This document shows positions 1-64,000 of a DNA stretch of 64,000 nt, in pieces. This DNA is from a bacterium. GTDB lineage: Bacteria; Patescibacteriota; Microgenomatia; UBA1406; GWC2-37-13. How positions within the stretch are numbered: the first letter of the stretch is position 1; the number at the start of each line of letters is the position of its first letter. Below the pieces are notes generated by a model. That model was not told the origin of the DNA, did no database searches, and was given only the letters and a program-made list of their open reading frames with translations. Both the position numbers and the translations under genes were made by a program. Location of the stretch: contig JAUSJK010000048.1 of the NCBI GenBank assembly GCA_030647255.1, positions 32,540-96,539 of the forward strand, written 5' to 3'.

Positions 1-547
1 CATAGCTAAAAAATTTTGATCTCGTATATTTATTTAGTAATATTATCGTACCTCCACTGATGAGCGTTGCTACAAATGAAGTTATACCATTAATATGATG
101 TAAAGGTAGAGTGATGAAGAAACGATCAGATTCTGATAAAGAAAACCAATCAATAATTCCCTCCGCATTTGCAAAAAGATTATTTAGACTTAATTGTGCT
201 CCTTTAGGGTAGGCAGTTGTACCAGACGTAAATAAAATAAGCTGTATATTGTCATTGCTAACAGCTAATTTATCCAATATATCATTCACGATTTTTTTAT
301 AAGCGGTGGACACATTTACTTCTGCAAGAAGTTCTAACGATATGTTCTCTTTTGATATGGTCTTGTTTGCTTGAGCTTTTCTTATTTTATATTCCTTTAA
401 ATCAGAAGGAGTTTTTGGACTAATAGGAATTACAGTCATTTGTGATATCCAGCAAGCGAGAAAGATTACAATTTGTTCCACACTGTTGGGAAATTCTATA
501 ATTACTGTATCTCGTATTTTACATTTTAATTTATACAGTAGTTTCAT
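1..547 (-). CDS. AMP-dependent synthetase/ligase (acyl-CoA ligase-like), N-terminal part, runs off window edge
   Basis: Absent from the ORF track because there is no stop before the edge. Reverse-complement translation from ATG (comp. 545-547) gives MKLLYKLKCKIRD...LILFTSGTTAYPKGAQLSLNNL...LPLHHINGI. TSGTTxxPKG is the AMP-binding signature. Confidence 0.7.
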   Translation of the reverse strand, partial: MKLLYKLKCKIRDTVIIEFPNSVEQIVIFLACWISQMTVIPISPKTPSDLKEYKIRKAQANKTISKENISLELLAEVNVSTAYKKIVNDILDKLAVSNDNIQLILFTSGTTAYPKGAQLSLNNLFANAEGIIDWFSLSESDRFFITLPLHHINGITSFVATLISGGTIILLNKYTRSKFFSY

Positions 548-1602
548 TCAATAATCTAACGCAACAGAGATGGTATGTTTAGAGTATGAATACATATAGT
601 CGGTTGAATATGGAGGAACGGGAAGAAATTAGTCGAATGCTTGCTCAAAGATATTCTTTCGGAGACATTGCGAAAATGTTAGGACGGAGCACAAGTACAA
701 TTAGTCGCGAGATTAGAGCAGGGAGCAGTAATAAGTATACGTATCGTGCAAAGAAAGCACAGGATCGGTCAGTACGAAATAGCAGGAGAAGAAAGGCAGG
801 GAAATATATGTTGGATCAAAATAATGAACTCAGAGGGTATATGTATAAAAAGTTAAGACTCAAGTGGTCACCAACACAGATTGCAGAACTGCTGAAAAAG
901 TATTATCCTACGGACAATACTATGCGAGTATCACCTGAGACAATTTACACATATCTGTACGTTTTACCCAGAGGGACACTAAAAAAAGAACTACTTGCAT
1001 GTTTGAGACAGAATCGGAAACATCGACACAAACAACGAAGAGGTGTAACCGCAACACGAGATATTGAAGATATGTTAAGTATTGAAGAGCGACCACAGGA
1101 AGTTGCTGATAGGTCTATTCCTGGTCATTGGGAGGGAGATTTGATTGTAGGGAGAAATAACCGTTCAGCGCTTGGAACGTTGGTTGAACGTACAACTCGG
1201 ACTACTATACTTATCCCTGTAAAAAGTAAAGGTTCGGCAGATGTAGCGAAAGCTTTTGCAAAGGAGGTGAGAAAATTACCAGTGCAGATGAAATTGACGA
1301 TGACATATGACCAAGGACGTGAAATGGCATAGCATAAATTATTCACGAAGATTACGGGAGTGAAGGTATATTTTGCTCATCCAAGAAGTCCATGGGAACG
1401 AGGGACGAACGAGAACACGAATGGATTGATCCGACAATATTTTCCAAGAGGAACGGACTTTACTAAAGTTTCACGACGTGAAGTAAAAAAAGTACAAGAT
1501 CAACTCAATGGACGACCAAGAAAAACACTCGAGTTCAAAACACCTTATGAAGTTTTTGAAGACTTAATTAACAGTTAACGTTGTTGCGTTAGAAACTTGA
1601 AT
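546..1602. mobile_element. IS30-family insertion sequence with terminal inverted repeats
   Basis: CTAACGCAACA (556-566) is the perfect reverse complement of TGTTGCGTTAG (1582-1592). It extends to about 21 bp with 3 mismatches (546-566 / 1582-1602). The repeats bracket an IS30-type transposase. Confidence 0.7.
586..1578 (+). pseudogene. IS30-family transposase interrupted by one in-frame TAG (1330-1332)
   Basis: ORFs 586-1332 and 1360-1578 are in the same frame. The junction reads ...[47 protein letters not shown]. It has an N-terminal HTH (FGDIAKMLGRSTSTISREI) and the PWERGxNEN DDE-region motif typical of IS30. Confidence 0.8.
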
Positions 1603-1636
1603 CCAAGATGTCTATTTATTGGAAATACTATATACT

Positions 1637-2245
1637 ATGTTGACTCACATTTATTTGATTCGTCACGGGAAGGTTTTTAATCCCACTAATGTTTTTTATG
1701 GGAGAAAACCACGAATGTATTTATCAGAGGAAGGAAGGAGAGGAATAGAAAAAACTGCAAACTTCTTAAAAGAGAGAAGTATCTGTTCTATTTATACGAG
1801 TCCGCTCCTTAGAGCGAGACAAACTGGAACGATAATTCAAACCAAACTATCAACAAAAACTACTAAACATATATCAAAAGCGCTCATAGATATTAAAACT
1901 TCACTAGAAGGGAAACCCTTTTCTTACATTCAATCAATAAGAGCCGATTTTTATTCACCACAATTTAGAGACGTAAATGACGAAACAATAGAACAAATAA
2001 AAAATAGAATTTTTGCGAGTATCAAAGAAATAGCAAAAAAAAATGAAGGAAAAGAAGTGGTTGTTATCTCTCATGGAGATCCCATCATGATAGCGAAAGC
2101 CTATATAGAAAACAAGCCATTGACTTTAGATTCTATTAGACCAGGTAAGGATATGTATGTTCAATACGGAGAAATACAAGATATAATAATAAGTTCAACA
2201 GGGACATTTACAATTAATAAGATTTTTTCACCGAAGCATGATTAA
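1637..2245 (+). CDS. histidine phosphatase (phosphoglycerate mutase-like) family protein
   Basis: N-terminal IYLIRHGK (RHG catalytic motif) and VVVISHGDPI later. The ATG at 1637 is preferred over the TTG at 1619. Confidence 0.7.
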   Translation: MLTHIYLIRHGKVFNPTNVFYGRKPRMYLSEEGRRGIEKTANFLKERSICSIYTSPLLRARQTGTIIQTKLSTKTTKHISKALIDIKTSLEGKPFSYIQSIRADFYSPQFRDVNDETIEQIKNRIFASIKEIAKKNEGKEVVVISHGDPIMIAKAYIENKPLTLDSIRPGKDMYVQYGEIQDIIISSTGTFTINKIFSPKHD

Positions 2246-2688
2246 TAGTTTTGGAGGTCTTTGAGGATTTCTTCAGGATGGATAGACGGGTCTACTTTTT
2301 CATACTTTTTAAAGATATTACCTTTGGGGTCAATGAGTACAGTGGTACGAAGTACTCCATCAAACGATTTGCCCATGAAAGATTTCGTGCCCCACGCTCC
2401 ATAGGCTTTTATGGTTTCTTTGCTTTCATCACTTAATAATGTAAAAGTGAGTTTATATTTATCAGCGAATTTTTTATGTGAGGCGACATTATCTTTAGAT
2501 ACTCCCAAAATGACCGCATTTCTTTCTTCAAATTCCTTATGTAAATCTCTAAAGCCGCATGATTCTTTTGTACATCCCGGAGTATCATCTTTCGGATAAA
2601 AATAAAGCACTACCCATCGGCCTTTATATTCATCCAACGTGTGAACTTTACCATTTTGATCAGACATTGAAAAGCTAGGTGCCTGCAT
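2242..2688 (-). CDS. bcp: thioredoxin-dependent peroxiredoxin (Bcp type)
   Basis: VVLYFYPKDDTPGCTKESCGFRD contains the PxxxTxxC peroxidatic Cys motif. The 148-aa size is typical. Confidence 0.85.
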   Translation of the reverse strand: MQAPSFSMSDQNGKVHTLDEYKGRWVVLYFYPKDDTPGCTKESCGFRDLHKEFEERNAVILGVSKDNVASHKKFADKYKLTFTLLSDESKETIKAYGAWGTKSFMGKSFDGVLRTTVLIDPKGNIFKKYEKVDPSIHPEEILKDLQNY

Positions 2689-2706
2689 ATGCTATAATGT
2701 TAGCAC

Positions 2707-3600
2707 ATGAACAAATTAAAGACGTGGTGGTTTGTATTCTGCAATAGTCTTCTCAGTCCATCGTATTATAAGAGTATTTTATCCTCTAAATTTTCATTTT
2801 CTTTGAAGTATCTTGTAGTACTGATGTTTTTTGTGTACCTAACTACTGCAGCTAAAGTGGGATTAGTCGGATATAGATTGCTTCCACAAGTTCCACTGTT
2901 CGCCAATAAGCTTACTTCTACATTGCAAACTGCCTATCCTCAAGAACTTGTGGTCACTATAAAAAATGGACAGCTGTCAACGAATGTAAAAGAGCCTTAC
3001 GTGTGGGACTGGCCATATCAATTCGATGAAAAAGAGAAAAAACCAGATATGCATTTTCTGACCATAGATACTCACGCATCTTTAGACGATTATCCAACGT
3101 ATACTACTTATATCCTCGTTACCAAAAATAACATCATATATCCGAGTAGTTCAAACGAAGGGAGAAGCGGAGAGTATAGAGTATATTCACTTTCCCAAAT
3201 TAAAGATTCAGTGACATTTGACAGAACTACCTATGACGCAGTTCTTCAAAAATTGAGTCCGTTCATTCAAAAACTACCTACGATCGTAGCAATTTTTATT
3301 GTAGCGGGAATTTTTTTTGTCATGATATTTGGAACGCTATTTGGATTGATCTGGAACATGATATACCTTCTTTTTATGACAGTTGTGATTTTGATCATCG
3401 CAAAAATTATGAATAAAAACCTTTCATACAGTCAGTTGTATCAGTTTGGTATGTACGGCCTTACTCTTCCTATATTAGTGTCAGTTCTGGTATCATTATC
3501 AGGCCTTCATATACCTTTTATATTTACGTTAGTCTTTATCATCTGGATGAGTGTAGTTGTGAATAAACTCCAAGTAGTCACAAAAAATAATTTGGTGTAG
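2707..3600 (+). CDS. polytopic membrane protein (DUF1189-like)
   Basis: 297-aa ORF with one N-terminal and several C-terminal hydrophobic helices. The family assignment is from memory only. Confidence 0.45.
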   Translation: MNKLKTWWFVFCNSLLSPSYYKSILSSKFSFSLKYLVVLMFFVYLTTAAKVGLVGYRLLPQVPLFANKLTSTLQTAYPQELVVTIKNGQLSTNVKEPYVWDWPYQFDEKEKKPDMHFLTIDTHASLDDYPTYTTYILVTKNNIIYPSSSNEGRSGEYRVYSLSQIKDSVTFDRTTYDAVLQKLSPFIQKLPTIVAIFIVAGIFFVMIFGTLFGLIWNMIYLLFMTVVILIIAKIMNKNLSYSQLYQFGMYGLTLPILVSVLVSLSGLHIPFIFTLVFIIWMSVVVNKLQVVTKNNLV

Positions 3601-3609
3601 AATACATAT

Positions 3610-5970
3610 GTGGCAAAAAATATTCCTACGGTTTTTGTCGTTTTCGGGGCAACTGGAGATCTCATGTCCAAGAAAATAATTCCTGCATTGTTTCATCTCT
3701 ACGAAAAAAATAAACTTCCTTTGATGTTCAGACTGATTGGATTTGCGAGAAGACCCCTCACTCAAGAACAATTCCAGCGCTATTGTAAAGATATGCTTCG
3801 ATCTCACGGTGAAGAAGATATGAAAAAAGTAGATGAATTTTTAAGATCATGTCTTTACCAACAAGGGAATTTTACACATAAAGACGATTATGTAAAGTTG
3901 GCAACCGTGATGGGAAGGATAGACGGAGAATGGAAAGTATGTTCCAACAAACTTTTTTATCTGGCAGTTCCTCCTCACTATTATTCCGGAATATTTAACC
4001 ATCTGGCGTCATCGGGACTTACACTTCCCTGCGGGCCCGACGAAGGATGGACCCGGGTTCTTGTAGAAAAGCCATTTGGGAAGGATTTGGAGACTGCTGA
4101 AGATCTGGACTTACTTCTGGCAAAACTGTTTAAAGAAGAACAGATCTATAGGATCGATCATTATCTCGCCAAAGAAATGCTACAAAATATTCTTCTTTTC
4201 CGATTTTCAAATAATCTTTTGGAACCGAGCTGGAACAACAAATTTATAGAAAAAATAGAAATAAAACTGCATGAAAAAATTGGCGTTGAGTCACGGGGAG
4301 TATTCTATGACGGACTGGGAACTTTAAGAGACGTAGGACAAAATCATTTACTTCAGATGCTGGCTCTTATCACTATGGAAGCTCCGATGAAATTCGATTC
4401 CGAGTCTGTCCGCCCTTCCAGAGCAACCGTTCTTCACACACTTCAAAAAATGTCGAATGAAGAAGTAAAAAAATATACGTTCAGAGCTCAATATAAAGAA
4501 TACACACGAATCAAAGGTGTACTTCCGCAATCAACGACAGAAACATATTTCAAACTTAAAACCTATTTGAATCACCCCCGATGGGAAGGAGTGCCCATAT
4601 TCATGGAAAGCGGGAAACGTCTAAAAAAACAAGTAAAAGAAATTACCGTTACATTCAAACACGTTCTTCCGTGTGAATGTTTAACAGATGAGATGCATAC
4701 GTATAGAAATAAGGTTATTTTTCAGTTGGAACCACATGAAAGAATCCAGGTGGGATTTATTTCCAAAAAGCCCGGTCTTGATCTGCAGGTTCAGGAAACA
4801 ATGTTAGGCTTTAATTATCGTTCAAAAAAGAAACGACGGCAATACGTTGAAGAATACGAAAAATTACTTCTCGATTGCATAGTGGGAAACCAGCTTTTAT
4901 TTTTGAGTACGGATGAGGTAAAGGCGATGTGGAGATTTACAGATCCTATTTCTTCTGTCTGGAATAAAAACAATGTGTCTCTTCACGTTTATAAGCCGGA
5001 TTCGAATTCATTTATAAAAAAGGCTGAATATATATATGATGCAAATAAAACAGGGATACTTACTGCAAAAGAGGTGGTAATCGTCGGTCTTGGAAAAATG
5101 GGTGGTAATATAGCGAGACAGCTTATCCGTAAGGGATGGAATATCTACGGGTACAACAGGACGAAGGAAGATACTCAGGAGTTGGAGAAAGTCGGCCTCA
5201 AAGGAATATATGAAATTACGGATATTAAAGAAAAAATTACCAATCCAAGAATAATATGGATGATGGTGCCGGCGGGACCAGTATTTGACGAGCTTGTATT
5301 TGGAAAAAAAGGATTGGTTGAGGTACTGGACAAAGGAGATATTGTGGTAGATGCGGGTAACTCCTTTTATAAAGACTCGATAAGAAGAGGAAAACTTTTG
5401 TCTCAAAAAGGGATCAGGTTTTTGGATATCGGAGTTTCGGGTGGTCCGATGGGAGCTCTCAACGGAGCGAGTCTTATGGTAGGCGGAACAAAAGATCTAT
5501 ATGAATATCTGAAACCTTTGTTGACAGATATCGCGGTGCCCGAAGGAGTTCAGTTTTTTGAGGGTGTCGGTGCCGGACATTTTATCAAAATGATACACAA
5601 CGGGATAGAGTACGGTATGATGCAGGCTATCGCCGAAGGATTTGCCATTCTGAAAAAATCACATTACTCACTGGATTTGAAAAATATATCTCATGTCTAT
5701 AATCATGGGAGCGTTGTCGAGTCAAAATTGATGAGCTGGTTAATAACTGCATTTGAGATATATTCGGATGAGTTAAAAAATGTTTCCGGATCAGTGGCGC
5801 ATACGGGAGAAGGAAAGTGGACGGTCGAAACGGCTGAAGAACTGGGAGTAAAAGTGAAAATTATCGAGGAATCATTTAAATTTAGGGTAGCTTCAGAGAA
5901 AAATCCTTCATATACTGGCAAGATTCTTTCTGCTCTTCGCAATCAGTTTGGAGGACACAGCATAAAGTAA
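3610..5970 (+). CDS. zwf: fusion protein: glucose-6-phosphate dehydrogenase (N, about 480 aa) plus short-type 6-phosphogluconate dehydrogenase (C, about 300 aa)
   Basis: N-terminal part has VFGATGDLMSKKIIPAL (NADP site) and RIDHYLAKE (G6PD active-site box). C-terminal part has VVIVGLGKMGGNIARQL, DAGNSFYKDSIRR and GAGHFIKMIHNGIEYGMMQAIAEGF (6PGDH signature). It is a single uninterrupted 786-aa frame. Confidence 0.85.
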   Translation: MAKNIPTVFVVFGATGDLMSKKIIPALFHLYEKNKLPLMFRLIGFARRPLTQEQFQRYCKDMLRSHGEEDMKKVDEFLRSCLYQQGNFTHKDDYVKLATVMGRIDGEWKVCSNKLFYLAVPPHYYSGIFNHLASSGLTLPCGPDEGWTRVLVEKPFGKDLETAEDLDLLLAKLFKEEQIYRIDHYLAKEMLQNILLFRFSNNLLEPSWNNKFIEKIEIKLHEKIGVESRGVFYDGLGTLRDVGQNHLLQMLALITMEAPMKFDSESVRPSRATVLHTLQKMSNEEVKKYTFRAQYKEYTRIKGVLPQSTTETYFKLKTYLNHPRWEGVPIFMESGKRLKKQVKEITVTFKHVLPCECLTDEMHTYRNKVIFQLEPHERIQVGFISKKPGLDLQVQETMLGFNYRSKKKRRQYVEEYEKLLLDCIVGNQLLFLSTDEVKAMWRFTDPISSVWNKNNVSLHVYKPDSNSFIKKAEYIYDANKTGILTAKEVVIVGLGKMGGNIARQLIRKGWNIYGYNRTKEDTQELEKVGLKGIYEITDIKEKITNPRIIWMMVPAGPVFDELVFGKKGLVEVLDKGDIVVDAGNSFYKDSIRRGKLLSQKGIRFLDIGVSGGPMGALNGASLMVGGTKDLYEYLKPLLTDIAVPEGVQFFEGVGAGHFIKMIHNGIEYGMMQAIAEGFAILKKSHYSLDLKNISHVYNHGSVVESKLMSWLITAFEIYSDELKNVSGSVAHTGEGKWTVETAEELGVKVKIIEESFKFRVASEKNPSYTGKILSALRNQFGGHSIK

Positions 5971-5974
5971 CAGA

Positions 5975-5997
5975 TTGAACATGTAACTTGTAACATT
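5975..5997 (-). repeat. GTTACA tandem motif copy a (AATGTTACAAGTTACATGTTCAA on the minus strand)
   Basis: 21/23 identical to 60392-60414 and related to 12081-12110. Intergenic. Confidence 0.5.
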
Positions 5998-6001
5998 CTC
6001 T

Positions 6002-6108
6002 GTCATCCTGGTAAGTCCTTCGGCGTTGCTCAGGACGCATCCAGGATCGTTGTCAACGAGTTAACTACGATTCTGGAGTCGTCGTGCCTCCTTCCCAGAA
6101 TGACGACG
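6002..6108. repeat. GTCATYCTGG double-hairpin repeat, copy 1 of 6
   Basis: gtcatcctgg...ccaggatcg / spacer tcaacgagttaactacg / attctgg...cccagaatgacg. Homologous to 10351-10449, 17671-17801, 19353-19448, 23079-23119 (partial) and 60264-60378. Confidence 0.85.
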
Positions 6109-6151
6109 TGCCTACTAACTTTTTAATACCAAATACAAAATACTTGGTTTA

Positions 6152-6772
6152 TTACTTATATCCTGGGGGTAGATTTTGCGGAGTATACTGGCCGGGGACG
6201 TAGTTAGGGTTGATTTGAGGATTCGCGTAGGGATTGATCTGCGGATTAGCATAGGGATTGATATTCGGGTTTGCCATAGGATTGAAATTTGGATTTGCCA
6301 TCGGGTTAAAATTCGGATTTGACATAGGATTCGTATACTGCTTCGGCTGTTGGTTGAGCTGTTGTTGTATGAATTGTTGCTGAATCTGTTGCTGTTGCTG
6401 AATGTACTGTTGTTGGGCCTGTTGTTGTAGTTGTTGAACCTGTTGTTGCTGTTGTATTTGAGCCATGCATCCTGGGAGAAAGGACATGTACTGACATTGA
6501 AATGGAAGTATAGGAGGAGTGATGGATAGGATAATATATTTAAGATTATTTGTATTATTATTTGAGTTGGCTGTCGATGGAGCACTTTGGCCTGTTTGAG
6601 TTGTTCCACCTACACCTTGAGTAGAAGGTACTTGAATTGTCTGAGAAGGTTGAGCTGTCGGTTGATTTTGTTTTTGTTGAATATATTTTGCCGTACCAGA
6701 TATTCCCAGAGCTCCGACGACGGCGATAATGAGAATAACAATGGGTGCAAATCCTTGTGAATATACTTTCAT
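6152..6772 (-). CDS. membrane-anchored Q/N-rich low-complexity protein with tandem NP(N/Q)(I/F)NP(M/Y)A repeats
   Basis: The start at [23 protein letters not shown] supplies a TM anchor. This is followed by a [27 protein letters not shown] tract and [42 protein letters not shown]. The underlying DNA is tandemly repetitive at 6190-6330. Confidence 0.6.
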
Positions 6773-6795
6773 ATAAACATTATACCAGATTGTAT

Positions 6796-7356
6796 TTATC
6801 TGCAATTTTTCCACAAGCCTTTTTCGTTGATTATAGCCTCGTTTTGGGCTTTTCTAAAAATGCTGGCGTATTCTACGTCGGGTGGAAATGTCGCCATATG
6901 TGCAAATCCTTCTTTTACCAAGTATTCATTTAAAAACATACCTTCGGGAGATGCATCTGTCGGAACATATATATATCTCAGCAATCTTCCATATCTATCT
7001 GTTTCAGAGATATCTTTTTTAAGCGTGATTTCTTTTCCTTTGACGAGCTTTTCATTTTCATCTTTTGCTTCTTTGCCAAAGCACTGAACAGGTTTTAGAG
7101 GATGGTGAAGTTCAGGTGTATCGATACCTATGTATCGTACCCGTTGTCCATTTTCGAGTTCTATAGTATCGCCATCAACAACAAATTTGACTCTGGCTGA
7201 ACTTGTTGCATGGGGCTGATTGATAGTTGTGATCGGCGGAGGGGTGGAAGATATAGTGAGTGTATTCAAACTGAGTGGAATATTGGAAAAGCGAAGAAGA
7301 TAGCCTACGACTATACTTATAGCAAGAAGAAATAATTTTTTCTTATATCTTTTCAT
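6796..7356 (-). CDS. secreted or anchored thermonuclease (staphylococcal nuclease, SNase fold)
   Basis: N-terminal hydrophobic anchor, then [27 protein letters not shown] and [10 protein letters not shown], the classic SNase motifs. Confidence 0.8.
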
Positions 7357-7453
7357 ATACCTATTCTACATAAAATTGAGTCACTTCCGAAAGACACAAG
7401 AATCAATATCTTTCTTTCCTCTAAAACGACCGCTCATATCGAGATGAAGCGAC

Positions 7454-7765
7454 TTGTCTGAAAATGTTAGGGATATGATTATGTTTAATATTATTTATAT
7501 CTCTTCACGGACTAGTATGCTAAATGCAACTATTATGAGTAAAGTCAGTTTTGGAGAATCAGAAACTATAGAGTTTAAAGAATCTTTGAGTGAGCTTCCA
7601 GAAGGAGCAGAAACCTTATGTGGATTTGAAAATCAAAACGGCGGAGTATTGTATTTTGGGATTAAAAATAATCATGAAGTGATGGGGATTCCTAATATTA
7701 CGGAGAAAACTATAAGAGATTTATCACAACATATTTATGATAATCTAGAGCCACAAAATAATTAA
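7454..7765 (+). pseudogene. N-terminal fragment of an AlbA_2/Schlafen-type (divergent AAA-4) DNA-binding protein
   Basis: FGESETIEFKESL...GGVLYFGI matches the AlbA_2 domain start. Only 103 aa are present, followed by about 220 nt without a long ORF. Confidence 0.45.
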
Positions 7766-7985
7766 CGTAATAAAAAAATCCCTCTACCCGTGGTGGCCCA
7801 AGTACTATTGAAAAATTCATGACCTTATCCGATTTTCCTGTCGAAGAGTCATCCAAATATGCAGCCATATATACCTTTGGCAAACCTCAAATGTTAGATC
7901 GTACCCAAGAAGATATCCTCCACTACGACGAACACCTCGTAGTCGATACTCTAGATGGGATTTAATTAGCTTTTTATTCGTTAGC

Positions 7986-8777
7986 CTACCTGCTTGTTAG
8001 AAGTATATACTCGGCGATATTTGCCGCTATTAAACTAGATAATCCTGCAAAGATTAGGTCATTAAGAGTATGTAATACGGCGATAGTAAGTATATTATTT
8101 TTATATTCATAATAGATTGACAATATAGAACAAAATATCATCATATAAAGAAAATTTAGAATGGATAATGGATGAACAAGCGAAAATATTATTCCTGAAA
8201 CAACAATAGATATTGCCTTCGTGTATCGTCCTCTTAATACTCTATAGATTCCACCACGAAAAAAGATTTCCTCCCAAAATCCTGTTGTGGAAGTAATAAA
8301 TATGGCAAGTAACAATACAGAAATCAAGTTTGGAAAAGTTGACTCTTCTGCAGTAGAAAATTCTTCAAGTGTAGTTTGAATTAATTCAGGGTTCATAATC
8401 ATAGTAGCAAAAGAAAACAATATAGATAGAGAAAAAAGAAACAGTCCAAGTATTCCTATGTGGAAGATAACGGTTCTTATAGGTAGTGATGTGAGTTGTT
8501 GCTTAAGTATATTCTGCTTAAATAACAAACGGATTGAGAGTACTAAAGCGACTATGTTTGCTGCAGGAAAAATATACACAAGTAATCCATAATGTTGTTC
8601 ATAGTTTATATTTGGTGTTAATAAACTCACGATTACCATTCCAATGCTCAAGATCAAAACAAAGGAAAAATAGATGATACATGTTTTCCAAATTAGCTGT
8701 CGAATACTGATAGGAGTGATTGACTGGAAAAAGAGTTTTGATTGATCTTTTCCAAAAAGAAACTGAAAAATTTTCAT
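7986..8777 (-). CDS. CPBP-family intramembrane glutamic endopeptidase (CAAX protease-like)
   Basis: Motifs EEIFFRGGIYRVL, FSLVHP and HTLND in a multi-TM protein. The start is moved to MKIFQFLF because the longer ORF runs into the tRNA-Pro gene. Confidence 0.75.
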   Translation of the reverse strand: MKIFQFLFGKDQSKLFFQSITPISIRQLIWKTCIIYFSFVLILSIGMVIVSLLTPNINYEQHYGLLVYIFPAANIVALVLSIRLLFKQNILKQQLTSLPIRTVIFHIGILGLFLFSLSILFSFATMIMNPELIQTTLEEFSTAEESTFPNLISVLLLAIFITSTTGFWEEIFFRGGIYRVLRGRYTKAISIVVSGIIFSLVHPLSILNFLYMMIFCSILSIYYEYKNNILTIAVLHTLNDLIFAGLSSLIAANIAEYILLTSR

Positions 8778-8798
8778 TAAAGGAAAAATTATTAGAAA

Positions 8799-8875
8799 TG
8801 GTCGGGGCGGCGAGACTTGAACTCGCGACCTCACGCTCCCAAAGCGTGCATTCTAGCCATCTGAACTACGCCCCG
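8799..8875 (-). tRNA. tRNA-Pro (anticodon UGG), CCA encoded
   Basis: Minus strand: CGGGGCG TA GTTC AGATGGCTA GAAT G CACGC TTTGGGA GCGTG AGGTC GCGAG TTCAAGT CTCGC CGCCCCG A CCA. This is a full cloverleaf with G37. Confidence 0.9.
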
Positions 8876-8935
8876 TATCTTAGCATATTGTACCATGCAG
8901 AGCCTTCTTAAGACATGTAGAAAATAATGTAAATT

Positions 8936-9814
8936 TCATGCGTTTTCCCAAATAGAGAAAATACTGTTGGGAAGAGAGAGGCTAGTGGAGGAGGGGGTCA
9001 CAAGTTCTCCGTTTACAATAGTTCCTTTATATCTCTTCATTGTTTGAGTTAAAAGATTACCTAAGGTGATAGAAGAGTACGACACAGCGTACGCGTTTAG
9101 AATAATAAAAAGAGGAGCGTTTGACAAAAGTTGGGGAAGAAGTTTCATAAGATGCGACAGGTCTTCTTCTATTTTCCAGACTTCATTTTTATTTCCCCGT
9201 CCGAACTTGGGCGGGTCCATGATGATCGCGTCATATTTGTTGTCCCTCTTGATTTCGCGTTTGACAAACGTAATAGCGTCTTCTGGTATCCAGCGTATGG
9301 GTTTCTGATCTAAACCAGAGGCGATGGCGTTTTCCCTGGCCCACGTGAGTATTTCTTTGGCAGAATCAAGATGAGTTACTTTGGCTCCGGCAGAGGCCGC
9401 GGCAAGCGTACTTCCTCCTGTATACGCAAATAGATTGAGTAGGTTTATTTCGCGTTTTTGTGTAGTAATTTTTTTGATAATCCAGTCCCACAAGGCAGAC
9501 TGTTCAGGAAAGATTCCCAGATGTTTGAATCCCGTTGGTTTGAGAATAAACGAAAGGTTTTGCCATTTCACAGTCCAAGAGTCAGGTATCTTTTGTCTAA
9601 ATATCCACTTTCCGCCGCCTGTGTCGCTTCTTTCATAGACAGCCTGAGCTTTATTCCAAAAGTCTTGAGAAAGTGTTTTATCCCAGATAGCTTTTGGATC
9701 GGGACGTATAAGAGTATATGTTCCAAAACGTTCCAGTTTTTCTCCATCGCCTGAGTCTAGAAGTTCATACTCTTTCCAAGCAGTGGATTCGAATATGTGT
9801 GTCTGAGGTTTCAT
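8936..9814 (-). CDS. class I SAM-dependent RNA methyltransferase (RlmI/RlmK-like, COG1092 type)
   Basis: LLNLFAYTGGSTLAAASAGAKVTHLDSAK (SAM motif I) and IIMDPPKFGRG (motif IV). Confidence 0.7.
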   Translation of the reverse strand: MKPQTHIFESTAWKEYELLDSGDGEKLERFGTYTLIRPDPKAIWDKTLSQDFWNKAQAVYERSDTGGGKWIFRQKIPDSWTVKWQNLSFILKPTGFKHLGIFPEQSALWDWIIKKITTQKREINLLNLFAYTGGSTLAAASAGAKVTHLDSAKEILTWARENAIASGLDQKPIRWIPEDAITFVKREIKRDNKYDAIIMDPPKFGRGNKNEVWKIEEDLSHLMKLLPQLLSNAPLFIILNAYAVSYSSITLGNLLTQTMKRYKGTIVNGELVTPSSTSLSLPNSIFSIWENA

Positions 9815-9857
9815 AAAGCTTGAGAGTTAGTTTATCATATCGGCACGAAGGGATAAA

Positions 9858-10346
9858 GTGATGGTACAATGGATGAATATGATAACGTGTCGGTTTGAAG
9901 ATGGAGACAAAGCTTCTCTTCGGCATGTCGTCGTAGACAATCTGGTTATAGACAACAATAAGATCCTTCTTGTTAAAAGAGCGTCACATATGACGAATCC
10001 AAATAAATATGGTTTAGTTGGAGGGTATGTCAATAGAGACGAAACACTGAAGGAAGCGGTCATTAGGGAAATAAAAGAAGAAACGGGGTATCTTGTCAAA
10101 ATAGAGTTATTTTTTCGAATCAAAGATAGTCCGCATAGAGCCCAAGAGGATAGGCAGAATATTAGTTTCGTCTTCACAACTTCCGTAGTAAAAAAAGTGG
10201 GTGTTCCCGATACAGAATCGAGCGAAGTTACATGGTTTGAACTGGATAAGCTACCTAAGCCTGAGGAATTTGCCTTCGATCATTATGAAGATGTAGAACT
10301 TTATAAGAAATATCTCCAAAAACCTTTTCCTCTTCCAGTATGGTAA
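9858..10346 (+). CDS. NUDIX hydrolase
   Basis: Nudix box GGYVNRDETLKEAVIREIKEETG. Confidence 0.8.
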   Translation: MMVQWMNMITCRFEDGDKASLRHVVVDNLVIDNNKILLVKRASHMTNPNKYGLVGGYVNRDETLKEAVIREIKEETGYLVKIELFFRIKDSPHRAQEDRQNISFVFTTSVVKKVGVPDTESSEVTWFELDKLPKPEEFAFDHYEDVELYKKYLQKPFPLPVW

Positions 10347-10350
10347 TGTG

Positions 10351-10449
10351 CGTCATTCTGGTGAGGAATAGTTCGACAGGCTCACTATGACGACGCCAGA
10401 ATCGTAGTTAATGTAGTTGACAACGATCCTGGACAAGCCAGGATGACGG
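10351..10449. repeat. GTCATYCTGG double-hairpin repeat, copy 2 of 6
   Basis: cgtcattctgg...ccagaatcgtagttaatgtagttgacaacgatcctggacaagccaggatgacgg. The right unit is a 7-bp stem ATCCTGG/CCAGGAT with loop ACAAG. Confidence 0.85.
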
Positions 10450-10469
10450 TAAACTGTTAGAATAAATGA

Positions 10470-10874
10470 ATGAAAAAAATTATGGGAATTATTACCATCG
10501 GCGCAGTAATCGTTGGGATTATGATTTTAAAAAATAAAACGAAAAGTGAGTGGAAAAATTATCAGAAGATTAAATATGCAATTGAAGGAAAGGAATATAA
10601 TCTACTGATTGCTGATACGCAAGAGAAGCAAAAAAAAGGACTAATGTATGTCACATCATTGGAAAACTACGACGGAATGATTTTTACATATTCACAACCT
10701 CAATCACTTTCGTTTTGGAATAAGAATACTTTAGTCGACCTTGATTTGTATTGGATTGTGAATGATAAGGTAGTTGGAAAAGCTGAACTACCGTCTATAC
10801 AAAAAAGTAAAGACACTGTCACGGTGACTTCTCCCAAAGAGGTAGATAAGGTTGTCGAAATTTTCGGTAAGTAG
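10470..10874 (+). CDS. DUF192 (COG1430) family protein with N-terminal anchor
   Basis: LLIADTQEKQKKGLMYV...GMIF...FWNKNTLVDLDLYWI resembles the DUF192 pattern. Confidence 0.55.
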   Translation: MKKIMGIITIGAVIVGIMILKNKTKSEWKNYQKIKYAIEGKEYNLLIADTQEKQKKGLMYVTSLENYDGMIFTYSQPQSLSFWNKNTLVDLDLYWIVNDKVVGKAELPSIQKSKDTVTVTSPKEVDKVVEIFGK

Positions 10875-10881
10875 CTACCGC

Positions 10882-12075
10882 CTACTTACGTAGGGCTTCA
10901 ATCCCCGGGAGAGTTCCTTTTTCGATATATTCGAGCATGGCTCCTCCTCCTGTTGAAATATGGGTGATTTTATCCAGGTATTCCTTTTTTGAGATGGCGG
11001 CCAGTGTATCTCCACCGCCTACAATAGAAACGGCACCATCGTTATGTGTGATCGAATAGTAGATAAAATCAGTTCCATTTCGATAGCATGCATTTTCAAA
11101 ATAGCCCACTGGTCCATTCCAGATGATTGTTTTGGCTTTGGCAATAATGGCTCCAAATTTGGCCTGAGTTTCCGGTCCGATATCCAGAATCTGATCATCT
11201 CTTTGGACATTTTCGATTTTTTTGGTGATGCCGCAGACGATCTTATCGTCCGGTTTTCCTACGACTACGTCTGAAGGGAGAACGATGGAGGTGTTTTTTT
11301 GAGTCGCCATAAAAAGCAGGCGTCGGGCATTTTCTTTTTCATCGTATTCATAGATACTTTTTCCTATCTCATATCCCTCTGCGGCCAGAAATGTATTGGC
11401 CAAACCTCCGCCGATAATCAGATAGTCGGCAATCTCCAGAAGTTTATTAATAAGATTTATTTTTGTTGAAATTTTGGCGCCGCCCAAAATGGTTACCACC
11501 GGTTTTTGAGGATTTTTTATAGCATTCCCAATCATCTCAATTTCTTTTTTTAAAAGAAGTCCTCCGTATGAAGGTAGAAGTTCTGCGACCGCTACAACAG
11601 ATGAGTGAGCTCGATGACAGACCGCAAAGGCATCATTGACGTACACGTCAGCCAGTGAAGCAAGTTTTTTGGCTAATTCAAGATCGTTTCTCTTTTCTTC
11701 GGGATAATAACGGATATTTTCAAGCAAAATAATCTCATTTGTTTTTTGATTTTTTAACATTTCTTGACCCTCTGGTGATTGAAAGTCATCGATAAAAATA
11801 ATTGGATTGTCGGGTAGATATGTTTGTAGTCTCTCAGCTACAATTTTTAGTGAAAGTTTAGGATCACGGCCTGTAGGACGTCCTCTTTTAGCAACACAGA
11901 TAAGCCTATTGTGTTTACTTAATAAATATTTCATTGTCGGAAGATTTTGAGTGATGCGATAATCGTCGGCAATAGAACTATCAAGTTTTTGTGATACGTC
12001 AAAATCTACACGAAGAAGAATTCGTTTATCTTCTATTGATTCCTGATCGATAAATTTTATATCAGATGTGGGCAT
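10882..12075 (-). CDS. pgk: phosphoglycerate kinase
   Basis: 397 aa with RVDFDV, ILLENIRYYPEE, GGAKISTKI and STGGGAMLEY motifs. Confidence 0.95.
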   Translation of the reverse strand: MPTSDIKFIDQESIEDKRILLRVDFDVSQKLDSSIADDYRITQNLPTMKYLLSKHNRLICVAKRGRPTGRDPKLSLKIVAERLQTYLPDNPIIFIDDFQSPEGQEMLKNQKTNEIILLENIRYYPEEKRNDLELAKKLASLADVYVNDAFAVCHRAHSSVVAVAELLPSYGGLLLKKEIEMIGNAIKNPQKPVVTILGGAKISTKINLINKLLEIADYLIIGGGLANTFLAAEGYEIGKSIYEYDEKENARRLLFMATQKNTSIVLPSDVVVGKPDDKIVCGITKKIENVQRDDQILDIGPETQAKFGAIIAKAKTIIWNGPVGYFENACYRNGTDFIYYSITHNDGAVSIVGGGDTLAAISKKEYLDKITHISTGGGAMLEYIEKGTLPGIEALRK

Positions 12076-12080
12076 TTTCG

Positions 12081-12110
12081 TGCAACATGGAACGTGTAAC
12101 GTGTAACATT
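12081..12110 (-). repeat. GTTACA tandem motif copy b (AATGTTACACGTTACACGTTCCATGTTGCA on the minus strand)
   Basis: Fills the gap-pgk intergenic space and ends 5 nt before the pgk ATG. The first 16 nt are identical to 60392-60407. Confidence 0.5.
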
Positions 12111-12111
12111 T

Positions 12112-13125
12112 CTAAACAAAAGAGGAAATTTTTTCTACAAGGTCAACAAGACGAGTGGAGTAGCCCCATTCGTTGTCATACCAGCCCATGATTTTGACCA
12201 TTGTACCATTGATGACTTTCGTATAGTTGGCATCAAAAATACATGAGTGGGGATTGCCGATGTAGTCGGAAGAGACGAGCGTCTCCGTTTCATACTGAAG
12301 GATATTTTTCATCGGTCCCTCTGACGCTTCTTTGAATTTTTGGTTTATTTCTTCAGCGGTTGTTTGTTTTTCAACTGTCACAACTACATCAGAGAGAGAA
12401 CCTACAGGAACAGGGATACGGACTGATCCGACCTCGATTTTTCCTTTCAGATCGGGAATAGTTTTGACGACGGCCTTGGCGGCGCCTGATGTGGAGGGAA
12501 TAATATTGGATATGGCAGAGCGGGAGCGGTCAAACGATTTACCCGTATCATCAAGCATGCTTTGTGTCAGCGTGATAGCATGGAGAGTGGTCAAAAATCC
12601 GGAAACGACTTTAAAATTATCATGAAGAACTTTAAACATGGGTGAGGCACAGTTGGTCGTACAAGAGGCATTTGAAATAATTGTCTCATTATTCCAGTCT
12701 ATTGCGTTGTCGTTTACTCCCAATACAATGTGCGGTATCTCTTCGTCTTTTGAAGGTGCGGTTAAGATGACTTTTTTGACGGATCCTTTGATATGTTTTT
12801 GAAGTTCGACTTTCGTACTGAATGCTCCTGTAGCATCAATAATGACATCGACTCCGTATTGATCCCATGGTATTGTTTCGGGGGTATCGGCAAGAGTACT
12901 TGTGATTTTTTTTCCGTCAACTTCGATTCCTCCCTCGATCTCTCTGACCGTCTTTCCAAATTTTCTATACACAGAGTCATATTGAAGAAGGTATCTCATC
13001 ATCGAATTGGAGGTTTTTCTGGTATTAATGATAACAATATCAAATGTATCTCTTGAAAGAGCAATACGACTGAATGCCCGGCCAATTCTTCCAAATCCGT
13101 TTAATCCCACTTTGACTCTTTTCAT
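12112..13125 (-). CDS. gap: glyceraldehyde-3-phosphate dehydrogenase
   Basis: NGFGRIGR, SNASCTTNC (catalytic Cys) and WYDNEWGYS. Confidence 0.95.
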   Translation of the reverse strand: MKRVKVGLNGFGRIGRAFSRIALSRDTFDIVIINTRKTSNSMMRYLLQYDSVYRKFGKTVREIEGGIEVDGKKITSTLADTPETIPWDQYGVDVIIDATGAFSTKVELQKHIKGSVKKVILTAPSKDEEIPHIVLGVNDNAIDWNNETIISNASCTTNCASPMFKVLHDNFKVVSGFLTTLHAITLTQSMLDDTGKSFDRSRSAISNIIPSTSGAAKAVVKTIPDLKGKIEVGSVRIPVPVGSLSDVVVTVEKQTTAEEINQKFKEASEGPMKNILQYETETLVSSDYIGNPHSCIFDANYTKVINGTMVKIMGWYDNEWGYSTRLVDLVEKISSFV

Positions 13126-13182
13126 GTAAAGATAGTAATTAGTAATTACAGGTTCAATAATACCCTAGTCTAAGGTATTTTT

Positions 13183-14133
13183 TCAACTTTTGATACTAGA
13201 GAGGTATTTATCGATTTCCTGAGAACTACCCAATACTATCGGGGTGCGTTGATGAACAGAAGTGGGCGTTATTTCCAACGGGTCCGCAGTTCCCGAGATA
13301 GACTTTCCGCCTGCTTGGTTTACAATAAACGACATCGGATTTACTTCAAACATCAATCTCAGTTTACCTTGAGCATTTTTAAAATCGGCAGGGTGTAAAA
13401 AAATACCACCTTTTAATAACGTCCGGTGAATATCGGCCACCATAGACCCGACATATCTCAATTTATATTTTTTTTCCTTCTTGAGAGAGGAAATGTAGTT
13501 TTTGACTTTTATATCAAACATCTCAAAGTAACCTTCATTGATAGAATACGTCGAGCCTTTTTCAGGAATGCGGATATTCGGATGGGACAAGAGAAAACTG
13601 CCGATTGATGGATCAAGAGTAAAGCCGTTGACACCCGAACCGGAAGTATAGACGAACATGATGCTTGATCCGTAGACAACATATCCTGCAGCTACTTGTT
13701 GAGAGCCCTTTTGTAAATAATTCCCAGAATTTTTGTAAATGGAAAAAATTGTTCCGATACTTACATTGGTGTCGATATTGGATGAACCGTCGAGAGGATC
13801 AAAAAAAATAGCATAGTGTCCTTTATTTTTGAGTCGGATCGGTTTTTCGAGTTCTTCGGATGCGATTGTCGAAACTAAATTACTACTCGATAGTATATTG
13901 ACCAGAAGATCATTTGAAAACACGTCCAGTTTTTGTACTTCTTCCTCATAGACATTTGTTCCGCCTGTTTGACCCAATATATCGACGAGCCCTGCCTTTT
14001 TAATATGGCTGCCGATGATTTTAGTCGCATTTTCAATGAGTGTCATGAGAAGTGTAAAGTTGCCTGTTGCCTGAGGGAATTTTGATTCTTCTTCCAAAAT
14101 AAACTCTGTCAATGTCGTGACATTTTTAAACAT
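13183..14133 (-). CDS. fbp: fructose-1,6-bisphosphatase, class 1
   Basis: FDPLDGSSNID, YVGSMVADIHRTLLKGGIF and 316 aa. Confidence 0.9.
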   Translation of the reverse strand: MFKNVTTLTEFILEEESKFPQATGNFTLLMTLIENATKIIGSHIKKAGLVDILGQTGGTNVYEEEVQKLDVFSNDLLVNILSSSNLVSTIASEELEKPIRLKNKGHYAIFFDPLDGSSNIDTNVSIGTIFSIYKNSGNYLQKGSQQVAAGYVVYGSSIMFVYTSGSGVNGFTLDPSIGSFLLSHPNIRIPEKGSTYSINEGYFEMFDIKVKNYISSLKKEKKYKLRYVGSMVADIHRTLLKGGIFLHPADFKNAQGKLRLMFEVNPMSFIVNQAGGKSISGTADPLEITPTSVHQRTPIVLGSSQEIDKYLSSIKS

Positions 14134-14147
14134 AGTGTTTCGTCATA

Positions 14148-15152
14148 TTATAATTCTCCCATGCTCGCCTGATAGACTTTTTGGGCCCGACTGATAAATA
14201 CTTTTTGAGCGGCGGCAACATTCTCCGCTTTTCCGCCCCAGGCTTCAATTGCTTCGCCTTGAAGAGCTCTTCCGTAAGAAGCGGTAATTCGCCATGGATA
14301 TTTTTCCTCGCTTTTAAGTTTCATTTTATTCATTTCATTCAAATGAGCGGTTGCCAGATCGGGGCTTTGACCGCCGGATAAAAATGCAATACCCGGTACA
14401 TTATCAGGTACGATGTGTTTGAGTGTCTCTAGGGTTATTTGGGCGACTTGCTCTACGCTCGCTTGCTGGGCATTTTTCTTGCCCGCCGTAATCATATTTG
14501 GTTTGAGAATAATACCTTGGGTATGAACGCCATATTTTTTTAACTGTAGGAAAACATTTTTTAATACTTCTTGAGTAACACCCTCATCTCTATCTAAAGT
14601 ATGGTCGCCGTCCATGAGGACTTCAGGCTCTACGATCGGTACGATCTCTGCGTCTTGACAAAGCAAAGCGTACAACGCAAGATCATGAGCGTTTCGTTGA
14701 ACAGAAATATCCGACGGAGATGTGAGGTCTATCGTATAGACCGCTCTCCATTTGGCAAACCTGGCTCCCAATTCCCGGTATTCAATCAGCCGTTTAGCAA
14801 GACCGTCAAAACCCTGAGTGTACGTATCTTGGCCACTTTGAGGAATGGGAGTAGTTCCTTTATCCACTTTTATTCCGGGTACGATACCCATTTTCTCGAG
14901 CAATTGTGGAAAAGGAACGCCGTTATCTGTTGTTTGGCGGATGGTTTCGTCGTATAAGATGACACCACTGACATAATCTCCGATTCCTTCGGCGGTAAAA
15001 AGAAGTTGTCTATAGAGTCTGTTAATTTCTGGAGTGGACTGAACTCCTATGGTAGCCATTCGTTTGGTGATAGTAGAGGTGCTTTCATCGGCCGCAAGAA
15101 TTGTTCGTGAGACGACTTCTTTAGCAGTTTGTGCCAATTTTTGTGTGTCCAT
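14148..15152 (-). CDS. fba: fructose-bisphosphate aldolase, class I (Schiff-base type)
   Basis: ILAADESTSTITKR, ILKPNM (Schiff-base Lys region) and FLSGGQS. Confidence 0.85.
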   Translation of the reverse strand: MDTQKLAQTAKEVVSRTILAADESTSTITKRMATIGVQSTPEINRLYRQLLFTAEGIGDYVSGVILYDETIRQTTDNGVPFPQLLEKMGIVPGIKVDKGTTPIPQSGQDTYTQGFDGLAKRLIEYRELGARFAKWRAVYTIDLTSPSDISVQRNAHDLALYALLCQDAEIVPIVEPEVLMDGDHTLDRDEGVTQEVLKNVFLQLKKYGVHTQGIILKPNMITAGKKNAQQASVEQVAQITLETLKHIVPDNVPGIAFLSGGQSPDLATAHLNEMNKMKLKSEEKYPWRITASYGRALQGEAIEAWGGKAENVAAAQKVFISRAQKVYQASMGEL

Positions 15153-15276
15153 AGATACTAATAATTAATAATTTCATACACTATCATACACTCAGTATAT
15201 TTTATTTGTCAACAGAATCTATTCTTCTCTATTATATAATGAAAATAGAACTTGAAAGTAAATAAATAAAGACTAT

Positions 15277-15687
15277 ATGGACTGTGTTTTCTGCAAAATT
15301 ATCAAAGGCGAGCTACCGTCGTACAAAATCTACGAGGATGAGAATTTTTTGGGATTTTTAGATATCCGTCCATTAAACCCGGGTAATTCAATTCTTATTC
15401 CAAAGAAACACTATCGCTGGGTATACGATGTGCCAAATTTTGGAGAGTACTGGGAAGCCGCTAAGAAAATTGTCATCGCGACGGAAAAAACGATCAAACC
15501 AAATTCAATTAACTTTTTGACCCTAGGTTATGAAGTGCCACATGCTCATATTCGTATTATTCCTCGATTTGATAACGATAATCATACCGACGGAATTCGT
15601 TTAAGTGCGATAAAAAATATATCGAAGGAAAGAATGGAAGAAATAGCCAATAAAATTAGAGAGGCAATAAAATCAGTTAAAAGTTAG
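15277..15687 (+). CDS. HIT (histidine triad) family protein
   Basis: CVFCKIIKGELPS and the triad-like VPHAHIRIIPR. Confidence 0.8.
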   Translation: MDCVFCKIIKGELPSYKIYEDENFLGFLDIRPLNPGNSILIPKKHYRWVYDVPNFGEYWEAAKKIVIATEKTIKPNSINFLTLGYEVPHAHIRIIPRFDNDNHTDGIRLSAIKNISKERMEEIANKIREAIKSVKS

Positions 15688-17408
15688 AAACAATACCATT
15701 TATCTTTCTTCAGTTGTTCTGCCCGTAGAAGAAGTAGAGGATTTTGCAGTTGTTGATTATAAAGTGTTTTTTGTATCGTACAGGACTGTAGGTTGAGTTC
15801 GGCGGCTTTATCAAACGCTTTTTGAAACGATTCATTCTGCTCAAATAAAGAGAATATGCGGGCCAATCGTAAGAGATATAAATAATCACTCTGTGTGTCT
15901 ATCAGATTATTGAAATATCCTGCTGACAAACGAATGTCTTCTACTTTTTTATCCTTCGTAAAAATCACCATGGCCCGATCAAGATATACCATCCGCCAAC
16001 TTGTATCTTTATACATATGTATGAGGAATGTTTCCGCCCAAGGGGTTTGATCCGTATGGGCAAACACAACTGTTCGTATCTGATATTTTTCAAATATGTG
16101 TTTTTGAAGTTCGGGATCCTGCTGAAGTTTTATATAGATATCTTGAATAAAATCTTTCGGGTAGGCTTCGGGACGGTTATCAATAAATACTTTATATTGA
16201 GGATATAAACGGTAAATAAGATATCCGCCGATGTCAAAATTATTGAATATATTTCCATCAATTTTATTTTCCAGCATAAAATCACTGGCTTTTTTACCGT
16301 CTTCCAGGAGGTGATATCCAAACCGTGATTGAATATCAAAAGTGCGGGAGTATACATTTCCAGCGAAGAAATATATTCCTAAAGGAAGAATGCAGAGTAA
16401 GATTGTATATCCGACGGTGCGAATAATATTGATGTCTTTTTTTATCCGCTTAAAAAGGAAAGATAAAAAATCAGCATACGCGATGCTTAATACGGGAATA
16501 GTCGTCAGTACGAAAAAAGGCATGTGTCGTATCTGCTTAAATGCCAGAAAATAAAAAAGAAGGAGGATTAATGCTTCAATATATTTTTTCTTTATTGCAA
16601 GAATGAGCGCACCAAAAAGTATGAGAGGAGAGAGAAGAAAAAAGTATGTAATGAGAGGATTAAAGGTGACTGCGTGTAAAAATAAAAGGTCCTGATTTTC
16701 AACGATAGGATAGCCATAATTTTGGAAGATGGATAAAGGATAGAGAAGTCCTTGGATTCCATGGGGGTTTATCAATAAGGCGATAAAAGACGTTATGAGT
16801 ATTGCGATTATTTTTTTATCTTTAAACAATTCTTTCTTATGAATAATGAGCATTTTGAATATAAGAAAAAAAGCAAGCATCACCCCGAAGACGAATGAGA
16901 TGTGAAAATTAATCCATAAAAATAGAGATATAGGAAGAAAAATAAGCAATTTTTTAGATGACGGATAGTGGAGGAGAATCATCAACATAAGTGAAAATAG
17001 CACATATCCGAATAATTCAGGCCGTATATCCGATCGTTCAAGAAGGAGGGGGACAAAGATGGTAGTAAAGAAAACAGCGACAAAAAAGCCACCTTTTTTT
17101 ATTGAGGTGTAAGTGCCTATTCCTACGGCCGCCATAACTAATAGTACTTTAAGGAACATCAGCAGAGGGAATCCCAAAAGAGCATTCATCACATAAAAAA
17201 TGACTTCGGAAAGCCAGTGATGGTTGAAGAAAGGGTAGTCTTGATTGGTAAAAGAAAATAAATTAGTCGAAGGGACAGATCTGGTACTGAGAATAATCTC
17301 TGCGAGTTTGATATGTCTCCCTAGATCCTGATTAAAATCTCGACTCCAGGTGAATGTGACGGAGAATATAAACAGAAATAATAATCCAAGAATTATTTTT
17401 TTGAACAT
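15684..17408 (-). CDS. large polytopic membrane protein, possibly a GT-C-like glycosyltransferase
   Basis: 574 aa with more than 10 hydrophobic helices and a soluble C-terminal region. No diagnostic motif was recognised. Confidence 0.35.
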   Translation of the reverse strand: MFKKIILGLLFLFIFSVTFTWSRDFNQDLGRHIKLAEIILSTRSVPSTNLFSFTNQDYPFFNHHWLSEVIFYVMNALLGFPLLMFLKVLLVMAAVGIGTYTSIKKGGFFVAVFFTTIFVPLLLERSDIRPELFGYVLFSLMLMILLHYPSSKKLLIFLPISLFLWINFHISFVFGVMLAFFLIFKMLIIHKKELFKDKKIIAILITSFIALLINPHGIQGLLYPLSIFQNYGYPIVENQDLLFLHAVTFNPLITYFFLLSPLILFGALILAIKKKYIEALILLLFYFLAFKQIRHMPFFVLTTIPVLSIAYADFLSFLFKRIKKDINIIRTVGYTILLCILPLGIYFFAGNVYSRTFDIQSRFGYHLLEDGKKASDFMLENKIDGNIFNNFDIGGYLIYRLYPQYKVFIDNRPEAYPKDFIQDIYIKLQQDPELQKHIFEKYQIRTVVFAHTDQTPWAETFLIHMYKDTSWRMVYLDRAMVIFTKDKKVEDIRLSAGYFNNLIDTQSDYLYLLRLARIFSLFEQNESFQKAFDKAAELNLQSCTIQKTLYNQQLQNPLLLLRAEQLKKDKWYCF

Positions 17409-17420
17409 AGTCTAATGATA

Positions 17421-17657
17421 TCAAGGAACAGGCTCATAGCCGCCTTTACTCCACGGATGACAGCGGAGGATTCTTTTTAACCCGAGCCAGAGTCCTTTCG
17501 CACTTCCATATTTTTCGACTGCCTGGTAGGTATATTCAGAACAGGTGGGGGAGAAGCGGCAGACTTGATCGGACATGAATAGAGTACGAAAGATAAAGAG
17601 GTGGAAGAAGGAGGTATGCTGATAAGCTCGAATAATTTTTAAGATTATTAATTTCAT
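17421..17657 (-). CDS. yidD: membrane protein insertion efficiency factor YidD
   Basis: [19 protein letters not shown]...[17 protein letters not shown]. Confidence 0.9.
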
Positions 17658-17670
17658 AAGATTATTTTTT

Positions 17671-17801
17671 CGTCATTCTGGGGAGGAGCAGTTCGGCAAG
17701 CTCACTGTGAATTACGACGACTCCAGAATCGTAGTTAATTATAATATTTACAACGATCCTGGACAAGACCCAAAGGGTCCCCTTCAGGGCCAGGATGACG
17801 G
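17671..17801. repeat. GTCATYCTGG double-hairpin repeat, copy 3 of 6 (enlarged right loop)
   Basis: cgtcattctggggaggagcagttcggcaagctcact...ccagaatcgtagttaatt...acgatcctggacaagacccaaagggtccccttcagggccaggatgacgg. Lies in the divergent yidD/trmD intergenic region. Confidence 0.85.
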
Positions 17802-17835
17802 AATGTATTTTCTGCGATTATAGTAGAATTAGTAT

Positions 17836-18600
17836 ATGAAGATCACCATCATTACTCTTTTTCCCAACATGGTCAGCGGGTTTTTTAACGAAAGCATTGT
17901 CAAAAAAGCCCGGGAAAAAGGACTGGTTGAAATTGAACTCGTGAATTTACGGGATTTTGCTATCGACTCATATGGGAGTGTGGACGACAGACCGTATGGT
18001 GGAGGAGCAGGGATGGTGATGCGGGCGGATGTTGTCTATGCGGCGTTAGAACGTTGTAACATCAAAACTTCAAAAGGTTCGAAATATAGGACTCTTCTTA
18101 CTTCACCTCGAGGTATACAGTTTAGCCAAAAAAAAGCGGAAGAATATTCGACATTGGAACATATTGTTATTATCGCCGGGCATTACGAAGGAATAGATGA
18201 AAGGGTCAGTGAGTTCGTCGATGAGGAGGTTTCTTTGGGAGACTTTGTCATGACAGGCGGAGAGATGACGGCCGCCGCAATTACAGACTCTGTCGTTCGG
18301 CTTTTACCCGGGGTTCTCAAGAAAGATACGGCAACTGCTGAAGAAAGTTTTTCTTATGCTTCGATTATTCGAATAATCGAAGCAGTCGGTGAAAATGAGA
18401 CACTTACGGCTTTGAAGAAAAAAGGAGTAGACCGTGTCAGACTGCTTGAATACCCCCACTACACGAGACCGGAAGACTTTATGAATAAAAAAGTTCCCGA
18501 TGTTCTTCTTTCAGGAAACCATAAAGAAATAGAAAAATGGAGAATTCAAAAGGCATTTGAAGAAACTCTCAAAAGAAGGCCTGACCTTTTGCAATTATAA
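17836..18600 (+). CDS. trmD: tRNA (guanine37-N1)-methyltransferase
   Basis: ITLFPNM, DDRPYGGGAGMVM and GHYEGIDERV. Confidence 0.9.
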   Translation: MKITIITLFPNMVSGFFNESIVKKAREKGLVEIELVNLRDFAIDSYGSVDDRPYGGGAGMVMRADVVYAALERCNIKTSKGSKYRTLLTSPRGIQFSQKKAEEYSTLEHIVIIAGHYEGIDERVSEFVDEEVSLGDFVMTGGEMTAAAITDSVVRLLPGVLKKDTATAEESFSYASIIRIIEAVGENETLTALKKKGVDRVRLLEYPHYTRPEDFMNKKVPDVLLSGNHKEIEKWRIQKAFEETLKRRPDLLQL

Positions 18601-18655
18601 GTAATAATTTAAATATTCTTGCTTCTTGGCAACTTTTTTGATATACATATACCCT

Positions 18656-19336
18656 ATGATTTCGCTTAGCCACACGACAAAAAAATTTAAAGATACGATC
18701 GCTCTTCAGAATATAACGTTTACGGCGAAAGAAGGGGAGATTATCGGATTTTTGGGACCGAATGGCGCTGGTAAAACTACGACGATGAGATTGATACTCG
18801 GATATCTGACGCCCACATCAGGTAAAGTAACTGTGGATGGTGTCGATCCGCTTAAAGATAGAATTAAAATACTGCGTCAGATAGGCTATCTGCCTGAAAA
18901 TAATCCACTGTATTCAGAGATGAGAGTGAGAGAGTATCTTTTGTTTATCGCCGAGGTAAAAGGAGCCTCAGACATCATGTCGTATGCAGAAGATGTAGGA
19001 TTGACGGATGTGATTGAGAAAAAGATTGAAGAGCTTTCACGGGGTTATAAACAGCGGGTGGGGCTGGCGGCAGCGCTTGTAGCAGATCCTCCTATATTGA
19101 TACTTGATGAACCTACCTCCGGTCTTGATCCTCTCGAACAGGAAAAAATACGGGTACTTATTAAAAAAATAGCCAAAAAAAAGACGATTATTTTTTCTAC
19201 TCACATTTTGTCCGAAGTGGAAGATGTAGCCAACCGCCTGATCATCATCAATAAAGGAAGTATTGTGTATGACGGCAGTAAACCGAAAGGAAAGGGAGGA
19301 GTAGAAAAATTGTTTAAAAGACTAGTTAAGAGTTAG
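18656..19336 (+). CDS. ABC transporter ATP-binding protein (GldA-like)
   Basis: Walker A GPNGAGKTT, signature LSRGYKQR and Walker B ILILDEPTSGLD. ATG at 18656. Confidence 0.85.
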   Translation: MISLSHTTKKFKDTIALQNITFTAKEGEIIGFLGPNGAGKTTTMRLILGYLTPTSGKVTVDGVDPLKDRIKILRQIGYLPENNPLYSEMRVREYLLFIAEVKGASDIMSYAEDVGLTDVIEKKIEELSRGYKQRVGLAAALVADPPILILDEPTSGLDPLEQEKIRVLIKKIAKKKTIIFSTHILSEVEDVANRLIIINKGSIVYDGSKPKGKGGVEKLFKRLVKS

Positions 19337-19352
19337 GAATCATTACATTATT

Positions 19353-19448
19353 CGTCATCCTGGTAAGTCCTTCGACTTTGCTCAGGACGCATCCAGGATC
19401 GTTGTGAATACTATAATTAACGAGGATTCTGGACAAGCCAGAATGACG
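19353..19448. repeat. GTCATYCTGG double-hairpin repeat, copy 4 of 6
   Basis: cgtcatcctggtaagtccttcgactttgctcaggacgcatccaggatcgttgtgaatactataattaacgaggattctggacaagccagaatgacg. Sits between the ABC ATPase and permease genes. Confidence 0.85.
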
Positions 19449-19473
19449 TAAAGACTTTTGAATATTTAATTTT

Positions 19474-20175
19474 ATGTTTACACTTTATAAAAAAGAACTG
19501 AATTATTATCTCAATAATCCGATAGGGTATATCGTGGTAATTTTATTTGGCGTGTTTGCCAATTTTCTTTTCCTGAAAGATATATTTGTCGTCGGATCGG
19601 CTTCGATGCGGCCTTTTTTTAGTCTATTGCCTTGGCTTTTTCTTGTATTTATACCGGCATTATCTATGCGCAGTATTTCTGAAGAAAAACGTACAAATAC
19701 TATCGAAACACTCCTTTCATTACCTATATCCGAAACGCAGATCGTCCTGGCCAAATTTTTAGCACTTATGTCGCTCGTGATTTTAGGTCTAGTCATGACG
19801 ATAGGTCTGCCTGTTTCCCTCTCCTTACTTACGAAGATATATTATCCTGAAATAATTGTCGGTTATCTGGGAATGATATGTATTGGAGGAGCGATTGTTT
19901 CTGTGTCGATGCTTTTCTCTTCTCTGACCAAAAATCAGGTGGTCGCATTTTTATCATCCATATTGGTGGTATTTATTTTTTATATCATTGGGACTGATTT
20001 TAGCGCATCAGTACTGCCGAAGTTTATTCAGGATTTCGTAAGCTACTATAGTCCTTTATACCAACTGGAGAACTTCATGAAGGGAATACTCGATATAAGG
20101 TCGATATTTTATTTCATTAGTTTAATCATAGTCTTTCTTGTCCTCACGGTTATTGATTTGGAAAAAAGAAGTTGA
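19474..20175 (+). CDS. ABC-2 type transporter permease (GldF-like)
   Basis: 233 aa, six hydrophobic segments, directly downstream of the ATPase. Confidence 0.7.
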   Translation: MFTLYKKELNYYLNNPIGYIVVILFGVFANFLFLKDIFVVGSASMRPFFSLLPWLFLVFIPALSMRSISEEKRTNTIETLLSLPISETQIVLAKFLALMSLVILGLVMTIGLPVSLSLLTKIYYPEIIVGYLGMICIGGAIVSVSMLFSSLTKNQVVAFLSSILVVFIFYIIGTDFSASVLPKFIQDFVSYYSPLYQLENFMKGILDIRSIFYFISLIIVFLVLTVIDLEKRS

Positions 20176-20176
20176 T

Positions 20177-21676
20177 ATGTTTAGAAAATTACAAAAAATA
20201 AATCTGCTTCACCAGTTACGTCTTGATACGTTTAAAAAACAGACGGTCTATATTATTCTCATCGGCATATTTATAGGAGCAAATTTCTTATTATCTACTT
20301 TGCCTTTGCGTCTCGATCTATCCAGTGGGGCTGCCTACACGCTTTCACCTTCGAGTAAAAAAATAATCACCAAACTTGATAACAGTGTCGATATCAAATT
20401 GTATGTTTCTTCAGATCTGCCGACCCGCCTGGTACCTATAAAAACGAACGTGGTCGATCTTCTCAATGAATATAAAAGAGCAAGCAACGGAAAAATAAAT
20501 ATCAAAATACTTGATCCTAAAAAAGATGCCACTGCTCAACAGGAAGCCAAAGATGCGGGTATTCCCGAGTTGCAGTTTTCTCAACTGGAACAGGATAAGT
20601 ATGCCGTAACATCGTCATATTTTGGTATCGCCGCCTCGTATGGTAATAAAAAAGAAGTGTTACCCCAAGTAACTGATATAGAAAGTCTCGAGTACAATCT
20701 CACAGCGGCCATATACAAGATGACGCATAAAGAACTGGCGAAAGTTGGCATCATGGGAAAAGAGGAAGCTATTATTCCCCAGCAGGAAGATTTAGGCACA
20801 TTGAAACAGATACTGGCCCAACAGTTTGAAATAAATTATATTGCCGAAGCGTCGGCGGGTGCACAAATTGACACTGCCAATAAAGTTGTCATGCTTTTTG
20901 ACAATAATAATAAAGCATATTCGGAAGATGAGATACAGGTACTCAAAAATTATATTGCCAAAAACGGCAACTTGATTGTATTTTCAGACGGCGAATGGGT
21001 CATGGATGATCTAACAACAGCTCCCGCCACTCATAATCTGGAAAATCTTTTAAGTGCGTATGGAATAAAACTTCATAATGATTTAGTTCTTTCAAGTTCG
21101 GCTGAGATGGTGAACTTCGGTAACCAGATAGTCTCATATTTATCTCCTTACCCCTTCTGGCTCAAGACAAACAACTTTAACGAAAAAATGTCGTATTTTT
21201 CGAATATTACTCAACTGACGTATCCTTGGGTTTCGGCGTTGTCCCTCACAAAGAAAGATGGTATTGAGACAAAGGAAGTGGTTAAGAGTACCCAGTCATC
21301 CTGGGAGCAAAAAAATACATTTATTCTTAATCCACAGGAAATTCCTCAACCGAAGTCACAAGATTTGCAAGAATTTCTCATCACTGCGGAAGCAAAACAA
21401 AAAAACGGAGGCAGTCTTTTAGTCATTCCTTCTTCCCGGTTTGTTAACGACAGATATTTGAGCCGCGGATCGGGGAATATTGAGTTTGTTTTAAATGCTC
21501 TCAATAACTTTGGTTCAGACGGGGCTTTATCGGGTATACGACAGCGGGCAGTTTCTTTTTATCCAATTCCTGATCTGCCTGAACAACTAAAAGATATATT
21601 CAAGTATGCCAATATTCTTCTTCTCCCTCTGCTTCTCGCGGTCTACGGCGGCATACGACTCATGAAGAGAAAATAA
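20177..21676 (+). CDS. ABC-system auxiliary protein (GldG-like)
   Basis: N- and C-terminal TM anchors flank a large extracytoplasmic domain. The ATG at 20177 follows the permease stop at 20175. Confidence 0.6.
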   Translation: MFRKLQKINLLHQLRLDTFKKQTVYIILIGIFIGANFLLSTLPLRLDLSSGAAYTLSPSSKKIITKLDNSVDIKLYVSSDLPTRLVPIKTNVVDLLNEYKRASNGKINIKILDPKKDATAQQEAKDAGIPELQFSQLEQDKYAVTSSYFGIAASYGNKKEVLPQVTDIESLEYNLTAAIYKMTHKELAKVGIMGKEEAIIPQQEDLGTLKQILAQQFEINYIAEASAGAQIDTANKVVMLFDNNNKAYSEDEIQVLKNYIAKNGNLIVFSDGEWVMDDLTTAPATHNLENLLSAYGIKLHNDLVLSSSAEMVNFGNQIVSYLSPYPFWLKTNNFNEKMSYFSNITQLTYPWVSALSLTKKDGIETKEVVKSTQSSWEQKNTFILNPQEIPQPKSQDLQEFLITAEAKQKNGGSLLVIPSSRFVNDRYLSRGSGNIEFVLNALNNFGSDGALSGIRQRAVSFYPIPDLPEQLKDIFKYANILLLPLLLAVYGGIRLMKRK

Positions 21677-21690
21677 GTTATAATTGTCAC

Positions 21691-23097
21691 ATGGTAAGAA
21701 CACGTATCGCTCCATCTCCGACAGGAAATGATATCCATATAGGCAATCTTTACACAGCGCTTATCAACTGGGCATTTGCCAAAAAAAATAAAGGTTCGTT
21801 TATCATTCGAATTGAAGACACAGATAGAACCCGTCTCGTAGAAGGAGCGGAGGAAAAAATACTTTCTTCATTTCTTGCCTATGGACTGGACTATGATGAG
21901 GGACCCGGAAAAGAAGGTAAGTATGCTCCTTACAGACAATCAGAACGGTTAAGTATCTACAAAAAACACGCCGATGAATTAATACAAAAAAGAGCCGCCT
22001 ATTACTGTGTCTGCACGAAGGAACGTTTAGATGAGATAAGAAAAATTCAGCTGACAGAAAAAAAAGTACCCCGATACGATAAACATTGTTTAACGAATCA
22101 AGTAGAAGTACAAAAACAAATCAAGAAAGGTACACCTTACGTAATACGTCTGAAAGTACCCGAGCATAAAAAAATAGTTGCCGAAGATTTATTGAGAGGT
22201 GCGATTGAATTTTCTTCAAACGATCTTGACGATCAGGTTCTTCTTAAATCTGATGGCTACCCGACGTATCATCTGGCCGTTGTTGTTGACGATACGCTGA
22301 TGGAGATAACACATGTGATACGGGCGGAAGAATGGCTTTCATCCACGCCAAAACATATTCTTCTTTACGAAGCGTTTGGTTGGCAGAAACCTATATTTGT
22401 CCACCTGCCTATTTTACGAAACCCTGACCGATCTAAACTTTCAAAAAGAAAAAATCCTGTCTGGGCGTCGTGGTATCTGGAACAAGGGTATCTGCCGGAA
22501 GCGGTTCTCAACTATCTATCACTTATGGGGTGGTCTCATCCGGAAGGAAAAGAAATATTTTCTCTGGAAGAATTTATTCGGGTGTTTGAACTTAAAGATA
22601 TAAAGACCTCAGGGCCTGCATTCGACCAAGTGAAGCTTGAATGGATGAATGGAGAGTACATACGAAACATGAAACATGAAACATTAAACATGAAACTTTT
22701 AGATTTTATTGGACCACAATATCCCAAGGAATTAGTGGAAAAAACGATACCTCTTATTCAGGAGAGGATTAAGAAATTGTCCGATTATCTTCCTTTGACA
22801 GAGTTTTTTTTCAAAAGGCCAGAGAAGTACGAAATAGATATGAGTAAGTATAAAGATATTCTTAAAAAAGTAGGGGAGAAAATAGAAACGGTTACAGAAT
22901 GGAAGTCGAAAGAAATAGGGGAGGCGATGCAAAGTGTCGCGACAGAGGTGGGGATGAAGAATAGTGAGTTTTTTATGATGCTCAGAGTCGCCATCACAGG
23001 AAAAAAAATCTCCCCCCCTCTTAACGAGTCGATGGAAATACTAGGGAAGGAAGAATCAGTTAGTAGGGTAAAATCAGCGACGACGCCAGAATCGTAG
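21691..23097 (+). CDS. gltX: glutamate--tRNA ligase
   Basis: RIAPSPTGNDIHIGN (HIGH), KLSKRK (KMSKS), 468 aa. The last codons lie inside a fragment of the hairpin repeat. Confidence 0.9.
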   Translation: MVRTRIAPSPTGNDIHIGNLYTALINWAFAKKNKGSFIIRIEDTDRTRLVEGAEEKILSSFLAYGLDYDEGPGKEGKYAPYRQSERLSIYKKHADELIQKRAAYYCVCTKERLDEIRKIQLTEKKVPRYDKHCLTNQVEVQKQIKKGTPYVIRLKVPEHKKIVAEDLLRGAIEFSSNDLDDQVLLKSDGYPTYHLAVVVDDTLMEITHVIRAEEWLSSTPKHILLYEAFGWQKPIFVHLPILRNPDRSKLSKRKNPVWASWYLEQGYLPEAVLNYLSLMGWSHPEGKEIFSLEEFIRVFELKDIKTSGPAFDQVKLEWMNGEYIRNMKHETLNMKLLDFIGPQYPKELVEKTIPLIQERIKKLSDYLPLTEFFFKRPEKYEIDMSKYKDILKKVGEKIETVTEWKSKEIGEAMQSVATEVGMKNSEFFMMLRVAITGKKISPPLNESMEILGKEESVSRVKSATTPES

Positions 23098-23119
23098 TTG
23101 ACTCATTGAAAACGATCCT
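23079..23119. repeat. GTCATYCTGG repeat family, partial copy 5 (central segment only)
   Basis: gacgacgccagaatcgtagttgactcattgaaaacgatcct aligns with the centre of copy 2 (10389-10431). It overlaps the gltX stop. Confidence 0.7.
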
Positions 23120-23126
23120 CATACAT

Positions 23127-24383
23127 TTATTTACTGATATCTTTTCGATACTGCATACCGTCAAATTGAATCTGGTCGACGGCGAGATAGGCTTTTTTTA
23201 ATGCTTCTTTTATATTTTTTCCGGTGACGGAGACGCCCAGTACTCTACCTCCGTTTGTGACGACACCCTCTTTATTTTTCTTAGTACCTGAATGAAAGAT
23301 AACGACGTCCTTGAACTCTTCTGCTTTTTTTAGGCCGTAAATAGCATCGCCTTTTTTATATGTTCCGGGATACCCTTTCGAAGCGATCATTATACAGCAG
23401 GCGGCTTTCTTCTCCCATATTATCTTAAGGTTCTTTAATGAGCCGTCGATGCAAGCTTCGATAATATCTATAAGATCTGTTTTTAAAATCCTCATATACG
23501 ACTGCGTTTCCGGATCACCGAATCGGGAGTTAAATTCGAGAACTTTCGGTCCTTCTTTTGTGAGCATGATTCCCGGATAAAGACAACCTTTAAATGGGCG
23601 TCCCTCTTTTTGAAGCGCTTTTAACACAGGTTTGACTATCTTTTCTTCGATTTTCGGCAGTGTTTTTTTGGTTATTCCTTCGACGGGTACGATCGTGCCC
23701 ATGCCTCCCGTATTTGGTCCTTTGTTATCTTCGAATATTTGCTTGTGGTCTTTAGAAATGGGAAAAAGAGCAACGGTTTTTCCGTCACAAAATGCGTGGA
23801 CAGAAATTTCTTTGCCTTCTAGATATTCTTCGATCACGATTTCTTGACCGGCCGGACCGAATATATTTTTTACCAAGATCTCGTCTACGGTTTTTTCAGC
23901 TTCTTCGAAGGTTTTTGATATAACCACGCCTTTTCCAAGAGCCAAACCGCTCGCTTTTATGACGATAGGCATCTTTTGAGTTTGTAGATATTTTTTTGCC
24001 TTCTCGGCATCGTGGAATGTTGCATATGCCGCTGTAGGAATATTATTTTTTCGCATTATTTTTTTGGCATATGCTTTTGACCACTCTATTTTGGCGGCGA
24101 TTTTTGTCGGACCGAAAGCTTTTATGTGTGCTTTCGTCAAATCATCTACCAGGCCTTGAGCCAACACGTCATCTGGTCCCACAACAACCATTTCGACACG
24201 ATTTTTCTTAGCGAATGAAACAATTTCTTGATTATTTTTGATATCTAAAGGAACATTTATTCCTAAGCTTTCAGTGCCGGCATTGCCTGGAGCGATATAG
24301 AGTTTTTGTAGTCTTTTGGATTGTGTGATTTTCCAGGCGAGAGCATGTTCTCGTCCTCCCGAACCGATGATTAAGATATTCAT
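23127..24383 (-). CDS. purD: phosphoribosylamine--glycine ligase
   Basis: MNILIIGSGGREHALAWK, ATP-grasp core, 418 aa. Confidence 0.9.
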   Translation of the reverse strand: MNILIIGSGGREHALAWKITQSKRLQKLYIAPGNAGTESLGINVPLDIKNNQEIVSFAKKNRVEMVVVGPDDVLAQGLVDDLTKAHIKAFGPTKIAAKIEWSKAYAKKIMRKNNIPTAAYATFHDAEKAKKYLQTQKMPIVIKASGLALGKGVVISKTFEEAEKTVDEILVKNIFGPAGQEIVIEEYLEGKEISVHAFCDGKTVALFPISKDHKQIFEDNKGPNTGGMGTIVPVEGITKKTLPKIEEKIVKPVLKALQKEGRPFKGCLYPGIMLTKEGPKVLEFNSRFGDPETQSYMRILKTDLIDIIEACIDGSLKNLKIIWEKKAACCIMIASKGYPGTYKKGDAIYGLKKAEEFKDVVIFHSGTKKNKEGVVTNGGRVLGVSVTGKNIKEALKKAYLAVDQIQFDGMQYRKDISK

Positions 24384-25897
24384 ATTTTAAAAACACTTCC
24401 GTCCTTATTGATTGGATACACTCCGGTGAGACACCCTCCACACGAACCGTTTCTTAAAAAAATTTCTTCTTTTCTTGATGGTATGTCTGGTTTAGAACTG
24501 AGAAGCTTTGCTTTGACAAAGCCCACGTTGGAGATATAGTTCACAGAAGTTGCCCCAATGGATTTGGCGATATGTTCGGGGGTTCCGTCAGTTTCATTCG
24601 CGACAAGTTCTTCTTTTGTTCTCAAAGATACGCCGAGGTGACAGTGGTCCTTCACAGGAGGAAAGCCGACGATCCAATGGACTTCTTTGGCTCCCAGAGA
24701 GAATACGGCTCGAGTGATTTCTTTGGAAACATTTCCTCTGACGATCGAATCATCGCCTATCACCACGACAGCATCTTTCCAGATATGTCCATCAGGGACA
24801 AGGGACAATTTTCCGAGTACTTTTTTTTTGATTTTTTTAATGTGATCATCTTTCATAAACAAGCGGTGAGATCCATTGACATCAAAATGGTCTCTGATGA
24901 TGACTTGTTTATAAGGAAGATGAAGTGTGTTGGCGTACTCTGCGGCTATTGCCAGTCCCGAGTCGGGAAGTCCGACGACAAAGCTGGCATTTTTAATGGG
25001 TTTTTCTGAAGCGAGTATGGTTCCACATCTTTGTCTGAATCGTGAGACAGACATCCAGTTTTCTTTTTTTTGAGAATCTTTATTTTCATTCGTAGACATA
25101 AGCGAATCGGGTCTTGCGAAGTAGGCCCATTCAAAATCACAGAAATGATAACTCCGTGAACTATCTTTTTTTATTGTTTTGATGCCATTTCTATCTATTT
25201 TAAGTATCTCTCCTTTTTCCAGCTGTCTCACTACTTTGGCGCCGAGTTTATCGAACGCGTGTGTTTCTGATGCGAGCATAAAGGTATCTTTAAATGTACC
25301 CAAGATAAGCGGCCGGATACCCGACTTATCTCGCGCGGCATAGAGACAGTTTTCGACGCCAAAAATAAAACTATAGGCCCCTTCTGCTTTTTCCAGTGCT
25401 TTGATTATTTTTTCTTCCCACGAAGAAGCTTTAATAGAAGCAAGATACTGGGTAAAAATATAAGTGTCGCTGATTCCTTCGGGATAGTTTTTCAGAAGTG
25501 TTGATTTCATGTGGGTTGTTTCGGGGAGTTCTCCATTATGAACAACGGAAATTTTTCCCAGATTTTTGGACACCCCGACGCATGGCTGAAGATTATGTTT
25601 GATGTAACCGCCGTTGGTGCCGTACCGGCAGTGGACGAGAAACCAATTGGAAGGAAAATCAAGTTTTTTGACGACGTCTTTGGTGAAAATTTCCCTGAGA
25701 AGTCCGTCTCCGGTAAATTTGATCAGTTTTTTATTTTTATAAAAGGTAATACCGGCTCCGTGTTGTCCTCGGTGCTGAACTCCTCCGGCGGCGACAATGG
25801 CGGGCCTGATGAGAGACTGCGGCTTTGTTGAAAAAAGACCCACTATGCCGCATTTTTCCTGAAGAGGTTTATCTTCGATATATTGGTTAAGATTCAT
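24380..25897 (-). CDS. purF: amidophosphoribosyltransferase
   Basis: The N-terminal ...EKCGIVG supplies the Ntn Cys. PRTase loop VVVIGDDSIVRGN. Overlaps the purD start by 4 nt. Confidence 0.85.
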   Translation of the reverse strand: MNLNQYIEDKPLQEKCGIVGLFSTKPQSLIRPAIVAAGGVQHRGQHGAGITFYKNKKLIKFTGDGLLREIFTKDVVKKLDFPSNWFLVHCRYGTNGGYIKHNLQPCVGVSKNLGKISVVHNGELPETTHMKSTLLKNYPEGISDTYIFTQYLASIKASSWEEKIIKALEKAEGAYSFIFGVENCLYAARDKSGIRPLILGTFKDTFMLASETHAFDKLGAKVVRQLEKGEILKIDRNGIKTIKKDSSRSYHFCDFEWAYFARPDSLMSTNENKDSQKKENWMSVSRFRQRCGTILASEKPIKNASFVVGLPDSGLAIAAEYANTLHLPYKQVIIRDHFDVNGSHRLFMKDDHIKKIKKKVLGKLSLVPDGHIWKDAVVVIGDDSIVRGNVSKEITRAVFSLGAKEVHWIVGFPPVKDHCHLGVSLRTKEELVANETDGTPEHIAKSIGATSVNYISNVGFVKAKLLSSKPDIPSRKEEIFLRNGSCGGCLTGVYPINKDGSVFKI

Positions 25898-25981
25898 TTT
25901 TTTTCATTCTTTCACAACGACCGTTTCGATAGCAATAAATGCACTAATAGTATAATAAATTAATTTTTAATTTGTTCTCCT

Positions 25982-27073
25982 ATGAAATATGCAAAGACGG
26001 GGGTGAACTATGATCTCATGGATGTCTTGAAACGGATGGCACAAAAAGAGGGCAGAAAAACGATACTCAATCTTTCCCTCGGTTTTAAAGAAGTCTCGCA
26101 ATCCCGAGGAGAATCTGCGTATATCATCGAACATAAAGACTCATATCTCGTGACTGTACAGGAAGGACTCGGTACAAAAAGTCTCATCGCTGATGAGATG
26201 TATAAAGAAAGTGGAAAATCCTATTATGATAGTTTAGCACAGGATACGGTGGCGATGATTGTCAACGATCTTGTGACAGTCGGCGCTAAGCCTTTGATAG
26301 TCCAAGCCTATTGGGGAGCGGGGAGTCCAGAGTGGTTTAAAGATACACAAAGAATGAAAGATCTGGTTTCGGGGTGGAAAAAAGCGTGTGATATGTCAGG
26401 TGCCGTCTGGGGAGGAGGCGAGACGTGTACTCTTACAAGCATCATTGCTAAAGATGCCTTCGATCTGGCGGGGTCAAGCGTAGGCGTTATTCAACCCAAA
26501 AAAAGATTAACACTCGGAAATAAAATCCGGGCGGCTGACAGAATAATTATGTTCGAGAGCAGTGGCATACATGCCAACGGTCTTTCTCTCGCTCGGGCAA
26601 TAGCCGACAAACTTCCTCAAAGATATATGGCAAAAATGAGTAATGGAGTTTTATATGGAGAAGCACTTTTAAAACCGACGATTATCTACGCGAAACTGAT
26701 TGAGTCTTTATTTATTGCGAGTATAGATATACATTATATGGTGAATATAACGGGGCACGGGTGGAGGAAGCTTATGAGATACTCAAAACCATTTACTTAT
26801 AGAATCACGTCGACTCCTTCGATTCCTGAACTTTTTAAATTTATGATGGAACATGGGCCGCTTGATATGAAAGAAGCCTATGGGAATCTCAATATGGGGG
26901 CTGGATTTGCGATTTTTATCTCCCAGAAAGACATAGAAAAAACCATACAAATAGCCAAAGCATTAAAACTAAAAGTATTTGATGCGGGAGTGATTGAAAA
27001 AGGAAAAAAACAAGTCGTCATCGAACCTCATGGGATAACTTTTTCGGAAGAAGAGTTAAGGGTTAGAAATTAG
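25982..27073 (+). CDS. purM: AIR synthase-family protein (PurM-like phosphoribosylformylglycinamidine cyclo-ligase)
   Basis: PurM-like layout (DSLAQDTVAMIVNDLVTVGAKP, GGGET, SSGIHANGLSLAR) adjacent to purF and purD. Confidence 0.65.
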   Translation: MKYAKTGVNYDLMDVLKRMAQKEGRKTILNLSLGFKEVSQSRGESAYIIEHKDSYLVTVQEGLGTKSLIADEMYKESGKSYYDSLAQDTVAMIVNDLVTVGAKPLIVQAYWGAGSPEWFKDTQRMKDLVSGWKKACDMSGAVWGGGETCTLTSIIAKDAFDLAGSSVGVIQPKKRLTLGNKIRAADRIIMFESSGIHANGLSLARAIADKLPQRYMAKMSNGVLYGEALLKPTIIYAKLIESLFIASIDIHYMVNITGHGWRKLMRYSKPFTYRITSTPSIPELFKFMMEHGPLDMKEAYGNLNMGAGFAIFISQKDIEKTIQIAKALKLKVFDAGVIEKGKKQVVIEPHGITFSEEELRVRN

Positions 27074-27981
27074 TACATCTCGACCCAGTGTGGGTCTGTC
27101 TCGACGGTGAGATCAAGATATATTTTTTTTCCTGTGGCTAACGCAATCTCTTTTCTCGCCCAACTGCCGAGTTCTTTTATTTTTCGTCCTTTCGAACCGA
27201 TAATCATCCGTTTATACCTGTCTTCTGTCGTTAAAATCCGCGCTTTGATGTAGGTCAATTTTGGGGTGCGCTCGATGATTTCGTCTATCACGGCAGTTGT
27301 CGTATACGGTATCTCTTCTCCCATACCCAAAAATACTTTTTCACGGATGAGTTCGGCTATAAATGTGCGGCTGTCCATATTGAGAAGGGGATAGACCGGT
27401 TTGAGACTTTTGTAATATTCGACGGTATCATTTTTTTCCGGAAGAAGCTCAAATATTTTATCCGTCAGAGGTTTAATATGTTTGTCTTGGAGGGCTGAAA
27501 TATAAAATACATGATCGAATTCATCCTCGAGAAATTTATACTGAGGGAGAAATTTTGCTTCAAGATCAACTTTATTGATGACTAAAATCTTGGGTTTGTC
27601 TATTTTTCGGACGATACCGAGCACTTTTCCTTCTTCAAAATCACGCTTTCTGCTTTGGTCAACCATGTATATGACGACATCCACATTCTCTTTGACAGTC
27701 AGGAGAGTTTTAGAGTTTATTTTTTTGGAAAGTTTATCTTCCGCTTTGCCAAATATACCGGGGGTATCCGTGAAGACGATTGTGCCTCGTTCATCTTCGT
27801 ACATCGCTTTGATAGGCGAGCGGGTCGTCTGAGGTTTGGGAGATGTAATAGCTACCTTACGACCGATCAATGTGTTCAAGAATGTTGATTTACCCACGTT
27901 TGGCCGGCCGATAAGAAGGACAGTACCTTCTTTTTTGATGGGTGCAGTGGGTATTTTTTTGTCCTGACGCTCCGATTTCAT
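27070..27981 (-). CDS. era: GTPase Era
   Basis: G1 GRPNVGKST, G3 DTPG, G4 NKVD and a C-terminal KH domain (IGSKGRKIKELG). Confidence 0.9.
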   Translation of the reverse strand: MKSERQDKKIPTAPIKKEGTVLLIGRPNVGKSTFLNTLIGRKVAITSPKPQTTRSPIKAMYEDERGTIVFTDTPGIFGKAEDKLSKKINSKTLLTVKENVDVVIYMVDQSRKRDFEEGKVLGIVRKIDKPKILVINKVDLEAKFLPQYKFLEDEFDHVFYISALQDKHIKPLTDKIFELLPEKNDTVEYYKSLKPVYPLLNMDSRTFIAELIREKVFLGMGEEIPYTTTAVIDEIIERTPKLTYIKARILTTEDRYKRMIIGSKGRKIKELGSWARKEIALATGKKIYLDLTVETDPHWVEMY

Positions 27982-28056
27982 ATAGTAAATTGTATCACAT
28001 TTTCCTTCTTAGCCTTTCTTATGTAGCTTTTTTTGGTAAAATAAGAGTATTTTGTA

Positions 28057-28132
28057 TGGGGAGTGGTGTAACGGTAACACGCCAGACTTTGGATCTGCGC
28101 GACTCAAGGTTCGAATCCTTGCTCCCCAGCCA
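28057..28132 (+). tRNA. tRNA-Gln (anticodon UUG), CCA encoded
   Basis: TGGGGAG TG GTGT AACGGTA ACAC G CCAGA CTTTGGA TCTGC ... CAAGG TTCGAAT CCTTG CTCCCCA G CCA. The acceptor, D and T arms are clean. The anticodon stem has a C:C mismatch or the variable loop is 6 nt, so tRNAscan confirmation is needed. Confidence 0.75.
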
Positions 28133-28248
28133 TTCGACTCGCCCTGAGTATAATCGAACGGGCTCGCTCATGGCTATAGCCAATTTCAAGTCGAATGTCC
28201 TGAGCGATGGTGAGCGAAGTCGAACCAGAGTCGAAGGAACAACATCTT

Positions 28249-28521
28249 ATGACCTTTTTCGTGTATATGCTTCGTAGTTCTTCAAATGATCTATATATTG
28301 GTCAAACTAATAATCTTATTGAGCGAGAAATTCAGCAAACTTCAAAATCTTCAAAGGCGGCAAAGTTTATAAAAGAAAGATCAGATTTTAAACTTGTGTA
28401 TTTTGAAAAATACAAAACAAGATTAGAATCAATGAGGAGAGAAAAACAACTCAAAGGATGGACGCGAGCTAAGAAAGAAGCGCTTATTAAGGGAGATTTA
28501 AAGCTGTTAAAAAAGTTATAA
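28249..28521 (+). CDS. small GIY-YIG (URI-domain) nuclease family protein
   Basis: FFVYMLRSSSNDLYIGQTNNLIERE is a GIY...YIG motif, and ...EKQLKGWTRAKKEALI follows. The ATG at 28249 is preferred. The upstream part of the tracked ORF is a GTCGAA-rich leader. Confidence 0.75.
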   Translation: MTFFVYMLRSSSNDLYIGQTNNLIEREIQQTSKSSKAAKFIKERSDFKLVYFEKYKTRLESMRREKQLKGWTRAKKEALIKGDLKLLKKL

Positions 28522-28532
28522 AATCGGTTAGT

Positions 28533-28561
28533 TGACAATCTCTTCAACCTCCGAGGTTGAA
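28533..28561 (+). repeat. TGACAATCTCTTC-hairpin motif, copy A
   Basis: TGACAATCTCTTCAACCTCCGAGGTTGAA, with a 7-bp stem TTCAACC/GGTTGAA. 27/29 identical to 34823-34851, and the first 20 nt are 19/20 identical to 33690-33709. Confidence 0.75.
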
Positions 28562-28732
28562 TTCACTTATATTTTTTCATACGCCCCATCTTAATCTACT
28601 TTAGCAATCCTTATCAGTCTACATTCTTATTCTTACCAACCGCCTGGCGAACGGTGTCAACTTCATGGTATGCTCAGTGTACTATGTGGGAACTATTTGA
28701 CTAACGATAAATTAATTTAATACTTTCATAAA

Positions 28733-29386
28733 GTGAAAACTCCTAAAAAAACTTCAACATCCTTACAAAAGCCATTACTAATAATTTTTTCTATCCTTAT
28801 TTTAGTTGTTATTTTTGCTGCCGGCATGAAGTATCAAAAGTATCAGATTACACACGAAAAACGGAATAGTGCAAACTATTTCGAAAATCAAAAATGGGGT
28901 TATTCAATTGATGTCTCTCCTGGCTTTAAGATGAAGGATCCTAATCCTGATTACGGACATTCCTTTATACAAAAAATTGGAGCGGATAAACAACAAGGTA
29001 TCTTTATATGGCCTATCCAATTTGGAGTTGATATGGCTGTTTTAACACCCATACCTGGGGCTGAGCATTTACAAATAACTTCACCTTTTAAGAAGGGTGA
29101 TCCGCTACTTGCAAAAATCAATATTGAATATCCATACAAAACTAAAAAGATAGTAGATCTTTCACGAGATGGTAAAACTATTTATTTACTTCGCTTTGAT
29201 AATATAACAGAAGGTGGAGGAGGACATGATTTTGAAAAAGAGGGTACTAACTATAAGCATATACTTTTTATCGAAGATGGTAACCAACAAGGAGTGAGAA
29301 TGGAAATTTGGGGTGTAACTGGTGATGTCTACTACGAATTAAACTATGAAGACTGGATTAATAGAATTGAGATTTTGAAAATATAA
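28733..29386 (+). CDS. hypothetical protein with N-terminal membrane anchor
   Basis: 217-aa ORF with a TM segment (LLIIFSILILVVIFAAG). No recognisable domain. Confidence 0.5.
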   Translation: MKTPKKTSTSLQKPLLIIFSILILVVIFAAGMKYQKYQITHEKRNSANYFENQKWGYSIDVSPGFKMKDPNPDYGHSFIQKIGADKQQGIFIWPIQFGVDMAVLTPIPGAEHLQITSPFKKGDPLLAKINIEYPYKTKKIVDLSRDGKTIYLLRFDNITEGGGGHDFEKEGTNYKHILFIEDGNQQGVRMEIWGVTGDVYYELNYEDWINRIEILKI

Positions 29387-29596
29387 AATTCTCTTCATAA
29401 AAAGTTCCTACATAGTAGTTCGGCTTTACTCACTATAAATCAACTAGAGCCACAAATAAAAAAATCAAGAAGATCTTCTTAGCAATCCAGAAGCGTATTA
29501 AAATCGGCATCTAGCCATTAAAAAAAGAGCGATAGAAAAACCGCTTTTTTTTGTAATTTGTACCCTATTTTCCCATTCATATATCGGTATGTTTCC

Positions 29597-29836
29597 TTAG
29601 AAATCCGTCATGAGATTGAACTGTTTCAGTATATCATTGGGTGTTTGCATATTAAGTGAAAGATGAGCACGTTGAGTATAGTAATAGTTGAGATTATCGG
29701 TTAACTCATGTTGAGGCAGAAGTTCAATAAGATCTCTTTTTGCCTTCGTTGTCCCTTCACGAAAAATATATTTTACATAATCCTTAACTCCGATTTCGAT
29801 ATCATCTACTAATCGATCTGTATTGTAATAGATCAT
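29597..29836 (-). pseudogene. possible remnant of an rve-type (IS3/IS481-like) transposase C-terminus
   Basis: Only the tail NYYYTQRAHLSLNMQTPNDI resembles the conserved YNxxRPHxSLxxxTP integrase-core end. The rest is unrecognisable. Confidence 0.35.
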
Positions 29837-29867
29837 ATCCGAAACGAGCTTTTGGTATACTCCAATA

Positions 29868-30455
29868 ATGACTATATTTTATCTTATCCGTCATGGAAAT
29901 AAAAAAAAGCAACCGGGAGATTACGGGTTATCGGAATTGGGGAAAGCCCAGTCGGAACGAACTGCAAAACATTTAAAAATTTTTCCTATAATTGCTATTT
30001 GTACAAGTCCGTATGCTCGTGCCCAGGAAACAGCACAGATTATTGCACGTATTCTGAATCTCCCGGTAATAATAGAACAGTCACTAAAGGAACGGATGAA
30101 TTGGGAAAAAGAGTATCGATCATTTGAAGAGTTTATTCAGGAATGGCAATATGCAACCGATAATCCCGAATCTAAACCAAAGTTTGGAGATTCTGTTAAG
30201 GAAACTGCAAAAAGGATAGATGATATTATAAATAAGCTTGCAGATGATTCTGAAAATGGACATATTGTTTTAGTGACTCATGGTGGGACAATCCGGGATT
30301 TTTTAGTAATCTTGTCAAAAGAATACAGTCTAAAATTTGCCGAAAAGCAAATGGAAGGGGTTCGAGAATGTTCTATCACGAAAATTGTTCTTAGCAGAAA
30401 AAAAATAATCGTTAAATATCTTGATAACGTTTATCATTTGAAAGAATCTAGTTAG
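29868..30455 (+). CDS. histidine phosphatase family protein (second paralog in window)
   Basis: IFYLIRHGNK (RHG), VLVTHGGTIR (second His). Confidence 0.7.
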   Translation: MTIFYLIRHGNKKKQPGDYGLSELGKAQSERTAKHLKIFPIIAICTSPYARAQETAQIIARILNLPVIIEQSLKERMNWEKEYRSFEEFIQEWQYATDNPESKPKFGDSVKETAKRIDDIINKLADDSENGHIVLVTHGGTIRDFLVILSKEYSLKFAEKQMEGVRECSITKIVLSRKKIIVKYLDNVYHLKESS

Positions 30456-30512
30456 GTTTTTTTAGTAAATATTTTAAGTGTACCCTACAGTTTATTTTAT
30501 AATATACTCTAA

Positions 30513-31187
30513 ATGTTAAAACCAATTATTCTAGACCAAAAAGCGATTCAAAAAAAACTTGAGCGAATAAAGAAAACTTTTATCAATAAATCTATTCATT
30601 TCAGTAAAACCGGTTACCCATATTCTTTTTTTACTCTCACCGACTTTGAACCTCCAATAGAGCCTTCACTCGTAGAAGATATGGCTGATCTTCTTGTTCA
30701 TTACGGTAATTTTGATAGTATTGATCTACTGGTATCTGAGGCTGATCGGGGTGGAGGACCGTTGACGCATGCTGTATCGATGAGAACTAATATTCCCTAT
30801 ACACTTGCAAACTGGTATCCAAATGGTGGACAAGGAGAACTGCATGTAAAAGCTTCCGTTGGTTTTTCCGGAAAGGGCGACATCTTTCTTAACGGAATCA
30901 AAAAAGGACAGCGAATAATTTTAGTCGACGACCTATTAAGTTCCGGGGGTACAGCGCTGGCTCTCATTCGAGCGGTTCATAAAGGTGGAGCTATTATTAA
31001 GCAAGCTTTGTTTGTCGCTGAAAAGGTTTTAATGTGCGGAAGACAAAAACTAGAAAATAATTATTCAATTCCCATTATTTCCTTAGTTAAATTTAAGGCT
31101 GAAAAAGGTTACACTAAAGAATTTACAGCTCCTTTCGGATTATCAACTCTATCAATAGAGAATGAATCCGCTTCATATTCAAAATAG
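30513..31187 (+). CDS. phosphoribosyltransferase-domain protein
   Basis: PRPP-binding loop RIILVDDLLSSGGTALA. Confidence 0.65.
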   Translation: MLKPIILDQKAIQKKLERIKKTFINKSIHFSKTGYPYSFFTLTDFEPPIEPSLVEDMADLLVHYGNFDSIDLLVSEADRGGGPLTHAVSMRTNIPYTLANWYPNGGQGELHVKASVGFSGKGDIFLNGIKKGQRIILVDDLLSSGGTALALIRAVHKGGAIIKQALFVAEKVLMCGRQKLENNYSIPIISLVKFKAEKGYTKEFTAPFGLSTLSIENESASYSK

Positions 31188-31451
31188 AAGACCTGCAAAA
31201 TCACGGACTTAGTATAATGTGGCCCAGAGGCGGCAAAGAGGGAACGCTCGCTAGGTTAGCCCTGCATCCACCCGAAGAATTGTTTGATCTGCTCTCTTTT
31301 CTAAAAGAAAATACTGACAAGATTTTCAACATCATTGACTTTTCCGATCTTCCTATTTTCTATAACAGTGAAAACCAAGTGCCGGATGCCCTTAGGATTA
31401 TCGTTAAGGTTAATAAAAATTAAGAAAAACTATACCTGCTATACTTTTCTT

Positions 31452-32006
31452 ATGCTGTATCTAATTGGTGGCGCTCCACGAGTTGGGAAGAGCACATTAG
31501 CTAAACTCATTCTGGAAAGAAATAAAATTGCATATGTTGATGCCGATTGGATTGTTCATATGCTTATGTTTGCGGCACCCCAGCTTGGAGTAAAAGTTTT
31601 CTCAGATTTTAATGAGCACGAATTTAAAAAAAAGGCGGTAAATTTTTATCCATTCTTATTCCAGTTCGTAAAATACAATCAGCCTGTTGTTGACCACTAT
31701 GTTATTGAAGGCGACAGTTTTCTTCCGGAACATGTTTTAAAATTACAAAAAGAATTTCAAGTAAAAACTTGTTTTTTGGGAACGTCAAAGTTAAAGCCGG
31801 AAACTTTATTGAATAATCCAAGTAAAAACGATTGGTGGATAAAAAAACTAAATTCACAACAATTAAATGACTTATGCAAGTGGATAATGAATATGAGTAA
31901 TTTTCTAGAAAAAGAATGTACTACATATAAAATTACATACATTGATGTAGCTAAAAATCATAGAGAACAAATAGAAAAAACCTACCAATATTTAACAAGT
32001 AAATAA
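31452..32006 (+). CDS. P-loop kinase-like protein (AAA_33/2-PGK-like)
   Basis: The start MLYLIGGAPRVGKSTLAKL contains a Walker A motif. The upstream part of tracked ORF 31335 has no support. Confidence 0.55.
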   Translation: MLYLIGGAPRVGKSTLAKLILERNKIAYVDADWIVHMLMFAAPQLGVKVFSDFNEHEFKKKAVNFYPFLFQFVKYNQPVVDHYVIEGDSFLPEHVLKLQKEFQVKTCFLGTSKLKPETLLNNPSKNDWWIKKLNSQQLNDLCKWIMNMSNFLEKECTTYKITYIDVAKNHREQIEKTYQYLTSK

Positions 32007-32092
32007 GAAGTTTTATTTTTTATAACCAAAAATTAGCCGCAAAAAAACTTTAGGACTCCAGTTGGTTTGGCTTATCTTGCTATACTTTACTT

Positions 32093-32221
32093 ATGGTAAA
32101 TAATTTTTACGACAAAGTTGCAAAAAAATTTGGTAGATATCATACAGGAGCTAAATATAATACTGAGTATCCAAAGGGAGAACCTGGAAAAGTTTTTAAA
32201 GATAAACTTTTAAAGTTCTGA
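32093..32221 (+). pseudogene. 42-codon remnant resembling the N-terminus of a class I SAM methyltransferase
   Basis: Own translation: MVNNFYDKVAKKFGRYHTGAKYNTEYPKGEPGKVFKDKLLKF*. The NxFYDxVAxxF opening is typical of such methyltransferases, but the Rossmann part is missing. Confidence 0.3.
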
Positions 32222-32242
32222 CTTCGATGTTATAATAATAGA

Positions 32243-32725
32243 ATGTCTGTTCGTTATTCTCACACCAACTTAATTGCAAGAAATTGGAAAACATTAGCGG
32301 ATTTTTATATACAGGTTTTTGATTGCAAACCTACCTATACTACTCATCTTTCAGGAGAATACTTAGAAAAGGGAACAGGAATTAAAAGTGCTGTTTTAGA
32401 CGGAACTAATTTATTATTACCAGGTTATGAAAACCAACAACTAAAATTAGAAATTTTCCAATACTCTGAGTTACTTGAAAAAGCCTTGCCAACTGTCCCT
32501 AATAGATTGGGTTATGGCCATATTGCATTTCTTGTCGATAATATACAAAAAACTCTTAAAAAAGCACTAGAACATGGTGGAAAAAAAATAGGTGAAATAG
32601 CAACCCAAGAGTATAAAAGAGGAATTTCCACATATATCTACATTACTGATCCCGAAGGAAATATTATTGAGCTTCAGAATTGGTTGCCAAAATACTTTCC
32701 TCATTCGTTTTTTGGTATAATGTAA
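32243..32725 (+). CDS. VOC (glyoxalase/bleomycin-resistance) family protein
   Basis: About 160 aa with GYGHIAFLVDNI and ITDPEGNIIEL, typical of the VOC beta-alpha-beta fold. Confidence 0.7.
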   Translation: MSVRYSHTNLIARNWKTLADFYIQVFDCKPTYTTHLSGEYLEKGTGIKSAVLDGTNLLLPGYENQQLKLEIFQYSELLEKALPTVPNRLGYGHIAFLVDNIQKTLKKALEHGGKKIGEIATQEYKRGISTYIYITDPEGNIIELQNWLPKYFPHSFFGIM

Positions 32726-32727
32726 TT

Positions 32728-33030
32728 ATGAAAAAGAATAAACCAAACGATTCACATAATGCTCCTTCGACTTCTGATGCCTCAAATATGGACGATATAG
32801 ATTTCATTGATCCTGTAAAGCCGAAAGACCAGTTGGAAGAGCAAGACCCTTTCTTTAAACAAATGGGAGACAGCCAAAATACTAAATTTGTCGAACAGTC
32901 GATAGATGCCGATGAACCAATAGGAAGCCCAGATGGAGAATATACACATGATGATGAAAATACTGAAGAAAATCCACCCAAAGAGGAGATCTTCCACAAT
33001 GTCACTCCAAAAAAAGTAAAAAAAGACTAA
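32728..33030 (+). CDS. small acidic hypothetical protein
   Basis: ATG 2 nt after the VOC stop. D/E-rich 100-aa product with no recognised domain. Confidence 0.4.
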   Translation: MKKNKPNDSHNAPSTSDASNMDDIDFIDPVKPKDQLEEQDPFFKQMGDSQNTKFVEQSIDADEPIGSPDGEYTHDDENTEENPPKEEIFHNVTPKKVKKD

Positions 33031-33101
33031 CGAAAGATGACTACAAAGTTTTTGAGATCTCCTAGTTCTCCATACATTCACGGTCTGGTAAAATAAATCA
33101 T

Positions 33102-33692
33102 ATGAGAAAGATTGTTGTTCTCGAATTTATTACTCTTGATGGCGTGATGCAGGCGCCGGGTGGACCGACTGAAGATACGTCTGGCGGTTTCAAATATGGC
33201 GGATGGACAGCTCCCTACTTTGATGAAATGTCCGGGAAAGAAATGGATAAGCAGATGAAAGGAACATATGACTTGCTCCTTGGACGCAAAACGTATGACA
33301 TCTTTGCAGGATATTGGCCGCAGCACACAGAAACATGGCCCCAGGTAAACAAAATTACCAAATATGTTGTCTCCAAAACCTTAAAAAATCCAACCTGGGA
33401 AAATACTGAAGTGATAAAAGATATCAAAGAATTAAAAAAGCTAAAGAACTCCAACGGTCCAGACCTACAAGTCTACGGAAGCAGTATTCTTCTTCAGACA
33501 TTGATGGAGTATGATTTGGTAGATGAATTGTGGCTTAAAATATTTCCTATTACACTTGGTACGGGAAAACGGTTGTTTGGTAAAGGGACAATACCTGCTT
33601 CGTTCACACTAGTTTATTCTAAAATTTCCCCAAGTGGTGTCATTTTTGCTTCATACAAACGTGCAGGAGAAGTCAAAACGGGATCATTCTGA
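33102..33692 (+). CDS. dihydrofolate reductase-like (RibD C-terminal domain) family protein
   Basis: MRKIVVLEFITLDGVMQ...LLLGRKTYDIFAGYWP...LQVYGSSILLQTL matches the RibD_C/YwjB pattern. Confidence 0.7.
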   Translation: MRKIVVLEFITLDGVMQAPGGPTEDTSGGFKYGGWTAPYFDEMSGKEMDKQMKGTYDLLLGRKTYDIFAGYWPQHTETWPQVNKITKYVVSKTLKNPTWENTEVIKDIKELKKLKNSNGPDLQVYGSSILLQTLMEYDLVDELWLKIFPITLGTGKRLFGKGTIPASFTLVYSKISPSGVIFASYKRAGEVKTGSF

Positions 33693-33716
33693 CAATCTCT
33701 TCGACCTCCAAGATTA
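33690..33716 (+). repeat. TGACAATCTCTTC-hairpin motif, copy B (degenerate stem)
   Basis: TGACAATCTCTTCGACCTCCAAGATTA. The TGA is the stop codon of the preceding gene. Confidence 0.65.
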
Positions 33717-33736
33717 CATTATTGTATACTTACCTT

Positions 33737-34192
33737 ATGCAAAAATATTGGATCAATGTGTTACAAAAAGAGAAAGTGGTAAAAGCCGTTGGGGAAGGAA
33801 TCATGGAGTTTCCCGGTATAGATGCTCGTGTAAATACAATGGAAAAAGATGACTGGGTTATTTTTTATTCACCTCGTGAAGACATGGCCGGAACGATAAA
33901 GTTACAGACTTTTTCTGCCATCGGTCAAATTGCAGACGACACCATGTTTCTTGTTGAGAACTCTCCCGGTGTCCAAGCATATAGAAGAAAAGTTAATTAT
34001 CTAAAAGTAAAAGAAGCACCTCTGATTCCTCTCATTCAACATCTCTCATGTATCCGAAATAAAAAACACTGGGGTGTCGTATTTAAAATGGACCTCATCC
34101 AAATCTCAAAAGAGGACTTTGAACTTATTTCCAAAGCAATGGGAATAGACAAGCTTCCTGAACATTTGGAAGAGGTACCTGCTTTCAAATAA
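33737..34192 (+). CDS. EVE (PUA-like) domain protein
   Basis: MQKYWINVLQKEKV...DDWVIFYSPRE...LQTFSAIGQIADD...YRRKVNYL follows the EVE-family pattern recalled from annotated homologs. Confidence 0.55.
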   Translation: MQKYWINVLQKEKVVKAVGEGIMEFPGIDARVNTMEKDDWVIFYSPREDMAGTIKLQTFSAIGQIADDTMFLVENSPGVQAYRRKVNYLKVKEAPLIPLIQHLSCIRNKKHWGVVFKMDLIQISKEDFELISKAMGIDKLPEHLEEVPAFK

Positions 34193-34196
34193 GCTT

Positions 34197-34793
34197 ATGA
34201 TAAAAGCTATCATTTTTGATATTGGCGATGTATTGATAACAAATACACACGTATTTGATGACATAGTAGATGAATTTCATTTGGACAGAGGAAAGGCACT
34301 CCCAATTTACATTGAAGCAATAGAAAGACTAGGGAGTGGCCAAATAGACGAAGAGACATTTTGGAATGTACTCAAAAGCAAATTACTCTTTAATCAAAAA
34401 GTTCCTTCTCCTTCACCGCTTGTGAAAAGTCATATAAATGTAAAAGTAGTTCAAGAAGTTATTGATATTGTCATTGATCTAAAGAAAAAAGGATACAAAC
34501 TTGCATTATTGTCTAACACCATTGAGTCGCATATACAAGAAATAGAAAAGTTGGATTTCTTTAAATATTTTGATATTAAAATATTTTCTTATGAAGTGAA
34601 AAGTCGTAAACCGTTTGCCGATATCTATACCCTTACGTTAAAGAAGCTAGACGTTTCTCCAGAAGAAGCTATATTTATTGATAATAACGATATTTTTGTA
34701 AAAGGTGCAGAAGAGGTGGGAATAAGAGGTATACAGTTTATTGATTCTGAACAACTGAAACAGGATCTTCGTAAACTTAAAGTCAATCTTTAG
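34197..34793 (+). CDS. HAD-superfamily hydrolase
   Basis: Motif I AIIFDIGDVL, motif II LLSNT and a late IFIDNNDIFVKGAEEVG. Confidence 0.75.
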   Translation: MIKAIIFDIGDVLITNTHVFDDIVDEFHLDRGKALPIYIEAIERLGSGQIDEETFWNVLKSKLLFNQKVPSPSPLVKSHINVKVVQEVIDIVIDLKKKGYKLALLSNTIESHIQEIEKLDFFKYFDIKIFSYEVKSRKPFADIYTLTLKKLDVSPEEAIFIDNNDIFVKGAEEVGIRGIQFIDSEQLKQDLRKLKVNL

Positions 34794-34822
34794 GCAAATT
34801 AAAAATATCAATAAGATCTTCC

Positions 34823-34851
34823 TGACAATCTCTTCAACCTCTGTGGTTGAA
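34823..34851 (+). repeat. TGACAATCTCTTC-hairpin motif, copy C
   Basis: TGACAATCTCTTCAACCTCTGTGGTTGAA. Confidence 0.75.
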
Positions 34852-34883
34852 AAATAGAACAGGATAATCTATTATCTGATTGT

Positions 34884-35207
34884 ATGAGTATACAAGTGAT
34901 AGTTTTCCTTATAGTGTTTGTAATAATCGCAGTATATGGGCTATGGACGATATTCACAAAGAAAGGAAGAGACTTTGCAATAAATAAGTTTATTGGTGAG
35001 ATTGTTCATGACTATGGAATTATAAACGAAGAAGATTTTTACGGAGGAAAGCAGAAAATAAGACTGCTAAGGTGTAATAAAAATAATGAAAGCTTCTATG
35101 CGTTAGAGACAGAATTTAAAGCTTTCGGAGGTATACAGTTCTGGTATGCCAAAATAAGTGACTCATCTGTAGATAAACTTATGACGATATTTTCCAATAA
35201 GGAATAG
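34884..35207 (+). CDS. hypothetical small membrane-anchored protein
   Basis: 107 aa with an N-terminal TM (VIVFLIVFVIIAVYGLW). Confidence 0.45.
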   Translation: MSIQVIVFLIVFVIIAVYGLWTIFTKKGRDFAINKFIGEIVHDYGIINEEDFYGGKQKIRLLRCNKNNESFYALETEFKAFGGIQFWYAKISDSSVDKLMTIFSNKE

Positions 35208-35212
35208 AGAAT

Positions 35213-35974
35213 TTACATTTTCTCATTCAAGAAGCAATAATACTTTGGGTCGATGGAACGAGGATTGATGAATACGGGATAATATTCTTTCTCAAGATGG
35301 AGTTTGAGTTTTTTCTTTTCTTCTTGTGTCAAAGGTACAAATTCTTTCAGAAATAAATTGTGTTTGTCTTTTTCGTCCTGTGTGACGCCTCGGTCAGCCC
35401 GGCAGAGGAGTCGTTTCTTTTCCGCCTGGGAGGATATGGGTTTTTGGTTGATAATCTGTATAAAATCTTTTTCAATTCGCTTCATATCTATTGCGGCATT
35501 TTTCGTTTTCGTATACTCAATCGTGATGCCGATCTTTGCGTGTGCGGGTAAATACTGTTTCTGGTATGTCGGGTCGCTGTCCCAGATGATGTAGTCGGAT
35601 GGGACATACCGGCATTCGGATAAAGTCGACTGATCGACTGAATTTACGAAGAGACACTTATCCCAACCTATACTATCGCGAATGGCAGTAGTCGTATGAA
35701 TATCACAGACAACGTCATAGTTGGCAAATATTTTTTTTAGTATTTCTGCCCGTTTTTCTTCGTATGAACGGGCTTTTTTGGCGTTGAATGAGCGGTTGAG
35801 ATCTGTCTCCGTAAACCGAAGGTTTGTGAGAGTGGCCATCGGGTTTCCGACCATGACTTTCCACTCGACTTTTTCATTTTTCCCGTAGGGATAGTGTAAA
35901 AACAGGTTTAATCCGGCCAGTTCATCCCCATGTGTGCAGATCACGAAGAGTAGCTTCTTCATATGCTTGAACAT
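35213..35974 (-). CDS. succinylglutamate desuccinylase/aspartoacylase (AstE/AspA, M14-like zinc hydrolase) family protein
   Basis: The N-terminal FVICTHGDELAG is an HxxE zinc motif, and CDIHTTT supplies the second His. Confidence 0.6.
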   Translation of the reverse strand: MFKHMKKLLFVICTHGDELAGLNLFLHYPYGKNEKVEWKVMVGNPMATLTNLRFTETDLNRSFNAKKARSYEEKRAEILKKIFANYDVVCDIHTTTAIRDSIGWDKCLFVNSVDQSTLSECRYVPSDYIIWDSDPTYQKQYLPAHAKIGITIEYTKTKNAAIDMKRIEKDFIQIINQKPISSQAEKKRLLCRADRGVTQDEKDKHNLFLKEFVPLTQEEKKKLKLHLEKEYYPVFINPRSIDPKYYCFLNEKM

Positions 35975-37304
35975 CAGAAATAGTAACGCGATCGTTTCCC
36001 ATAAAAGCCAGATATGCTCTTTCCTGGGGCTTATAATAATTATAGATAACCGTTCTCATGTTTCTCTCGCAATTTAATCTTCCCAAAAGTTCCGAATCAA
36101 AGAAAACTTCCGGTCTTATACACACTGCAGTGTTGGTAATGATTGTAGACGGCGGTAGACCGTCAACATCGGCATTGCTTTGCAAGCGGAACATAACCGC
36201 AGAACCTCCGGGTCGAATATTCGCTTCACGCAGGAGAACCCTGGAGAGTCCATATCGGCGAGAGACTTCTTCGGCCAGTCCAAGCACATCAAGATTAACA
36301 TTACCCCGTACGCCAAAATTCTGCAGCACTCGGACGCCAGCGAAGATCGTTTTATTAAAATCTGAGAACGTATTATTCCACTCATCTTCTATACCCTTTG
36401 TCCATATATTTCCGGCGTGTTGGCCCGGTTTTATAAACCGCTGTTCAGCACCGCCAAGATATACTATATCCGTATCGCCGATATAAAATGATACTCCTGG
36501 AGAAGTAAGTAACGGCAATCTCCCTTGAACCTGGAGGACGTCTTTCGACTCATCTTTTATTTTTTGTACAACTGTATGTGAGTTAGGAGTAATCATAAAG
36601 CCGTATCCTCCACAGCCGTCCGGTCCGTTGACAACGAGTTCTTCATAATTTCGAAACATCTCTAGATCATGCCGTAAATTATCCGGTGCGTTCCCGTTGA
36701 GGTACGACGTGGGAGGAGTGGGGATGCCGTAATGATTCCATAAAAACTGATGGACGTTTTTTTTGTATGCAAGGACATTTCTTATTCCGGTTTCCGCCAT
36801 ACCGAGCGGCCTTAGAATCTCGGGGGAAAATACGTGAGGTTTAACTGCAGAGTCTCTAAAATCTACCTTGTCAATGTCTTCAACATGACGGTAGTCGCGT
36901 GCGATGGAAATACCTACTCGAGCATATGAATCATGAATTTTCTGGAGAGTGGCGATTGTTATGGAAGGATTGGAAGAGGTAAAATAAAACAGATCTCCCG
37001 AATTTGAAAATGCGAGCATGAATCCCGTCACTAGTTCTTGATTTGTACGTACAATCTCGGCGCTTTCGGGGGAAGAATAACGGTCGGCATAGTGATGTGA
37101 ATTCATGAGCTGAGCCCCGCCATTGGCTACGATCTTAATGGGATAATTTTTACTTTGTGGATTAAGAATATGGATTCCGGTTATCGGGTCACATCCTATG
37201 GAGAAGGCGGAGTTGAGGGACTCGTAAACTTTTAAAGGTTCAGACATATACATTTCCTGTAATAGGCTAATCTTTTCCGACCGTGTCGGGATTGGATGTG
37301 GCAC
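35922..37304 (-). CDS. possible ATP-grasp-fold ligase (PGM1-like); weak assignment; true start may be the ATG at 37247
   Basis: About 440-460 aa with Gly-rich PDGCGGYGF, a central beta-rich region and REANIRPGG. The tracked start is a GTG. The ATG at 37247 has AGGA 8 nt upstream. Confidence 0.3.
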   Translation of the reverse strand: MPHPIPTRSEKISLLQEMYMSEPLKVYESLNSAFSIGCDPITGIHILNPQSKNYPIKIVANGGAQLMNSHHYADRYSSPESAEIVRTNQELVTGFMLAFSNSGDLFYFTSSNPSITIATLQKIHDSYARVGISIARDYRHVEDIDKVDFRDSAVKPHVFSPEILRPLGMAETGIRNVLAYKKNVHQFLWNHYGIPTPPTSYLNGNAPDNLRHDLEMFRNYEELVVNGPDGCGGYGFMITPNSHTVVQKIKDESKDVLQVQGRLPLLTSPGVSFYIGDTDIVYLGGAEQRFIKPGQHAGNIWTKGIEDEWNNTFSDFNKTIFAGVRVLQNFGVRGNVNLDVLGLAEEVSRRYGLSRVLLREANIRPGGSAVMFRLQSNADVDGLPPSTIITNTAVCIRPEVFFDSELLGRLNCERNMRTVIYNYYKPQERAYLAFMGNDRVTISDVQAYEEATLRDLHTWG

Positions 37305-37405
37305 CGTAGTTCCGATCGTACACCGGGAGTCGGTTGTCGGGTAAGTCGTGGTGAGCCAATTCTCACAAGATTTCTCTTTCCTTACCTCTCTTGATTTGTT
37401 CTGGC

Positions 37406-37434
37406 ATTATAAATGAGATTTTCAACTTTGTCAA
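37406..37434 (-). promoter_or_regulatory. consensus sigma70-type promoter TTGACA-N17-TATAAT for the candidate ligase/AstE-like operon
   Basis: The minus strand reads TTGACA aagttgaaaatctcatt TATAAT. Both hexamers are perfect and the spacer is 17 nt. Confidence 0.65.
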
Positions 37435-37456
37435 AAGAAGGTCCTGGTATTTCAGC

Positions 37457-37507
37457 TTGACAAAACAGTTTTTTTAAATACTATAATGATAGTTACAAAT
37501 TTGTAAC
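37457..37507 (+). promoter_or_regulatory. putative promoter (TTGACA..N19..TATAAT) followed by the 16-nt palindrome GTTACAAATTTGTAAC
   Basis: TTGACA at 37457-62, TATAAT at 37482-87, perfect palindrome at 37492-37507, AAAGGAG RBS at 37516-22 and ATG at 37531. Confidence 0.5.
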
Positions 37508-37530
37508 ATATTGTTAAAGGAGCATAAGCT

Positions 37531-38111
37531 ATGACAGATGACAAAACTGATAAGATCGAGTCGCTAGAGTCCAAAAAGCTTGCTTTGCATTACATACAAA
37601 CACTCGTGGACATAGCTAGAGAGTCTTTTTTGCTTCTTAATGCCGACCTTAAGGTGATTTCAGCGAATCCGATTTTTTACGCGATACTTTTAAAGTTTCG
37701 TCAGCGGAAACAGTGGATAAATTTATTTATGATCTGGGAAATGGTCAATGGGATATCCTCGAACTGAGGGACTTACTGGAAAAAATCTTGCCGGAGAAAA
37801 AAATTGTCAGAAATTATGAAGTTAAACATGACTTCCAAACAATTGGGAAGAAGACGATGTTACTTAATGCCGGTCAGATAGATTCGGTGCAACTTATTAT
37901 CATAGCTCTGGAAGATATTTCGGAAAGAAAGGGTCTTGAGGAAAAACTGGCCAAATATACCAAAGAGCTTGAGGGCAAAGTAGTCGCGCGGACAGGACAG
38001 CTTACTGATAAAAATGAAGAGTTGGAGAAAATGAATAGATTTATGGTCGGCCGGGAATTAAAAATGGTGGAACAAAAAAAAGAAATTGCAGATCTTAAAA
38101 AAGCTGGGTAA
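37531..38111 (+). pseudogene. PAS-domain / coiled-coil signalling protein split by a frameshift near 37675-37685
   Basis: Frame 1 ends ...LKVISANPIFYA. Another frame continues (R)DTFKVSSAETVDKFIYDLGNGQWDILELRD...IIIALEDISERK (PAS S-box) and then a coiled coil MVGRELKMVEQKKEI. A T6 run lies at the junction. Confidence 0.6.
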
Positions 38112-38211
38112 TACCAGTTCGTTAGGCATTATACACAATTGGTCACTTCATACACTAGGTAATTGAATTCTACTTTCTGATTAGGGTGAGCCATTCTTCA
38201 ACCGTTACTCT

Positions 38212-39186
38212 CTATACGATTACTTTTTTCAGTTCTTCGATAGTGAGACGTTTTTCAGACTGTAGTGTACGTATTTGTTTTACCCGATGAATCATATCTT
38301 GATGATAGAGTTGATATCCTCCTGGAGAATACTTTTTTACTCGCAATAAACCTTCATTTGTCCAGAACCGAATTGTCGGAACAGTCTCTTCGGTCATTTT
38401 GGCCAATTCTCCAATTTTAAGCAGTGCATCTGACTTCTCGATTATTTCTTTCGGTTCGAGTGACTCGAGATAGATTAACACCGATCTTTCGACAGCCAAG
38501 AACATGAGAGGAATGTAATCTGAAAGATCGCCGGATAGTTGTCCCTTTTCAATACTATTAATATAGACTTTCCTATCTTCTTTGCGGATTATTGCGGGTG
38601 GATAGCCTGCCTGCATAAGGATCAAGTTCATAAGTAAGCGCGCTGTTCTTCCGTTTCCGTCGGTAAAGGGATGAATGCTCACAAATGTATAGTGAGCGCG
38701 TAATGCCACATCTATGATATCGTTATTGGTGTTATGAAGCCAATCGATCAATTCCTTCATCAAGTCAGGCACTTTCAGGGCATTGGGCATAACTACGGAA
38801 GAGCCGGCAATGCGGACGGGCACATTCCTATATCGTCCTGCATTTGTCGTGTCAATATCTCGCAAGATGAGAGAGTGAATATCTCTGATAGTACGCTCTG
38901 TAATATTCTTTTTCGTCTTATTTTTGAGAGACATAATATAGTCCCAGGCTTTTGCGTGATTGATAGCTTCGAGGTGTTCAACTATGGATTTTCCTTCTAC
39001 AGTGATGCCTTTTTCGACAACAAGCGCCGTCTCCTGCCGTGAGAGTGTATTACCCTCAATTGCATTAGACGTATAGGTGAGTTCCACCTTATACCATTCG
39101 TCCAGATTTTTTATAATCTCTTTAGGAAATGGCCGGTGAGCGTCGAGCCGTTTTTTTAATTCATGGAGCCGAGACAGTGTTACCAT
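38212..39186 (-). CDS. Fic-domain protein (class II, self-inhibited) fused to a C-terminal MerR-type HTH
   Basis: Inhibitory motif TSNAIEGN ((S/T)xxxE(G/N)). Fic motif HPFTDGNGRTARLL. C-terminus LKIGELAKMTEETVPTIRFWTNEGLL...GGYQLY (MerR HTH). Confidence 0.8.
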   Translation of the reverse strand: MVTLSRLHELKKRLDAHRPFPKEIIKNLDEWYKVELTYTSNAIEGNTLSRQETALVVEKGITVEGKSIVEHLEAINHAKAWDYIMSLKNKTKKNITERTIRDIHSLILRDIDTTNAGRYRNVPVRIAGSSVVMPNALKVPDLMKELIDWLHNTNNDIIDVALRAHYTFVSIHPFTDGNGRTARLLMNLILMQAGYPPAIIRKEDRKVYINSIEKGQLSGDLSDYIPLMFLAVERSVLIYLESLEPKEIIEKSDALLKIGELAKMTEETVPTIRFWTNEGLLRVKKYSPGGYQLYHQDMIHRVKQIRTLQSEKRLTIEELKKVIV

Positions 39187-39252
39187 GGCTAAAGTATAAA
39201 GTAATACTTTATGGTTGTCAAGTGGTAATTCACATTCTTAAAATTAGCCTGC

Positions 39253-39404
39253 GTCAATTGAAAACCCCAGCCCTTTCCAGTAACCTATTGGTATTAAAAG
39301 AAAACCATTTTATCAATCATATGGAAACAACAAAAATTGCTTTATTCAAAGGAAGAAAAATACGAAAAACTCTCTATCAAGACGAATGGTGGTTTTCTGT
39401 AATA
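39253..39404 (+). repeat. direct repeat R1: duplicated upstream region plus first 28 codons of the Bro-N gene
   Basis: About 95% identical to 41898-42048, including ATGGAAACAACAAAAATTGCTTTATTCAAAGGAAG. Homology ends at ...TTCTGTAATA. Confidence 0.9.
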
Positions 39405-39460
39405 CAGTTGACGTCTCTCTTGCTAATATCAACAAAATAGCATATAATGTTGACATTACT

Positions 39461-40642
39461 ATGAACAATATCAACTCAGTACAAATAGGCAGGTATATCA
39501 AGCAAAAAGAAGGTTATGGAGCCTTCACGCCTTTTGATTTTCCTCCAAAAGATGGCTTAATGATGAGCCCAAAATTGTATAAAAAAAACGAGGAGGCAAT
39601 ACGATTAGTCGGTAAACTCGATGGCATCACGAGACTCTTGCCGGACAAGAACTTTTTCCTCAAGATGTTTATAAAAAAAGATGCCGCTTATTCTAGTCAG
39701 ATTGAAGGCACGAAGGCAACTTTACAAGACGCAGTAGCGGCGCCAGTTACCGAAGAAAAATCTCGGCTCCCCGCTGACGTTGACGACATTAATCATTATG
39801 TCAACGCGGTAAATTATGGCATCGAAAGAACCAAGACCTTGCCGATTTCTCTGAGACTCATAAGAGAAATACATGAGCGACTGATGACCGGTGCACGTTC
39901 GACACAGCATGCATACCCAGGCGAGTTTCGACATTCCCAGAATTGGATAGGAGGCAGGGCTCCTACAGATGCTTCTTTCGTACCTCCTGCCCCGCATGAT
40001 ATGTATAAATCATTAGATGATCTGGAAAAATTTATCCATGCAATAGATGACTATCCATCGTTGGTAAAAGTTGGATTGATCCATGCGCAGTTTGAAACTA
40101 TTCACCCGTTTACTGACGGTAATGGTCGAACAGGACGAATGTTGATAGTCATGTATATTCACCACGCCGGACTTTTAGAAATACCGGTATTGTACTTATC
40201 AAGCTATTTTAAAAAGTATCAAAAACTCTATTATCAAAAATTACAAAGTTATCATGATGCGAATGCCCAGGTTGATGCTTGGCTGGAGTTCTTTTTGGAA
40301 GGCGTAGCAGAAATTGCAGATGCTTCAATCGAAATTTGTACTAAGATAACTGCACTACGAGACTTAGATTTTGCCAAAATGCAAAAACTTGGCAAAAAAT
40401 CGGCTGAGTCCACTTTGGAAATAATCCGTAAACTATTTGGTCAGCCAATTGTCGGCGTTGCGGAGATAATGAAGTGGACGGGTTTTAGTCCACAGGGTGC
40501 ATATAATGTGATCAAGCGACTTGAGAATTTAAAAATCCTTGAACCTCTTGGTGATGCTGTTTATGGGCAGAAATATATTTACGCTGACTACTATGAAATA
40601 TTTGACGATGGATTTAGAGAAGCAAGGGCGAAGAAAAAATAA
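39461..40642 (+). CDS. Fic family protein (Fic_N + Fic + C-terminal wHTH architecture)
   Basis: SSQIEG inhibitory motif and HPFTDGNGRTGRML. The ATG at 39461 is used because the tracked longer ORF starts inside the repeat scar. Confidence 0.8.
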   Translation: MNNINSVQIGRYIKQKEGYGAFTPFDFPPKDGLMMSPKLYKKNEEAIRLVGKLDGITRLLPDKNFFLKMFIKKDAAYSSQIEGTKATLQDAVAAPVTEEKSRLPADVDDINHYVNAVNYGIERTKTLPISLRLIREIHERLMTGARSTQHAYPGEFRHSQNWIGGRAPTDASFVPPAPHDMYKSLDDLEKFIHAIDDYPSLVKVGLIHAQFETIHPFTDGNGRTGRMLIVMYIHHAGLLEIPVLYLSSYFKKYQKLYYQKLQSYHDANAQVDAWLEFFLEGVAEIADASIEICTKITALRDLDFAKMQKLGKKSAESTLEIIRKLFGQPIVGVAEIMKWTGFSPQGAYNVIKRLENLKILEPLGDAVYGQKYIYADYYEIFDDGFREARAKKK

Positions 40643-40727
40643 ACTATGGCAACTTTTCAAAATAGCTTTAAATTGCTATTACTCAGATGCGGTCTTTATT
40701 GGACAGCAGTAGTGTGAAGTGGAAAAG
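40628..40727 (+). repeat. direct repeat T1 (shared 3' module)
   Basis: GCGAAGAAAAAATAAACTATGGCAACTTTTCAAAATAGCTTTAAATTGCTAT... recurs at 41745-41838. It begins in the last codons (AKKK*) of the Fic gene. Confidence 0.85.
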
Positions 40728-40750
40728 TAACTAATGTATAAATCAAAAAT

Positions 40751-41749
40751 ATGAAAAACTTACAACTTCAATCACAAATAATTATCTATAAAACAGAAAC
40801 AGGCGAGACCAAAATTGACGTGCGGTTTGATGGAGACACGGTCTGGTTGAGTCAGGATGAAATGGCTCGACTCTTTGATAAAGGCCGTTCAACTATTGCA
40901 GAACATATTGTTAAAGTATTTAAGGAAAAAGAACTAGTAGAGGGATCAGTATGTCGGGAATTCCGACGTACTGGCGCTGACGGAAAAGAATATCAGGTAC
41001 AATACTACAATCTCGATGTTATTATCTCCGTTGGTTACCGAGTCAAATCACTCCGTGGTACTCAATTTCGCATTTGGGCAACCAAGCATCTGCGCGAATA
41101 TATCGTCAAAGGTTTTGTGATGGATGATGAACGACTGAAAAACCCCGATTTGCCATTTGATTATTTTGAAGAACTCACTCGTCGTATTGCGGACATTCGT
41201 ACTTCAGAAAAAAGATTTTATAGAAAAATTACTGATATTTATGCTACCAGTGTTGATTACGATCCTACAGACGAGAAGAGTATTCTCTTTTTCAAAACGG
41301 TCCAAAATAAAGTGCATTATGCAATTACCGGAAATACTGCGGCGGAGATAATTGCCAGTAGAGTAGATAGTAAAAAACCAAATGTAGGTCTCACAAACTT
41401 TAGGGGTAGCAAGCCAACAAAAGAAGAATTGGTGATCGCCAAAAATTATTTAAGTGAGCAGGAACTTCTCATTTTAAATAATCTTGTCGAGCAGTATCTC
41501 GTATTTGCCGAAGGACAGGCCATGCAGAGGGTGCCAATGTATATGAAGGACTGGATAGATAAACTCCACGCATTTTTACAGATTAACAATAAAAATATTT
41601 TGAAAGATGCAGGTAAAATTTCCCATGAGTTGGCGGTAGAAAAAGCGGAAAAGAATTTTGATGAATATAAAAAAAGCGAAGCAAAAAAATTGGACAATGA
41701 TTTTGATTCGGCAGCCTTGCGTGCGCTGAAAATAGCGAAGAAAAAATAA
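40751..41749 (+). CDS. RhuM-family protein
   Basis: IIYKTETGETKIDVRFDGDTVWLSQDEMARLFDKGRSTIAEHI...YNLDVIISVGYRVKS is the characteristic RhuM N-terminus. Confidence 0.8.
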   Translation: MKNLQLQSQIIIYKTETGETKIDVRFDGDTVWLSQDEMARLFDKGRSTIAEHIVKVFKEKELVEGSVCREFRRTGADGKEYQVQYYNLDVIISVGYRVKSLRGTQFRIWATKHLREYIVKGFVMDDERLKNPDLPFDYFEELTRRIADIRTSEKRFYRKITDIYATSVDYDPTDEKSILFFKTVQNKVHYAITGNTAAEIIASRVDSKKPNVGLTNFRGSKPTKEELVIAKNYLSEQELLILNNLVEQYLVFAEGQAMQRVPMYMKDWIDKLHAFLQINNKNILKDAGKISHELAVEKAEKNFDEYKKSEAKKLDNDFDSAALRALKIAKKK

Positions 41750-41838
41750 ACTATGGCAACTTTTCAAAATAGCTTTAAATTGCTATAGTTCAGATGCTGT
41801 CGTTATTGGATAGTAGCAGTTTAAGGAAATTGAAAAGC
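41745..41838 (+). repeat. direct repeat T2 (shared 3' module)
   Basis: Second copy of the T module. It begins in the last codons (AKKK*) of RhuM. Confidence 0.85.
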
Positions 41839-41897
41839 TGAAAAATTAATTTGATCTCCACTTACCTTACCTCCGATTCTATACTTTTTTAACCAGA

Positions 41898-42048
41898 GTC
41901 AATTGAAAACCCCAGCCCTTTCCAGTAACCTATTGGTATTAAAGAAAACCATTTTATCACTCATATGGAAACAACAAAAATTGCTTTATTCAAAGGAAGA
42001 AAAATCAGAAAAACTCTCTATCAAGATGCATGGTGGTTTTCTGTAATA
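41898..42048 (+). repeat. direct repeat R2 (intact copy, continuous with the Bro-N gene)
   Basis: See R1. A third partial copy, TTGAAAACCCCAGCCTTTTCTAGTAACCTATCGTATT, lies at 42810-42846. Confidence 0.9.
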
Positions 42049-42795
42049 GATGTAATTGAAGTCCTTACCGATAGTTTAAATTCCAACGATTACTGGTATA
42101 GAATGAAAATCCGTGTGAAGGATGAAGATAAAACTGAGTTATCGACAATTTGTCGACAACTGAAATTGGAATCTGCTGACGGAAAGAGATATGAAACCGA
42201 TTGTGCCGATACTGAAGGTATCTTTCGGATTATTCAATCTATTCCTTCTCCTAAGGCAGAGCCATTCAAACGCTGGCTTGCCAAAGTGGGTTATGAAAGA
42301 GTTCAGGAAATAGAAAATCCTGAACTAGCAACTAAACGCACGCGAACATTGTACAAACTTAAAGGTTATAGTGATGATTGGATAGAAAAACGAATGAGAG
42401 GCATCGCTATTCGAGAAGAACTCACTGACGAGTGGAAAAATCGTGGAGCCAGAGATGATAAAGATTATGAGATTTTGACAGCTGAAATTTCCAAGGCAAC
42501 TTTTGATGTGACTCCAAGTGAATATAAAAAAATTAAAGGCCTGAAGAGGGAAAACTTACGCGATCATATGGATGACTTTGAACTTATTTTTAACATGCTT
42601 AGTGAACGTGCCACAACCGAAATTCATCGTACTGAGGACTCAAAGGGTGTAACAAAACTCCGAAGCGATGCAAAAGCCGGAGGCGATATCGCAGGTGGGG
42701 CTAGAAAAAAGTTGGAAAAACGGCTTGGCCGTTCTGTAGTATCAGAGAAGAATTTTCTCAATAAGAAGGAAGATAACAAACAATTGAACAAATAA
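41965..42795 (+). CDS. Bro-N domain protein (prophage antirepressor-like)
   Basis: ALFKGRKIRKTLYQDAWWFSVIDVIEVLTDS...GIFRIIQSIPSPKAEPFKRWLAKVG has the Bro-N pattern. Confidence 0.75.
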   Translation: METTKIALFKGRKIRKTLYQDAWWFSVIDVIEVLTDSLNSNDYWYRMKIRVKDEDKTELSTICRQLKLESADGKRYETDCADTEGIFRIIQSIPSPKAEPFKRWLAKVGYERVQEIENPELATKRTRTLYKLKGYSDDWIEKRMRGIAIREELTDEWKNRGARDDKDYEILTAEISKATFDVTPSEYKKIKGLKRENLRDHMDDFELIFNMLSERATTEIHRTEDSKGVTKLRSDAKAGGDIAGGARKKLEKRLGRSVVSEKNFLNKKEDNKQLNK

Positions 42796-42809
42796 GTTTC
42801 ATGATAACT

Positions 42810-42846
42810 TTGAAAACCCCAGCCTTTTCTAGTAACCTATCGTATT
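42810..42846 (+). repeat. partial third copy (R3) of the R-repeat core
   Basis: Matches the TTGAAAACCCCAGCC..TAACCTAT.GTATT core of R1 and R2 with 3 mismatches. Confidence 0.75.
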
Positions 42847-43006
42847 CATTGGCAAGTTTAACTAGAAAAATTTCTTAGTAGTCTCCTGAAGCTGAAATGT
42901 CTATACTACTTATGAATACCTATGAAGCAAATCTATTGCAATTTATGAAATTAAAGACTATACTGCTCTGTATTGTAACAAAATAATAATACTTTAGATT
43001 AATACT

Positions 43007-44689
43007 ATGGATATCACTAAAATGACTTTTGGAAAAACATCTGAATATCTTACGATAGGCGAGGTTTCTAAGTTATTTCATATCCATCAAGATACTCTTA
43101 GGAACTGGGAGAAAAGTGGCGAATTAGTTCCTCTGCGAGTTGGCCCACGTAAGGATCGCAAATATCGTAAGCAAGACATAGAAACAATTATTGCCAAAAT
43201 GGGAAGTAAGCTCACGCTGGCTCAACTCGAACAGTTTCTATGGAAAAGTGCCGACATATTGCGAGGCAAAATTGACAGCTCTGACTATAAAAAATATATC
43301 TTCGGGTTACTTTTTTACAAAAGAATTAGTGACGTTTGGGATGAAGAATACAAAAAAGTCATTGATGAATATAAAGACAAGACACTCGCTGAAGCTGAAT
43401 ATAACCACAGATTCCAAGTGCCAAAAGACTGCAAATGGGAAGTTATTACCCAGACATCAGAGAACATCGGCCAGAAACTCAATGATATTTTTGACAAAAT
43501 TACAAACGTAAATAGTCCAAAGCTGGATAAGATTTTTAATGATCTGGATTTTGCCAATAAGGATAGATTCCCCAATGAAACCATTCAAAGACTAGTAAAT
43601 CACTTCTCTCAATATAACTTTGGCAGTAATTACATCAGTTCTGATCTCTTGGGTGACGCTTACGAGTATTTAATCAAGCAATTTGCTGCAGATGCAGGGA
43701 AAAAAGGCGGCGAATTCTACACTCCACGAGAAGTTGAGCGAATCATCATAGGAATTGTTAAGCCTCATCAAAAAGACCATGTTTACGACCCGACAGTAGG
43801 TTCAGGAGGATTTCTTCTTGAAGCATATAACTACCTTAAAAATAGGTCGAATGAGCAAGTTGCACGAACACTTTACTTTTATGGACAGGAAATCAATATC
43901 AGTACCTTTGCTATTGCCAAAATCAACATGTTTTTACATGGACTGGATAGTTCAGATATAAGGCGTGGTGACACCCTGGCAAATCCGCAGTTCCTCAATA
44001 ATATGGGAAATTTACAAACTTTTGACATCGTGGTCGCTAACCCTCCGTATTCCATAAAAGATTGGGAGTTTGAACTATTCAAAAGCGACAAATATGGTCG
44101 TACCCAAGAGTATGAACTCCCTCCACAGAAAAACGCTGACTATGCTTTTGTACTCCACATACTTAAGTCATTGAACGTAAATGGTCGTGCTGGCATTGTG
44201 TTGCCTCATGGAGTCCTATTTAGAGGCGGTAGCGAAGGCCGAATCCGAGAACAGATTATCAAAAATGATCTTTTGGAAGCGGTTATTGGGCTTCCACCTA
44301 AACTTTTTTATGGAACTGGTATTCCAGCAGCAATTCTTATTTTCAATCGAAACAAAGCAGAAAACAAAAAAGGGAAAGTATTACTTATTGATGCGGAGCG
44401 TGATTTTCTTGAAGGAAAAAACCAAAATACTCTCAGAAAGCAGGATATAGACAAAATTATTAAGACTTACGATCAATATCAAGATGTCGAAAAGTACGCC
44501 AGAGTTGTTGATGTAAAAGAAATCGAAGAAAACGAATATAACCTCAATGTGAGGCGATACATTGATAGTAACGAAGAACAAGTTCAAATTGACGTAAAAC
44601 AAGTCTGGAAGGAACTACAAAATTTGGAAAAAGACAGAGAAGAAATCAACAAAAAAGTAGCAGATTTTATAAACGAGTTAGGATACTAG
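43007..44689 (+). CDS. hsdM: Type I R-M N6-adenine DNA methyltransferase subunit with an N-terminal MerR/excisionase-type HTH
   Basis: N-terminus LTIGEVSKLFHIHQDTLRNWEKSGELVPLRVGPRKDRKY (HTH). HsdM_N (LEQFLWKSADILRG). Motif I DPTVGSGGFL. Motif IV VANPPYS. Confidence 0.9.
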   Translation: MDITKMTFGKTSEYLTIGEVSKLFHIHQDTLRNWEKSGELVPLRVGPRKDRKYRKQDIETIIAKMGSKLTLAQLEQFLWKSADILRGKIDSSDYKKYIFGLLFYKRISDVWDEEYKKVIDEYKDKTLAEAEYNHRFQVPKDCKWEVITQTSENIGQKLNDIFDKITNVNSPKLDKIFNDLDFANKDRFPNETIQRLVNHFSQYNFGSNYISSDLLGDAYEYLIKQFAADAGKKGGEFYTPREVERIIIGIVKPHQKDHVYDPTVGSGGFLLEAYNYLKNRSNEQVARTLYFYGQEINISTFAIAKINMFLHGLDSSDIRRGDTLANPQFLNNMGNLQTFDIVVANPPYSIKDWEFELFKSDKYGRTQEYELPPQKNADYAFVLHILKSLNVNGRAGIVLPHGVLFRGGSEGRIREQIIKNDLLEAVIGLPPKLFYGTGIPAAILIFNRNKAENKKGKVLLIDAERDFLEGKNQNTLRKQDIDKIIKTYDQYQDVEKYARVVDVKEIEENEYNLNVRRYIDSNEEQVQIDVKQVWKELQNLEKDREEINKKVADFINELGY

Positions 44690-44690
44690 T

Positions 44691-45329
44691 ATGATATACA
44701 TCTTTCTGGACGAAAGCGGAGATCTTGGATTTAATCCATCAAAAAAGAATTCAAAATATTTCGTTATAACCGTTTTGGCAACAGAGGATAAGCGAAAGGT
44801 TGAAAAAGTAATAAAGAAAATTCATAGTTCTTTACGAAAAAAAACCAAGAAACTTTCCGGTGGCATACTTCACTGTTACAAAGAAAAACCTGCAACGAGG
44901 CATAAACTTCTCCAGAAACTTTCAGGTTTAAATATTCATATAATGACGATATATCTACATAAGGTAAAAGTATTCACGCATTTGCAAGACGAAAAGCATG
45001 TGTTATATAACTACGTTACAAATATTCTTCTGGACAGAATCATGTCGAAGAAACTGATCAATGTCGTAGCCAATGTTCACTTAATCGCGGCTAAGAGAGA
45101 AACTAATAAATTTTTAAATGATAATTTCTCCAACTATCTTAAGACCCAAGCTCGCGATAATCACAAAATACGGTTAGATATTGTGATCAGAACTCCATCA
45201 GAGGAAAAAGGAATACAAGCTGTAGACTTTGTGAGCTGGTCAGTATTTCGTAAGTATGAGCACGGAGACGCAGAATATTACAAAGAAATTAAAAATAAAA
45301 TTGTAGAGGAGAACGGACTGTTTAAATAG
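44691..45329 (+). CDS. DUF3800-family protein embedded in the Type I R-M operon
   Basis: The N-terminal IYIFLDESGDLGF is the DUF3800 hallmark. The ATG lies 1 nt after the hsdM stop. Confidence 0.65.
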   Translation: MIYIFLDESGDLGFNPSKKNSKYFVITVLATEDKRKVEKVIKKIHSSLRKKTKKLSGGILHCYKEKPATRHKLLQKLSGLNIHIMTIYLHKVKVFTHLQDEKHVLYNYVTNILLDRIMSKKLINVVANVHLIAAKRETNKFLNDNFSNYLKTQARDNHKIRLDIVIRTPSEEKGIQAVDFVSWSVFRKYEHGDAEYYKEIKNKIVEENGLFK

Positions 45330-45441
45330 CACAAAACCCTAGTCGCTATTTATGAGGAACCATCCGGAACCCCACGGCTAGGGAATTACTTGTAAACCAA
45401 TTATATAACAAGCGGTTGATATAAGTCAATTAAAAAATCAT

Positions 45442-46590
45442 ATGAAAAATAAAAATAATTGGACAGCATCAACAATCGGAGAATTATTTGAAGTTACCAA
45501 TGGAAAAACGAATACTGATGAAGCAGTTCTAAATGGTAAATATCCGCTGTTTGATCGTTCAATAGAAATAAAATATAGCGATAAGTTTCTGTTCGATACG
45601 GAGGCGGTTATCTTGCCGGGTGAGGGAAAAGATTTTATTCCACGATATTATATTGGGAAATTCGACCTACATCAACGGGCTTATGCAATCTTTCCAAAGA
45701 GCAAAATAGACCTGAGTCTAAAATTCTTATATTACTGGATGCTTTATAAAAGTCAGTACTTAACTAAAATGGCAGTTGGCTCAACAGTAAAGTCACTCAG
45801 ACTTTATATGTTAAAGAATTTTCCATTAGAGTTTCCCGATCATAAATCACAGGAGAAAATTACTAATTTCTTTGAATTGATTGACAAGAAACTCGCTAAG
45901 GCAGATCAGATTATTCAAAAGACTGAAACTTTGAAGCAGGGCTTAATGCTAGAATTACTCACGAAAGGACTCGGTCATAAAAAGTTTAAGAAAACAAAAA
46001 TTGGAGAAATTCCTGATGAATGGGAAGTAATGAGTGTGGGACAAATTTGTGATTGTATTGTTCCAGGGAGAAATAAACCTAAAATTTTTAATGGAGACAT
46101 TCCATGGATTACGATACCCAACATACAGGATTCAAGGATTCAATACAATGAAGCTACAAAATATGTTTCAAGACAAGAACTCAAAAATTGTGGAAATAAA
46201 ATAATACCAGCAAATTCAGTAATCATGTCATGTGTTGGTGATTTTGGTATCGTAGCTGTAACTGATAGGGAAATCGCCATTAATCAGCAATTACATGCTT
46301 TCTTGCCTTCAAGTAAATTAGATCAGAACTTTCTTAAATTTTCATTGATATTGCAAAAAGATTTCATGGAAAATTTGGCAACTAAAACTTCTGTACCTTA
46401 TCTGAATAAGACTAGCTGTAATTCTATTCCTATTGCTAAACCTTCTCTTGAGGAACAACGAAAAATAGGAACTATTTTGTTCTCCATAGATCATAAAATA
46501 TTAATTGAGAAAATGAATAAAGAAAAACTACAAATTCTTAAAAAAGGCCTCATGCAAGATATTTTTAGTCAGAAAGTTAAAATAAATTAA
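45442..46590 (+). CDS. hsdS: Type I R-M specificity subunit
   Basis: Two target-recognition halves are separated by the conserved helices TETLKQGLMLELLTKG and LQILKKGLMQDIFS. Confidence 0.85.
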   Translation: MKNKNNWTASTIGELFEVTNGKTNTDEAVLNGKYPLFDRSIEIKYSDKFLFDTEAVILPGEGKDFIPRYYIGKFDLHQRAYAIFPKSKIDLSLKFLYYWMLYKSQYLTKMAVGSTVKSLRLYMLKNFPLEFPDHKSQEKITNFFELIDKKLAKADQIIQKTETLKQGLMLELLTKGLGHKKFKKTKIGEIPDEWEVMSVGQICDCIVPGRNKPKIFNGDIPWITIPNIQDSRIQYNEATKYVSRQELKNCGNKIIPANSVIMSCVGDFGIVAVTDREIAINQQLHAFLPSSKLDQNFLKFSLILQKDFMENLATKTSVPYLNKTSCNSIPIAKPSLEEQRKIGTILFSIDHKILIEKMNKEKLQILKKGLMQDIFSQKVKIN

Positions 46591-46591
46591 T

Positions 46592-47239
46592 ATGAAACAT
46601 ACATGGAACGATGATCAAATTAGAGATTATCTAATAAATCATATTAAAAAATCAATAATAGATGATGTAGGTGGAGCATTGATAGGATGGTCAAGTCAGA
46701 TGCATAATAAAAAATACATAGCTGGATCTTTTGCCGTGCCACGAATGTTATTCCCAGAGATTGATGGTTTAGGCTCTTATATAACTGGTAATCCTAAATC
46801 TACCGGTTCGAATATAAAAACTTACATCTCAAACATTTTGGGAGAATCTAATCACAAATATAAAGAATTCGCAGGATTTATTGTTTTTATTTTCAGACAT
46901 GGGCTACTTCATCAACATCAACCAAAGGAATTTACACATAACAACAAGCAAATTGGTTGGGAGTTTCGAATTAGTGATCCAAATAATCCCATTGAAGTTA
47001 ACGAAAAATACCATTTAGAATTTAAAAGTGATGTATTAACAATAGATGCTAACATCTTTTATAGAGATATTGTCAATTCCGTTGAGGGTTTCGCAGAAGA
47101 TGTTATTACAAAATATAGAAGTACATTTGAAACTTCTCTTGATGCACAAATGAAATCTCTTACTAAAGAATCCTTGCTTAAAGAGGTGAAGTATTTGGAA
47201 GATACAGATTTTACATTTCTAGAAACCTATGAAATTTAA
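46592..47239 (+). CDS. uncharacterised 215-aa protein between hsdS and hsdR; candidate HEPN-like (RHGLLH = Rx4H)
   Basis: ATG 1 nt after the hsdS stop, and an 11-nt overlap with hsdR. No family was recognised. The only catalytic-looking motif is FIFRHGLLHQHQP (aa 100-112). Confidence 0.5.
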   Translation: MKHTWNDDQIRDYLINHIKKSIIDDVGGALIGWSSQMHNKKYIAGSFAVPRMLFPEIDGLGSYITGNPKSTGSNIKTYISNILGESNHKYKEFAGFIVFIFRHGLLHQHQPKEFTHNNKQIGWEFRISDPNNPIEVNEKYHLEFKSDVLTIDANIFYRDIVNSVEGFAEDVITKYRSTFETSLDAQMKSLTKESLLKEVKYLEDTDFTFLETYEI

Positions 47240-50189
47240 CGAACAATATACAGTCGAAAAACATGTCGTTAAATTCTTATCCCAAAACTTGGGTTATGAG
47301 TATATTACTCCTGAAGATTTTGCTGGTTTGAGAAGTCTGGAAAATGAATACCTGATAGTTTCTCATCTTATAGAAGCTGTAAAACGAATAAATAACATTA
47401 CAGATGATACTGAAATCCAAAGTGTTATCCGGGAAATAAGGAAAATTGATACAAATGAGGGCTTCTTAAAACTCCTGCGTAATGGCGTAAACCTGAAAGA
47501 TTCAGAAACAGGCAAAATGCGTGATTACATGATCGTGGGCTACGATAACCTCGAAAACAATCAATTTGTAGTCACAAATCAATTCTACTTTGAAGGCAAT
47601 CTGGAAAATATACGATCTGATATTTTGGTTTTCCTTAACGGTATTCCTGTCGTTGATATTGAGGCAAAAAGTCCCACCGCATCCACCAGTGTTAGTTATG
47701 AAAATGCGATTGGTCAAATAATACGTTACCAGCGAGTCGCTATGAAGCTATTCTGGCCTAACTGTTTTAATATTGCGACAGATGGCTTAAAAACTGTCTA
47801 TGCTACTACTTACGCACCAGAACAGTACTTCTTGCAATGGAGAGATCCCTCCTTCGCTAAAGCTTCGGCGGGCAAGGAAGATTTGGAGTCTGATACAGGA
47901 TTGGAATTGACGCTTACTTCTTTATTAGATAAAAGTAGACTCTTAGATATTATTAAAAATTTCATTGTCTTTGAACAGACAAAAGACGGTCGCATTAAAA
48001 AGATGGCTCGTTACCAACAACTTCGTGCCACAAATAAAATCGTCGAACGAGTGAAAAAGGGAGAGAAGAAACGAGGCTTAATTTGGCACACGCAGGGATC
48101 GGGAAAATCTCTAACAATGTTTTTTACCGCATGGAAGCTCAGGTTTGACGAGTCTCTCAAGAATCCAAAAGTATTTGTTCTTGTTGATCGAATCGACCTA
48201 GACAATCAGATTTATGATTCATTTATCAATGCAGGTGGTAAAAACGTAATTAGAGTTACCTCCCAGCGTGATCTTGCGAAGAAAATTACCAATGATGAAA
48301 GAGGAATCTTTATCTCTACTATCGAGAAATTTAATGAACTTCCACTACATCTTGAGAATCCTCATGAAAATATCATCATTCTTTCTGATGAGGCTCACAG
48401 GTCGAACGAGGGTGTTGCTGGAATTAAACTACGAGATTCGATGGGAAAGGCTTTCTTCTTCGGATTTACAGGTACACCAATTGATAAAACGACTCTTAAT
48501 ACTCACCGAAACTTTGGTGAAGAAGGAGAACGCTATCTTGACTACTACTCCATTCAACAAGCCATTGATGACGGAGCAACCTTACCAGTAACATATGAGG
48601 CTCGTCTTTCCAAATTCTTTATTGATGAAGAAAAAATTGACCAGCAATTTGATGAGATGACCACCGATTTATCAGATGAGCAAAAACAATTAGTCATGCG
48701 ACGCTATGGCAAGAAAGAAGCGCTTATAAAACTTGATAAACGCATGAGAGCTGTAGCTCAAGATATTGTAGATCACTACCGACTTTACATTGAGCCGAAT
48801 GGCTTTAAAGCTCAAGTCGTTTGCTATGACCGAGAAGCGACTGCCAAATTCAAACAATTATTCAACGATCTTATTCCAGCCGAATGGACAGAAGTGGTGT
48901 ATTCATCTGGTGATCCTAATACTGACTCGGAGAGCTTGAGAAAATATAATACCAGCAAAGCTCAAAGAGAAAAAATTATTGATAAGTTCAAAGACCCGAA
49001 AACTCCTCTTAAATTATTGTTAGTCTGCGATATGCTTTTAACTGGATTTGATGCCCAAATTGAACAAGCGATGTACCTGGATAAGCCTTTGCGAGATCAC
49101 AATTTATTGCAAGCGATTGCTCGGACAAACAGAGTTTATCCAAATAAGGGATGCGGAAAGATAATTGACTACTATGGAATCACAAGAAACCTCTACGAGG
49201 CTTTGAATTTCGATGAAAGTATTATCGACTCAGCACTTATTGATCTTGACCACTTGAAAAAGGAGTTTTTGGAAGTTTTAGGTGAAATAAAAGATATTTT
49301 TACTGGTATCAATCAAGAAGACCCATCTATTGAAAACTTGAGGAGATGCTTAAAAATATTCATTGATAACGAAGGCAAACAGCGATACTTCACAGATAAG
49401 TATTCCAGATTAAAGCTATTATTTGAAGTTTTGTCACCTGACCCATTCCTTGCTGATTACATTCGAACATTCAAATGGACTACCAGTGTCTATATTGCTT
49501 TCCTCAATGATTTCCGTCAAGAAAATTTTGCAATGGAGGCTTTCCGAAGCGGTGACATTCCAACCTTCGGGGAGTATGGTGAAAGAGTTAAAAAATTGAT
49601 TCAAGAACAAATCGACTATGAAGGAATTACTAAAAACTTCAGAGAGTTAAAAATAAACGATATTTATACTCTTGAACGACTCGACAAGATGGATGATGAA
49701 GAAAAAGCACTCAACTTAGAAAAGATGCTTAAACAAGAGATTTCTATAAACATTGATACAAACCCTGTATTTCAAAAGTTTAGTGAGAGATTAACAGCTA
49801 TTCGTAAAGAATTTGAACAGCACCAGATTGATCTTTCTGAACGAATCAAACGTTATTATGACTTAATGAACGATATTAAAAATAAATATGATGAAGCAAA
49901 GGAGTTAGGACTTAATTTGCAGGAATATGGATTATTTGTCATTTCTCAAGAGTTTTTACCCAAAACAGACCAGCCAATTCTGTTGAGTTTGTCTAAAGAC
50001 CTTTCAAAGAGATTGCAGGCTATTCTTGATGAGGGCTGGCAGTATTCATCTAAGCGTGAAGAATTTCTTAAAGGTGTAAAACAGACTATCCAAGAGTTGA
50101 TTTTGAAGGAATACAAAAAGAAACTACAAGTTAAAGATTTCCCTAAATTTTTAAACAGACTCGTTGACATTGTAATCAAGAAGTTCTAA
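47229..50189 (+). CDS. hsdR: Type I restriction enzyme R subunit
   Basis: N-terminal PD-(D/E)XK region (DILVFLNGIPVVDIEAK), Walker A HTQGSGKSLTM, DEAH box LSDEAHRS, motif VI QAIARTNR, 986 aa. Confidence 0.9.
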   Translation: MKFNEQYTVEKHVVKFLSQNLGYEYITPEDFAGLRSLENEYLIVSHLIEAVKRINNITDDTEIQSVIREIRKIDTNEGFLKLLRNGVNLKDSETGKMRDYMIVGYDNLENNQFVVTNQFYFEGNLENIRSDILVFLNGIPVVDIEAKSPTASTSVSYENAIGQIIRYQRVAMKLFWPNCFNIATDGLKTVYATTYAPEQYFLQWRDPSFAKASAGKEDLESDTGLELTLTSLLDKSRLLDIIKNFIVFEQTKDGRIKKMARYQQLRATNKIVERVKKGEKKRGLIWHTQGSGKSLTMFFTAWKLRFDESLKNPKVFVLVDRIDLDNQIYDSFINAGGKNVIRVTSQRDLAKKITNDERGIFISTIEKFNELPLHLENPHENIIILSDEAHRSNEGVAGIKLRDSMGKAFFFGFTGTPIDKTTLNTHRNFGEEGERYLDYYSIQQAIDDGATLPVTYEARLSKFFIDEEKIDQQFDEMTTDLSDEQKQLVMRRYGKKEALIKLDKRMRAVAQDIVDHYRLYIEPNGFKAQVVCYDREATAKFKQLFNDLIPAEWTEVVYSSGDPNTDSESLRKYNTSKAQREKIIDKFKDPKTPLKLLLVCDMLLTGFDAQIEQAMYLDKPLRDHNLLQAIARTNRVYPNKGCGKIIDYYGITRNLYEALNFDESIIDSALIDLDHLKKEFLEVLGEIKDIFTGINQEDPSIENLRRCLKIFIDNEGKQRYFTDKYSRLKLLFEVLSPDPFLADYIRTFKWTTSVYIAFLNDFRQENFAMEAFRSGDIPTFGEYGERVKKLIQEQIDYEGITKNFRELKINDIYTLERLDKMDDEEKALNLEKMLKQEISINIDTNPVFQKFSERLTAIRKEFEQHQIDLSERIKRYYDLMNDIKNKYDEAKELGLNLQEYGLFVISQEFLPKTDQPILLSLSKDLSKRLQAILDEGWQYSSKREEFLKGVKQTIQELILKEYKKKLQVKDFPKFLNRLVDIVIKKF

Positions 50190-50761
50190 TGAAAAAACAG
50201 ATTAACCTGCACAATCGAGTCGTAAACTACTCTATCCGTAGAAGTAAAAGAGCCAAGCGGATGAGGCTAGCTGTTTATTGTGACGGTAACTTCATTGTTA
50301 CTGTTCCCCAAACTTTCCCCACAAATTCAATTGATAGATACGTTATCGCTAAATCGCAGTGGGTCATCTCTAAGCTCAATTTTTTTGAAGGACTTAACAA
50401 AAAGCAGAAATTAACTTTTGGAGATAATGGATACGAGAAGTATAAGGAAAAAGCATTAGAAATGATTATCAAAAGACTGACAGCTCTTAATAAAACGCAT
50501 TATCAGTTCAAATTCAATAAATTAACAATCAGGAATCAAAAAACTCGTTGGGGAAGCTGCTCTAAGAAACGAAACCTTAACTTTAACTATAAAATATTAT
50601 TCCTGCATCCAAAGATAAGAGACTATATTATGATTCACGAACTATGTCATCTGAAAGAATTTAACCACTCGAAGAAATATTGGTCATTGGTAGAGAAAGC
50701 TCTTCCAAATTTTAAGAATGTCCAAGAGGAACTGAAAGTACACGGAATATTGTTAGGATGA
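50189..50761 (+). CDS. DUF45/YgjP-like (M48/SprT-like) zinc metallopeptidase
   Basis: KTRWGSCS...IMIHELCHLKEFNHSKKYW contains an HExxH motif. The start overlaps the hsdR stop (TAATG). Confidence 0.8.
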   Translation: MKKQINLHNRVVNYSIRRSKRAKRMRLAVYCDGNFIVTVPQTFPTNSIDRYVIAKSQWVISKLNFFEGLNKKQKLTFGDNGYEKYKEKALEMIIKRLTALNKTHYQFKFNKLTIRNQKTRWGSCSKKRNLNFNYKILFLHPKIRDYIMIHELCHLKEFNHSKKYWSLVEKALPNFKNVQEELKVHGILLG

Positions 50762-50791
50762 GGTATCATTTAGGAAGCGATTATTTTAATT

Positions 50792-51547
50792 ATGTCAAAA
50801 TACTACAACCCCAACCGGAAAAAGTATCTTTATGACTCTTTATCCAAAGAGACATTTAGATTGAGTCGGTCGAAGATAGACCTATTTCTTAATTGCCCCC
50901 GCTGTTTTTATCTTGATCGTAAACTTGGTGTCGCTCAACCGCCTGGGTATCCTTTTTCTCTCAACTCTGCTGTCGATAAACTCCTTAAAAAAGAATTTGA
51001 TATTCACCGGGCAAATGAAACGGCGCACCCGTTGATGAGAGCCTATGGGATTGATGCGATACCTTTGCGTCATGAAAAAATTGACGAGTGGCGAGATGCA
51101 TTGAGGCGGGGAATTACGTATACGATCGCTGAGGAACATGTCGTGATCACAGGGGGAGTTGATGATGTGTGGGTCAATCCAAAAGGGGAGTTTTACATTG
51201 TGGATTACAAGGCGACTTCAAAAGAGGAAGAAGTGACTCTTGATGCCGACTGGCAGATCGGATACAAAAGGCAGATGGAGATATATCAATGGTTATTTCG
51301 TCAAAATGGATATACGGTTTCCTCGACGGGATATTTTGTCTACTGTAACGGGAACACGGACAAAGAAGCATTTGACGGAAAGCTCGAATTTAACATCAAG
51401 ATTATTCCATATGTCGGGGACGATGGGTGGGTTGAAAAAACTATTCTTTCTGCGATTGAATGTCTAAAAGGCGATCATATTCCTGAAATGGGCGCAGACT
51501 GTGATTATTGTAAGTACCGTGAAGCAGTCCGTCAGTTTGAAAAATGA
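50792..51547 (+). CDS. PD-(D/E)XK nuclease with Cas4/AddB-like Cys cluster
   Basis: N-terminal CPRCFY, core GGVDDVW...YIVDYKAT (D...D-x-K) and C-terminal C-x12-CDYC. Confidence 0.65.
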   Translation: MSKYYNPNRKKYLYDSLSKETFRLSRSKIDLFLNCPRCFYLDRKLGVAQPPGYPFSLNSAVDKLLKKEFDIHRANETAHPLMRAYGIDAIPLRHEKIDEWRDALRRGITYTIAEEHVVITGGVDDVWVNPKGEFYIVDYKATSKEEEVTLDADWQIGYKRQMEIYQWLFRQNGYTVSSTGYFVYCNGNTDKEAFDGKLEFNIKIIPYVGDDGWVEKTILSAIECLKGDHIPEMGADCDYCKYREAVRQFEK

Positions 51548-51586
51548 TATCTTTACTTTCGTCCATCTTTCGTCTATAATGTGTCT

Positions 51587-52621
51587 ATGTTTGAGCCTAA
51601 ATATACCATTACAGGGAAACTGCTGGAGAATATAAAACGTGTCAATCGACTCGTGAATGATCTTAACCAAAGACGGTTTTCTGATGTGGTTTTGGTTGAG
51701 CTCCAAAAGACTGCCGAGGCGACCTCGGCATTTGCTTCAACGAGTATCGAAGGCAATCCTTTGCCGTTGACCGACGTCAAACAGATATTGAAAACAAGAC
51801 CGCACAATTTGCGGGAAAGCGAGCAGGAAGTCGTCAACTACAACGAAGCCCTGCAGGAAATCAACACAGATTTAAAAAGAGGAAAGATCTCATTTAACAT
51901 TTCCCTGGTTTTGTCCATCCAAAGAAAAGTAATCAATACCATTTTTCCTCCGTTTCAATCCGGAAAACTGCGGACTCAACCGGTATTTGTAAATGACCCT
52001 CGTCTGCAGAAAACTGTCTACTGGCCTCCCGACGTGCAGGACGTACCCGGACTTATGGAAGACCTCATTGAATTTGTGCAAAAAAATAAACATATCATTG
52101 ATTCTTTGATACTTGCGGGCATTTTTCATAAGCAAATGGTGATTATTCATCCGTTTATGGATGGAAACGGAAGGGCATCTCGTCTTTTGACAAAGATTCT
52201 TCTAGCGGAAATGGGGCTGAATACATTTAATCTTTTCAGCTTTGAAAATTATTACAATAATAATGTCACTAGGTATTTTGAAATGGTTGGAGAGAGGGGC
52301 AATTATTACGATATTGAAAAAACAATAGATTTTACATTTTGGCTTGAGTATTTTACCGATGGCATAATTGATGAATTACTGCGGGTAGAGAAACTACTTC
52401 CACACGTCTTAATAAGTCCTCAGACGGAGCTTAAGTCATATCACCAAAAAATGTTACTTCATATCAGACAAAAAGGGTATATTACCGATCGTGAGTATGC
52501 AAAACTCGTTTTCCGTGCACGATCTACCCGTCATCTTGATTTTAAAAAACTAATCAGTCTTGGATTAATCGAAATGAAAGGTGAAAGTAAAGCAGCGCAC
52601 TATGTAGTAAAAGAAAAATAA
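51587..52621 (+). CDS. Fic family protein (third in window)
   Basis: STSIEGN inhibitory motif and HPFMDGNGRASRLL. The ATG at 51587 lies just after a TATAAT (51575-80). Confidence 0.8.
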   Translation: MFEPKYTITGKLLENIKRVNRLVNDLNQRRFSDVVLVELQKTAEATSAFASTSIEGNPLPLTDVKQILKTRPHNLRESEQEVVNYNEALQEINTDLKRGKISFNISLVLSIQRKVINTIFPPFQSGKLRTQPVFVNDPRLQKTVYWPPDVQDVPGLMEDLIEFVQKNKHIIDSLILAGIFHKQMVIIHPFMDGNGRASRLLTKILLAEMGLNTFNLFSFENYYNNNVTRYFEMVGERGNYYDIEKTIDFTFWLEYFTDGIIDELLRVEKLLPHVLISPQTELKSYHQKMLLHIRQKGYITDREYAKLVFRARSTRHLDFKKLISLGLIEMKGESKAAHYVVKEK

Positions 52622-52629
52622 GATTGGGA

Positions 52630-53058
52630 TCACCAGCCAACTTCGGAATAAAACTTCTTCAGCGTGTGGTTTTGAATCGCCGTTTTGATGTAGGGGATAG
52701 TATTTGTTGGCAAATTATCAATAGGAAACCATTGTAGATCGTCACATTTTTCGGGTTCGGTATTACTCGGTTCTTTGTCCCATTTCTCAACGAAAAAGAA
52801 AAAATCGAGCCGTATATCCTCCTTTTTTCTGTGCATGACATGAGCGAGTGTAATATCTTCTTGTTTTAAATCGATACCGATCTCTTCTTTTATTTCCCGG
52901 CAGAATGCCGACGTGAGAGGTTCATTATTTTCTACGTGTCCGGCGGGGAGTCCATAGTTTCCATCCTCATATCCCGTATTTTGTCTTCTCAAAAGAAGAA
53001 TCTTATTGTTTCTTATGAAAAATCCGTATACAGACGCAATCATCTTAAATCTCTCCAT
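52630..53058 (-). CDS. NUDIX hydrolase
   Basis: Nudix box GHVENNEPLTSAFCREIKEEIG. Confidence 0.8.
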   Translation of the reverse strand: MERFKMIASVYGFFIRNNKILLLRRQNTGYEDGNYGLPAGHVENNEPLTSAFCREIKEEIGIDLKQEDITLAHVMHRKKEDIRLDFFFFVEKWDKEPSNTEPEKCDDLQWFPIDNLPTNTIPYIKTAIQNHTLKKFYSEVGW

Positions 53059-53144
53059 AGCATTTATTATACCTGGAGTAATAATCTTATGGTTAAAAAA
53101 ATTATCTATTGACTAATGCTAAAGATTTAGTAACATAATTTTAT

Positions 53145-53792
53145 ATGAGTAAACAAATCATTGTCGTTGCGGTCATTGTTATCCTGTTGGGTGCGGGTGG
53201 TTTTTTCTTTATGAGTAAGGATTCGACCAATACTAAGTCTCCCACTGATGAAGTCTCACAGGAAGGTATGACTGAGAAAACCGGTGGACCAAAATCAATC
53301 AAAGACCTTTTCTCTTTAGGAACGGCTCAGCAATGTACGTTTAAAGATACGGCGGAGAATGGGGGAACTGTGTATGTGAGTGGCGGCAAGATGAGAGGTG
53401 ATTTTACTACGGTTTCGGGAAATAAAACAATACAATCTCACATGATAAGAGACGATAAAACTTCGTATGTCTGGATGGAAGGCGAAACAATGGGATATAA
53501 AATGTCTGTCGAATCTACAAATCAAACTTCTCCTCAAGGTGGGACAACTAATACTCAAGGAAGTATCGATTTGGATAAAAAAGCCGACTACAGCTGTAAG
53601 CCTTGGGTAGTCAGTGAATCGATGTTTCAGATGCCTTCCAATGTTCAATTTACTGATTTGAACGCCATGATGCAACAAAGTCCTCCTCAAGGAGGAACAC
53701 AGGATATGAAGTCGATTCAATGTGCGGCTTGTGACACCGTTCCAGAGTTGACACCACGTGCTCAGTGTAGAGCCGCCCTCAGCTGCAACTGA
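53145..53792 (+). CDS. hypothetical exported/anchored protein
   Basis: N-terminal TM (IIVVAVIVILLGAGGFFF), an S/T/G-rich mature part and Cys pairs. Confidence 0.5.
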   Translation: MSKQIIVVAVIVILLGAGGFFFMSKDSTNTKSPTDEVSQEGMTEKTGGPKSIKDLFSLGTAQQCTFKDTAENGGTVYVSGGKMRGDFTTVSGNKTIQSHMIRDDKTSYVWMEGETMGYKMSVESTNQTSPQGGTTNTQGSIDLDKKADYSCKPWVVSESMFQMPSNVQFTDLNAMMQQSPPQGGTQDMKSIQCAACDTVPELTPRAQCRAALSCN

Positions 53793-53812
53793 CTTCTAAA
53801 TTTTAAAATTCC

Positions 53813-54997
53813 TCACTTAACTTTCAGAATGGCTTGAGAGATGGTTTCGGCGAGGTTGGGAGTGAAGACATCGGGAATAATATTCGTAGCGGTGGGTTTT
53901 TTGATCATATTGGCAAGTGCGTCTGCGGCGGCTATCTTCATTTCTTGCGTAATAACTTTGAGCCTTCCTTTGATAACAGCTCGGAAAATACCAGGGAAAG
54001 CAAGAACATTATTTATTTGATTAGGTAGATCACTGCGTCCACTCGCGACTACTTTCGCATCGGCATCTAGCGCGTCTTGGGGCATAATCTCGGGTGAAGG
54101 GTTGGCCATAGCAAACACAATCGCGTCCTTGGCCAGACTACTGACCATATCTTTGGTAATAATATTTGGCCCCGATAATCCAATAAGAACATCAGCTCCT
54201 TTTACCACATATTGCAATGTTCCTATCTTTCTATTTTTATTTGAAACGCCGGCAATAGCTTGTTTGTAAATATTTTGATGTTCGCGGCCCGAATAAAGTG
54301 CTCCATTTTTATCAACGACAATTACATCTCCGACGGCGGAGTGTCCGGGCATACGGTAACACACGTCGGCGGAACAGTTGAGACCCAGCAACATACGTGT
54401 TGTGGCCAGACCAGCTGCGCCTGCTCCAACAACAACAACTTTTAAAGAATCATAAGGTTTGTTGACGACTTTGGTGGCGTTGCGTAAAGCCGCTGAGATG
54501 ACAATGGCGGTGCCGTGTTGGTCATCATGAAATACGGGGATGCCGATATTCTGAAGCGCCTCTTCTATTTGAAAACAGCGGGGAGCTGATATGTCTTCGA
54601 GATTTATTCCGGCAAAAGAAGGAGCGATATAGGTGACAAATTTGATTATCTCGGCCGGATCTTGAGTATTCATCACAATCGGTACACTATCAACGCCGCC
54701 AAATTCTTTGAGCAAAAGTGATTTGCCTTCCATTACGGGAATTGCCGCCTCGGGGCCAATATTCCCGAGCCCAAGTACTGCCGAACCGTCGGAGATAACG
54801 GCGACCGTTCTATCTCTCCAGGTAAGATCATAAGAAAGCGATTTATTTTTGGCAATTTCTCGACTCGGTTGGGCGACGCCGGGAGTATAAAAAAGAGACA
54901 AATCATGTTTATTTTTAAGAGGAGTAGTGGGTTCAATCTTTATTTTACCCTGGTATTTTTTATGAAGCTTTAACGCCTCATCGTATATGTCGTTCAC
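53813..54997 (-). CDS. NAD(P)-dependent malic enzyme (short form)
   Basis: LSLFYTPGVA, GINLEDI, FHDDQHGTA and VVVGAGAAG. Confidence 0.9.
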   Translation of the reverse strand: MNDIYDEALKLHKKYQGKIKIEPTTPLKNKHDLSLFYTPGVAQPSREIAKNKSLSYDLTWRDRTVAVISDGSAVLGLGNIGPEAAIPVMEGKSLLLKEFGGVDSVPIVMNTQDPAEIIKFVTYIAPSFAGINLEDISAPRCFQIEEALQNIGIPVFHDDQHGTAIVISAALRNATKVVNKPYDSLKVVVVGAGAAGLATTRMLLGLNCSADVCYRMPGHSAVGDVIVVDKNGALYSGREHQNIYKQAIAGVSNKNRKIGTLQYVVKGADVLIGLSGPNIITKDMVSSLAKDAIVFAMANPSPEIMPQDALDADAKVVASGRSDLPNQINNVLAFPGIFRAVIKGRLKVITQEMKIAAADALANMIKKPTATNIIPDVFTPNLAETISQAILKVK

Positions 54998-55063
54998 GAA
55001 CTTATTTTATCATAATGTGCATTTTAATTTTGTTAATTTCCTTGTATAATCTTTGTCTGACTT

Positions 55064-56248
55064 ATGTTTAAACAAAACAGAAATTTGCTCATCATTGCGC
55101 TCATTGCTATCGTCAATGCTCTCGGATATGGGATCATTATCCCTATTTTATATTCATACTCTATGAAGTATGGTCTCTCCGATTTTCAGAACGGACTTCT
55201 TTTTGCTACCTTTTCTATCTGTCAGTTCTTTGCTACACCTGTCATCGGTCGTCTCTCAGATAAATATGGACGTAAGCCATTACTTGTATTTTCAATTGCG
55301 GGCACTGCATTGTCATTTTTGATGATGGCGTTTGCTCCGAGCGCTATTTTCCTTTTTATAGCCCGGGCACTTGACGGTATTACTGCGGGCAATATTCCCG
55401 TCGCGTCTGCTGTAATTACGGATACGACAGAGCCAAAAGACAGAGCAAAAGGGTTTGGTATAATCGGTGCCTCATTTGGATTCGGTTTTATTTTTGGTCC
55501 GGCAATATCCGCAGCGACAAGCAGTATTAACCCCGCCTTGCCTTTTATTATTGCGGCGGTAGTTTCTATCGTCGCCGTCATTATGACAGCTCTCTTTCTT
55601 CCGGAAACAAATAAAAATATGGGACAAGTCAAACATGATGGGTTATTTAATTTCGGCAAATTGCTTCATGCGTTGACAAATAGAACAATAGGAGCCACAT
55701 TGCTTCTGTCACTTCTTTTCTTTACGTCGTTTTCCATGTTTATCTATGCGTTTCAGTCAGCGTCTGTTAGGGTCTACCATATGTCGCCTAGTCAAATCTC
55801 GCTTCTTTTTACTGTATTTGGAGTGCTCAGTTTAGTCGCACAACTTGTGACACTTGGACTTGCAACAAAAGCGTTTGGAGTCAAAAGAACATTTATTACG
55901 TCGCTTCTCTGGATCTCGATCGTTTTTGTCGTCATGTCCTTTACCCGAAGTATTCTGGCATTTATCATCTGTAATATTATGTTAGGTTTGGTCAACTCGT
56001 TTATTCAGCCTTTATCACAGACGATCCTTTCGGAAGAAACAGACCCGAAAGAACAAGGAGAAATGCAGGGTCTGAACGCGTCGTATATGAGTATTGGTCA
56101 AATCATTGGTCCTATTTTAGCCGGCATATTTGCTACCTATTCAGTCACGTCGCCCTTCTTAGGAGCCGGATTGCTCGCCTTTGGGTGTTTTATTCTATCT
56201 TTCCAAATTTTTTCCCATCTTCCCAAGAAAGTACATATTTCTCCATAA
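55064..56248 (+). CDS. MFS transporter (TCR/Tet-like)
   Basis: 12 hydrophobic segments and the loop 2-3 motif GRLSDKYGRKP. Confidence 0.8.
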   Translation: MFKQNRNLLIIALIAIVNALGYGIIIPILYSYSMKYGLSDFQNGLLFATFSICQFFATPVIGRLSDKYGRKPLLVFSIAGTALSFLMMAFAPSAIFLFIARALDGITAGNIPVASAVITDTTEPKDRAKGFGIIGASFGFGFIFGPAISAATSSINPALPFIIAAVVSIVAVIMTALFLPETNKNMGQVKHDGLFNFGKLLHALTNRTIGATLLLSLLFFTSFSMFIYAFQSASVRVYHMSPSQISLLFTVFGVLSLVAQLVTLGLATKAFGVKRTFITSLLWISIVFVVMSFTRSILAFIICNIMLGLVNSFIQPLSQTILSEETDPKEQGEMQGLNASYMSIGQIIGPILAGIFATYSVTSPFLGAGLLAFGCFILSFQIFSHLPKKVHISP

Positions 56249-56388
56249 GAAAATAGGCTTTAAGGGATGGGTTATTAGCGACTTTTTTACTTTAGGCGAA
56301 GAAATACAAAAGTTGTATCTTCCCTATGCTCCACGATTTATTCAAAAGAAATATAAAGAGTTACGTCTCAAACTGCTATAATTCAGGA

Positions 56389-56862
56389 ATGGACGACGCT
56401 CATGTCAGACAAGCGAGAAAAGAAGATTTAGAGTCGATACTATTACTATCCGATGAACTTACTTTTTCCGATCTACCGTATGATCGAGAGGTCGACGTAG
56501 CATGGGCACATACTAATAATGGAAAAGACTATTATTCCGAGAAGATCAATGAAAGGAAAGGAATCTGTTTTGTTGCGGAACAAAATAATAAAATTGTAGG
56601 ATACGCAACAGCCGCTGAGAAAGAAATTCCGTCATACAGAAAAGTTAAAGTAGTCGAACTCGAGAACTTAGTGGTAAAAAAAGAAAAGAGAGGAAAAAGA
56701 ATAGGCAAAATGCTTCTTGACGCTTTTATGAAATGGGCTAAAGCTACCGGAGCACATAGAGTTTCCGTAAATGTCTTTGCTCTAAATGAAAAGGGAATAT
56801 CTTTTTACAGACGAGAAGGCTTTCTGCCTTTTGAAAGTATATTAGAAATGCACGTGAAGTAG
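56389..56862 (+). CDS. GNAT family N-acetyltransferase
   Basis: LVVKKEKRGKRIGKMLLDAF (acetyl-CoA motif A). ATG at 56389. Confidence 0.75.
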   Translation: MDDAHVRQARKEDLESILLLSDELTFSDLPYDREVDVAWAHTNNGKDYYSEKINERKGICFVAEQNNKIVGYATAAEKEIPSYRKVKVVELENLVVKKEKRGKRIGKMLLDAFMKWAKATGAHRVSVNVFALNEKGISFYRREGFLPFESILEMHVK

Positions 56863-56895
56863 GAATGAGATATTCATAAGACTATCTTTTTTTAC

Positions 56896-57600
56896 TTAAT
56901 GAAATCGTACTAGTATTGCGGCAATTGTTCCCACGAGATATGTAACGAGAGTATATGTTGTGTAAGGATATTGAAGATATCTTTTTCTCGCCAATACGAA
57001 AAAATAAACCGCAATTCCTGTCATAATAAGTGAATATACCATTCCTACGAGTACCGTATCAAAAGCGGCATAGGCGAATATGGCCAACGCATATACTAAG
57101 GCATTGATTACAGTAGCGGGTAAATCTTTCTTTTCATATGTTTTATTCGGTCTCAATTTTTCAAATAACAGAATAGCAACATTCATTAAAATCGCTCCGA
57201 TAAAATATAAAATATTGCCCGTATAGAAATCATTAAAAAACATCCCCCCGCATAGATCTCCCGAAAACTTTTTTACATCGCAGAAATGATTAAAGTTAAA
57301 ACTACTTACTTCATGTAGTCCGTTTCCCGTCGCATAAAAATAAACTCCGACGACAAATAGTAAAAGTAAAAGTCTTCCTTTTTTTGCTTTTAAACTCTCA
57401 AAATTTCCGGAGGCATCCTGAATTATAAGAAAAGGAATGATGACAGTGAGAAGTATGATGACCGCGATCTGGACAATCTCGTGCAAACGCATGAAGCTGT
57501 AGGGTTGGAGAAGAATTCTCGTCGTAAAAGAAAATCTTTCGATAGTGACCAATACGACGCTAAGAGAACTAAAAGTCAAAAGCAAGTTAATACGCTTCAT
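56896..57600 (-). CDS. hypothetical polytopic membrane protein
   Basis: 234 aa with about 7 hydrophobic helices. No motif recognised. Confidence 0.5.
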   Translation of the reverse strand: MKRINLLLTFSSLSVVLVTIERFSFTTRILLQPYSFMRLHEIVQIAVIILLTVIIPFLIIQDASGNFESLKAKKGRLLLLLFVVGVYFYATGNGLHEVSSFNFNHFCDVKKFSGDLCGGMFFNDFYTGNILYFIGAILMNVAILLFEKLRPNKTYEKKDLPATVINALVYALAIFAYAAFDTVLVGMVYSLIMTGIAVYFFVLARKRYLQYPYTTYTLVTYLVGTIAAILVRFH

Positions 57601-57666
57601 AATGTAAAGTAAATTATAATAAATAATTTATTCTAAAATAGAACATAATGAAAATGTGAATAAAAT

Positions 57667-57682
57667 GTTACAAATTTGTTAC
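57667..57682 (+). promoter_or_regulatory. GTTACAAATTTGTTAC motif, near copy of the 37492 palindrome
   Basis: ATGTTACAAATTTGTTAC matches the reverse complement of 37490-37509 at 18/19. Lies 22 nt upstream of the ATG at 57704. Confidence 0.35.
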
Positions 57683-57703
57683 AGATTTATGTATACTTTT
57701 TTT

Positions 57704-58891
57704 ATGAAGTTTCTTATTCATAATAGAAAAAAGATAGTGGTTATTTTCTTTTTAGGCGTCATTTTTCTTAGTCTCATAGGCGTAAATGTTCTTCGATACA
57801 AAGAAAATAAAAGTATTGTTTCCCAAAATCTCATCAACATAGGAGAAATTAGCGATATTACAGAAAAATTGAAGAATGCAGAAAAACAATTTTTAGATTT
57901 AAAAAAGGAAGATCAGAATAAGATAAATCAAACGTTAGCAAAGAGAATAGCTGATATAGAAGACACCTACAGATCAACCTTGACGATATATGAGAGCATA
58001 CAGGACTTACGTTCTCAGAAACAAAATGTAGACGATTTGGAAAAAAGTTTTGCTCTTGTGCTTAATATGTTGGCAACTGTAAATTATCCTTCCGCGTCTG
58101 CGAGTTTGAAAACCTTGAGTAAAAATATAGACACGATGAAGCAGAAAATGAACGAGACTACTTCATTTGCGTCCACAGCCATTGCAAGCAATACTCCACC
58201 AGCGTCAGGGTATCAGACCCAACGTGTAAAAGTAGGAGGAGCAGAGTTTACCGTAGGCATAGTGGCTGCCGATCTTAACACGACAAAAGTCATAGTCGAC
58301 ACGGCTTCCGACGGAACCTGTACAAATAACTGTCCTGTGCTGTCTCTTGGTGATTATGTATCTCGTAGCGGCGCTTTTGCAGGTATCAACGGCTCATATT
58401 TCTGTCCTGCTTCTTATCCCAGCTGTGCCGGAAAAGAAAATTCGTTCGACACTCTTTTGATGAATAAAAACAAAACGTATTTTAACAGTGACAACAATGT
58501 CTACAGCAGTGTTCCGGCCGTGATTTTCACCGGTAATTCAGCCCGTTTCATATCTCGTTCGAGTGATTGGGGACGCGATACGGGTGTGGATGCGGTTCTG
58601 GCCAATCAACCGCTTCTGGTATTAAACGGTGAATCGGTTTTTGGCGGTGACGATGAGGCAAAGCGATCGAGTCGGGGAATACGCAATTTTGTAGGAGCGA
58701 CGGGGAATATGGTATATATCGGAGCTGTGTATTCGGCTACGGCGGCTGAGGCGGCACAGGTTCTTAAAACTATGGGCATAGCTAACGCCTTAAATCTGGA
58801 TAGCGGCGGATCAAGCGCCATCTGGAGTGGGGGATATAAACTAGGACCGGGAAGAAATATTCCCAACGCCATCTTGTTTGTGCATAAATAG
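57704..58891 (+). CDS. phosphodiester glycosidase (NAGPA/DUF2233) family protein with N-terminal anchor and coiled coil
   Basis: C-terminal domain GINGSYF...NALNLDSGGSSAIW...NAILF. Confidence 0.65.
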   Translation: MKFLIHNRKKIVVIFFLGVIFLSLIGVNVLRYKENKSIVSQNLINIGEISDITEKLKNAEKQFLDLKKEDQNKINQTLAKRIADIEDTYRSTLTIYESIQDLRSQKQNVDDLEKSFALVLNMLATVNYPSASASLKTLSKNIDTMKQKMNETTSFASTAIASNTPPASGYQTQRVKVGGAEFTVGIVAADLNTTKVIVDTASDGTCTNNCPVLSLGDYVSRSGAFAGINGSYFCPASYPSCAGKENSFDTLLMNKNKTYFNSDNNVYSSVPAVIFTGNSARFISRSSDWGRDTGVDAVLANQPLLVLNGESVFGGDDEAKRSSRGIRNFVGATGNMVYIGAVYSATAAEAAQVLKTMGIANALNLDSGGSSAIWSGGYKLGPGRNIPNAILFVHK

Positions 58892-58938
58892 ACATACTAC
58901 GTTTAGATAGCTCTTCATCACTATGATAAGATAATCTC

Positions 58939-59898
58939 ATGGACACACATTTACCTCCTTTATTTCTTGAACGATTGAAAGATCTCACAGAGAAAGCACA
59001 ACGATCATATGGCGAGGTATTAAATGCTCTTTGTGCGAGTCGCACAATATCTATTCGAGTCAATACGTTGCTTTCAACTAAGGAGTCTATATATCAAGAG
59101 TTAGAAAGGTTGAATATAAAGTTGGTAACCGTACCGTGGCATCAGAATGCTTTTATTTTAGAAAATACTTCAATTGCCGACGTGACAGAACTTCAACTTT
59201 ATAACGAAGGGAAGATATATATTCAGTCTCTTTCCAGTATGATACCGGCCCTAGTACTCAGTCCAAAATCGGAAGAAAAAGTGCTCGATATTGCGGCGGC
59301 TCCTGGAAGTAAGACTTCTCAGATAGCAGCTCTCATGGAGAATAAAGGCGAAATCGTAGCCAATGACATAAGTCAAAATCGGATATACAAACTTATCTCT
59401 ATTCTCAAAATGTCAGGTGTGGAAAATGTAAAAATAATGAACATTCCTGGAGAGCTCATATGGAAAAAATATCCGGAATATTTTGATAAAGTTCTTGTTG
59501 ATGTGCCATGTTCGATGGAAGGAAGATTCCGCTGTGATGATGCCGCGTCATACGAAGATTGGTCTACCGGAAAAATTAAAAAACTGGCCAAAATACAAAA
59601 ATGGATTTTGCGATCGGCCGTGAGTGCCGCCAAACCGGGAGGGACAATTGTTTATTCCACCTGTACATTGGCTCCAGAAGAAAACGAAGAAGTGATAGAT
59701 TGGCTGCTGGAGAAAGAAAAAGGCAAAGTAGTAACGGAAGATGTAGTTATACAAGGGTTTACATTTGATCAATCTCTTTCCAGCTGGAAAAATGCCGTTT
59801 TTTCTTCTCAAGTTGCCAAAACGAAGCGTATTTTTCCCCAAAAAAATATGGAAGGATTTTATATTGCCAAACTGAAGAAGGTATCTTCTACACTATGA
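58939..59898 (+). CDS. RsmB/NOP2/Sun-family RNA m5C methyltransferase (no NusB-like domain)
   Basis: VLDIAAAPGSKTSQIA, DVPCSMEG and VYSTCTLAPEENEEVI. Confidence 0.8.
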   Translation: MDTHLPPLFLERLKDLTEKAQRSYGEVLNALCASRTISIRVNTLLSTKESIYQELERLNIKLVTVPWHQNAFILENTSIADVTELQLYNEGKIYIQSLSSMIPALVLSPKSEEKVLDIAAAPGSKTSQIAALMENKGEIVANDISQNRIYKLISILKMSGVENVKIMNIPGELIWKKYPEYFDKVLVDVPCSMEGRFRCDDAASYEDWSTGKIKKLAKIQKWILRSAVSAAKPGGTIVYSTCTLAPEENEEVIDWLLEKEKGKVVTEDVVIQGFTFDQSLSSWKNAVFSSQVAKTKRIFPQKNMEGFYIAKLKKVSSTL

Positions 59899-59961
59899 AG
59901 TCTTGATATCTGGTAGAATTCTTCCATGAGAACTTTAGCCTCTTACAAATTTTTTTAATCT

Positions 59962-60234
59962 ATGGATAATAATACGCTCGATGTGATTATAAAGAAACTG
60001 GACGCACTTGAACAAAAGATTTCTCATCTGGGCGGAGGAGAGAAATCAAAGGTGTCAACAAGTGAGGTGTCCGGTGGTATAGACCCGGTTTTTCTTCGCG
60101 CGCTTGATCTGATACAGGAATATGATGAAATAAGTGAGGAGATATTGGAAAAAAGACTCCAGATACCTCGGGACAGAGTTACTAAGATCATTGATACGCT
60201 TGTGAAAGCGGGCTATATTGAAGCAAGTGTTTAG
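59962..60234 (+). CDS. small protein with FtsK-gamma-like winged helix
   Basis: DPVFLRALDLIQEYDEISEEILEKRLQIPRDRVTKIIDTLVKAGYIE resembles the FtsK gamma domain. Confidence 0.45.
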   Translation: MDNNTLDVIIKKLDALEQKISHLGGGEKSKVSTSEVSGGIDPVFLRALDLIQEYDEISEEILEKRLQIPRDRVTKIIDTLVKAGYIEASV

Positions 60235-60263
60235 TATTTGGTATGGAATGTTAGAAAGTACTT

Positions 60264-60378
60264 CGTCATTCTGGGGAGGAATAGTTCGACAAGCTCACTA
60301 TGACGACTCCAGAATCGTTATCAACGAGTTAACTACGATCCTGGATGCGTCTCGCTTTGCGAGACTTACCAGGATGAC
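60264..60378. repeat. GTCATYCTGG double-hairpin repeat, copy 6 of 6
   Basis: cgtcattctggggaggaatagttcgacaagctcactatgacgactccagaatcgttatcaacgagttaactacgatcctggatgcgtctcgctttgcgagacttaccaggatgac. Confidence 0.85.
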
Positions 60379-60391
60379 ATAAATATAATAA

Positions 60392-60414
60392 AATGTTACA
60401 CGTTACATGTTGAA
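60392..60414 (+). repeat. GTTACA tandem motif copy c (AATGTTACACGTTACATGTTGAA)
   Basis: Ends at the first base of the NUDIX start codon (60414). Confidence 0.5.
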
Positions 60415-60944
60415 TGATGAACACTCTTCCTCAATACAAACGCTTGGTTCAAACATCCGTCACTAATTTTCTTCACTGTGGCGATGAATATCTTTTTATG
60501 GAGAGGCATCCCGGACAGTGGATCAATGCAGGAGAGATGAATGGAATTGGAGGGAGACTTGAGCCGGGTGAAAATTATCTTGACGCGGCGATCAGGGAAA
60601 CCAAGGAAGAAATAGGTCTTAATATAGATCCGAAACAGATAGAATTGTGCGGTATATTAAAAATAGATGGCGGATATGATGAAGATTGGGTCGTCGGAAT
60701 ATTTCGCATCTCTATATCTTCCAAAAATCTGCCTGTGGGTGATAAAACGCTCCAAGGAGATGCCTTACACTGGATACATAAAAATAAAGTTCTGACGGAA
60801 AATTACAAACTAGTCGACGATATTCGCTATATATTCAACGACGTGGCTGAAGGAAATCACCTCTTTTTTATGAACGCTGTATTAGATGAAAATAAAAAAA
60901 TAAAAAGTCATACATACTCAAAAATAGCACGACAGATAAAATAA
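60414..60944 (+). CDS. NUDIX hydrolase
   Basis: Nudix box GGRLEPGENYLDAAIRETKEEIG. Confidence 0.8.
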   Translation: MMNTLPQYKRLVQTSVTNFLHCGDEYLFMERHPGQWINAGEMNGIGGRLEPGENYLDAAIRETKEEIGLNIDPKQIELCGILKIDGGYDEDWVVGIFRISISSKNLPVGDKTLQGDALHWIHKNKVLTENYKLVDDIRYIFNDVAEGNHLFFMNAVLDENKKIKSHTYSKIARQIK

Positions 60945-60988
60945 GTATTTTCTTTGACTTAACAAACTAAATTTGCTATCTTTATGGC

Positions 60989-61324
60989 ATGAATATCGTA
61001 ATGCGACTTCTTATAAATGGTCTTGCCGTATTTATCTCTTCCAAGATTATCCCGGGAGTTGTTGTAGATAGTTTTTTTACAGCCATTGTATTTGCCGTTG
61101 TTCTTGGGATAATCAATGTGATCATTAAGCCGATCTTGCTTATATTAACGCTCCCATTTAATATTGTGACACTCGGACTTTTTACTTTTATACTAAACGC
61201 ATTTCTGATACTTCTCGCGAGTTTATTTGTTCCAGGATTTAGTGTGCATGGATTTATTACCGCCCTTCTTTTCAGTCTGGTTCTGTCTCTGGTAAGTTCG
61301 TTTCTTAACTCATTGGCAAAATAA
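60989..61324 (+). CDS. four-TM phage-holin-family-IV-like (DUF360/YvlD) membrane protein
   Basis: LLINGLAVFISSKIIPGVVVDSFFTAIVFAVVLGIINVIIKPIL matches the family pattern. Confidence 0.6.
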   Translation: MNIVMRLLINGLAVFISSKIIPGVVVDSFFTAIVFAVVLGIINVIIKPILLILTLPFNIVTLGLFTFILNAFLILLASLFVPGFSVHGFITALLFSLVLSLVSSFLNSLAK

Positions 61325-61339
61325 TAGTCGGTAGTATAT

Positions 61340-62530
61340 ATGCAAGATCAAATTGTCTGTCCTCACTGCCATAAACCGATTCCTCTGACACAGGCTCTCT
61401 CTCATCAGGTTCAGGAAAAGTATCAGCAATTTTATAAAAAGAGACTGGCTGAGGAAACTGAAAAAATTGCCGAATCAACCCGCAAAGAACTTGAAGTTAA
61501 GATAAAAAAAGAGATGGAACTGCAGATACGCGACCGACAGAATGAATCGCAGGAACTTCAGGAGAAAAATAAAAAGCTTCAAGAGCAACTTCTTGATACA
61601 AACAAACTGGTACGGCAAATTAAAACTGAACAAGAGCAGAAAGACCTCGAATTTGAAAAAAAACTAACCGAAGAACAGGAAAAAATCCGCGAACAAGTGA
61701 AGAGGCAGACGTATGAAGAACATCACCTGAAAGATCTCGAAAAAGATAAAAAACTGCAGGATGCCGTCGATATGGCCAATGAGTATAAACGTAAATTTGA
61801 ACAAGGATCACAGCAAACACAGGGTGAGGTCTTGGAAGAGGAGCTTGAAAGGTTGTTGAAGCGTGAATTTCCGTTTGATGAAATTAAGCCCGTTCCCAAA
61901 GGAGTCCGTGGAGCCGATATCCATCAGCTGATAAAAAACAACCGCGGAGCTCTATGCGGTTCTGTTGTGTGGGAGTTTAAACGTACGAAGAGCTGGAGTG
62001 GAGATTGGATTCAGAAATTAAAAGAAGACCAAAGAGGGCTAAAATCCGAGTTTGCGGTCATGGTTAGTCAGGTTTTGCCAAGCGAAATAAAAAGGTTTGG
62101 GATGAAGGAAGGCATTTGGATCACCGATTATGAATCTTTTCTCGGACTGGCAGTTGCTTTGCGCCAGCATCTCATCGGAATTTCGTCATTGAAACAGTCA
62201 ATCATTGGAAAAAATGAAAAGATGGAAGTTTTGTACGAATATCTCTCCGGTGTTGAGTTTACCCAGCGGGTTGAAGCAATCAACGAAGCATTCTCTGCTT
62301 TCCAGGAAGACATTGAGAAAGAAAGGCGTTTTTTTGCAAGCAAATGGGCAAAACAGGAAAAATCAATTCGCAAAGTAATTGATAACACGCTTGGTATGCG
62401 GGGAGACTTGGAAAGTATTATGGGAAAATCTTTAGGGGAGATGCATGGTCTTGAGATGCTGCCTTCAGGTGAATCCGAAAATATAAGAAAAACGGAGAAG
62501 TTATCAGAGAAATCTGATACGTTATTTTAA
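61340..62530 (+). CDS. DUF2130-like protein: Zn-ribbon + long coiled coil + restriction-endonuclease-like C-terminal domain
   Basis: CPHCHKPIPL, about 150 aa of K/E/Q-rich coiled coil, then GADIHQ...VVWEFKRTK (D...ExK). Confidence 0.55.
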   Translation: MQDQIVCPHCHKPIPLTQALSHQVQEKYQQFYKKRLAEETEKIAESTRKELEVKIKKEMELQIRDRQNESQELQEKNKKLQEQLLDTNKLVRQIKTEQEQKDLEFEKKLTEEQEKIREQVKRQTYEEHHLKDLEKDKKLQDAVDMANEYKRKFEQGSQQTQGEVLEEELERLLKREFPFDEIKPVPKGVRGADIHQLIKNNRGALCGSVVWEFKRTKSWSGDWIQKLKEDQRGLKSEFAVMVSQVLPSEIKRFGMKEGIWITDYESFLGLAVALRQHLIGISSLKQSIIGKNEKMEVLYEYLSGVEFTQRVEAINEAFSAFQEDIEKERRFFASKWAKQEKSIRKVIDNTLGMRGDLESIMGKSLGEMHGLEMLPSGESENIRKTEKLSEKSDTLF

Positions 62531-62533
62531 CAT

Positions 62534-63175
62534 ATGAAGTCCACATTTCTTGATCAACTGTTTCATGTATTGTCAAAATTCGTTATTATAGTTCCCGTTC
62601 TCATTATTTTATTTGTTCTGGTTACAAAAGGTGCCGGCGTGCTCAATTTGCACTCAGTACAAAAAAAAGAGGTTCCGACTCCTTCACCGTCGTCTTCTCC
62701 TAACGTTCCTTTACTTAGTCCGACAGTGGTTAGTTCGGAAAAAATATCACTCTCTCTCAGTGGTCCGCTTGTCTGTCATTATGATTCGTCTACCGCGACT
62801 GTGAGCGCAAAAATAAAAAATAAGAAAATAGCCGCTGAATTACAAAAAGAGAAACAAGTAGATAATGTGGTGGTCAATGGGGACTGTCTGTATCACTGGA
62901 AAAAGGGTACGATTGTTGGAGAGAAAATATGCGGTATTTCTTCTATGCTATCAATAGTAGATATGCTTTCCTCTTCCGGCCTTATGGATCCAAAAAGCAT
63001 AGTTGGGCTGATGGGCGGAGGATCTCAAATTCAGGGAATAGATGCGGATACTTTTAGTTCTGAAAATATTTCTCGTATGTGTCACAAAGAAGATATAGGT
63101 GAAGACAGTTTTATAGTTCCTTCATTTATCAGGTTTACGGATAAGAAACTGGAAGATATATCTGCGTTATTATAA
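62534..63175 (+). CDS. hypothetical membrane-anchored protein
   Basis: N-terminal TM (FVIIVPVLIILFVLV) and a P/S-rich linker. Confidence 0.45.
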   Translation: MKSTFLDQLFHVLSKFVIIVPVLIILFVLVTKGAGVLNLHSVQKKEVPTPSPSSSPNVPLLSPTVVSSEKISLSLSGPLVCHYDSSTATVSAKIKNKKIAAELQKEKQVDNVVVNGDCLYHWKKGTIVGEKICGISSMLSIVDMLSSSGLMDPKSIVGLMGGGSQIQGIDADTFSSENISRMCHKEDIGEDSFIVPSFIRFTDKKLEDISALL

Positions 63176-63176
63176 A

Positions 63177-63300
63177 TGCCCCGGCTACGACCTACTTTCC
63201 CCTACTCCGCTTTGGAGCGAGTATCATCGGCGCTGACTCGTTTCACGACCTTGTTCGGGATGGGAAAGGGTGGTACCAAGTCGCTCAAGTAACCAGGGCA
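63177..63300 (-). rRNA. rrf: 5S ribosomal RNA
   Basis: The minus strand reads TGCCCTGGTTAC...CCCATCCCGAACAAGGTCGTGAAACGAGTCAGCGCCGATGATACTCG...GAGTAGGGGAAAGTAGGTCGTAGCCGGGGCA. It has the conserved CCGAAC / AGCGCCGATGATA / AGTAGG blocks and a pairing terminal helix. Confidence 0.9.
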
Positions 63301-63359
63301 TACCTATTATAAAATAAGGCTGTTAAAATAGCAATACGATCAATGTTATAATATAAGAC

Positions 63360-63896
63360 ATGAACCCGACGGCGAGTTCGCACCATGCGCTTCATGCCTA
63401 TAATGTAAACCCAAATGCCCGATTTGAGACTCAATCACCGACGGAGCGGGTGATTCTTTTATTGCGGGCACATCCTTTTACCCAAATACCTTGGGTTGTA
63501 AATACTGGTTTTTTAGTACTGCTTTTGATTGTGGCTGATTTTTTTATACCTTTAGTATTAACTGGGCCACAGATATTATTTTTGAACGTCTTCAGTATAG
63601 TTTTCATTATAAGTTATGCATGGATTAACTTCCTCCATTGGTTTTTCAATGTAGGCCTGGTTACAAATGAACGTATTGTTGATATTGATTTCAGCCAGAT
63701 TATCTATAAAGAGGTGACGGCAACTAAATTGGAAAAAGTGGAAGACGTAACTTCAAAAAGCGCAGGGTATTTCGGATCGCTATTTAACTATGGCGATGTG
63801 TTTGTCCAAACTGCCGGGACAGAGGTAAATATTGAGTTTATCGAGATTCCTCGTCCAGGGGATGTTGTGGGAATTATCAATGAACTGGGGGGCTAA
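63360..63896 (+). CDS. membrane protein with bacterial PH (YdbS/YdbT-like) domain
   Basis: Two TM helices, then RIVDIDFSQIIYKEVTATKLEKVEDV...YGDVFVQTAG. Confidence 0.5.
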   Translation: MNPTASSHHALHAYNVNPNARFETQSPTERVILLLRAHPFTQIPWVVNTGFLVLLLIVADFFIPLVLTGPQILFLNVFSIVFIISYAWINFLHWFFNVGLVTNERIVDIDFSQIIYKEVTATKLEKVEDVTSKSAGYFGSLFNYGDVFVQTAGTEVNIEFIEIPRPGDVVGIINELGG

Positions 63897-63898
63897 CT

Positions 63899-64000
63899 AT
63901 GAACATAGACCAATTACTACAATTTTTTGCAACGGGTAATTTATTTGCGTTTTTTTTTAAATCGTTCGCCATATTATTTGCCTTTCTGTATCTTGTGTAC
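63899..64000 (+). CDS. 5' end of a hydrophobic hypothetical protein, continues past the window
   Basis: The ATG at 63899 lies 2 nt after the previous stop. Reads MNIDQLLQFFATGNLFAFFFKSFAILFAFLYLVY... Confidence 0.35.
   Translation, partial: MNIDQLLQFFATGNLFAFFFKSFAILFAFLYLVY

Follow-up and report, generated by a model that had tools for sequence, protein, structure and literature searches.

The stretch of DNA analysed here (the window, 64,000 nucleotides in length) contains five full copies and one decayed fragment of a palindromic repeat, all of which lie where the original prediction placed them, to within 1 nt. Each full copy is a doublet of two inverted hairpin units, one with a TCTGG stem (T-type) and one with a CCTGG stem (C-type). 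The copies, for which no strand is assigned, and a small GIY-YIG gene of the same window are as follows.

6002-6104, no strand: doublet copy 1, with a C-type unit at 6002-6049 (loop TAAG-GTCCTTCGGCGTTGCTCAGGAC-GCAT), the spacer CGTTGTCAACGAGTTAACTACG and an inverted T-type unit at 6070-6104
10352-10447, no strand: doublet copy 2, with a T-type unit at 10352-10404 (34-nt loop, GGA..GAC), the spacer CGTAGTTAATGTAGTTGACAACG and an inverted C-type unit at 10426-10447 (minimal ACAAG loop)
17672-17799, no strand: doublet copy 3, with a T-type unit at 17672-17731 (41-nt loop), a spacer and an inverted C-type unit at 17756-17799 that holds the GACCCAAAGGGTCCCCTTCAGGGG module
19354-19447, no strand: doublet copy 4, with a C-type unit at 19354-19401, a spacer and an inverted T-type unit at 19426-19447 (minimal loop)
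23079-23119, no strand: decayed fragment, comprising the 3' part of a T-type unit (..GACGACGCCAGAATCG), a spacer and the start of a C-type unit (ATCCT)
28255-28476, plus strand: small GIY-YIG gene adjoining tRNA-Gln
60265-60378, no strand: doublet copy 5 (the sixth of the original prediction), with a T-type unit at 60265-60317, the spacer CGTTATCAACGAGTTAACTACG and an inverted C-type unit at 60338-60378 (loop ATGC-GTCTCGCTTTGCGAGAC-TTA)

Copy 1 is positioned between convergent genes (a zwf-gnd fusion at 3610-5970 on the plus strand and an ORF at 6152-6814 on the minus strand), copy 3 occupies a divergent intergenic gap (between 15684-17408 on the minus strand and 17836-18600 on the plus strand), and copy 4 sits between tandem plus-strand genes; a public Logan contig breaks within copy 4. 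The fragment overlaps the 3' end of ORF 21691-23097. The repeats are real and non-random, as the terminal decamer GTCATYCTGG occurs 11 times on the two strands of the window as compared to 0.14 times expected from shuffled sequences, and none of 100 shuffles reached 11. The eleventh match, a lone GTCATCCTGG decamer at 21295-21304 within ORF 20138-21676, lacks a partner arm; it is probably a chance occurrence or a relic and was left out of the copy count. Folded as single-stranded DNA, the window copies yield z-scores of -2.4 to -3.7, and their folds alternate between two-hairpin and cruciform-like forms. A GTAAC/GTTAC-rich motif, AATGTTACAnGTTACATGTT, is found just outside two of the copies (5975-6000 and 60390-60420), and is also inserted in some doublet spacers elsewhere in the genome (e.g. 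C58:1741, C14:33564 and C53:362, given as contig:position).

The genome, a 1.22-Mb assembly of 90 contigs (39% G+C, rated 93.6% complete), contains 289 termini and 130 paired elements of 29-279 nt (median ~105) on most of its contigs, and the family is therefore not confined to one contig through assembly duplication. There are 276 hairpin units in all, most of them within the 130 heads-outward doublets, and they account for ~1.2% of the genome. Several contigs end within an element, so the repeat family also explains assembly breaks. When all species genomes were scanned for the unit pattern (~120 chance matches estimated in 596 Gb), clear and numerous matches appeared in Microgenomates and other Patescibacteria (Roizman-, Curtiss-, Levy-, Gottesman-, Davies- and Shapirobacteria among them), as well as some convincing matches with partner units in Nitrospirae and Acidobacteriota; given the number of chance matches expected, singletons in other phyla were left out.

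The basic unit reads C-GTCAT-YCTGG-[loop]-CCAGR-AT-CG. Its variable Y/R stem pair is T-A in 159 units, C-G in 112 and mismatched in 5, and thus covaries in 271 of 276 units (chi-square p ~1e-56). The compensatory arms ATYCTGG/CCAGRAT are therefore borne out, as is the original REP/MITE-like reading insofar as it described a dispersed hairpin family with such arms. The inverted termini are also present, although they extend to 11 nt (C-GTCATYCTGG...CCAGRATGAC-G) rather than the 10 bp first proposed, with a cytosine at position -1 in 82%. The flanks of the unit are asymmetric: on one strand, ~272 of 273 ATYCTGG..CCAGRAT cores are preceded by GTC and followed by C, and a C follows CCAGRAT in 269 of 276 units. 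In the full element, two inverted units face heads outward around an AT-rich imperfect palindrome (CGTAGTTAAT..TTGACAACG, or its complement). Doublets combine a T-type with a C-type unit in 109 cases and two T-type units in 19, whereas C-C doublets do not occur (63, 42 and 23, respectively, are expected under random pairing); this heterotypic excess speaks for copying of the entire doublet. The order of the two unit types does differ between copies, as first described, but this does not represent a true swap, as the element is simply read from the opposite strand. A check for target-site duplications, suggested at the outset, found no direct duplication of 2-8 bp at the element ends and no extended inverted termini there; the outer flanks are T-rich. 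Relatives also carry solo units and abutting doublets that have no spacer.

Tight loops exist as predicted; the full range extends from 5 nt (CTTGT) to 77 nt, and the loops are built from recurring modules. The loops fall into classes with conserved closing bases (minimal CTTGT; TAAG-x-GCAT; GGA..GACT; and, in relatives, CAAG-x-GCGT), and across genera the first and second-to-last loop bases covary (T/A, C/G, G/C). Inner hairpins recur within the loops, and clear examples of nested loop insertions are GGAACGAAG[CCAGGTACAGTCCTGTACCTGG CGAAG]TGACT and CTTGT[ATCGCGAAGCGATA CTTGT]. Small hairpins (CCAGGTACAGTCCTGTACCTGG, CCGAGTTTGACTCGG and TCACGTCAAACGTGG) are inserted in GCGAAGC-type loops with a 5-nt direct duplication of CGAAG or TGAAA (e.g. 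C57:5999-6104 and C12:36392-36514), are found in units of the related genomes G035 and G031 as well, and recur in several genera. Separately, an invariant 20-nt perfect palindrome, CCTGCCTGCCGGCAGGCAGG, is present in 20 identical copies in the genome, none of them in the window (e.g. C14:55953, C42:9164, C51:16567 and C64:1226). Ten copies are located exactly at the stem/loop junction of units and ten in other repeats, mostly an AT-rich repeat (AGATAAAGACTA|..|TCAGATTATCTG). It has the appearance of a mini-palindrome that spread recently and independently, with hairpins as its targets.

Hairpin repeats (the NTS, CGTCATTCCCGCGMAVGCGGGAATCYRG; generally 'SRM' motifs) are known substrates of the Ssn nucleases, ~94-aa single-domain GIY-YIG enzymes that bind them as single-stranded DNA only and cleave upstream of the hairpin, at a distance of a few nucleotides (Chenal et al., Nat Commun 2025, PMC11893778). 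In SsnA, which does not bind RNA, cleavage depends on the three nucleotides that precede the palindrome and binding above all on the C that directly follows it, and ssn genes are typically found between inverted copies of their own repeat (PMC11893778). As originally stated, the window contains no mobilising gene; the associated Ssn-type gene is located elsewhere in the genome. Among nine single-domain small GIY-YIG genes of 78-104 aa, only C62:3-260 (minus strand, outside the window) falls in a clade of unit-flanked proteins. The ORF spans at least 86 aa before the contig ends, its product matches PF01541 (E = 8.5e-11, residues 5-76) and shares 61% identity with each of the homologues L070, L096 and L126, and its orthologues are 91-100 aa in length, a complete one from genome G080 sharing 71% identity; an NCBIfam search of the C62-type nuclease returned nothing specific. 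Upstream of the gene there is a unit followed by CGTTGTTATAAT, and the downstream side runs off the contig. The left unit has GTTGTT in place of CGTCAT, and this genome's own cassette is thus either incomplete or degenerate.

To place this gene in a family-wide context, the C62 protein was searched against 189 genomes of the family. Its 10 closest orthologues (L191-L200; other genera, 61-72% identity) are all flanked within ~100 nt by GTCATTCTGG..CCAGAATC units, often in the arrangement unit-CGTTGTTT-ATG...stop-CAACG-inverted unit. The unit-gene-inverted-unit arrangement also occurs in L096 and L143 and in L070, one of the loci recovered by the all-species scan in which two units directly enclose a GIY-YIG gene of a type whose only close homologue in this genome is C62:3-260. 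The order in L070 at the nucleotide level is GTCATTCTGG..CCAGAATCG-TATAAT..ATG-gene-..TATACG-ATTCTGG..CCAGAATGAC. In view of the inner flanks of the closest orthologues, CGTTGTTT and CAACG, the doublet spacer (CGTTGT...ACAACG) resembles the two inner ends of the cassette brought together. More distant orthologues from the same bacterial family (~50-57% identity, E = 1e-21 to 1e-24) are flanked instead by GTCATTCCCGCGAAGGCGGGAATCC or GTCATCCCCGTGAAGACGGGGATCC, and the upstream copy of L211 reproduces the 28-nt Neisseria NTS consensus without a mismatch. In a maximum-likelihood tree, 14 TCTGG-flanked proteins form one clade (support 89/88), set apart from the NTS-flanked proteins and distant from the other GIY-YIG paralogues of this genome. 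L201 also falls inside this clade; the stems directly beside it are TCCGG/TCCCG, and a TCTGG unit is nearby. On the tree, nuclease clade and stem type are congruent. Close orthologues and units also co-occur: 12 of the 189 genomes carry such an orthologue (E <= 1e-28), and units are found in 11 of these 12 as compared to 19 of the other 177 (Fisher p = 2.9e-9). In the twelfth genome, the units end in ATCA, not ATCG.

Two other GIY-YIG genes are to be kept apart from the cognate nuclease gene. The product of the window gene at 28255-28476 is a distant paralogue, with 31-43% identity to the unit-flanked Ssn-type proteins of other genomes. C45:7206-7430 adjoins an element, but nearly all genomes of the family have an orthologue of it (55-68% identity), and these orthologues have no GTCAT hairpin flanks; the adjacency is probably due to chance. 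Several of the small GIY-YIG genes lie beside or between tRNA genes (C47:13764, C90:1368 and window 28255), and two others (C26:36432 and C42:14727) share a conserved downstream element, ..CCCTGAACGAGC..GCGAGCTGAAGGGAATCTGGTTGGGGTCAC. The window gene is followed at ~28543-28561 by a different hairpin, TTCAACCTCCGAGGTTGAA, which also occurs at C84:10847, C84:11656, C30:40633 and C11:15040 and, as inverted copies, brackets a RAYT-like Y1_Tnp gene on C84. This hairpin and its genes constitute a second, low-copy hairpin-gene system.

The units share several features of SRM hairpins. An HGTCWY head directly 5' of the palindrome is provided by the C-GTCAT of the ~272 cores noted above, and the cytosine directly after the palindrome by the C of the 269 units. 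Inverted units flank an Ssn-family gene in L191-L200, L070, L096 and L143 (the genome's own gene retains the upstream unit only), and the C62-type protein is a single-domain GIY-YIG of ~90-100 aa. The invariant GTC head and 3' C coincide exactly with the positions that SsnA needs for cleavage and binding, respectively. The published SRM pattern, HGTCWYN(0-2)YYVSBRHN(0-5)WNVSBRGN(0-2)RNCYNB, has no match in the whole genome, because the units differ from it in stem composition and have loops beyond the lengths it permits. That pattern was built from 29 genomes (PMC11893778) and is a search heuristic, not a biochemical definition. We consider it probable, judging from these sequence comparisons, that the repeats are a variant of the SRM/NTS hairpins recognised by a cognate Ssn-family nuclease, encoded at C62:3-260, and that the doublets are gene-less derivatives of its cassette.

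The gene-bearing form consists of a unit in plus orientation, a short AT-rich leader, the ssn gene and a unit in minus orientation, and the 130 dispersed copies are gene-less heads-outward doublets with one T-type and one C-type unit. That these doublets keep the cassette inner ends (CGTTGT...ACAACG) suggests that they are REPIN/MITE-like non-autonomous derivatives. How the nuclease could bind, cleave and spread the units we infer by analogy with SsnA. Whenever the DNA becomes single-stranded, during replication or repair or as incoming transforming DNA, each unit would be expected to fold, and Ssn would bind the stem and the 3' C and cut the flanking DNA, a few nucleotides away from the GTC head on its 5' side. 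A doublet would thereby present one cut site per strand, at each of its outer boundaries. Repair of such breaks from other copies could spread the doublets, their geometry being suited to break-induced copying or excision, and incoming single-stranded DNA that carries the motif might also be chopped. The genome encodes comEA and then comEC in a row (C85:5257-7644), comEC being divided over two ORFs with a 4-nt overlap, one with the Competence domain (301 aa) and one with the metallo-beta-lactamase domain (307 aa), and doublets flank the cluster at 5118-5243 and 7689-7815. The presence of both genes makes a Neisseria-like effect on incoming single-stranded DNA possible.

The alternative that survives best is that the hairpins spread and persist independently of the GIY-YIG protein, with ssn as cargo or a frequent neighbour and some other factor mobilising or binding them. 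Genome G039 has 19 units yet no C62-type match at E <= 1e-14, and genus g12, including G031 (86 units, best C62-type match 60% identity), is a further case, so that units do occur where a close Ssn orthologue does not. The degenerate left head of the genome's own ssn gene is in keeping with this reading, and the published work shows cleavage, not transposition (PMC11893778). It would however leave unaccounted for the same stem type at 10 of 10 closest orthologues and the other stems at other clades, the strength of the co-occurrence, and the coincidence of the conserved positions with what SsnA needs for binding and cleavage. We regard it as unlikely.

An RNA-level function, namely an intrinsic terminator, an mRNA-stabilising 3' hairpin or a small structured RNA, is a poor fit and in our estimation very improbable. 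Most copies are intergenic, at a median of 31 nt after a stop codon, and their stems are stable (the z-scores given above, computed as DNA), as such elements would require. However, copies are distributed over tandem, convergent and divergent gaps in numbers of 74, 21 and 15, as compared to a background of 777, 195 and 191, with the result that 3' ends are not enriched and that divergent, promoter-only gaps hold as many copies as expected (15 of 110 versus 191 of 1163). There is likewise no bias in orientation relative to transcription (32 versus 30), no T-run follows the hairpins of the five full window copies, and an Rfam search matched only tRNAs and 5S rRNA. The asymmetric GTC head and 3' C are in addition accounted for by the Ssn model, and RNA is not bound by SsnA. 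Some copies, moreover, lie in frame within ORFs. The statement that every copy is intergenic or at a gene end thus describes most copies, but genome-wide at least three are in frame within real genes: fmt (methionyl-tRNA formyltransferase; C53:16987-18057), a GT39-like membrane protein (C43:2818-4512) and a 2604-aa surface-type protein (C22:6500-7828). In fmt, the element adds 36 residues to the interdomain linker (RHSGKPEETEGASRIVVNSLTTIPESSRLARFPRMT) that are missing from all 13 aligned orthologues of related genera. In the search for strain-level empty sites, no relative exceeded 52% identity when metagenomes were scanned with fmt, and look-ups of exact proteins yielded a single short contig, which breaks within the repeats, or nothing. 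The GT39-like protein has a 30-residue insert, and the 2604-aa protein contains the repeat-encoded ..DPGQARMT.. twice. The background-like gap distribution, the lack of orientation bias and the in-frame copies argue against the terminator or mRNA-stability role first proposed, and for insertion at the level of DNA.

We also considered REP/REPIN elements mobilised by a RAYT (an IS200/IS605-like Y1 HUH enzyme), as in E. coli BIMEs and Pseudomonas REPINs. Heads-outward doublets of two hairpin types joined by a linker resemble BIMEs and REPINs, the elements have no target-site duplication, and a genome search for the RAYT/IS200-like partner suggested in the original prediction did find four PF01797 (Y1_Tnp) genes. 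None of the four, and none of ~30 homologues in 10 related genomes, is unit-flanked, however: a unit terminus lies within 1.5 kb of 0 of the 4 own Y1 genes and 1 of the ~30 homologues, which is the background level. The Y1 genes instead have their own, different flanking hairpins (e.g. TTCAACCTCSGAGGTTGAA), and genomes G038 and G039 have units but no Y1 gene, leaving a RAYT origin hardly credible. The genome encodes three paralogous RAYT-like proteins of ~230-255 aa with weak PF01797 matches (C22:16771-17007, C84:11116-11352 and C30:20274-20513), whose genes are each bracketed by inverted hairpins of their own (ACACCTCGGGGGTGT, CAACCTCGGAGGTTG and CCAACCTGCCAGGTTGG); related genomes have up to 8 such genes.

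A classical TIR-type MITE mobilised in trans by a DDE transposase would account for the perfect 10-11-bp inverted termini and the ~100-bp length, but it can be practically dismissed given the missing 2-8-bp direct target duplication, the lack of any longer element with the same termini that carries a transposase, and the solo units and spacer-less abutting doublets of relatives. A 2.1-kb candidate for a long autonomous element, C28:3891-6048, proved to be two separate elements around ordinary genes.

The variant hairpins and their Ssn-type nuclease extend a type of system that is itself recent, the description of Ssn nucleases and their hairpins dating only from 2025. What is new here is the variant in sequence and architecture, together with a lineage and a density that are not described in that work, the main text of which does not mention CPR or Patescibacteria (PMC11893778). 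The genome is an extreme compact case, with one ssn gene and 276 hairpins in 1.2 Mb, and since the published pattern misses this motif variant entirely, censuses probably undercount Ssn systems in the candidate phyla radiation. For annotation, the repeats explain odd peptide inserts in CPR proteins (e.g. ..PGQARMT..) as well as contig breaks. The heterotypic doublets, the inner-end spacer, the in-frame insertions in essential genes and the nested modules lead to testable predictions for nuclease-driven spread through single-stranded DNA. More speculatively, and with considerable doubt, the ssn cassette and the gene-less doublets might form a true autonomous/non-autonomous pair whose only enzyme is a bare GIY-YIG single-strand nuclease, with smaller palindromes colonising the loops to give a three-level hierarchy of nested ssDNA-hairpin parasites. 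If so, the pair would make up 1.2% of the DNA and remodel proteins by in-frame insertion (fmt and the glycosyltransferase-like protein), and the loop colonisers would be the 20-mer CCTGCCTGCCGGCAGGCAGG and the CCAGGT..ACCTGG hairpins flanked by duplicated CGAAG.

Several known repeat families provide points of comparison. The small dispersed repeats (SDR) that Elhai et al. reportedly described in 2008 as nested in cyanobacterial mini-elements are likewise tiny palindromic modules within the loops of other repeats (here e.g. CCTGCCTGCCGGCAGGCAGG), although they belong to another phylum and their sequences are unrelated to those found here. The Rickettsia palindromic elements (RPE), said to have been described by Ogata et al. 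in 2000 as inserted in frame in protein-coding genes, are also ~100-bp palindromes of a small-genome bacterium, and like the fmt and GT39-like inserts they add a tolerated peptide segment. The likeness to RPE lies in palindromic form, size and in-frame position, and most copies here, unlike RPE, are intergenic; Rickettsia is among the SRM-rich genomes named by Chenal et al. (PMC11893778). With REP/BIME and REPIN-RAYT systems, the family shares oriented hairpins that have a conserved 5' head, two types placed head-outward around a linker, the lack of target duplication, and a single domesticated-looking gene flanked by its own repeats, whereas the associated protein here is a GIY-YIG nuclease, not a Y1 HUH transposase, and the head is GTC, not GTAG. 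The closest resemblance is to the NTS/SRM systems: the CGTCAT head, palindromic stem and 3' ATC tail, the hundreds of copies per genome, the ~95-aa single-domain GIY-YIG gene placed between inverted copies of its own hairpin, and the different hairpin sequences of different nuclease clades are common to both, and relatives in the same CPR family have the exact NTS consensus. In contrast to NTS/SRM, the present system has an ATYCTGG/CCAGRAT stem in two covarying alleles, modular loops of 5-77 nt instead of 3-5 nt, heterotypic T/C doublets around an AT-rich spacer and in-frame gene insertions, and its host is a 1.2-Mb Patescibacteria genome.

Follow-up and report, generated by a model that had tools for sequence, protein, structure and literature searches.

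Genes and repeats ahead of a type I restriction-modification operon

The window, a 64,000-nucleotide stretch of one contig from the 1.2-Mb metagenome-assembled genome (MAG; 90 contigs) of a CPR bacterium, carries a row of accessory genes just upstream of a type I restriction-modification (R-M) operon, with gene identities assigned by Pfam and PADLOC HMMs. The left border of the rearranged segment is a divergently transcribed, minus-strand gene for a Fic protein with a C-terminal MerR-type HTH (38212-39186; Pfam Fic 1e-23, MerR_1 1e-14; PADLOC PDC-S04 8e-36). All further genes lie on the plus strand and comprise a 393-aa Fic_N-Fic protein that is a SoFic-type single-gene defence candidate (39461-40642; Pfam; PADLOC SoFic 6e-104), a RhuM family protein (40751-41749; Pfam 6e-107; PADLOC PDC-S05 3e-136), an intact Bro-N protein (41965-42795; Pfam Bro-N 8e-13; PADLOC PDC-S13 3e-116) and, at 43007-50761, the R-M operon with hsdM, DUF3800, hsdS, a 215-aa open reading frame, hsdR and a YgjP-like peptidase (Pfam), after which a PD-(D/E)XK gene and a third Fic gene extend to 52621 (Pfam). 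Full-length matches to PADLOC family HMMs (SoFic, PDC-S05, PDC-S13 and PDC-S04) mark all four cargo genes as candidate defence genes, and the exact proteins of the window have no other occurrence on record. The Bro-N, Fic and RhuM cassettes are thus placed directly ahead of hsdM and not between hsd genes. The HsdM protein itself carries an N-terminal MerR/HTH_17 domain (Pfam); relatives have a separate MerR-type HTH gene ahead of hsdM. An hsdS shufflon or inverton was considered and rejected, as hsdS is present in a single copy in the region, inverted repeats occur only at chance level and no recombinase lies nearby.

Repeat searches, BLAST and alignment revealed that the beginning of the Bro-N gene is present twice, as the first-pass annotation had described for a segment of roughly 150 bp with the Bro-N upstream region and first 28 codons. 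The first copy (R1, 39244-39404, plus strand) consists of the upstream region (39244-39311) and codons 1-28 (39312-39404) and is 94-95% identical to the second (R2, 41889-42048, plus strand), which is the upstream region and codons 1-28 of the intact gene. Whole-genome BLAST placed this identity at 94% over 160 nt, while the repeat search returned sub-matches of 108 nt at 95% (39297-39404 versus 41941-42048) and of 67 nt at 88% with one 1-nt indel (39244-39310 versus 41889-41955). The earlier description of R1 as a dead stump also holds: it reads METTKIALFKGRKIRKTLYQDEWWFSVI, and the frame then enters foreign sequence with unrelated residues until a TAG at 39438-39440. Pfam confirmed that the Fic (39461-40642) and RhuM (40751-41749) genes stand between the two copies. 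A 31-nt core of R occurs three times (39258-39288, 41903-41933 and 42810-42840; 100, 100 and 94% identity), and the third copy that had been proposed, R3 (42810-42846, plus strand; 31 nt at 94%, 38 nt at 89%), was located 14 nt past the Bro-N stop and 160 nt ahead of hsdM, where it and the R2 core bracket a Bro-N unit reaching from -24 to +14 of the open reading frame.

A second pair of repeats surrounds the RhuM gene. T1 (40628-40727, plus strand) spans the final four codons and stop of Fic together with about 85 nt downstream, and it is 86-91% identical to T2 (41735-41838, plus strand), with 91% over 86 nt in the repeat search (40628-40713 versus 41735-41820) and 86% over 103 nt by whole-genome BLAST. 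That Fic and RhuM both end in AKKK-stop followed by a common module of some 90 nt had been noted before and was borne out, except that T2 begins at 41735 and not at 41745. The first 11-15 nt of T2 (GCGAAGAAAAAATAA) are the RhuM 3' end and the Fic 3' end at once, which marks a microhomology joint, and this joint between RhuM and T2 sits in GCGAAGAAAAAA, native to the 3' ends of both genes. The native Fic C-terminus is FREARAKKK, with homologs that are 82-92% identical, mostly 393 aa long and in many cases ending in ARAKKK, and the family alignment of RhuM shows C-termini of the form ALEIAKKK(K...), so AKKK is native to RhuM as well. Because AKKK-stop belongs to both families, the two genes share 12-15 nt of microhomology at this point. 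The part of T past the stop had no homolog in the collections, relatives and Fic loci searched, and Bro-N is followed by no T module. An ATAGC/GCTAT hairpin suggested for T was not significant, and T1 and T2 fold differently (z -1.2 and -2.6).

Borders of the cargo units and distribution of the repeats

Judged by nucleotide homology to other genomes, which ends within tens of bases of the open reading frame in every case, each cargo gene forms a self-contained unit that moves horizontally. For the Fic unit, DNA homology to hsdM-Fic-hsdS operons of other CPR bacteria covers 39406-40642 and sets in one or two bases past the end of R1. Its left end is a conserved 55-nt leader (39405-39460, plus strand) that is 85-95% identical across more than 20 Fic loci with the same left limit and that includes a promoter-like TTGCTA-17-TATAAT at 39420-39448 (promoter scan). 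The RhuM unit is 90% identical to its closest relative (L106) over 40745-41745 only, with homology ending inside the AKKK codons. Bro-N homology extends from about -14 to the stop at the DNA level, and the protein is 66-85% identical across many phyla.

The R core and T are confined to this locus within the 1.2-Mb genome and so do not belong to a dispersed repeat family, and matches of their length are not attainable by chance in 10 kb. Searches of genome, viral and metagenome collections and of 150 relatives found neither module, alone or attached to other cargo as the first-pass annotation had envisaged. Its remark that no recombinase gene is visible nearby was confirmed: the contig (C79) has no tyrosine recombinase match (PF00589), with three such matches on other contigs (C41, C80 and C1); serine recombinases (PF00239) are absent from the whole genome; and Pfam detected no transposase, integrase or other mobility gene among all genes from 35.2 to 55 kb. 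Nor was an attC-like structure found, R being unstructured and T having weak z-scores and no Rfam match. No sign of continuing shuffling was seen either. Since R is the Bro-N 5' region and T starts with native Fic and RhuM codons, the reading of both as reusable "junction modules" is not supported. R and T are instead leftover starts and ends of neighbouring genes, not portable recombination sites; the accompanying claim that recombination inserted the cargo and that the repeats mark the joints is upheld by the unit borders.

The same type of scar in other genomes

Evaluating Bro-N, Fic and RhuM genes from many phyla, and counting a flanking repeat when direct repeats lay on both sides of a gene within 400 bp, we found long direct repeats at 31 of 210 such genes versus 26 of 950 neighbouring genes (OR 6.2, p 2e-10). 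The repeat-positive loci in this sample all come from MAGs, and six finished plasmids with hsdM-RhuM-hsdS had no flanking repeats. As background, 3.5% of genes in the genome studied here have flanking direct repeats, some of them housekeeping genes, and at one locus (L021) the repeat resembles a REP-type dispersed element, not a target copy.

At about half of the repeat-positive loci, among them L028, L191, L199, L201, L205, L227, L054 and L142, the repeat runs across a gene boundary, either the start of the gene downstream or the stop of the gene upstream. Stumps of the hsdR 5' end precede Fic in L028 and RhuM in L201 and L205, a PD-(D/E)XK 5' stump is present in L197 and L199, and an ORF6N 3' end is copied in L054. 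These equivalent repeats are 20 to 216 nt long and unrelated in sequence, each having been copied from the adjoining gene, and like architectures appear again in separately made assemblies whose sequences have diverged (L197/L199, L201/L205 and L227/L258).

Comparing stumps with intact copies across the pooled loci, some pairs of which may share ancestry, revealed 26 synonymous and 14 non-synonymous codon changes (pN/pS 0.13). This pattern rejects neutral decay (p 4e-10) as well as duplication in place followed by decay of the stump, for which at most about 33% synonymous changes are expected (p 2.5e-5). R1 and R2 of the window differ by 3 synonymous changes and 1 non-synonymous change, which is not significant alone. 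The window stump still encodes the family consensus without a non-consensus residue and keeps the family-invariant Glu before WWF, a position at which the intact Bro-N has Ala (Glu in 83 of 85 homologs). The mostly synonymous differences between stumps and intact copies suggest an origin in distinct functional alleles, perhaps those of a donor and a recipient.

Probable nested acquisition and competing explanations

The anatomy, the unit borders, the native AKKK ends, the unique repeats, the lack of a nearby recombinase and the recurrence of this scar type were observed directly, and we consider it likely that the defence island formed through at least three nested acquisitions of single-gene cassettes ahead of the type I R-M operon, which left scars in the form of long direct duplications. 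The Bro-N unit (-24 to +14) would have been set between two copies of a 31-38-nt sequence, now the R2 core and R3. The Fic unit, made up of its 55-nt leader, the open reading frame and about 135 nt of 3' flank, would have been joined inside Bro-N past codon 28, leaving the Bro-N upstream region and 28 codons in two copies, of which one keeps the downstream gene whole (R2) and the other became the stump R1. The RhuM unit would have been joined behind Fic, its right joint falling in the 11-15-nt microhomology GCGAAGAAAAAA(TAA), and the Fic 3' flank would have been left on both sides of it as T1 and T2. Because a start or stop codon is included in such a duplication, the gene next to it remains intact.

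The route that we favour, inferred from sequence, is homology-facilitated illegitimate recombination of DNA from the island of a diverged relative, in which one end would be anchored by pairing within a shared gene and the other end would form an illegitimate joint at a microhomology. The shared sequence probably acted as the homologous anchor, and the two repeat copies would be the alleles of recipient and donor instead of a duplication made in place. Recombination of this kind is known from Acinetobacter, Streptococcus pneumoniae and Pseudomonas stutzeri, where it was shown experimentally with selectable markers, and was reportedly described in natural transformation by de Vries and Wackernagel and by Prudhomme and colleagues in 2002. 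Those cases resemble what is read here from sequence alone in having one homologous anchor, one microhomology joint and no dedicated recombinase, with foreign DNA added beside a shared gene; to our knowledge, no one has described the process as a means of embedding defence genes in R-M operons. The genome has an intact DprA and a ComEC-like match that holds two stop codons, and such genes are also found in non-competent bacteria.

The same final anatomy would result if the cassettes had been ligated into a wide staggered break, or had bridged sister copies at a fork, so that fill-in copied 38-161 bp of recipient sequence and both copies, recipient-derived, diverged later. This true target duplication is the reading given in the original descriptions, where repeats are often closer to each other than to the empty site (PMC2853133). 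We regard it as unlikely here, given that the pooled 26:14 ratio is far more synonymous than it predicts, that the odd residue lies in the intact copy and not in the fully consensus stump, and that the RhuM joint, falling within microhomology shared with Fic, fits an illegitimate joint better than fill-in. An artefact, in which a chimeric contig of co-occurring strains had drawn the repeats from mis-joined variants, might be suspected of a 90-contig MAG when every comparable case found is also a MAG and when the two copies resemble different alleles, as strain variants would. It is nevertheless very improbable: the copies differ by 5-14% and so are not collapsed repeats, the joint between R1 and the Fic leader has no common sequence to mislead a de Bruijn assembler, the like architectures noted above come from independent assemblies of different studies, and finished genomes of isolates show the phenomenon too (PMC2853133).

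It could also be argued that R and T are dedicated cassette recombination sites, comparable to integron attC or a shufflon, served by a recombinase encoded elsewhere, since the repeats lie exactly between cargo genes, unrelated cargo shares a 3' module and similar repeat-flanked cargo occurs in other R-M islands. Integron arrays and CALINs are indeed alike in having promoterless or single-ORF units with repeats between them and cargo that is often defence-related; unlike them, the window has no IntI, no attC-type imperfect palindrome and no common cassette site, and its repeats are pieces of neighbouring genes, R being Bro-N coding and 5' sequence and T starting with native coding sequence. 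With repeats of 20 to 216 nt that conserve neither sequence nor structure between genomes, T copies that fold differently with weak z-scores and no Rfam match, modules missing from the collections and 150 relatives, no integrase on the contig and no serine recombinase in the genome, we see scarcely any chance of such sites. A further proposal concerns persistence and not origin, namely that the repeats were kept as regulatory elements, R as a promoter or operator, perhaps bound by the predicted MerR-type HTH of HsdM or of the divergent Fic protein, and T as a shared 3' UTR or terminator, so that Fic-RhuM, Bro-N and the R-M operon would share a single control. The R core, which starts with TTGAAA, does precede three transcription units, two HTH domains are encoded beside R (the HTH gene before hsdM in relatives being separate), and 96.7% of embedded genes are co-oriented with the host system (bioRxiv 10.1101/2024.01.29.577857). 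We still find this improbable, as the R core fails the promoter scan and better sites lie nearer the genes (39420-39448 and 42936-42964), the CCAGTA/TATTGG pairing is lost in R3 and leaves no conserved palindrome, T lacks a terminator-like hairpin with a T-run, and R1 holds 84 nt of coding sequence that an operator would not need.

Returning to nested acquisition, the kind of scar that it leaves is already known. Insertion of R-M genes with long target duplication has been described (Nobusato et al. 2000, Gene 259:99; Furuta, Abe & Kobayashi 2010, NAR 38:2428, PMC2853133), with variable target duplications of 30-400 bp, no mobile-element genes and repeats that often span start or stop codons (PMC2853133), most cases being from naturally competent bacteria (Furuta 2010, PMC2853133). 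The window likewise combines R-M linkage with the absence of transposase and integrase, survival of the neighbouring gene and direct repeats of unique local sequence that vary in length but all exceed 30 bp (161 nt for R1/R2, about 100 nt for T1/T2 and 31-38 nt for the R2 core and R3), R spanning the Bro-N start and T the Fic stop. It differs in that the inserts are single accessory or defence genes (Fic, RhuM and Bro-N) and not R-M sets, that three events are nested within 3.6 kb, that the host is a CPR bacterium and that the codon pattern suggests donor and recipient alleles.

Type I R-M loci were already known to harbour embedded RhuM, Fic and DUF1016 genes (PMC9881135), and the origin of embedding was stated to be unexplored (Payne et al. 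2024, bioRxiv 10.1101/2024.01.29.577857); scars of the present kind may throw some light on how defence genes become lodged within other defence systems. More tentatively, and with some doubt, it is possible that single-gene cassettes (SoFic-type Fic, RhuM/PDC-S05 and Bro-N/PDC-S13, and probably also ORF6N, DUF1016 and AbiEii) pass from the R-M islands of one phylum to those of unrelated ones through one-ended homologous recombination anchored in the edges of neighbouring genes. A cassette would take with it the first or last codons of the gene beside which it had stood (hsdR, hsdM, PD-(D/E)XK or Bro-N); this conserved edge would provide the homology anchor in the next host, where the resident copy of the edge would persist as a stump. 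If true, conserved ends of R-M genes would be portable landing pads, and the embedded, co-oriented and non-disruptive placement of defence genes inside other defence systems would have a mechanistic account. The "guilt by embedding" described for type I R-M, BREX, DISARM and Hma, with PrrC in EcoprrI as an example, involves the same cargo families as the window. Unlike genes embedded between hsd genes, the cassettes of the window stand just upstream of hsdM, and in both settings the cargo is co-oriented with the R-M operon.

Defence candidates and repeats ahead of the R-M operon

The segment preceding the type I R-M operon opens with a gene combining Fic and MerR-HTH domains on the minus strand (38212-39186; PADLOC PDC-S04), followed by a Fic_N+Fic gene (39461-40642; SoFic), a RhuM gene (40751-41749; PDC-S05) and a Bro-N gene (41965-42795; PDC-S13), with domains assigned by Pfam throughout. 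After Bro-N come hsdM with an N-terminal MerR/HTH_17 domain, DUF3800, hsdS, a 215-aa ORF and hsdR, and beyond hsdR lie a YgjP-like peptidase, a PD-(D/E)XK nuclease and a third Fic gene. Because the four cargo genes ahead of the operon were assigned to PADLOC defence candidate families, we read the segment as an array of single-gene defence candidates. The MerR/HTH_17 domain (43007-43200) is fused here to the HsdM N-terminus; related CPR R-M operons carry it as its own 57-aa gene immediately upstream of hsdM (6164-6337 in locus L109).

Repeat search and global alignments confirmed the repeats that the first-pass annotation had described, namely copies of the Bro-N 5' region (R1, R2, R3) and of sequence at the Fic and RhuM ends (T1, T2). 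In a repeat search of 36-46 kb, the R1/R2 pair appeared as 39297-39404 with 41941-42048 (108 nt, 95% identity) and 39244-39310 with 41889-41955 (67 nt, 88%, with a one-base offset from a 1-nt indel), and the T1/T2 pair as 40628-40713 with 41735-41820 (86 nt, 91%). Global alignment placed the full extents at approximately 39244-39404 and 41889-42048 for R1/R2, and 40628-40727 and 41735-41838 for T1/T2. A 31-nt core of R occurs three times (39258-39288, 41903-41933 and 42810-42840; 100, 100 and 94%); R3 extends to 38 nt at 89% identity, and the 38-nt core sits at -62 to -25 and at +15 to +51 relative to the Bro-N ORF. The window belongs to contig C79 of a 1.2-Mb, 90-contig, 94%-complete genome, and no copy of the R core or of T was present in that genome outside this locus.

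Nesting of defence genes in operons such as those of R-M and BREX systems is very common, and 'guilt by embedding' has become a route to new defence systems. We know of no explanation so far for how a single ORF enters a tightly coupled operon and leaves it unbroken, and CPR bacteria, to our knowledge, are without most classical mobile elements. Type I R-M loci with embedded RhuM, Fic or DUF1016 genes have been described before (PMC9881135), and the work that put embedding on a systematic footing states that its origin is unexplored (Payne et al. 2024, bioRxiv 10.1101/2024.01.29.577857). The cargo genes are strikingly well conserved: homologs occurred in CPR, Proteobacteria, Bacteroidota, Omnitrophota, Nitrospinota and other phyla, with cross-phylum amino-acid identities of 66-85% for Bro-N, 82-92% for Fic and 75-91% for RhuM, and with DNA identities of 72-90% for Bro-N, the 393-aa Fic and RhuM among loci L026-L272. 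This nucleotide homology reaches no more than some tens of bases beyond each ORF. The adjoining hsd genes, in contrast, were just 25-45% identical, which argues that the cargo genes move independently, as single genes.

Composition of the repeats

R consists of the 68 nt preceding Bro-N plus Bro-N codons 1-28, and is not an independent element; approximately 90 loci match the Bro-N gene only from about -14 to its stop codon. The reading frame of R1 runs on into foreign DNA, with a stop at 39438-39440, and that DNA is 83-84% identical to hsdM-Fic-hsdS operons of other CPR bacteria (L108-L114), with homology beginning at 39406, 1-2 bases past the R1 end, and ending at the Fic stop codon. The 55-nt leader between R1 and the Fic ATG (39405-39460) is 85-95% identical, with the same left limit, at more than 20 CPR Fic loci, exceeding the identity of the Fic ORF itself (about 83%). 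This shared left limit, together with homology starting at 39406, indicates that the Fic cassette is a discrete unit whose sharp left end abuts Bro-N codon 28. A promoter scan found a promoter-like TTGCTA-17-TATAAT within the leader, which some annotations take as an N-terminal extension of Fic (…NINKIAYNVDIT-M). The same scan did not call the R core, and we rejected it as a sigma-70 promoter.

T opens with GCGAAGAAAAAATAA (AKKK-stop). Since RhuM homologs end in ...ALEIAKKK(K...) (alignment A1) and the 393-aa Fic family has a native C-terminus of ...FREARAKKK-stop, both genes hold these codons by descent, and the AKKK codons of the two form a microhomology of 11-15 nt. Homology of RhuM to its closest relative (L106, 90% DNA identity) stops within the AKKK codons, at 41745. 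The 85-100 nt of T past the stop had no counterpart 3' of Fic or RhuM at any other locus compared. An origin of T in RhuM alone was dropped, given that Fic homologs also end in ARAKKK-stop. We also discarded T as the 5' stump (dead fragment) of a gene following Fic in a donor, such as hsdS, since nothing similar to T came after Fic at 70 loci and T offers no convincing reading frame.

The first-pass annotation had treated R and T as duplicated junction modules that might carry other cargo elsewhere; they are instead products of the recombination events, built from neighbouring gene edges. Exact-pattern scans for the R and T cores gave zero matches in genome, viral and metagenome contig collections, BLAST of R and T in 150 relatives returned just the conserved coding portion of Bro-N or matches at chance level, and blastn-short against approximately 260 fetched loci returned nothing, such that neither module was found with other cargo across these three sets. 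Exact-protein look-ups for population variants placed the Bro-N and RhuM proteins on no other contigs, and gave no evidence that shuffling is still going on. The hairpin suggested for T was not reproducible, T1 and T2 folding differently (z-scores -1.2 and -2.6), and R was unstructured on folding; a structured RNA or small RNA gene was rejected on these non-significant, inconsistent folds and on an Rfam search of T and R (E up to 5) that gave chance matches only. As had been remarked, no recombinase was visible nearby: none of tyrosine type on the contig and none of serine type in the genome, and across the examples compared the inserted units shared no conserved terminal sequences for nuclease or recombinase recognition. 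Portable, reusable modules are thus unsupported by pattern scans, BLAST, folding and recombinase searches.

Flanking repeats at other loci

In loci collected for each of the three families, every 0.5-1.5 kb gene was surveyed for a direct repeat common to its two 400-bp flanks, using blastn with a fixed search space and a cut-off of E at most 1e-6. Such repeats flanked 9/74 Bro-N, 9/63 Fic and 13/73 RhuM genes (31/210 in total) compared with 26/950 control neighbouring genes (odds ratio 6.2, Fisher p 2e-10), and the control set is conservative because its positives include ORF6N (twice), DUF1016/YhcG, AbiEii and Fic. Repeats of different loci were unrelated sequences of 20-216 nt, and in about half of the positive cases the repeat spans the downstream gene's start or the upstream gene's stop. 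The footprint recurring in the window and some 30 parallel cases is an incoming gene preceded by a short, dead duplicate of the start of the adjacent gene, or followed by a duplicate of the adjacent gene's end. Fic follows a 55-nt stump of the hsdR start plus 17 codons in a Kerfeldbacteria locus (L028), and RhuM follows an hsdR 5' stump in two Bacteroidota loci (L201, L205), a PD-(D/E)XK 5' stump in L197 and L199, and a stump of a different downstream gene in L227 and L258. Bro-N is flanked on both sides by a copy of the ORF6N 3' end in L054, a 59-nt repeat begins at the stop codon of the upstream gene in L100, and a 30-nt repeat at -20/+16 of Bro-N in L086 gives unit limits nearly as in the window. 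Behind Bro-N in L079 (8940-9212) stands a miniature hsdR, a 66-nt 5' stump fused to the last ~50 nt, then one more instance of the intergenic module found there before both RhuM and Bro-N.

Neighbour-gene controls and the stricter threshold were used because of one Bro-N locus (L021) and the background in the window's own genome, where 23/659 genes (3.5%), some of them housekeeping, have flanking repeats at E at most 1e-3. In L021 the flanking repeat, a perfect 85-nt sequence, is set amid REP-like palindromes and is unlikely to be a target copy; given this setting and the 3.5% background, we rejected the idea that every flanking repeat is a target duplication. The L021 Bro-N is a pseudogene with an in-frame stop, surrounded by GC-rich REP-like palindromes at 400-760 and 1620-1780, e.g. 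CCTCCCCTATGAGGGGAGG. In the window's genome, several housekeeping genes (at C14:10893-12179, C57:6118-8085, C89:273-1214 and elsewhere), among them those for a CNNM transporter, SufBD and a dehydrogenase, have flanking direct repeats of 44-88 nt at 85-93% identity. A second Bro-N paralog in this genome (C83:5699-6514, 65% amino-acid identity) lies between the copies of a weak direct repeat of 45 nt (5440-5484 and 7002-7045, 84%).

Every repeat-positive locus comes from a MAG. In six finished plasmids that carry hsdM-RhuM-hsdS the junctions were seamless and overlapping, and no flanking repeats were seen. An assembly origin of the repeats is nevertheless at odds with the 5-14% divergence of the copies, and with the same architectures recurring at diverged sequence in independent assemblies (L197/L199, L201/L205, L227/L258). 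Among the plasmids, those of Aliarcobacter, Neotabrizicola, Rhodobacter and Methylocystis (L273-L276) have a RhuM gene that overlaps hsdM on one side and hsdS on the other by 4-8 nt; hsdM is preceded by a half-size hsdS-like gene, and Shedu or KAP NTPase genes come after. In L027 (4900-16000), reverse-transcriptase and FGE-sulfatase-domain genes lie amid dozens of 30-160-nt repeats beside Bro-N and RhuM, and this region is probably a diversity-generating retroelement.

Allele origin of the copies and a candidate mechanism

Insertions of this form have a precedent in the 'insertion with long target duplication' of Kobayashi's group, in which R-M units devoid of mobility genes are bounded by direct repeats of 30-400 bp that are unique in sequence, often span a start or stop codon and keep the target gene intact, mostly in naturally competent species (PMC2853133). 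The window shows the same pattern and, taken alone, is an ordinary recombination scar; it adds one more case to a known class of scar, in a new setting: unlike those R-M gene units, its inserts are three nested defence cassettes of one gene each, and the host is a CPR bacterium.

To compare the copies codon by codon, we used nine pairs of 5' stump and intact gene, from the window and eight other loci. Pooled differences were 26 synonymous and 14 non-synonymous (pN/pS 0.13), which rejects the roughly 19% synonymous expected from neutral decay (p 4e-10). Duplication in place, with the stump decaying neutrally and the intact copy under purifying selection, predicts at most ~33% synonymous and is likewise disfavoured (p 2.5e-5). 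Most divergence therefore probably arose while both copies were in working genes, which suggests that the two copies are different alleles united by recombination. The pattern points to recombination between diverged islands and not to a transposon-like machine, and this synonymous bias extends beyond the published description of long target duplication. The window alone contributes 3 synonymous to 1 non-synonymous change, a ratio that is not significant by itself, and neither an empty site nor a donor was found.

The codon signal and the AKKK microhomology joint together fit homology-facilitated illegitimate recombination, whose steps we infer as follows. Incoming DNA from a diverged relative's island would pair on one side within a shared gene and join illegitimately on the other. 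Fic would have been anchored to its right in Bro-N or hsd, with the illegitimate joint in the recipient's Bro-N codon 28; RhuM would have been anchored to its left in Fic or T, with the illegitimate joint in GCGAAGAAAAAA. The first-pass annotation was right that cargo genes recombined in at these joints, and shared sequence would indeed guide the event under such anchoring, but the repeats are not dedicated recombination modules. The genome carries DprA and a ComEC-like gene, which lends weak support to DNA uptake. If recombination of diverged islands is the true origin, it would offer a simple, testable route to defence-island building, CPR included; the wider regularity and the allele-origin signal deserve proper study in complete genomes. 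As marks of recent cassette gain, stumps would also provide a practical annotation cue.

The R1 stump still encodes the Bro-N family consensus. Its sole amino-acid difference from the intact gene falls at Bro-N codon 23 (42031-42033), just before the WWF motif, where the intact copy has Ala and both the stump counterpart (39378-39380) and 83/85 homologs have Glu; the intact Bro-N, which is the surviving copy, may be functionally altered.

Follow-up and report, generated by a model that had tools for sequence, protein, structure and literature searches.

The prr locus, in which the anticodon nuclease PrrC is embedded in the type I restriction-modification (R-M) system EcoprrI, is the paradigm of a latent second-line effector that is guarded by R-M. 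[quoted passage not shown] 2024, PADLOC-DB v2). The EPEC RRDM island, which has the gene order RptR-HsdM-HsdS-DarT-DarG-HsdR-M48, protects against phage, and the site between hsdS and hsdR has been termed a recombination hot spot (NAR 2025, PMC12255303). DUF3800 proteins have been described as the RNase H2-like proteins of retron type VII and of Cas12a2/a3 systems, with associated ncRNAs (PMC7736814, PMC10910872, PMC5737381); the RNA motifs DUF3800-I to -XI occur in either orientation relative to the gene, and several have 3' terminators (Weinberg et al. 2017, PMC5737381).

The locus considered here occupies positions 43007-50761 of the window, the whole 64,000-nt stretch that was analyzed, from contig JAUSJK010000048.1 of an uncultured bacterium of the GWC2-37-13 lineage (Patescibacteriota). 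It resembles the EPEC RRDM island (PMC12255303) in combining a type I R-M system with a 5' HTH regulator, a foreign module between hsdS and hsdR and an M48/SprT metallopeptidase after hsdR. However, the HTH is fused to HsdM here, whereas RRDM has a separate RptR; the site between hsdS and hsdR holds a single gene, designated orfX, and not DarTG2; and, unlike RRDM, the present locus has a second module (DUF3800 and a small RNA) between hsdM and hsdS, is in a CPR host and is known from sequence alone. The Klebsiella IncFIB plasmid NZ_CP016922 (hsdM-hsdS-YecA-hsdR-SprT/M48) has a similar five-gene layout, with a small gene before hsdR and a protease gene that overlaps the hsdR stop, in its case by 4 nt, but its embedded gene belongs to the YecA family and is unrelated to orfX, and the YgjP homolog that it encodes shares only 33% identity, across 57% of the length.

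Organization of the Locus

The features of the locus and its flanks, including six ORFs from the ORF list that are all on the + strand, are as follows.

39386..42795, + strand: upstream island of Fic, RhuM (PADLOC PDC-S05) and Bro-N (PDC-S13) genes (profile matches including PADLOC)
42936..42964, + strand: candidate hsdM promoter, TTGCAA-17-TATACT (9/12 in a consensus scan, about 43 nt upstream of the ATG; weak)
43007..44689, + strand: hsdM with an N-terminal MerR-type HTH (aa 14-64; Pfam)
44691..45329, + strand: DUF3800 gene, for an RNase HII-like predicted nuclease (PF12686, 1.1e-14)
45332..45393, - strand: structured sRNA gene of about 62 nt, convergent with the DUF3800 gene and ending in GGGUUUUG 3 nt from the DUF3800 stop
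45400..45429, - strand: predicted sRNA promoter, TTGACT-18-TATAAT (11/12, the best promoter match in the 10-kb region)
45442..46590, + strand: hsdS, with two target-recognition domains (Methylase_S 6.1e-42 in two stretches; Pfam)
46592..47239, + strand: orfX, hsdR-proximal, of an uncharacterized 215-aa family (AF2 pLDDT 90, pTM 0.87)
47229..50189, + strand: hsdR (HSDR_N 8.2e-32, SWI2_SNF2 5.5e-70, ResIII, T1R_D3-like, T1RH-like_C; DEAH387)
50189..50761, + strand: YgjP-like/DUF45 Zn-metalloprotease gene, annotated SprT/M48 (PF01863 6.9e-40; start overlaps the hsdR stop)
50792..51547, + strand: Cas4-like PD-(D/E)XK nuclease gene, CxxC...CxxC (PDDEXK_1 9.4e-15; PADLOC Cas4 1e-8)
51552-51580, + strand: promoter-like site of the downstream Fic gene, TTTACT-17-TATAAT (10/12 in a consensus scan)
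51581..52621, + strand: downstream Fic gene (Fic 6e-17)

An earlier note on this DNA had listed the six ORFs, their junctions and their catalytic motifs, and the ORF list, direct reading and Pfam confirm these exactly; the three genes additional to hsdM, hsdS and hsdR are real, intact ORFs. By direct reading, the hsdM stop (TAG, 44687-89) is followed after 1 nt by the DUF3800 ATG (44691) and the hsdS stop (TAA, 46588-90) after 1 nt by the orfX ATG (46592), the first 11 nt of hsdR lie within orfX (47229-47239), and the hsdR stop and YgjP start share TAATG at 50187-91. A motif scan of the translations located NPPY345 in HsdM, DEAH387 in HsdR, HELCH150 in YgjP, and DESG7 and QAVD176 in the DUF3800 protein. 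The tightly spaced gene run extends past 50761 into the Cas4-like gene and then the Fic gene. Close spacing by itself is ordinary for operons; the feature that goes beyond chance is the synteny orfX-hsdR-YgjP, which is kept in related loci.

The locus appears to carry an intact set of type I R-M genes of a clade found in CPR/Patescibacteria. HsdM is a gamma-class N6-adenine methyltransferase by its Pfam matches (N6_Mtase 1.3e-110, HsdM_N 4.9e-26, MerR_1 1.4e-9), HsdS has two target-recognition domains, and HsdR combines an N-terminal nuclease, an SF2 DEAH motor and a C-terminal domain. HsdM is 77-88% identical to its CPR relatives, which share the MerR-HTH fusion, and HsdS is 49% identical to that of a Daviesbacteria locus. 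The candidate hsdM promoter is weakened by the finding that promoter-like matches in the region are at the shuffled expectation in the consensus scan. Restriction would be canonical, with M2S methylating and R2M2S translocating and cutting DNA.

Comparison of the related loci suggests that the conserved core of the clade is MerR-HTH-HsdM, HsdS, orfX, HsdR and the YgjP-like Zn-protease, and that the hsdM|hsdS and hsdS|orfX junctions act as hot spots for cargo, since the occupants of these variable slots are mutually unrelated across loci by sequence comparison. The relatives have an 11-nt overlap of hsdM with hsdS precisely at the point where DUF3800 and the sRNA are inserted here. The 5-bp sequence TATGA is repeated at both ends of this insert; it was considered as a target-site duplication, but this was dropped as the repeat is too short and AT-rich.

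The flanking genes include known defense candidates. The locus shares with the PDC/HEC candidates of Payne et al. 2024 the concept of embedding, and two of the flanking genes, RhuM and Bro-N, belong to these candidates as PDC-S05 and PDC-S13; RhuM and Fic flank or interrupt hsd genes also in L015, L002 and L023. However, the 5,027 PADLOC models include no match to orfX, DUF3800 or YgjP, whereas RhuM, Bro-N and the Cas4-like protein are matched.

The DUF3800-sRNA Module

The DUF3800 protein matches its family with 55.8 bits against a cut-off of 21 (PF12686), and its motifs DESG7 and QAVD176 are both invariant in 30 homologs. Its AF2 model (pLDDT 87) has an RNase H2-like fold, with a Foldseek match to RNase HII (1eke, E 2e-5, prob 1.0, TM 0.57) and eight RNase HII chains at E<=1e-3, and it has no match among the 5,027 PADLOC-DB v2 models. 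The homologs form >2,500 clusters, the closest being 59-70% identical and from CPR MAGs. The earlier note had taken DUF3800 as part of the R-M unit, but its linkage with hsd genes does not hold up: the four close homologs examined on long contigs are all outside hsd loci, and the DUF3800-sRNA module is near hsd genes in only ~8/75 instances, among them differing slots of the unrelated hsd loci L074, L124 and L138. Elsewhere it is scattered beside housekeeping genes and is sometimes duplicated. DUF3800 is thus not hsd-specific and, with the sRNA, constitutes an independent, autonomous module.

The 112-nt gap between DUF3800 and hsdS is occupied by the convergent sRNA gene and its predicted promoter; 12 nt separate the -35 box of this promoter from the hsdS ATG. 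An equivalent -35/-10 pair is found in 89 of 98 unique sRNA instances and usually ends 7-9 nt before a conserved CAAGUAA. The sRNA is conserved downstream of DUF3800 genes, with at least 120 metagenome instances, and follows a DUF3800 gene in 93/125. Its structure has 99.3% of cells paired and seven covarying pairs, as compared with 30-47% in slid controls, and over 64 sequences the loop is near-invariant while the stem covaries. A covariance model matches 45313-45394(-) with 85.4 bits (E 9e-19) and finds a single copy in the window and none in the other orfX loci. Covariation, strand asymmetry, a predicted promoter and a terminator-like end are together the generic marks of a structured sRNA gene, the promoter and the terminator being predictions from sequence. 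The sRNA was not found in the viral contigs searched. Full-length copies also occur where DUF3800 is absent, next to a tyrosine integrase or an AbiEii-WYL gene, and the partnership of the sRNA with DUF3800 is therefore not exclusive.

Another view of the gap, that its hairpin is no RNA gene but merely serves the hsdM-DUF3800 transcript as an intrinsic terminator or attenuator, draws on a 9-bp stem immediately 3' of the DUF3800 stop and a fold z-score of -2.3 on the + strand. On that strand, however, the stem has no U-run, and 85.7% of cells are paired against 99.3% on the - strand, with 135 G-U pairs that fit the - strand only. The near-invariant loop with its covarying stem, the conserved -35/-10 pair upstream on the - strand and the occurrence of the full-length element without DUF3800 also argue against this view, which was already disfavored and which we regard as highly improbable. 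The hsdM|hsdS junction has captured a two-part module, composed of an RNase HII-like DUF3800 protein and a convergent 62-nt sRNA with a predicted sigma-70-type promoter. The earlier note had described a single operon of six translationally coupled genes, but this is broken by the convergent sRNA gene after hsdM-DUF3800 and before hsdS; because DUF3800 and the sRNA form an autonomous module in the hsdM|hsdS junction, the locus is not one six-gene coupled unit but is split by the module into hsdM-DUF3800 -> <- sRNA and hsdS-orfX-hsdR-YgjP(-Cas4-like).

As in the DUF3800 RNA motifs (PMC5737381), a structured ncRNA neighbors a DUF3800 gene; in the present locus it is on the opposite strand and has a terminator-like U-run. 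DUF3800-IX is likewise opposite its DUF3800 gene in L020, where its recovery served as the positive control for the Rfam search. Unlike those motifs, the sRNA matches no Rfam 15 model at E<=10 in a comparison that spans DUF3800-I to X, and the hairpin was accordingly rejected as a member of these curated families; there is no Rfam 15 match in the window at the gathering score, and none at E<=10 in 44500-45600. With respect to an integrase att site, the flanks of eight integrase-linked loci, on short contigs, contained no partial second copy. A type III toxin-antitoxin (TA) system of the ToxIN kind was rejected because the RNA is a single copy, downstream and on the opposite strand, with no tandem upstream repeats. 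With respect to type I TA systems, any DUF3800 transcript with a 3'UTR or read-through would be complementary to the convergent sRNA, but the DUF3800 protein is a 212-aa soluble RNase H-like protein and not a small hydrophobic peptide.

The module shares an RNase H2-like domain, the DE...QxxD motif and a non-coding nucleic acid with the DUF3800 proteins linked to retron type VII, Cas12a2/a3 or Cas13 (PMC7736814, PMC10910872, PMC13594972, bioRxiv 10.64898/2026.08.25.746378), which are accessory proteins in immune systems. The present DUF3800 protein differs from these in that its 212 aa stand alone, with no RT, TPR or Cas partner, and its nucleic-acid partner is a small convergent sRNA. DUF3800 and the sRNA may be an independent protein-RNA nuclease module, defense-like or TA-like, and convergent transcription of the sRNA would incidentally oppose read-through into hsdS.

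The orfX Family

No Pfam, NCBIfam, PADLOC or PHROG match was found for orfX, apart from a spurious PADLOC Cas7 match (E 0.005), and the confident AF2 model has no PDB fold match (Foldseek, best E 0.76). The family has at least 332 representatives at 50% identity, and a 139-sequence alignment gives Y90, R102, H103, H107, H141 and D159 as near-invariant, with the conserved signature R-H-x3-H / H / D. A neighborhood census of the close subfamily (A1) gave 17 distinct contexts. In 8 of these (the window, L002, L005, L007, L015, L146, L147 and L148/L149) orfX is part of a type I hsd locus, and in six it lies directly upstream of hsdR; in L005 a 129-aa gene intervenes, and the L147 contig ends before hsdR. 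It pairs with two HsdR families, HindI-type and EcoR124-type, that are 28% identical. The four CPR hsd loci with HsdR 77-89% identical may represent one ancestral linkage event, not independent ones. The family also occurs in another M/S system (L018) and beside NgoFVII/Vsr (L014), and ~40% of contexts have no R-M gene, L016 having no defense gene of any kind.

The sequence R102-H-G-L-L-H107 conforms to the HEPN motif Rx4-6H with a polar residue after R, and most of the 169 family proteins examined retain R[HN]Gx2H. HEPN membership is nonetheless not claimed: the Foldseek PDB matches include no HEPN (best E 0.76), no HEPN Pfam family is found among 139 members, the PDB profile search is empty, and hhalign against a Hypoth_Ymh HEPN protein gives a prob of 0.3%. 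HEPN is thus hinted at by the motif alone, and similarity to any nuclease was not detected with Foldseek PDB, Pfam or hhalign. Assignment as a phage protein was rejected in the absence of a PHROG match and of relatives in viral contigs; the BFVD search gave a marginal match to an uncharacterized Arthrobacter phage protein (E 0.036, TM 0.44).

As in the prr locus, the slot between hsdS and hsdR holds a single, codirectional gene. Unlike PrrC, orfX has no ABC-ATPase or Walker A and no PADLOC match and also occurs outside type I loci; it was rejected as a PrrC on the lack of an ATPase domain (Pfam), of GxxxxGK[ST] and of a PADLOC PrrC match. This comparison bears on the proposal that all three extra genes encode integrated guard or Abi effectors, latent in the Hsd complex of a six-gene coupled unit and released on phage inhibition in the manner of PrrC/EcoprrI. 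That type I R-M loci harbor embedded defense genes is established (PrrC, DarTG; "guilt by embedding"), and the earlier note likewise took such embedding, as of prrC, for established; the extra genes do occupy slots known to host second-line modules, namely those of PrrC and DarTG2 (PMC12255303; Payne 2024), with tight spacing and a shared orientation; the neighborhoods of related loci also show a conserved linkage of orfX and YgjP to hsd. However, DUF3800 is mostly not linked to hsd and has its own RNA partner and predicted promoter, the convergent sRNA gene interrupts the unit, several genomes have orfX without any Hsd partner, and orfX lacks the ATPase and anticodon-nuclease features of PrrC. 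From position we infer that the extra genes may have a guard or abortive-infection role, but we consider the fully integrated form of this proposal decidedly improbable. That the embedded effectors had not been described is correct for orfX only, DUF3800 being known from its retron and Cas links and the M48 protease from the RRDM island; orfX is the new element of the locus. It is most likely an enzyme whose R-H-x3-H/H141/D159 center would degrade nucleic acid; it may be co-translated with HsdR and act as a single-gene second-line effector that favors the PrrC/DarTG slot but is able to work elsewhere.

The YgjP-like Protease

YgjP matches PF01863 with 137.7 bits against a cut-off of 26, and HELCH150 is an intact HExxH zinc motif; it has a weak WLM match and no match among the 5,027 PADLOC-DB v2 models, and its homologs carry SprT-family annotation. 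It directly follows hsdR, with a 1-nt overlap to a 5-nt gap, in L002, L005, L007, L148 and L149. The overlap of a YgjP/DUF45 protease gene with the end of hsdR is widespread and has been reported before, in the EPEC RRDM island and on Klebsiella plasmids. A 55% identical homolog of the Cas4-like protein is encoded directly after YgjP in L007, and the Cas4-like gene, 30 nt after YgjP here, is a probable further member of the hsdS-orfX-hsdR-YgjP unit.

Type I enzymes do not turn over, and HsdR of Escherichia coli is under proteolytic control by ClpXP. These properties count in favor of orfX and YgjP being HsdR housekeeping factors, which would control assembly or levels (restriction alleviation) or proteolyze DNA-stalled HsdR in a SprT/Wss1-like manner. 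The conserved start/stop overlaps with hsdR, the features of YgjP noted above (HExxH, WLM and SprT annotation) and the constancy of orfX-hsdR while adjacent slots vary are consistent with this explanation, but orfX is also in loci without hsdR, L146 has orfX-hsdR without YgjP, and the best plasmid match to YgjP (H1) is outside any R-M context. We view it as rather unlikely. YgjP itself is probably an HsdR-coupled protease for the control or clearance of HsdR.

Another explanation is that the extra genes are selfish or passenger genes at hsd recombination hot spots, including an addiction-type DUF3800/sRNA pair, with no functional tie to restriction. The variable, mutually unrelated cargo in the same slots, the scattering and occasional duplication of the DUF3800-sRNA module by housekeeping genes, the adjacency of the sRNA to tyrosine integrases and the description of hsdS|hsdR as a recombination hot spot (PMC12255303) agree with this. 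Yet orfX keeps its place immediately upstream of hsdR in different phyla and with both HsdR families, the overlap of YgjP with hsdR is shared by CPR and Enterobacteria, and neither orfX nor the sRNA was found in viral contigs, so that we hold this explanation to be distinctly unlikely. On balance, it is somewhat more likely than not that the locus is an intact type I R-M system with a conserved orfX/YgjP core and a captured DUF3800-sRNA module, in which orfX is a second-line effector. A bolder version, in which orfX is a new enzyme family with an unrecognized fold and a dedicated HsdR-coupled second-line effector or controller, analogous to PrrC without homology to it, DUF3800 and the sRNA are a new protein-RNA immune or TA module, and the whole is a three-layer immune island of ultra-small CPR bacteria, is unlikely.

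Significance

The overall layout is interesting, not unprecedented. Type I R-M loci are increasingly viewed as scaffolds for embedded immune modules, and this locus adds two uncatalogued components. One is orfX, an uncatalogued family without domain or fold assignment whose position before hsdR is kept across phyla and HsdR families. The other is the sRNA, which is compact, shows strong covariation and has an RNase HII-like DUF3800 protein as its partner; as the RNA has its own predicted promoter, DUF3800 and the sRNA provide a simple two-part system for testing DUF3800 RNA function. If the extra genes are passengers or HsdR housekeeping factors, this is an ordinary type I system. If the DUF3800-sRNA pair is an immune or TA module, it would give a function to the DUF3800-associated RNAs, which have been unexplained since 2017. 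The locus documents the organization of a defense island in CPR/Patescibacteria, organisms with minimal genomes in which immunity has been poorly studied.

Gene Organization of the Locus

The six open reading frames described in the earlier note match the ORF list exactly in their coordinates, and direct reading of the sequence bears out the junctions: the hsdM stop codon (TAG, 44687-44689) is 1 nt from the DUF3800 ATG (44691), the hsdS stop codon (TAA, 46588-46590) is 1 nt from the orfX ATG (46592), orfX overlaps hsdR by 11 nt, and hsdR and the DUF45 gene share TAATG. The catalytic motifs are undamaged (NPPY345, DEAH387, HELCH150, DESG7, and QAVD176). Pfam identifies five of the six products, orfX alone being without a match.

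Features of the window
43007-44689 (+), HsdM: Pfam N6_Mtase (1.3e-110), HsdM_N, N-terminal MerR HTH
44691-45329 (+), DUF3800 protein: Pfam, 1.1e-14
45332-45393 (-), predicted structured RNA (sRNA) gene
45429-45400 (-), predicted sRNA promoter TTGACT-18-TATAAT: top promoter match within 10 kb
45442-46590 (+), HsdS: Pfam Methylase_S, two stretches
46592-47239 (+), orfX, 215 residues
47229-50189 (+), HsdR: Pfam HSDR_N, SWI2_SNF2, T1R_D3, T1RH_C
50189-50761 (+), YgjP-like (DUF45) protein: Pfam, 6.9e-40
63179-63297 (-), 5S rRNA gene: Rfam, unrelated to the finding
8802-8875 (-) and 28057-28129 (+), tRNA genes: Rfam, unrelated to the finding

Tight gene spacing extends beyond the reported end of the locus, to the gene of a Cas4-like PD-(D/E)XK nuclease (50792-51547) and then a Fic gene, and Fic, RhuM, and Bro-N genes lie 5' of hsdM; RhuM and Bro-N match the PADLOC candidates PDC-S05 and PDC-S13, respectively. 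Together the flanks (38212-42795 and 51581-53058) hold three Fic/DOC genes, RhuM, Bro-N, and a NUDIX gene. The association recurs: on three other contigs (L002, L015, and L023), Fic and RhuM genes are found beside or within hsd loci. One Fic protein, encoded divergently at 38212-39186 (-), has a C-terminal MerR HTH. Immediately 5' of the first Fic gene, and overlapping its start, a 37-residue segment (39321-39431) is 78% identical to the N terminus of the Bro-N protein at 41965; this putative remnant or duplication hints at rearrangement inside the island.

A Predicted Convergent sRNA Gene

A conserved element is common to the 112-nt DUF3800-hsdS gap of the window and the non-coding gap found 3' of each of four DUF3800 homologs on long contigs. 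A pattern scan of metagenomes gave at least 120 instances; a DUF3800 gene ends about 35 nt upstream of the element in 93 of the 125 instances listed, and the element is at a contig edge in 11 of them. When read opposite to the DUF3800 strand, it shows the anatomy of a gene: a predicted promoter, TTGACn-16/18-TATAAT, in 89 of 98 unique copies among the matches listed; a conserved 5' CAAGUAA that begins 7-9 nt downstream of this promoter; a 9-bp outer and a 4-bp inner helix enclosing an invariant UUCCGGAUGGUU loop; and the 3' terminus GGGUUUUG. Some members (e.g. rows from contigs L053, L109, and L099) have an optional GC-rich hairpin of 12-20 nt 3' of the inner helix, and variable-length stem inserts are typical of structured RNA families. 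In a 64-sequence alignment, 99.3% of cells are paired, as opposed to merely 30-47% in slid controls, compensatory changes occur at seven pairs, and double-change cells number 93 versus 21.9 in shuffles. The strands are not equivalent: 135 G-U pairs suit the minus strand only, and pairing falls from 99.3 to 85.7% on the opposite strand. None of the Rfam 15 models matches the sRNA. Searched with a covariance model, the window yields exactly one copy (45313-45394 (-), 85 bits), and the other orfX/hsd loci yield none.

The -35 box of the sRNA ends 12 nt before the hsdS ATG, and therefore the single coupled six-gene unit of the earlier note is broken: read-through from hsdM to hsdS must pass a convergent, near-consensus predicted promoter that splits hsdM-DUF3800 from hsdS. 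A fully integrated guard system, which that note had proposed, is quite improbable.

The DUF3800-sRNA Module

DUF3800 is described as an RNase H2-like domain (PMC7736814, PMC10910872, PMC13594972, PMC5737381), found in the accessory protein of type VII retrons and in partners of Cas12a2, Cas12a3, and Cas13 (PMC7736814, PMC10910872, PMC13594972), and eleven distinct structured RNA motifs are associated with it (PMC5737381). The AF2 model of the window's protein (pLDDT 87) matches the fold of archaeal RNase HII (1eke; E 2e-5, TM 0.57). Its subfamily comprises >2,500 homolog clusters, the closest being 59-70% identical and from CPR MAGs. All four independent homologs checked on long contigs lie outside hsd loci, among housekeeping or mixed defense genes, and are sometimes duplicated.

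Relatives without the insert have an 11-nt overlap of hsdM with hsdS (GGATATGACAAATAA), and the window's ~750-bp module is placed exactly at that point. Other type I loci, unrelated to this one, carry it between hsdM and hsdS (L138), after hsdS (L074), or before hsdR (L124); among the matches listed, about 8 of 75 instances with sufficient flank are in hsd loci. These varied slots indicate, at the level of sequence, that the module is autonomous and repeatedly embedded, and not an hsd component. The 5-bp TATGA stands at both ends of the insert (44689-44695 and 45437-45443) and once at the unbroken overlap of relatives; it was rejected as a target-site duplication, being too short and AT-rich. 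A few kb 3' of the island there is a malic-enzyme gene (53813-54997 (-)), and in L022 one directly follows the module (7523-8707 (-)); the two may mark a variable region whose synteny is shared by related genomes.

A Woesebacteria contig (L020) has two DUF3800 paralogs 1.2 kb apart with a different convergent RNA at each (L020:4867-4935(-) and L020:6622-6703(-)), one being the known Rfam DUF3800-IX motif, which like the new sRNA lies on the strand opposite to its gene, and the other the new sRNA. This arrangement suggests that DUF3800 proteins and RNAs pair specifically. The partnership is frequent, not exclusive, since the sRNA also occurs, with DUF3800 absent, between an AbiEii-toxin plus WYL protein (E 2e-44) and a different hsdM (26% identical) in L056 (2059-3495(-)), L097, L101, and L030. 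About 10 further metagenomic instances of full-length sRNA have, instead of a preceding DUF3800 gene, a tyrosine recombinase gene (loci L039, L041, L059, L061, L085, L088, L090, and L119; e.g. L059:5307-6347, ~348 residues, Phage_integrase family, E 8e-33) ending ~58 nt from the sRNA loop, toward the sRNA 3' end. tRNA and tmRNA genes serve mobile elements as attachment sites, and this geometry is that expected if the sRNA gene were so used; a partial second sRNA copy was not found in the short flanks of these loci.

Linkage of orfX and YgjP to hsdR

Searches of Pfam, NCBIfam, PADLOC, and PHROGs gave no match to orfX, and no relatives were found in viral contigs. One bacterial MAG has an exact copy of orfX annotated, and the relatives belong to Daviesbacteria and further Patescibacteria, which makes the host a CPR bacterium. 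Close homologs fall into 22 clusters, and an exhaustive profile search gave 332 representatives at E<=1e-3. Y90, R102, H103, H107, H141, and D159 are kept across the broad family, and R51, E56, D58, Q108, H109, and K112 also in the close subfamily. AF2 models orfX with confidence (pLDDT 90, pTM 0.87), and the model has no significant match among PDB folds (best E 0.76). The R-H-x3-H motif agrees with the HEPN signature, but fold and profile tests give no support for HEPN membership.

Among 17 distinct orfX contexts, eight are type I hsd loci (the window, L002, L005, L007, L015, L146, L147, and L148/L149), and in six of these orfX is immediately upstream of hsdR; in L005 a 129-residue gene intervenes, and the L147 contig stops before hsdR. 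The HsdR proteins concerned include an EcoR124-type, merely 28% identical to the HindI-type of the window. In L018 orfX is flanked by an HSDR_N/MTase fusion and an S subunit, and in L014 it comes after an NgoFVII-type REase and Vsr. Its neighbor is a Hypoth_Ymh HEPN protein in L012, a PHP-AAA_15 protein in L010, and a YgjP homolog in L019. In the rest of the 17 contexts no R-M gene was seen around orfX. The alternative that the extra genes are unrelated passengers is unlikely. The genes in the hsdM|hsdS and hsdS|orfX slots of relatives are mutually unrelated, so orfX-hsdR(-YgjP) is what stays constant, and the remaining slots are hot spots; hsdS|hsdR has itself been described as a hot spot (PMC12255303).

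Five related CPR loci have a YgjP-like gene directly after hsdR, at spacings between a 1-nt overlap and a 5-nt gap, and a plasmid tblastn search found a YgjP relative in 497 records. In the Klebsiella IncFIB plasmid inspected, the genes run hsdM-hsdS-YecA-hsdR-SprT/M48, the last two overlapping by 4 nt, and the EPEC RRDM island, protective in experiment, has RptR-HsdM-HsdS-DarT-DarG-HsdR-M48 (PMC12255303). The YgjP-hsdR linkage is therefore widespread and already reported; YgjP may serve in HsdR control or clearance. Housekeeping roles toward HsdR for orfX and YgjP are rather unlikely. The MerR-type HTH of HsdM (residues 14-64; 43007-43200), which is kept in the CPR relatives L002, L005, L007, and L147, may correspond, in built-in form, to the RptR repressor that the EPEC island encodes separately.

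Neighborhood comparisons show conserved hsd linkage of orfX and YgjP, which DUF3800 lacks; the interpretation of the earlier note stands to that extent, without the single coupled unit. The account that we somewhat favor has a canonical type I system at the core. In it, orfX would be a single-gene enzyme next to hsdR that most likely degrades nucleic acid as a second-line effector, YgjP a putative HsdR-coupled protease, and DUF3800 plus sRNA a probably independent nuclease-RNA module. Type I R-M loci are established hosts of embedded immune genes, 3,231 embedded families having been listed, with PrrC almost exclusively type I-embedded (Payne et al. 2024). What is truly new in this locus is the orfX family and the sRNA.

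Follow-up and report, generated by a model that had tools for sequence, protein, structure and literature searches.

That restriction–modification (R-M) systems can carry back-up toxins of their own is a recognized theme, represented by PrrC and at least 16 HEPN clades. To our knowledge, very few of these R-M-linked toxins have been tested, and we know of none that is as small as the protein considered here or that lacks a regulatory NTPase. HEPN domains are all-alpha, four-helix up-down bundles, and HEPN RNases cleave RNA without a metal, leaving a 2',3'-cyclic phosphate, and act as dimers with a composite active site. Patescibacteria, which have reduced genomes, keep few defenses.

The closest described arrangement is that of the E. 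coli prr locus (EcoprrI, type IC), in which the gene for PrrC, like the gene that we call X, lies between hsdS and hsdR of a type I hsd operon (PMC3710099). Both proteins carry an Rx4-6H-type motif, and both are proposed to be latent, second-line effectors (PMC3710099; PMC12707154; X in this work). However, PrrC is about twice as long as X and its nuclease is regulated by an ABC-type ATPase at the N terminus, whereas X has no P-loop. The PrrC/RloC anticodon nucleases as a group combine an N-terminal ABC/Rad50-like NTPase with a C-terminal ACNase domain, and X is without that NTPase. There is also no detectable sequence or profile similarity between X and PrrC, and X has a beta subdomain. X thus resembles PrrC in where its gene lies and in how it presumably works, without belonging to the PrrC family. 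The R-M guardian PARIS (AriA/AriB) shares a concept with this proposal, namely an effector that fires once anti-restriction proteins disable restriction (PMC12707154), but its ATPase sensor and Toprim effector are absent here and there is no homology.

HEPN effectors in R-M loci are already well known. What is new here is the X family itself, together with how small the protein is, the beta subdomain that it contains, and the constancy of its coupling to hsdR. Our leading reading, offered tentatively and with somewhat less than even confidence, is that X may be an effector RNase of a new, HEPN-like kind that is coupled to HsdR, which would make it analogous, rather than homologous, to PrrC.

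An unannotated gene between hsdS and hsdR

In the window (the whole 64,000-nt stretch of DNA analyzed here), gene X is separated from hsdS by a gap of 1 nt and overlaps hsdR by 11 nt (Table 1), so that the tight coupling on both sides described in an earlier, sequence-only reading of this DNA is confirmed. Gene X is co-transcribed with hsdR and probably co-translated with it.

The same reading had found no recognizable family, no P-loop, and no TM segment in the product, and our searches agree on each point. The 215 aa contain no Walker A motif ([AG]x4GK[ST]), have no AAA or ABC match in Pfam, and include no TM segment (the maximum 19-residue Kyte-Doolittle mean is 0.8). Single-sequence scans gave no family match in Pfam, NCBIfam, or PADLOC, and a phmmer search of PDB sequences returned noise only (e.g., serpin, RecQ1). 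The sole match in PHROGs (hmmscan) is a weak one to phrog_18591 (E 0.002, residues 69-182), which is unannotated.

Table 1. Coordinates of gene X, its conserved elements, and the neighboring genes of the island (positions in the window)
Feature	Position	Strand	Evidence and remarks
Fic+MerR	38212-39186	-	
Fic_N+Fic	39386-40642		
RhuM	40751-41749		
Bro-N	41965-42795		
hsdM with N-terminal MerR-type HTH	43007-44689	+	N6_Mtase 1.3e-110, HsdM_N, MerR_1 at residues 16-61; HTH at residues 14-64
DUF3800 gene between hsdM and hsdS, variable accessory slot	44691-45329	+	DUF3800 1.1e-14
hsdS	45442-46590	+	Methylase_S 6.1e-42 (Pfam); stop codon ends at 46590
Gene X, 215-aa member of an unannotated R-[H/N]-x3-H alpha+beta family	46592-47239	+	ORF call, ATG start
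F54-P55-E56-I57-D58 (FPEID box), predicted helix 2	46751-46765	+	D58 is D/E in 92% of the family
R102-H103-G-L-L-H107, candidate catalytic R-phi-x3-H motif	46895-46912	+	R 99%, H/N 99%, H 99% of 142 sequences; R102 codon 46895-46897, H107 codon 46910-46912
H141-L142 to D159	47012-47068	+	H141-L142 at 47012-47017, D159 at 47066-47068; 92% each; lie around the last two strands of the predicted beta subdomain and the beginning of helix 153-173
hsdR	47229-50189	+	HSDR_N, SWI2_SNF2, ResIII, T1R_D3-like (Pfam); ATG at 47229, inside the 3' end of gene X
YgjP-like metallopeptidase	50189-50761	+	
Cas4-like PD-(D/E)XK nuclease	50792-51547	+	
Fic/SoFic-like gene	51581-52621	+	

The operon forms part of an island of ~15 kb, with the gene order Fic+MerR, Fic_N+Fic, RhuM, Bro-N, hsdM (with a MerR HTH), DUF3800, hsdS, X, hsdR, YgjP-like, Cas4-like, third Fic, NUDIX. 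It contains three separate Fic/DOC genes, of which one also encodes a MerR HTH, and the DUF3800 gene starts 2 nt after the hsdM stop. PrrC-like HEPN genes have been described from loci where R-M genes are accompanied by DOC/Fic and RhuM genes, and R-M-linked HEPN domains are attached to nuclease or helicase components, never to the methylase (PMC3710099). The island, which combines R-M with Fic/DOC and RhuM and has X on the hsdR side, fits this pattern.

Two smaller features of the island recur among the loci surveyed below. The fusion of HsdM to a MerR HTH, which may serve operon autoregulation, is also present in L001 and L005. The first base of the YgjP-like gene is also the final base of the hsdR stop codon, and the hsdR-YgjP pair is found again in L001, L005, L017, and L018.

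A divergent family with a candidate active site

As judged from its sequences, X is a real and deep protein family under constraint, undescribed so far, with >200 relatives in total. A word-indexed search returned 22 relatives, all unnamed and predominantly from Patescibacteria MAGs; phmmer against 1.84 billion cluster representatives returned 148 at E < 1e-3; and the family profile run against a 5.8 billion-protein database returned 119 matches, many of them not found before. Pfam domains occur in only two of these 119, both ankyrin-repeat fusions. Most relatives come from Patescibacteria MAGs, and the rest are from Bdellovibrionales, Omnitrophota, and proteobacterial MAGs and one archaeal MAG.

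The family is missing from Pfam (2025 copy), NCBIfam 20, PADLOC 2.0, and the PDB, and a literature search found no paper that describes it. Using four family members as tblastn queries, we found nothing in 50,697 phage records or in plasmid collections, and a scan of viral contigs yielded no relatives. Some homologs are longer, and no domains were found in their N-terminal extensions; a 256-aa form beside BrnT is probably a mis-called start. The only database objects with some likeness to X, both unannotated, are phrog_18591 and A0A3G2KI42, an uncharacterized protein of Arthrobacter phage Nandita that was the one credible match of an X model in a Foldseek search of BFVD (E 0.036, prob 1.0, TM 0.44, 22% identity).

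R102 and H107 lie within residues 99-111 of X (FIFRHGLLHQHQP). The sequence-only reading singled them out as an Rx4H motif of HEPN type and cautioned that so short a motif can arise by chance. For the one sequence at hand the caution is apt, given that shuffles of X contain Rx4H in 22% of cases and Rx4-6H in 53% (R[NHD]xxxH in 4%). It loses its force for the family as a whole. In an alignment of 142 sequences, mostly 20-30% identical to the X of the window and with a mean column identity of 10%, R102 and H107 are each conserved in 99%, and 91% of the sequences have H and 8% have N at position 103. Because R102, H/N103, and H107 are kept at 99% across these diverse members, the R-phi-x3-H of X is not a chance feature, and the two residues on which the earlier reading relied have stood up to comparison.

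Only seven columns of the 142-sequence alignment are conserved at 90% or above: Y90, R102, H103 (H/N), H107, H141, L142, and D159. Position 141 is N or Q in ~5% of sequences, and position 112 is K or R in 87%. Among the 21 closest sequences, R102, G104, L106, H107, Q108, H109, P111, and K112 are invariant, as is an upstream box made up of R51, F54, P55, E56, D58, L60, and G61. The R, H, H, Y, and D are again invariant in a 79-sequence alignment (A3) centered on a divergent RHSLxHTDEL branch. Set against a mean column identity of 10%, the R/H/H set together with the Y, H, and D is, at the level of the alignment, the pattern of an active site.

Predicted structure and comparison with HEPN domains

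AF2 modeled the X of the window with a pLDDT of 90.1 and a pTM of 0.87, and it modeled P0176, a 22%-identical relative, with a pLDDT of 94.1 and the same layout. The predicted X chain runs through four helices (7-40, 48-65, 71-86, and 88-104), a loop, two strands (114-116 and 119-126), a helix (134-140), two further strands (143-145 and 148-152), and four C-terminal helices (153-173, 176-186, 192-198, and 204-211). In the models, the architecture is thus two-lobed, with a helical bundle and a beta sheet, and the four strands make up a subdomain of ~40 residues (about 113-152) between the motif and the next long helix. R102 and H103 belong to the final turn of the fourth helix, with H107 in the loop or coil that follows; the equivalent residues of the P0176 model are R101 and H102 on helix 93-105, with H106 just after it. 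D58 lies in the second predicted helix, and one extra helix is placed between helix 2 and the motif helix of X.

According to the published description of the HEPN superfamily, the motif lies where core helix 3 ends and the loop leading to helix 4 begins, an acidic residue, if a conserved one exists, belongs to helix 2, and a polar residue (N/H/D) occupies the phi position directly after the R of Rx4-6H (PMC3710099). X has the Rx4-6H motif with a polar residue after the R, and in both predicted structures this motif runs from a helix end into a loop. If helix 71-86 is read as an insert, the sequence and predicted secondary structure of X match that description point by point. With the HEPN superfamily, above all its small R-M-linked families (Ymh/PF09509, DUF4145, Abi2-like) and HepT, X shares R-phi-x3-H, the polar phi residue, the place of the motif at a helix end, a conserved acidic residue in what is predicted to be helix 2, a helical N-terminal bundle, and a context of R-M systems, TA genes, and defense islands. 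On the other hand, X has ~40 residues of beta-sheet after the motif and the extra residues Y90, H141, and D159, and neither the beta subdomain nor these invariant residues are HEPN features.

Searches for a direct link to HEPN came back empty. Foldseek, run with the models of the window's X and of P0176 against 350,542 PDB chains (many HEPN chains included), gave no HEPN entry among the 62 and 92 matches listed, the best of which had E 0.76 and 0.049 with TM ~0.2. It should be noted that Foldseek is weak on short helical bundles, and this null result is therefore no firm exclusion of HEPN. No HEPN family was matched when the 142 members were compared with Pfam (hmmscan), even at E up to 10, and the family profile found neither HEPN nor anything else among PDB sequences. 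An hhalign comparison with a Ymh-HEPN profile that we built gave 1% probability and only a 14-column match, located in the helices after the motif.

Thus, the sequence-level hallmarks of HEPN are present in X, whereas X failed the available structural and profile tests, and it is not an established HEPN member. The HEPN-like identity put forward from the sequence keeps its residue-level support (invariant R102/H107, H or N at phi, the helix-end motif, a conserved acidic residue in predicted helix 2), but it gains no Foldseek or profile link, and the comparison of the predicted fold with HEPN structures, made with two AF2 models, goes against it. The description of X as minimal is not supported: with a predicted four-stranded beta subdomain and the invariant Y90, H141, and D159, X is not a minimal helical bundle.

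The absence of structural and profile links to HEPN speaks for a different enzyme, in which an R-H-x3-H arrangement arose by convergence within a new, non-HEPN alpha+beta fold and acts on DNA, RNA, or a nucleotide beside the R-M enzyme. One form of this would be a metal-dependent nuclease or phosphohydrolase with H103, H107, H141, and D159 (possibly also D58) as ligands, three near-invariant His and an Asp being a classic metal-ligand set. The predicted two-lobed architecture is also in its favor, as are weak Foldseek matches to an HD-like PPX domain and, recurrently, to two-lobed nucleases (MspJI, BamHI, Avs4, arenavirus L endonuclease). However, all of these matches are insignificant (E > 0.3, TM < 0.2, rmsd 12-17 A). 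The proposed metal site has difficulties of its own. The replacement of H103 by N (8%) and of H141 by N or Q (~5%) suits hydrogen bonding or acid-base chemistry better than metal ligation, and the G, S, or P found at position 104 breaks the helix, so that H103 and H107 do not pair as i/i+4 residues of one helix. Together, these substitutions and the helix breaker mildly favor acid-base, HEPN-like chemistry over metal ligation, and we place a non-HEPN enzyme on the unlikely side, although well within consideration.

As a specific candidate, a PD-(D/E)XK nuclease was considered and rejected. Conservation in or near the strands of X is limited to G122, W123, H141, L142, and L149; no acidic residue or Lys is conserved on the strands, and there is therefore no PD-(D/E)XK signature. 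The Foldseek matches to nucleases, as noted, are insignificant.

X in type I operons

The survey of genomic context covered 42 fetched loci, which represent about 25 distinct places. Nine distinct type I operons carry X: those of the window, L001 (Daviesbacteria, plus copies), L005, L012 (from a Bdellovibrionales MAG), L017, L018/L019, L020, L021, and L042. The sequence-only reading had placed X in the slot occupied by PrrC on the strength of a single locus, and this position proves to be recurrent. X lies directly 5' of hsdR in eight of the nine operons and is one gene removed in L017, across at least three HsdR lineages, between which the HsdRs are only 28-35% identical. The junction is a 4-nt overlap (ATGA-type) in L001, L005, L018, L019, L021, and L042, and a 3-nt gap in L012, as against the 11-nt overlap of the window.

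X and its neighbors differ in how fast they diverge. In the group closest to the window (L001, L005, L017, L018), HsdR and HsdM are 77-91% identical to those of the window and X only 48-62%, a pace that equals that of HsdS and YgjP and is typical of conflict proteins. In L012 and L042, by comparison, HsdR falls to 28% and 35%, respectively (28-37% for HsdR/HsdM), and X is still 41-45% identical. X is thus a rapidly evolving cassette that has become attached to the 5' end of hsdR on repeated occasions, and its uneven rate relative to HsdR/HsdM points to cassette exchange between type I lineages.

X is not the only extra gene in such operons. Equivalent slots in related operons hold unrelated ORFs of 82, 209, 211, 245, and 279 aa. 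Five extra genes that were tested (DUF3800 and others) showed no homology to one another; four had no match in PADLOC, and the 82-aa gene had none in Pfam. Because the DUF3800 slot holds unrelated genes in related operons, we consider that CPR type I operons act as landing pads for variable cassettes. A search among the extra genes of R-M operons for an antitoxin or a conserved partner of X found none.

These observations bear on whether X needs to be an enzyme at all. It could be a non-catalytic subunit of the restriction complex, such as a factor for HsdR assembly or restriction alleviation, or an HsdR-binding sensor or adaptor, with its conserved polar residues used for binding. Strict translational coupling to hsdR in many loci would suit such a role, as would the divergence of X at the pace of the specificity subunit and YgjP and the fact that nothing in the operon resembles an antitoxin. 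However, 99% invariance of R/H/H together with Y, H, and D, in a family with 10% mean column identity, looks like an active site; one and the same X clade goes with HsdRs sharing only 28-35% identity; and the family also occurs without HsdR (type II R-M, Ppl, Ymh, TA-rich islands, ankyrin fusions). We regard a purely structural or sensory subunit as quite improbable.

Relatives outside type I operons

About half of the loci in the survey lie outside R-M systems, with no antitoxin-like partner in evidence there; several loci were uninformative. The X family is enriched in R-M and defense contexts. An X relative lies between an HSDR_N_2/N6_Mtase gene and an S gene in L015 (type IIG-like R-M), follows an NgoFVII-like endonuclease and Vsr in L011 (type II), and adjoins a Bsp6I type II system in L037-39. 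Elsewhere, relatives adjoin a Ppl defense gene (L007), sit behind the gene for an 895-aa zinc-finger protein (L004/L008), or, in L016, precede a YgjP-like gene, with an IS200-family transposase two genes upstream and no hsdR present. The divergent RHSLxHTDEL branch (L032-L036; P0173, P0176, P0203, P0204) is found in strain-variable islands with small unannotated genes, BrnT, and MqsA-like genes, and two clusters have it as a fusion to long ankyrin-repeat arrays. Given that many relatives sit outside type I loci, silencing by HsdMSR, which the sequence-only reading had envisaged for X, is not the general rule.

Such a distribution, over unrelated R-M types and defense islands, might also be expected if X were an autonomous single-gene defense or toxin cassette, lodged in R-M operons and islands and functionally independent of HsdR. 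The presence of DUF3800 and of unrelated genes of 82-279 aa in the same operons is in keeping with this. Against it stands the fixed place of X directly before hsdR in eight of nine type I loci, whereas the other cassettes vary in position. This account overlaps the others, because its subject is coupling and not chemistry, and we give it little credence.

Proposed role

If X is the HEPN-like effector that we tentatively favor, it would be a metal-independent RNase attached to R-M systems and made together with HsdR. In the uninfected cell, it would be kept inactive, either by HsdR or by its own state. Once the R-M barrier is overwhelmed or inhibited, X would cut RNA (tRNA, rRNA, or mRNA) and translation would stop, providing a second line of defense comparable to PrrC in the prr locus but without an ATPase domain.

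A bolder version, which we consider unlikely as a whole, would make X a new effector fold (a helical bundle with a beta meander, unlike any solved structure) whose R-H-x3-H/Tyr/His/Asp site is independent of HEPN. It would act as an ATPase-free guardian that reads the state of HsdR through co-translational assembly, and R-M systems of types I, II, and IIG would trade it as a cassette, mainly in the ultra-small CPR bacteria.

At ~200 aa, with a confident model, a candidate active site, and a fixed place before hsdR, X would be a tractable model for how an abortive-infection effector is coupled to the state of a restriction enzyme. The catalogs of defense systems would gain an unannotated family, and X would bear on how Patescibacteria layer their immunity.

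Two neighborhoods deserve separate mention. In L009 (9292-10600), a Ymh (PF09509, HEPN) gene runs into the start of an X homolog, overlapping it, and the two may form a two-effector pair outside any R-M operon. In L028 (7283-9531), a single instance, an X homolog lies between an HD-domain gene and a gene for a 2H (LigT-like) phosphoesterase. Enzymes of the 2H family act on RNA ends with a 2',3'-cyclic phosphate, the product expected from a HEPN-type RNase.
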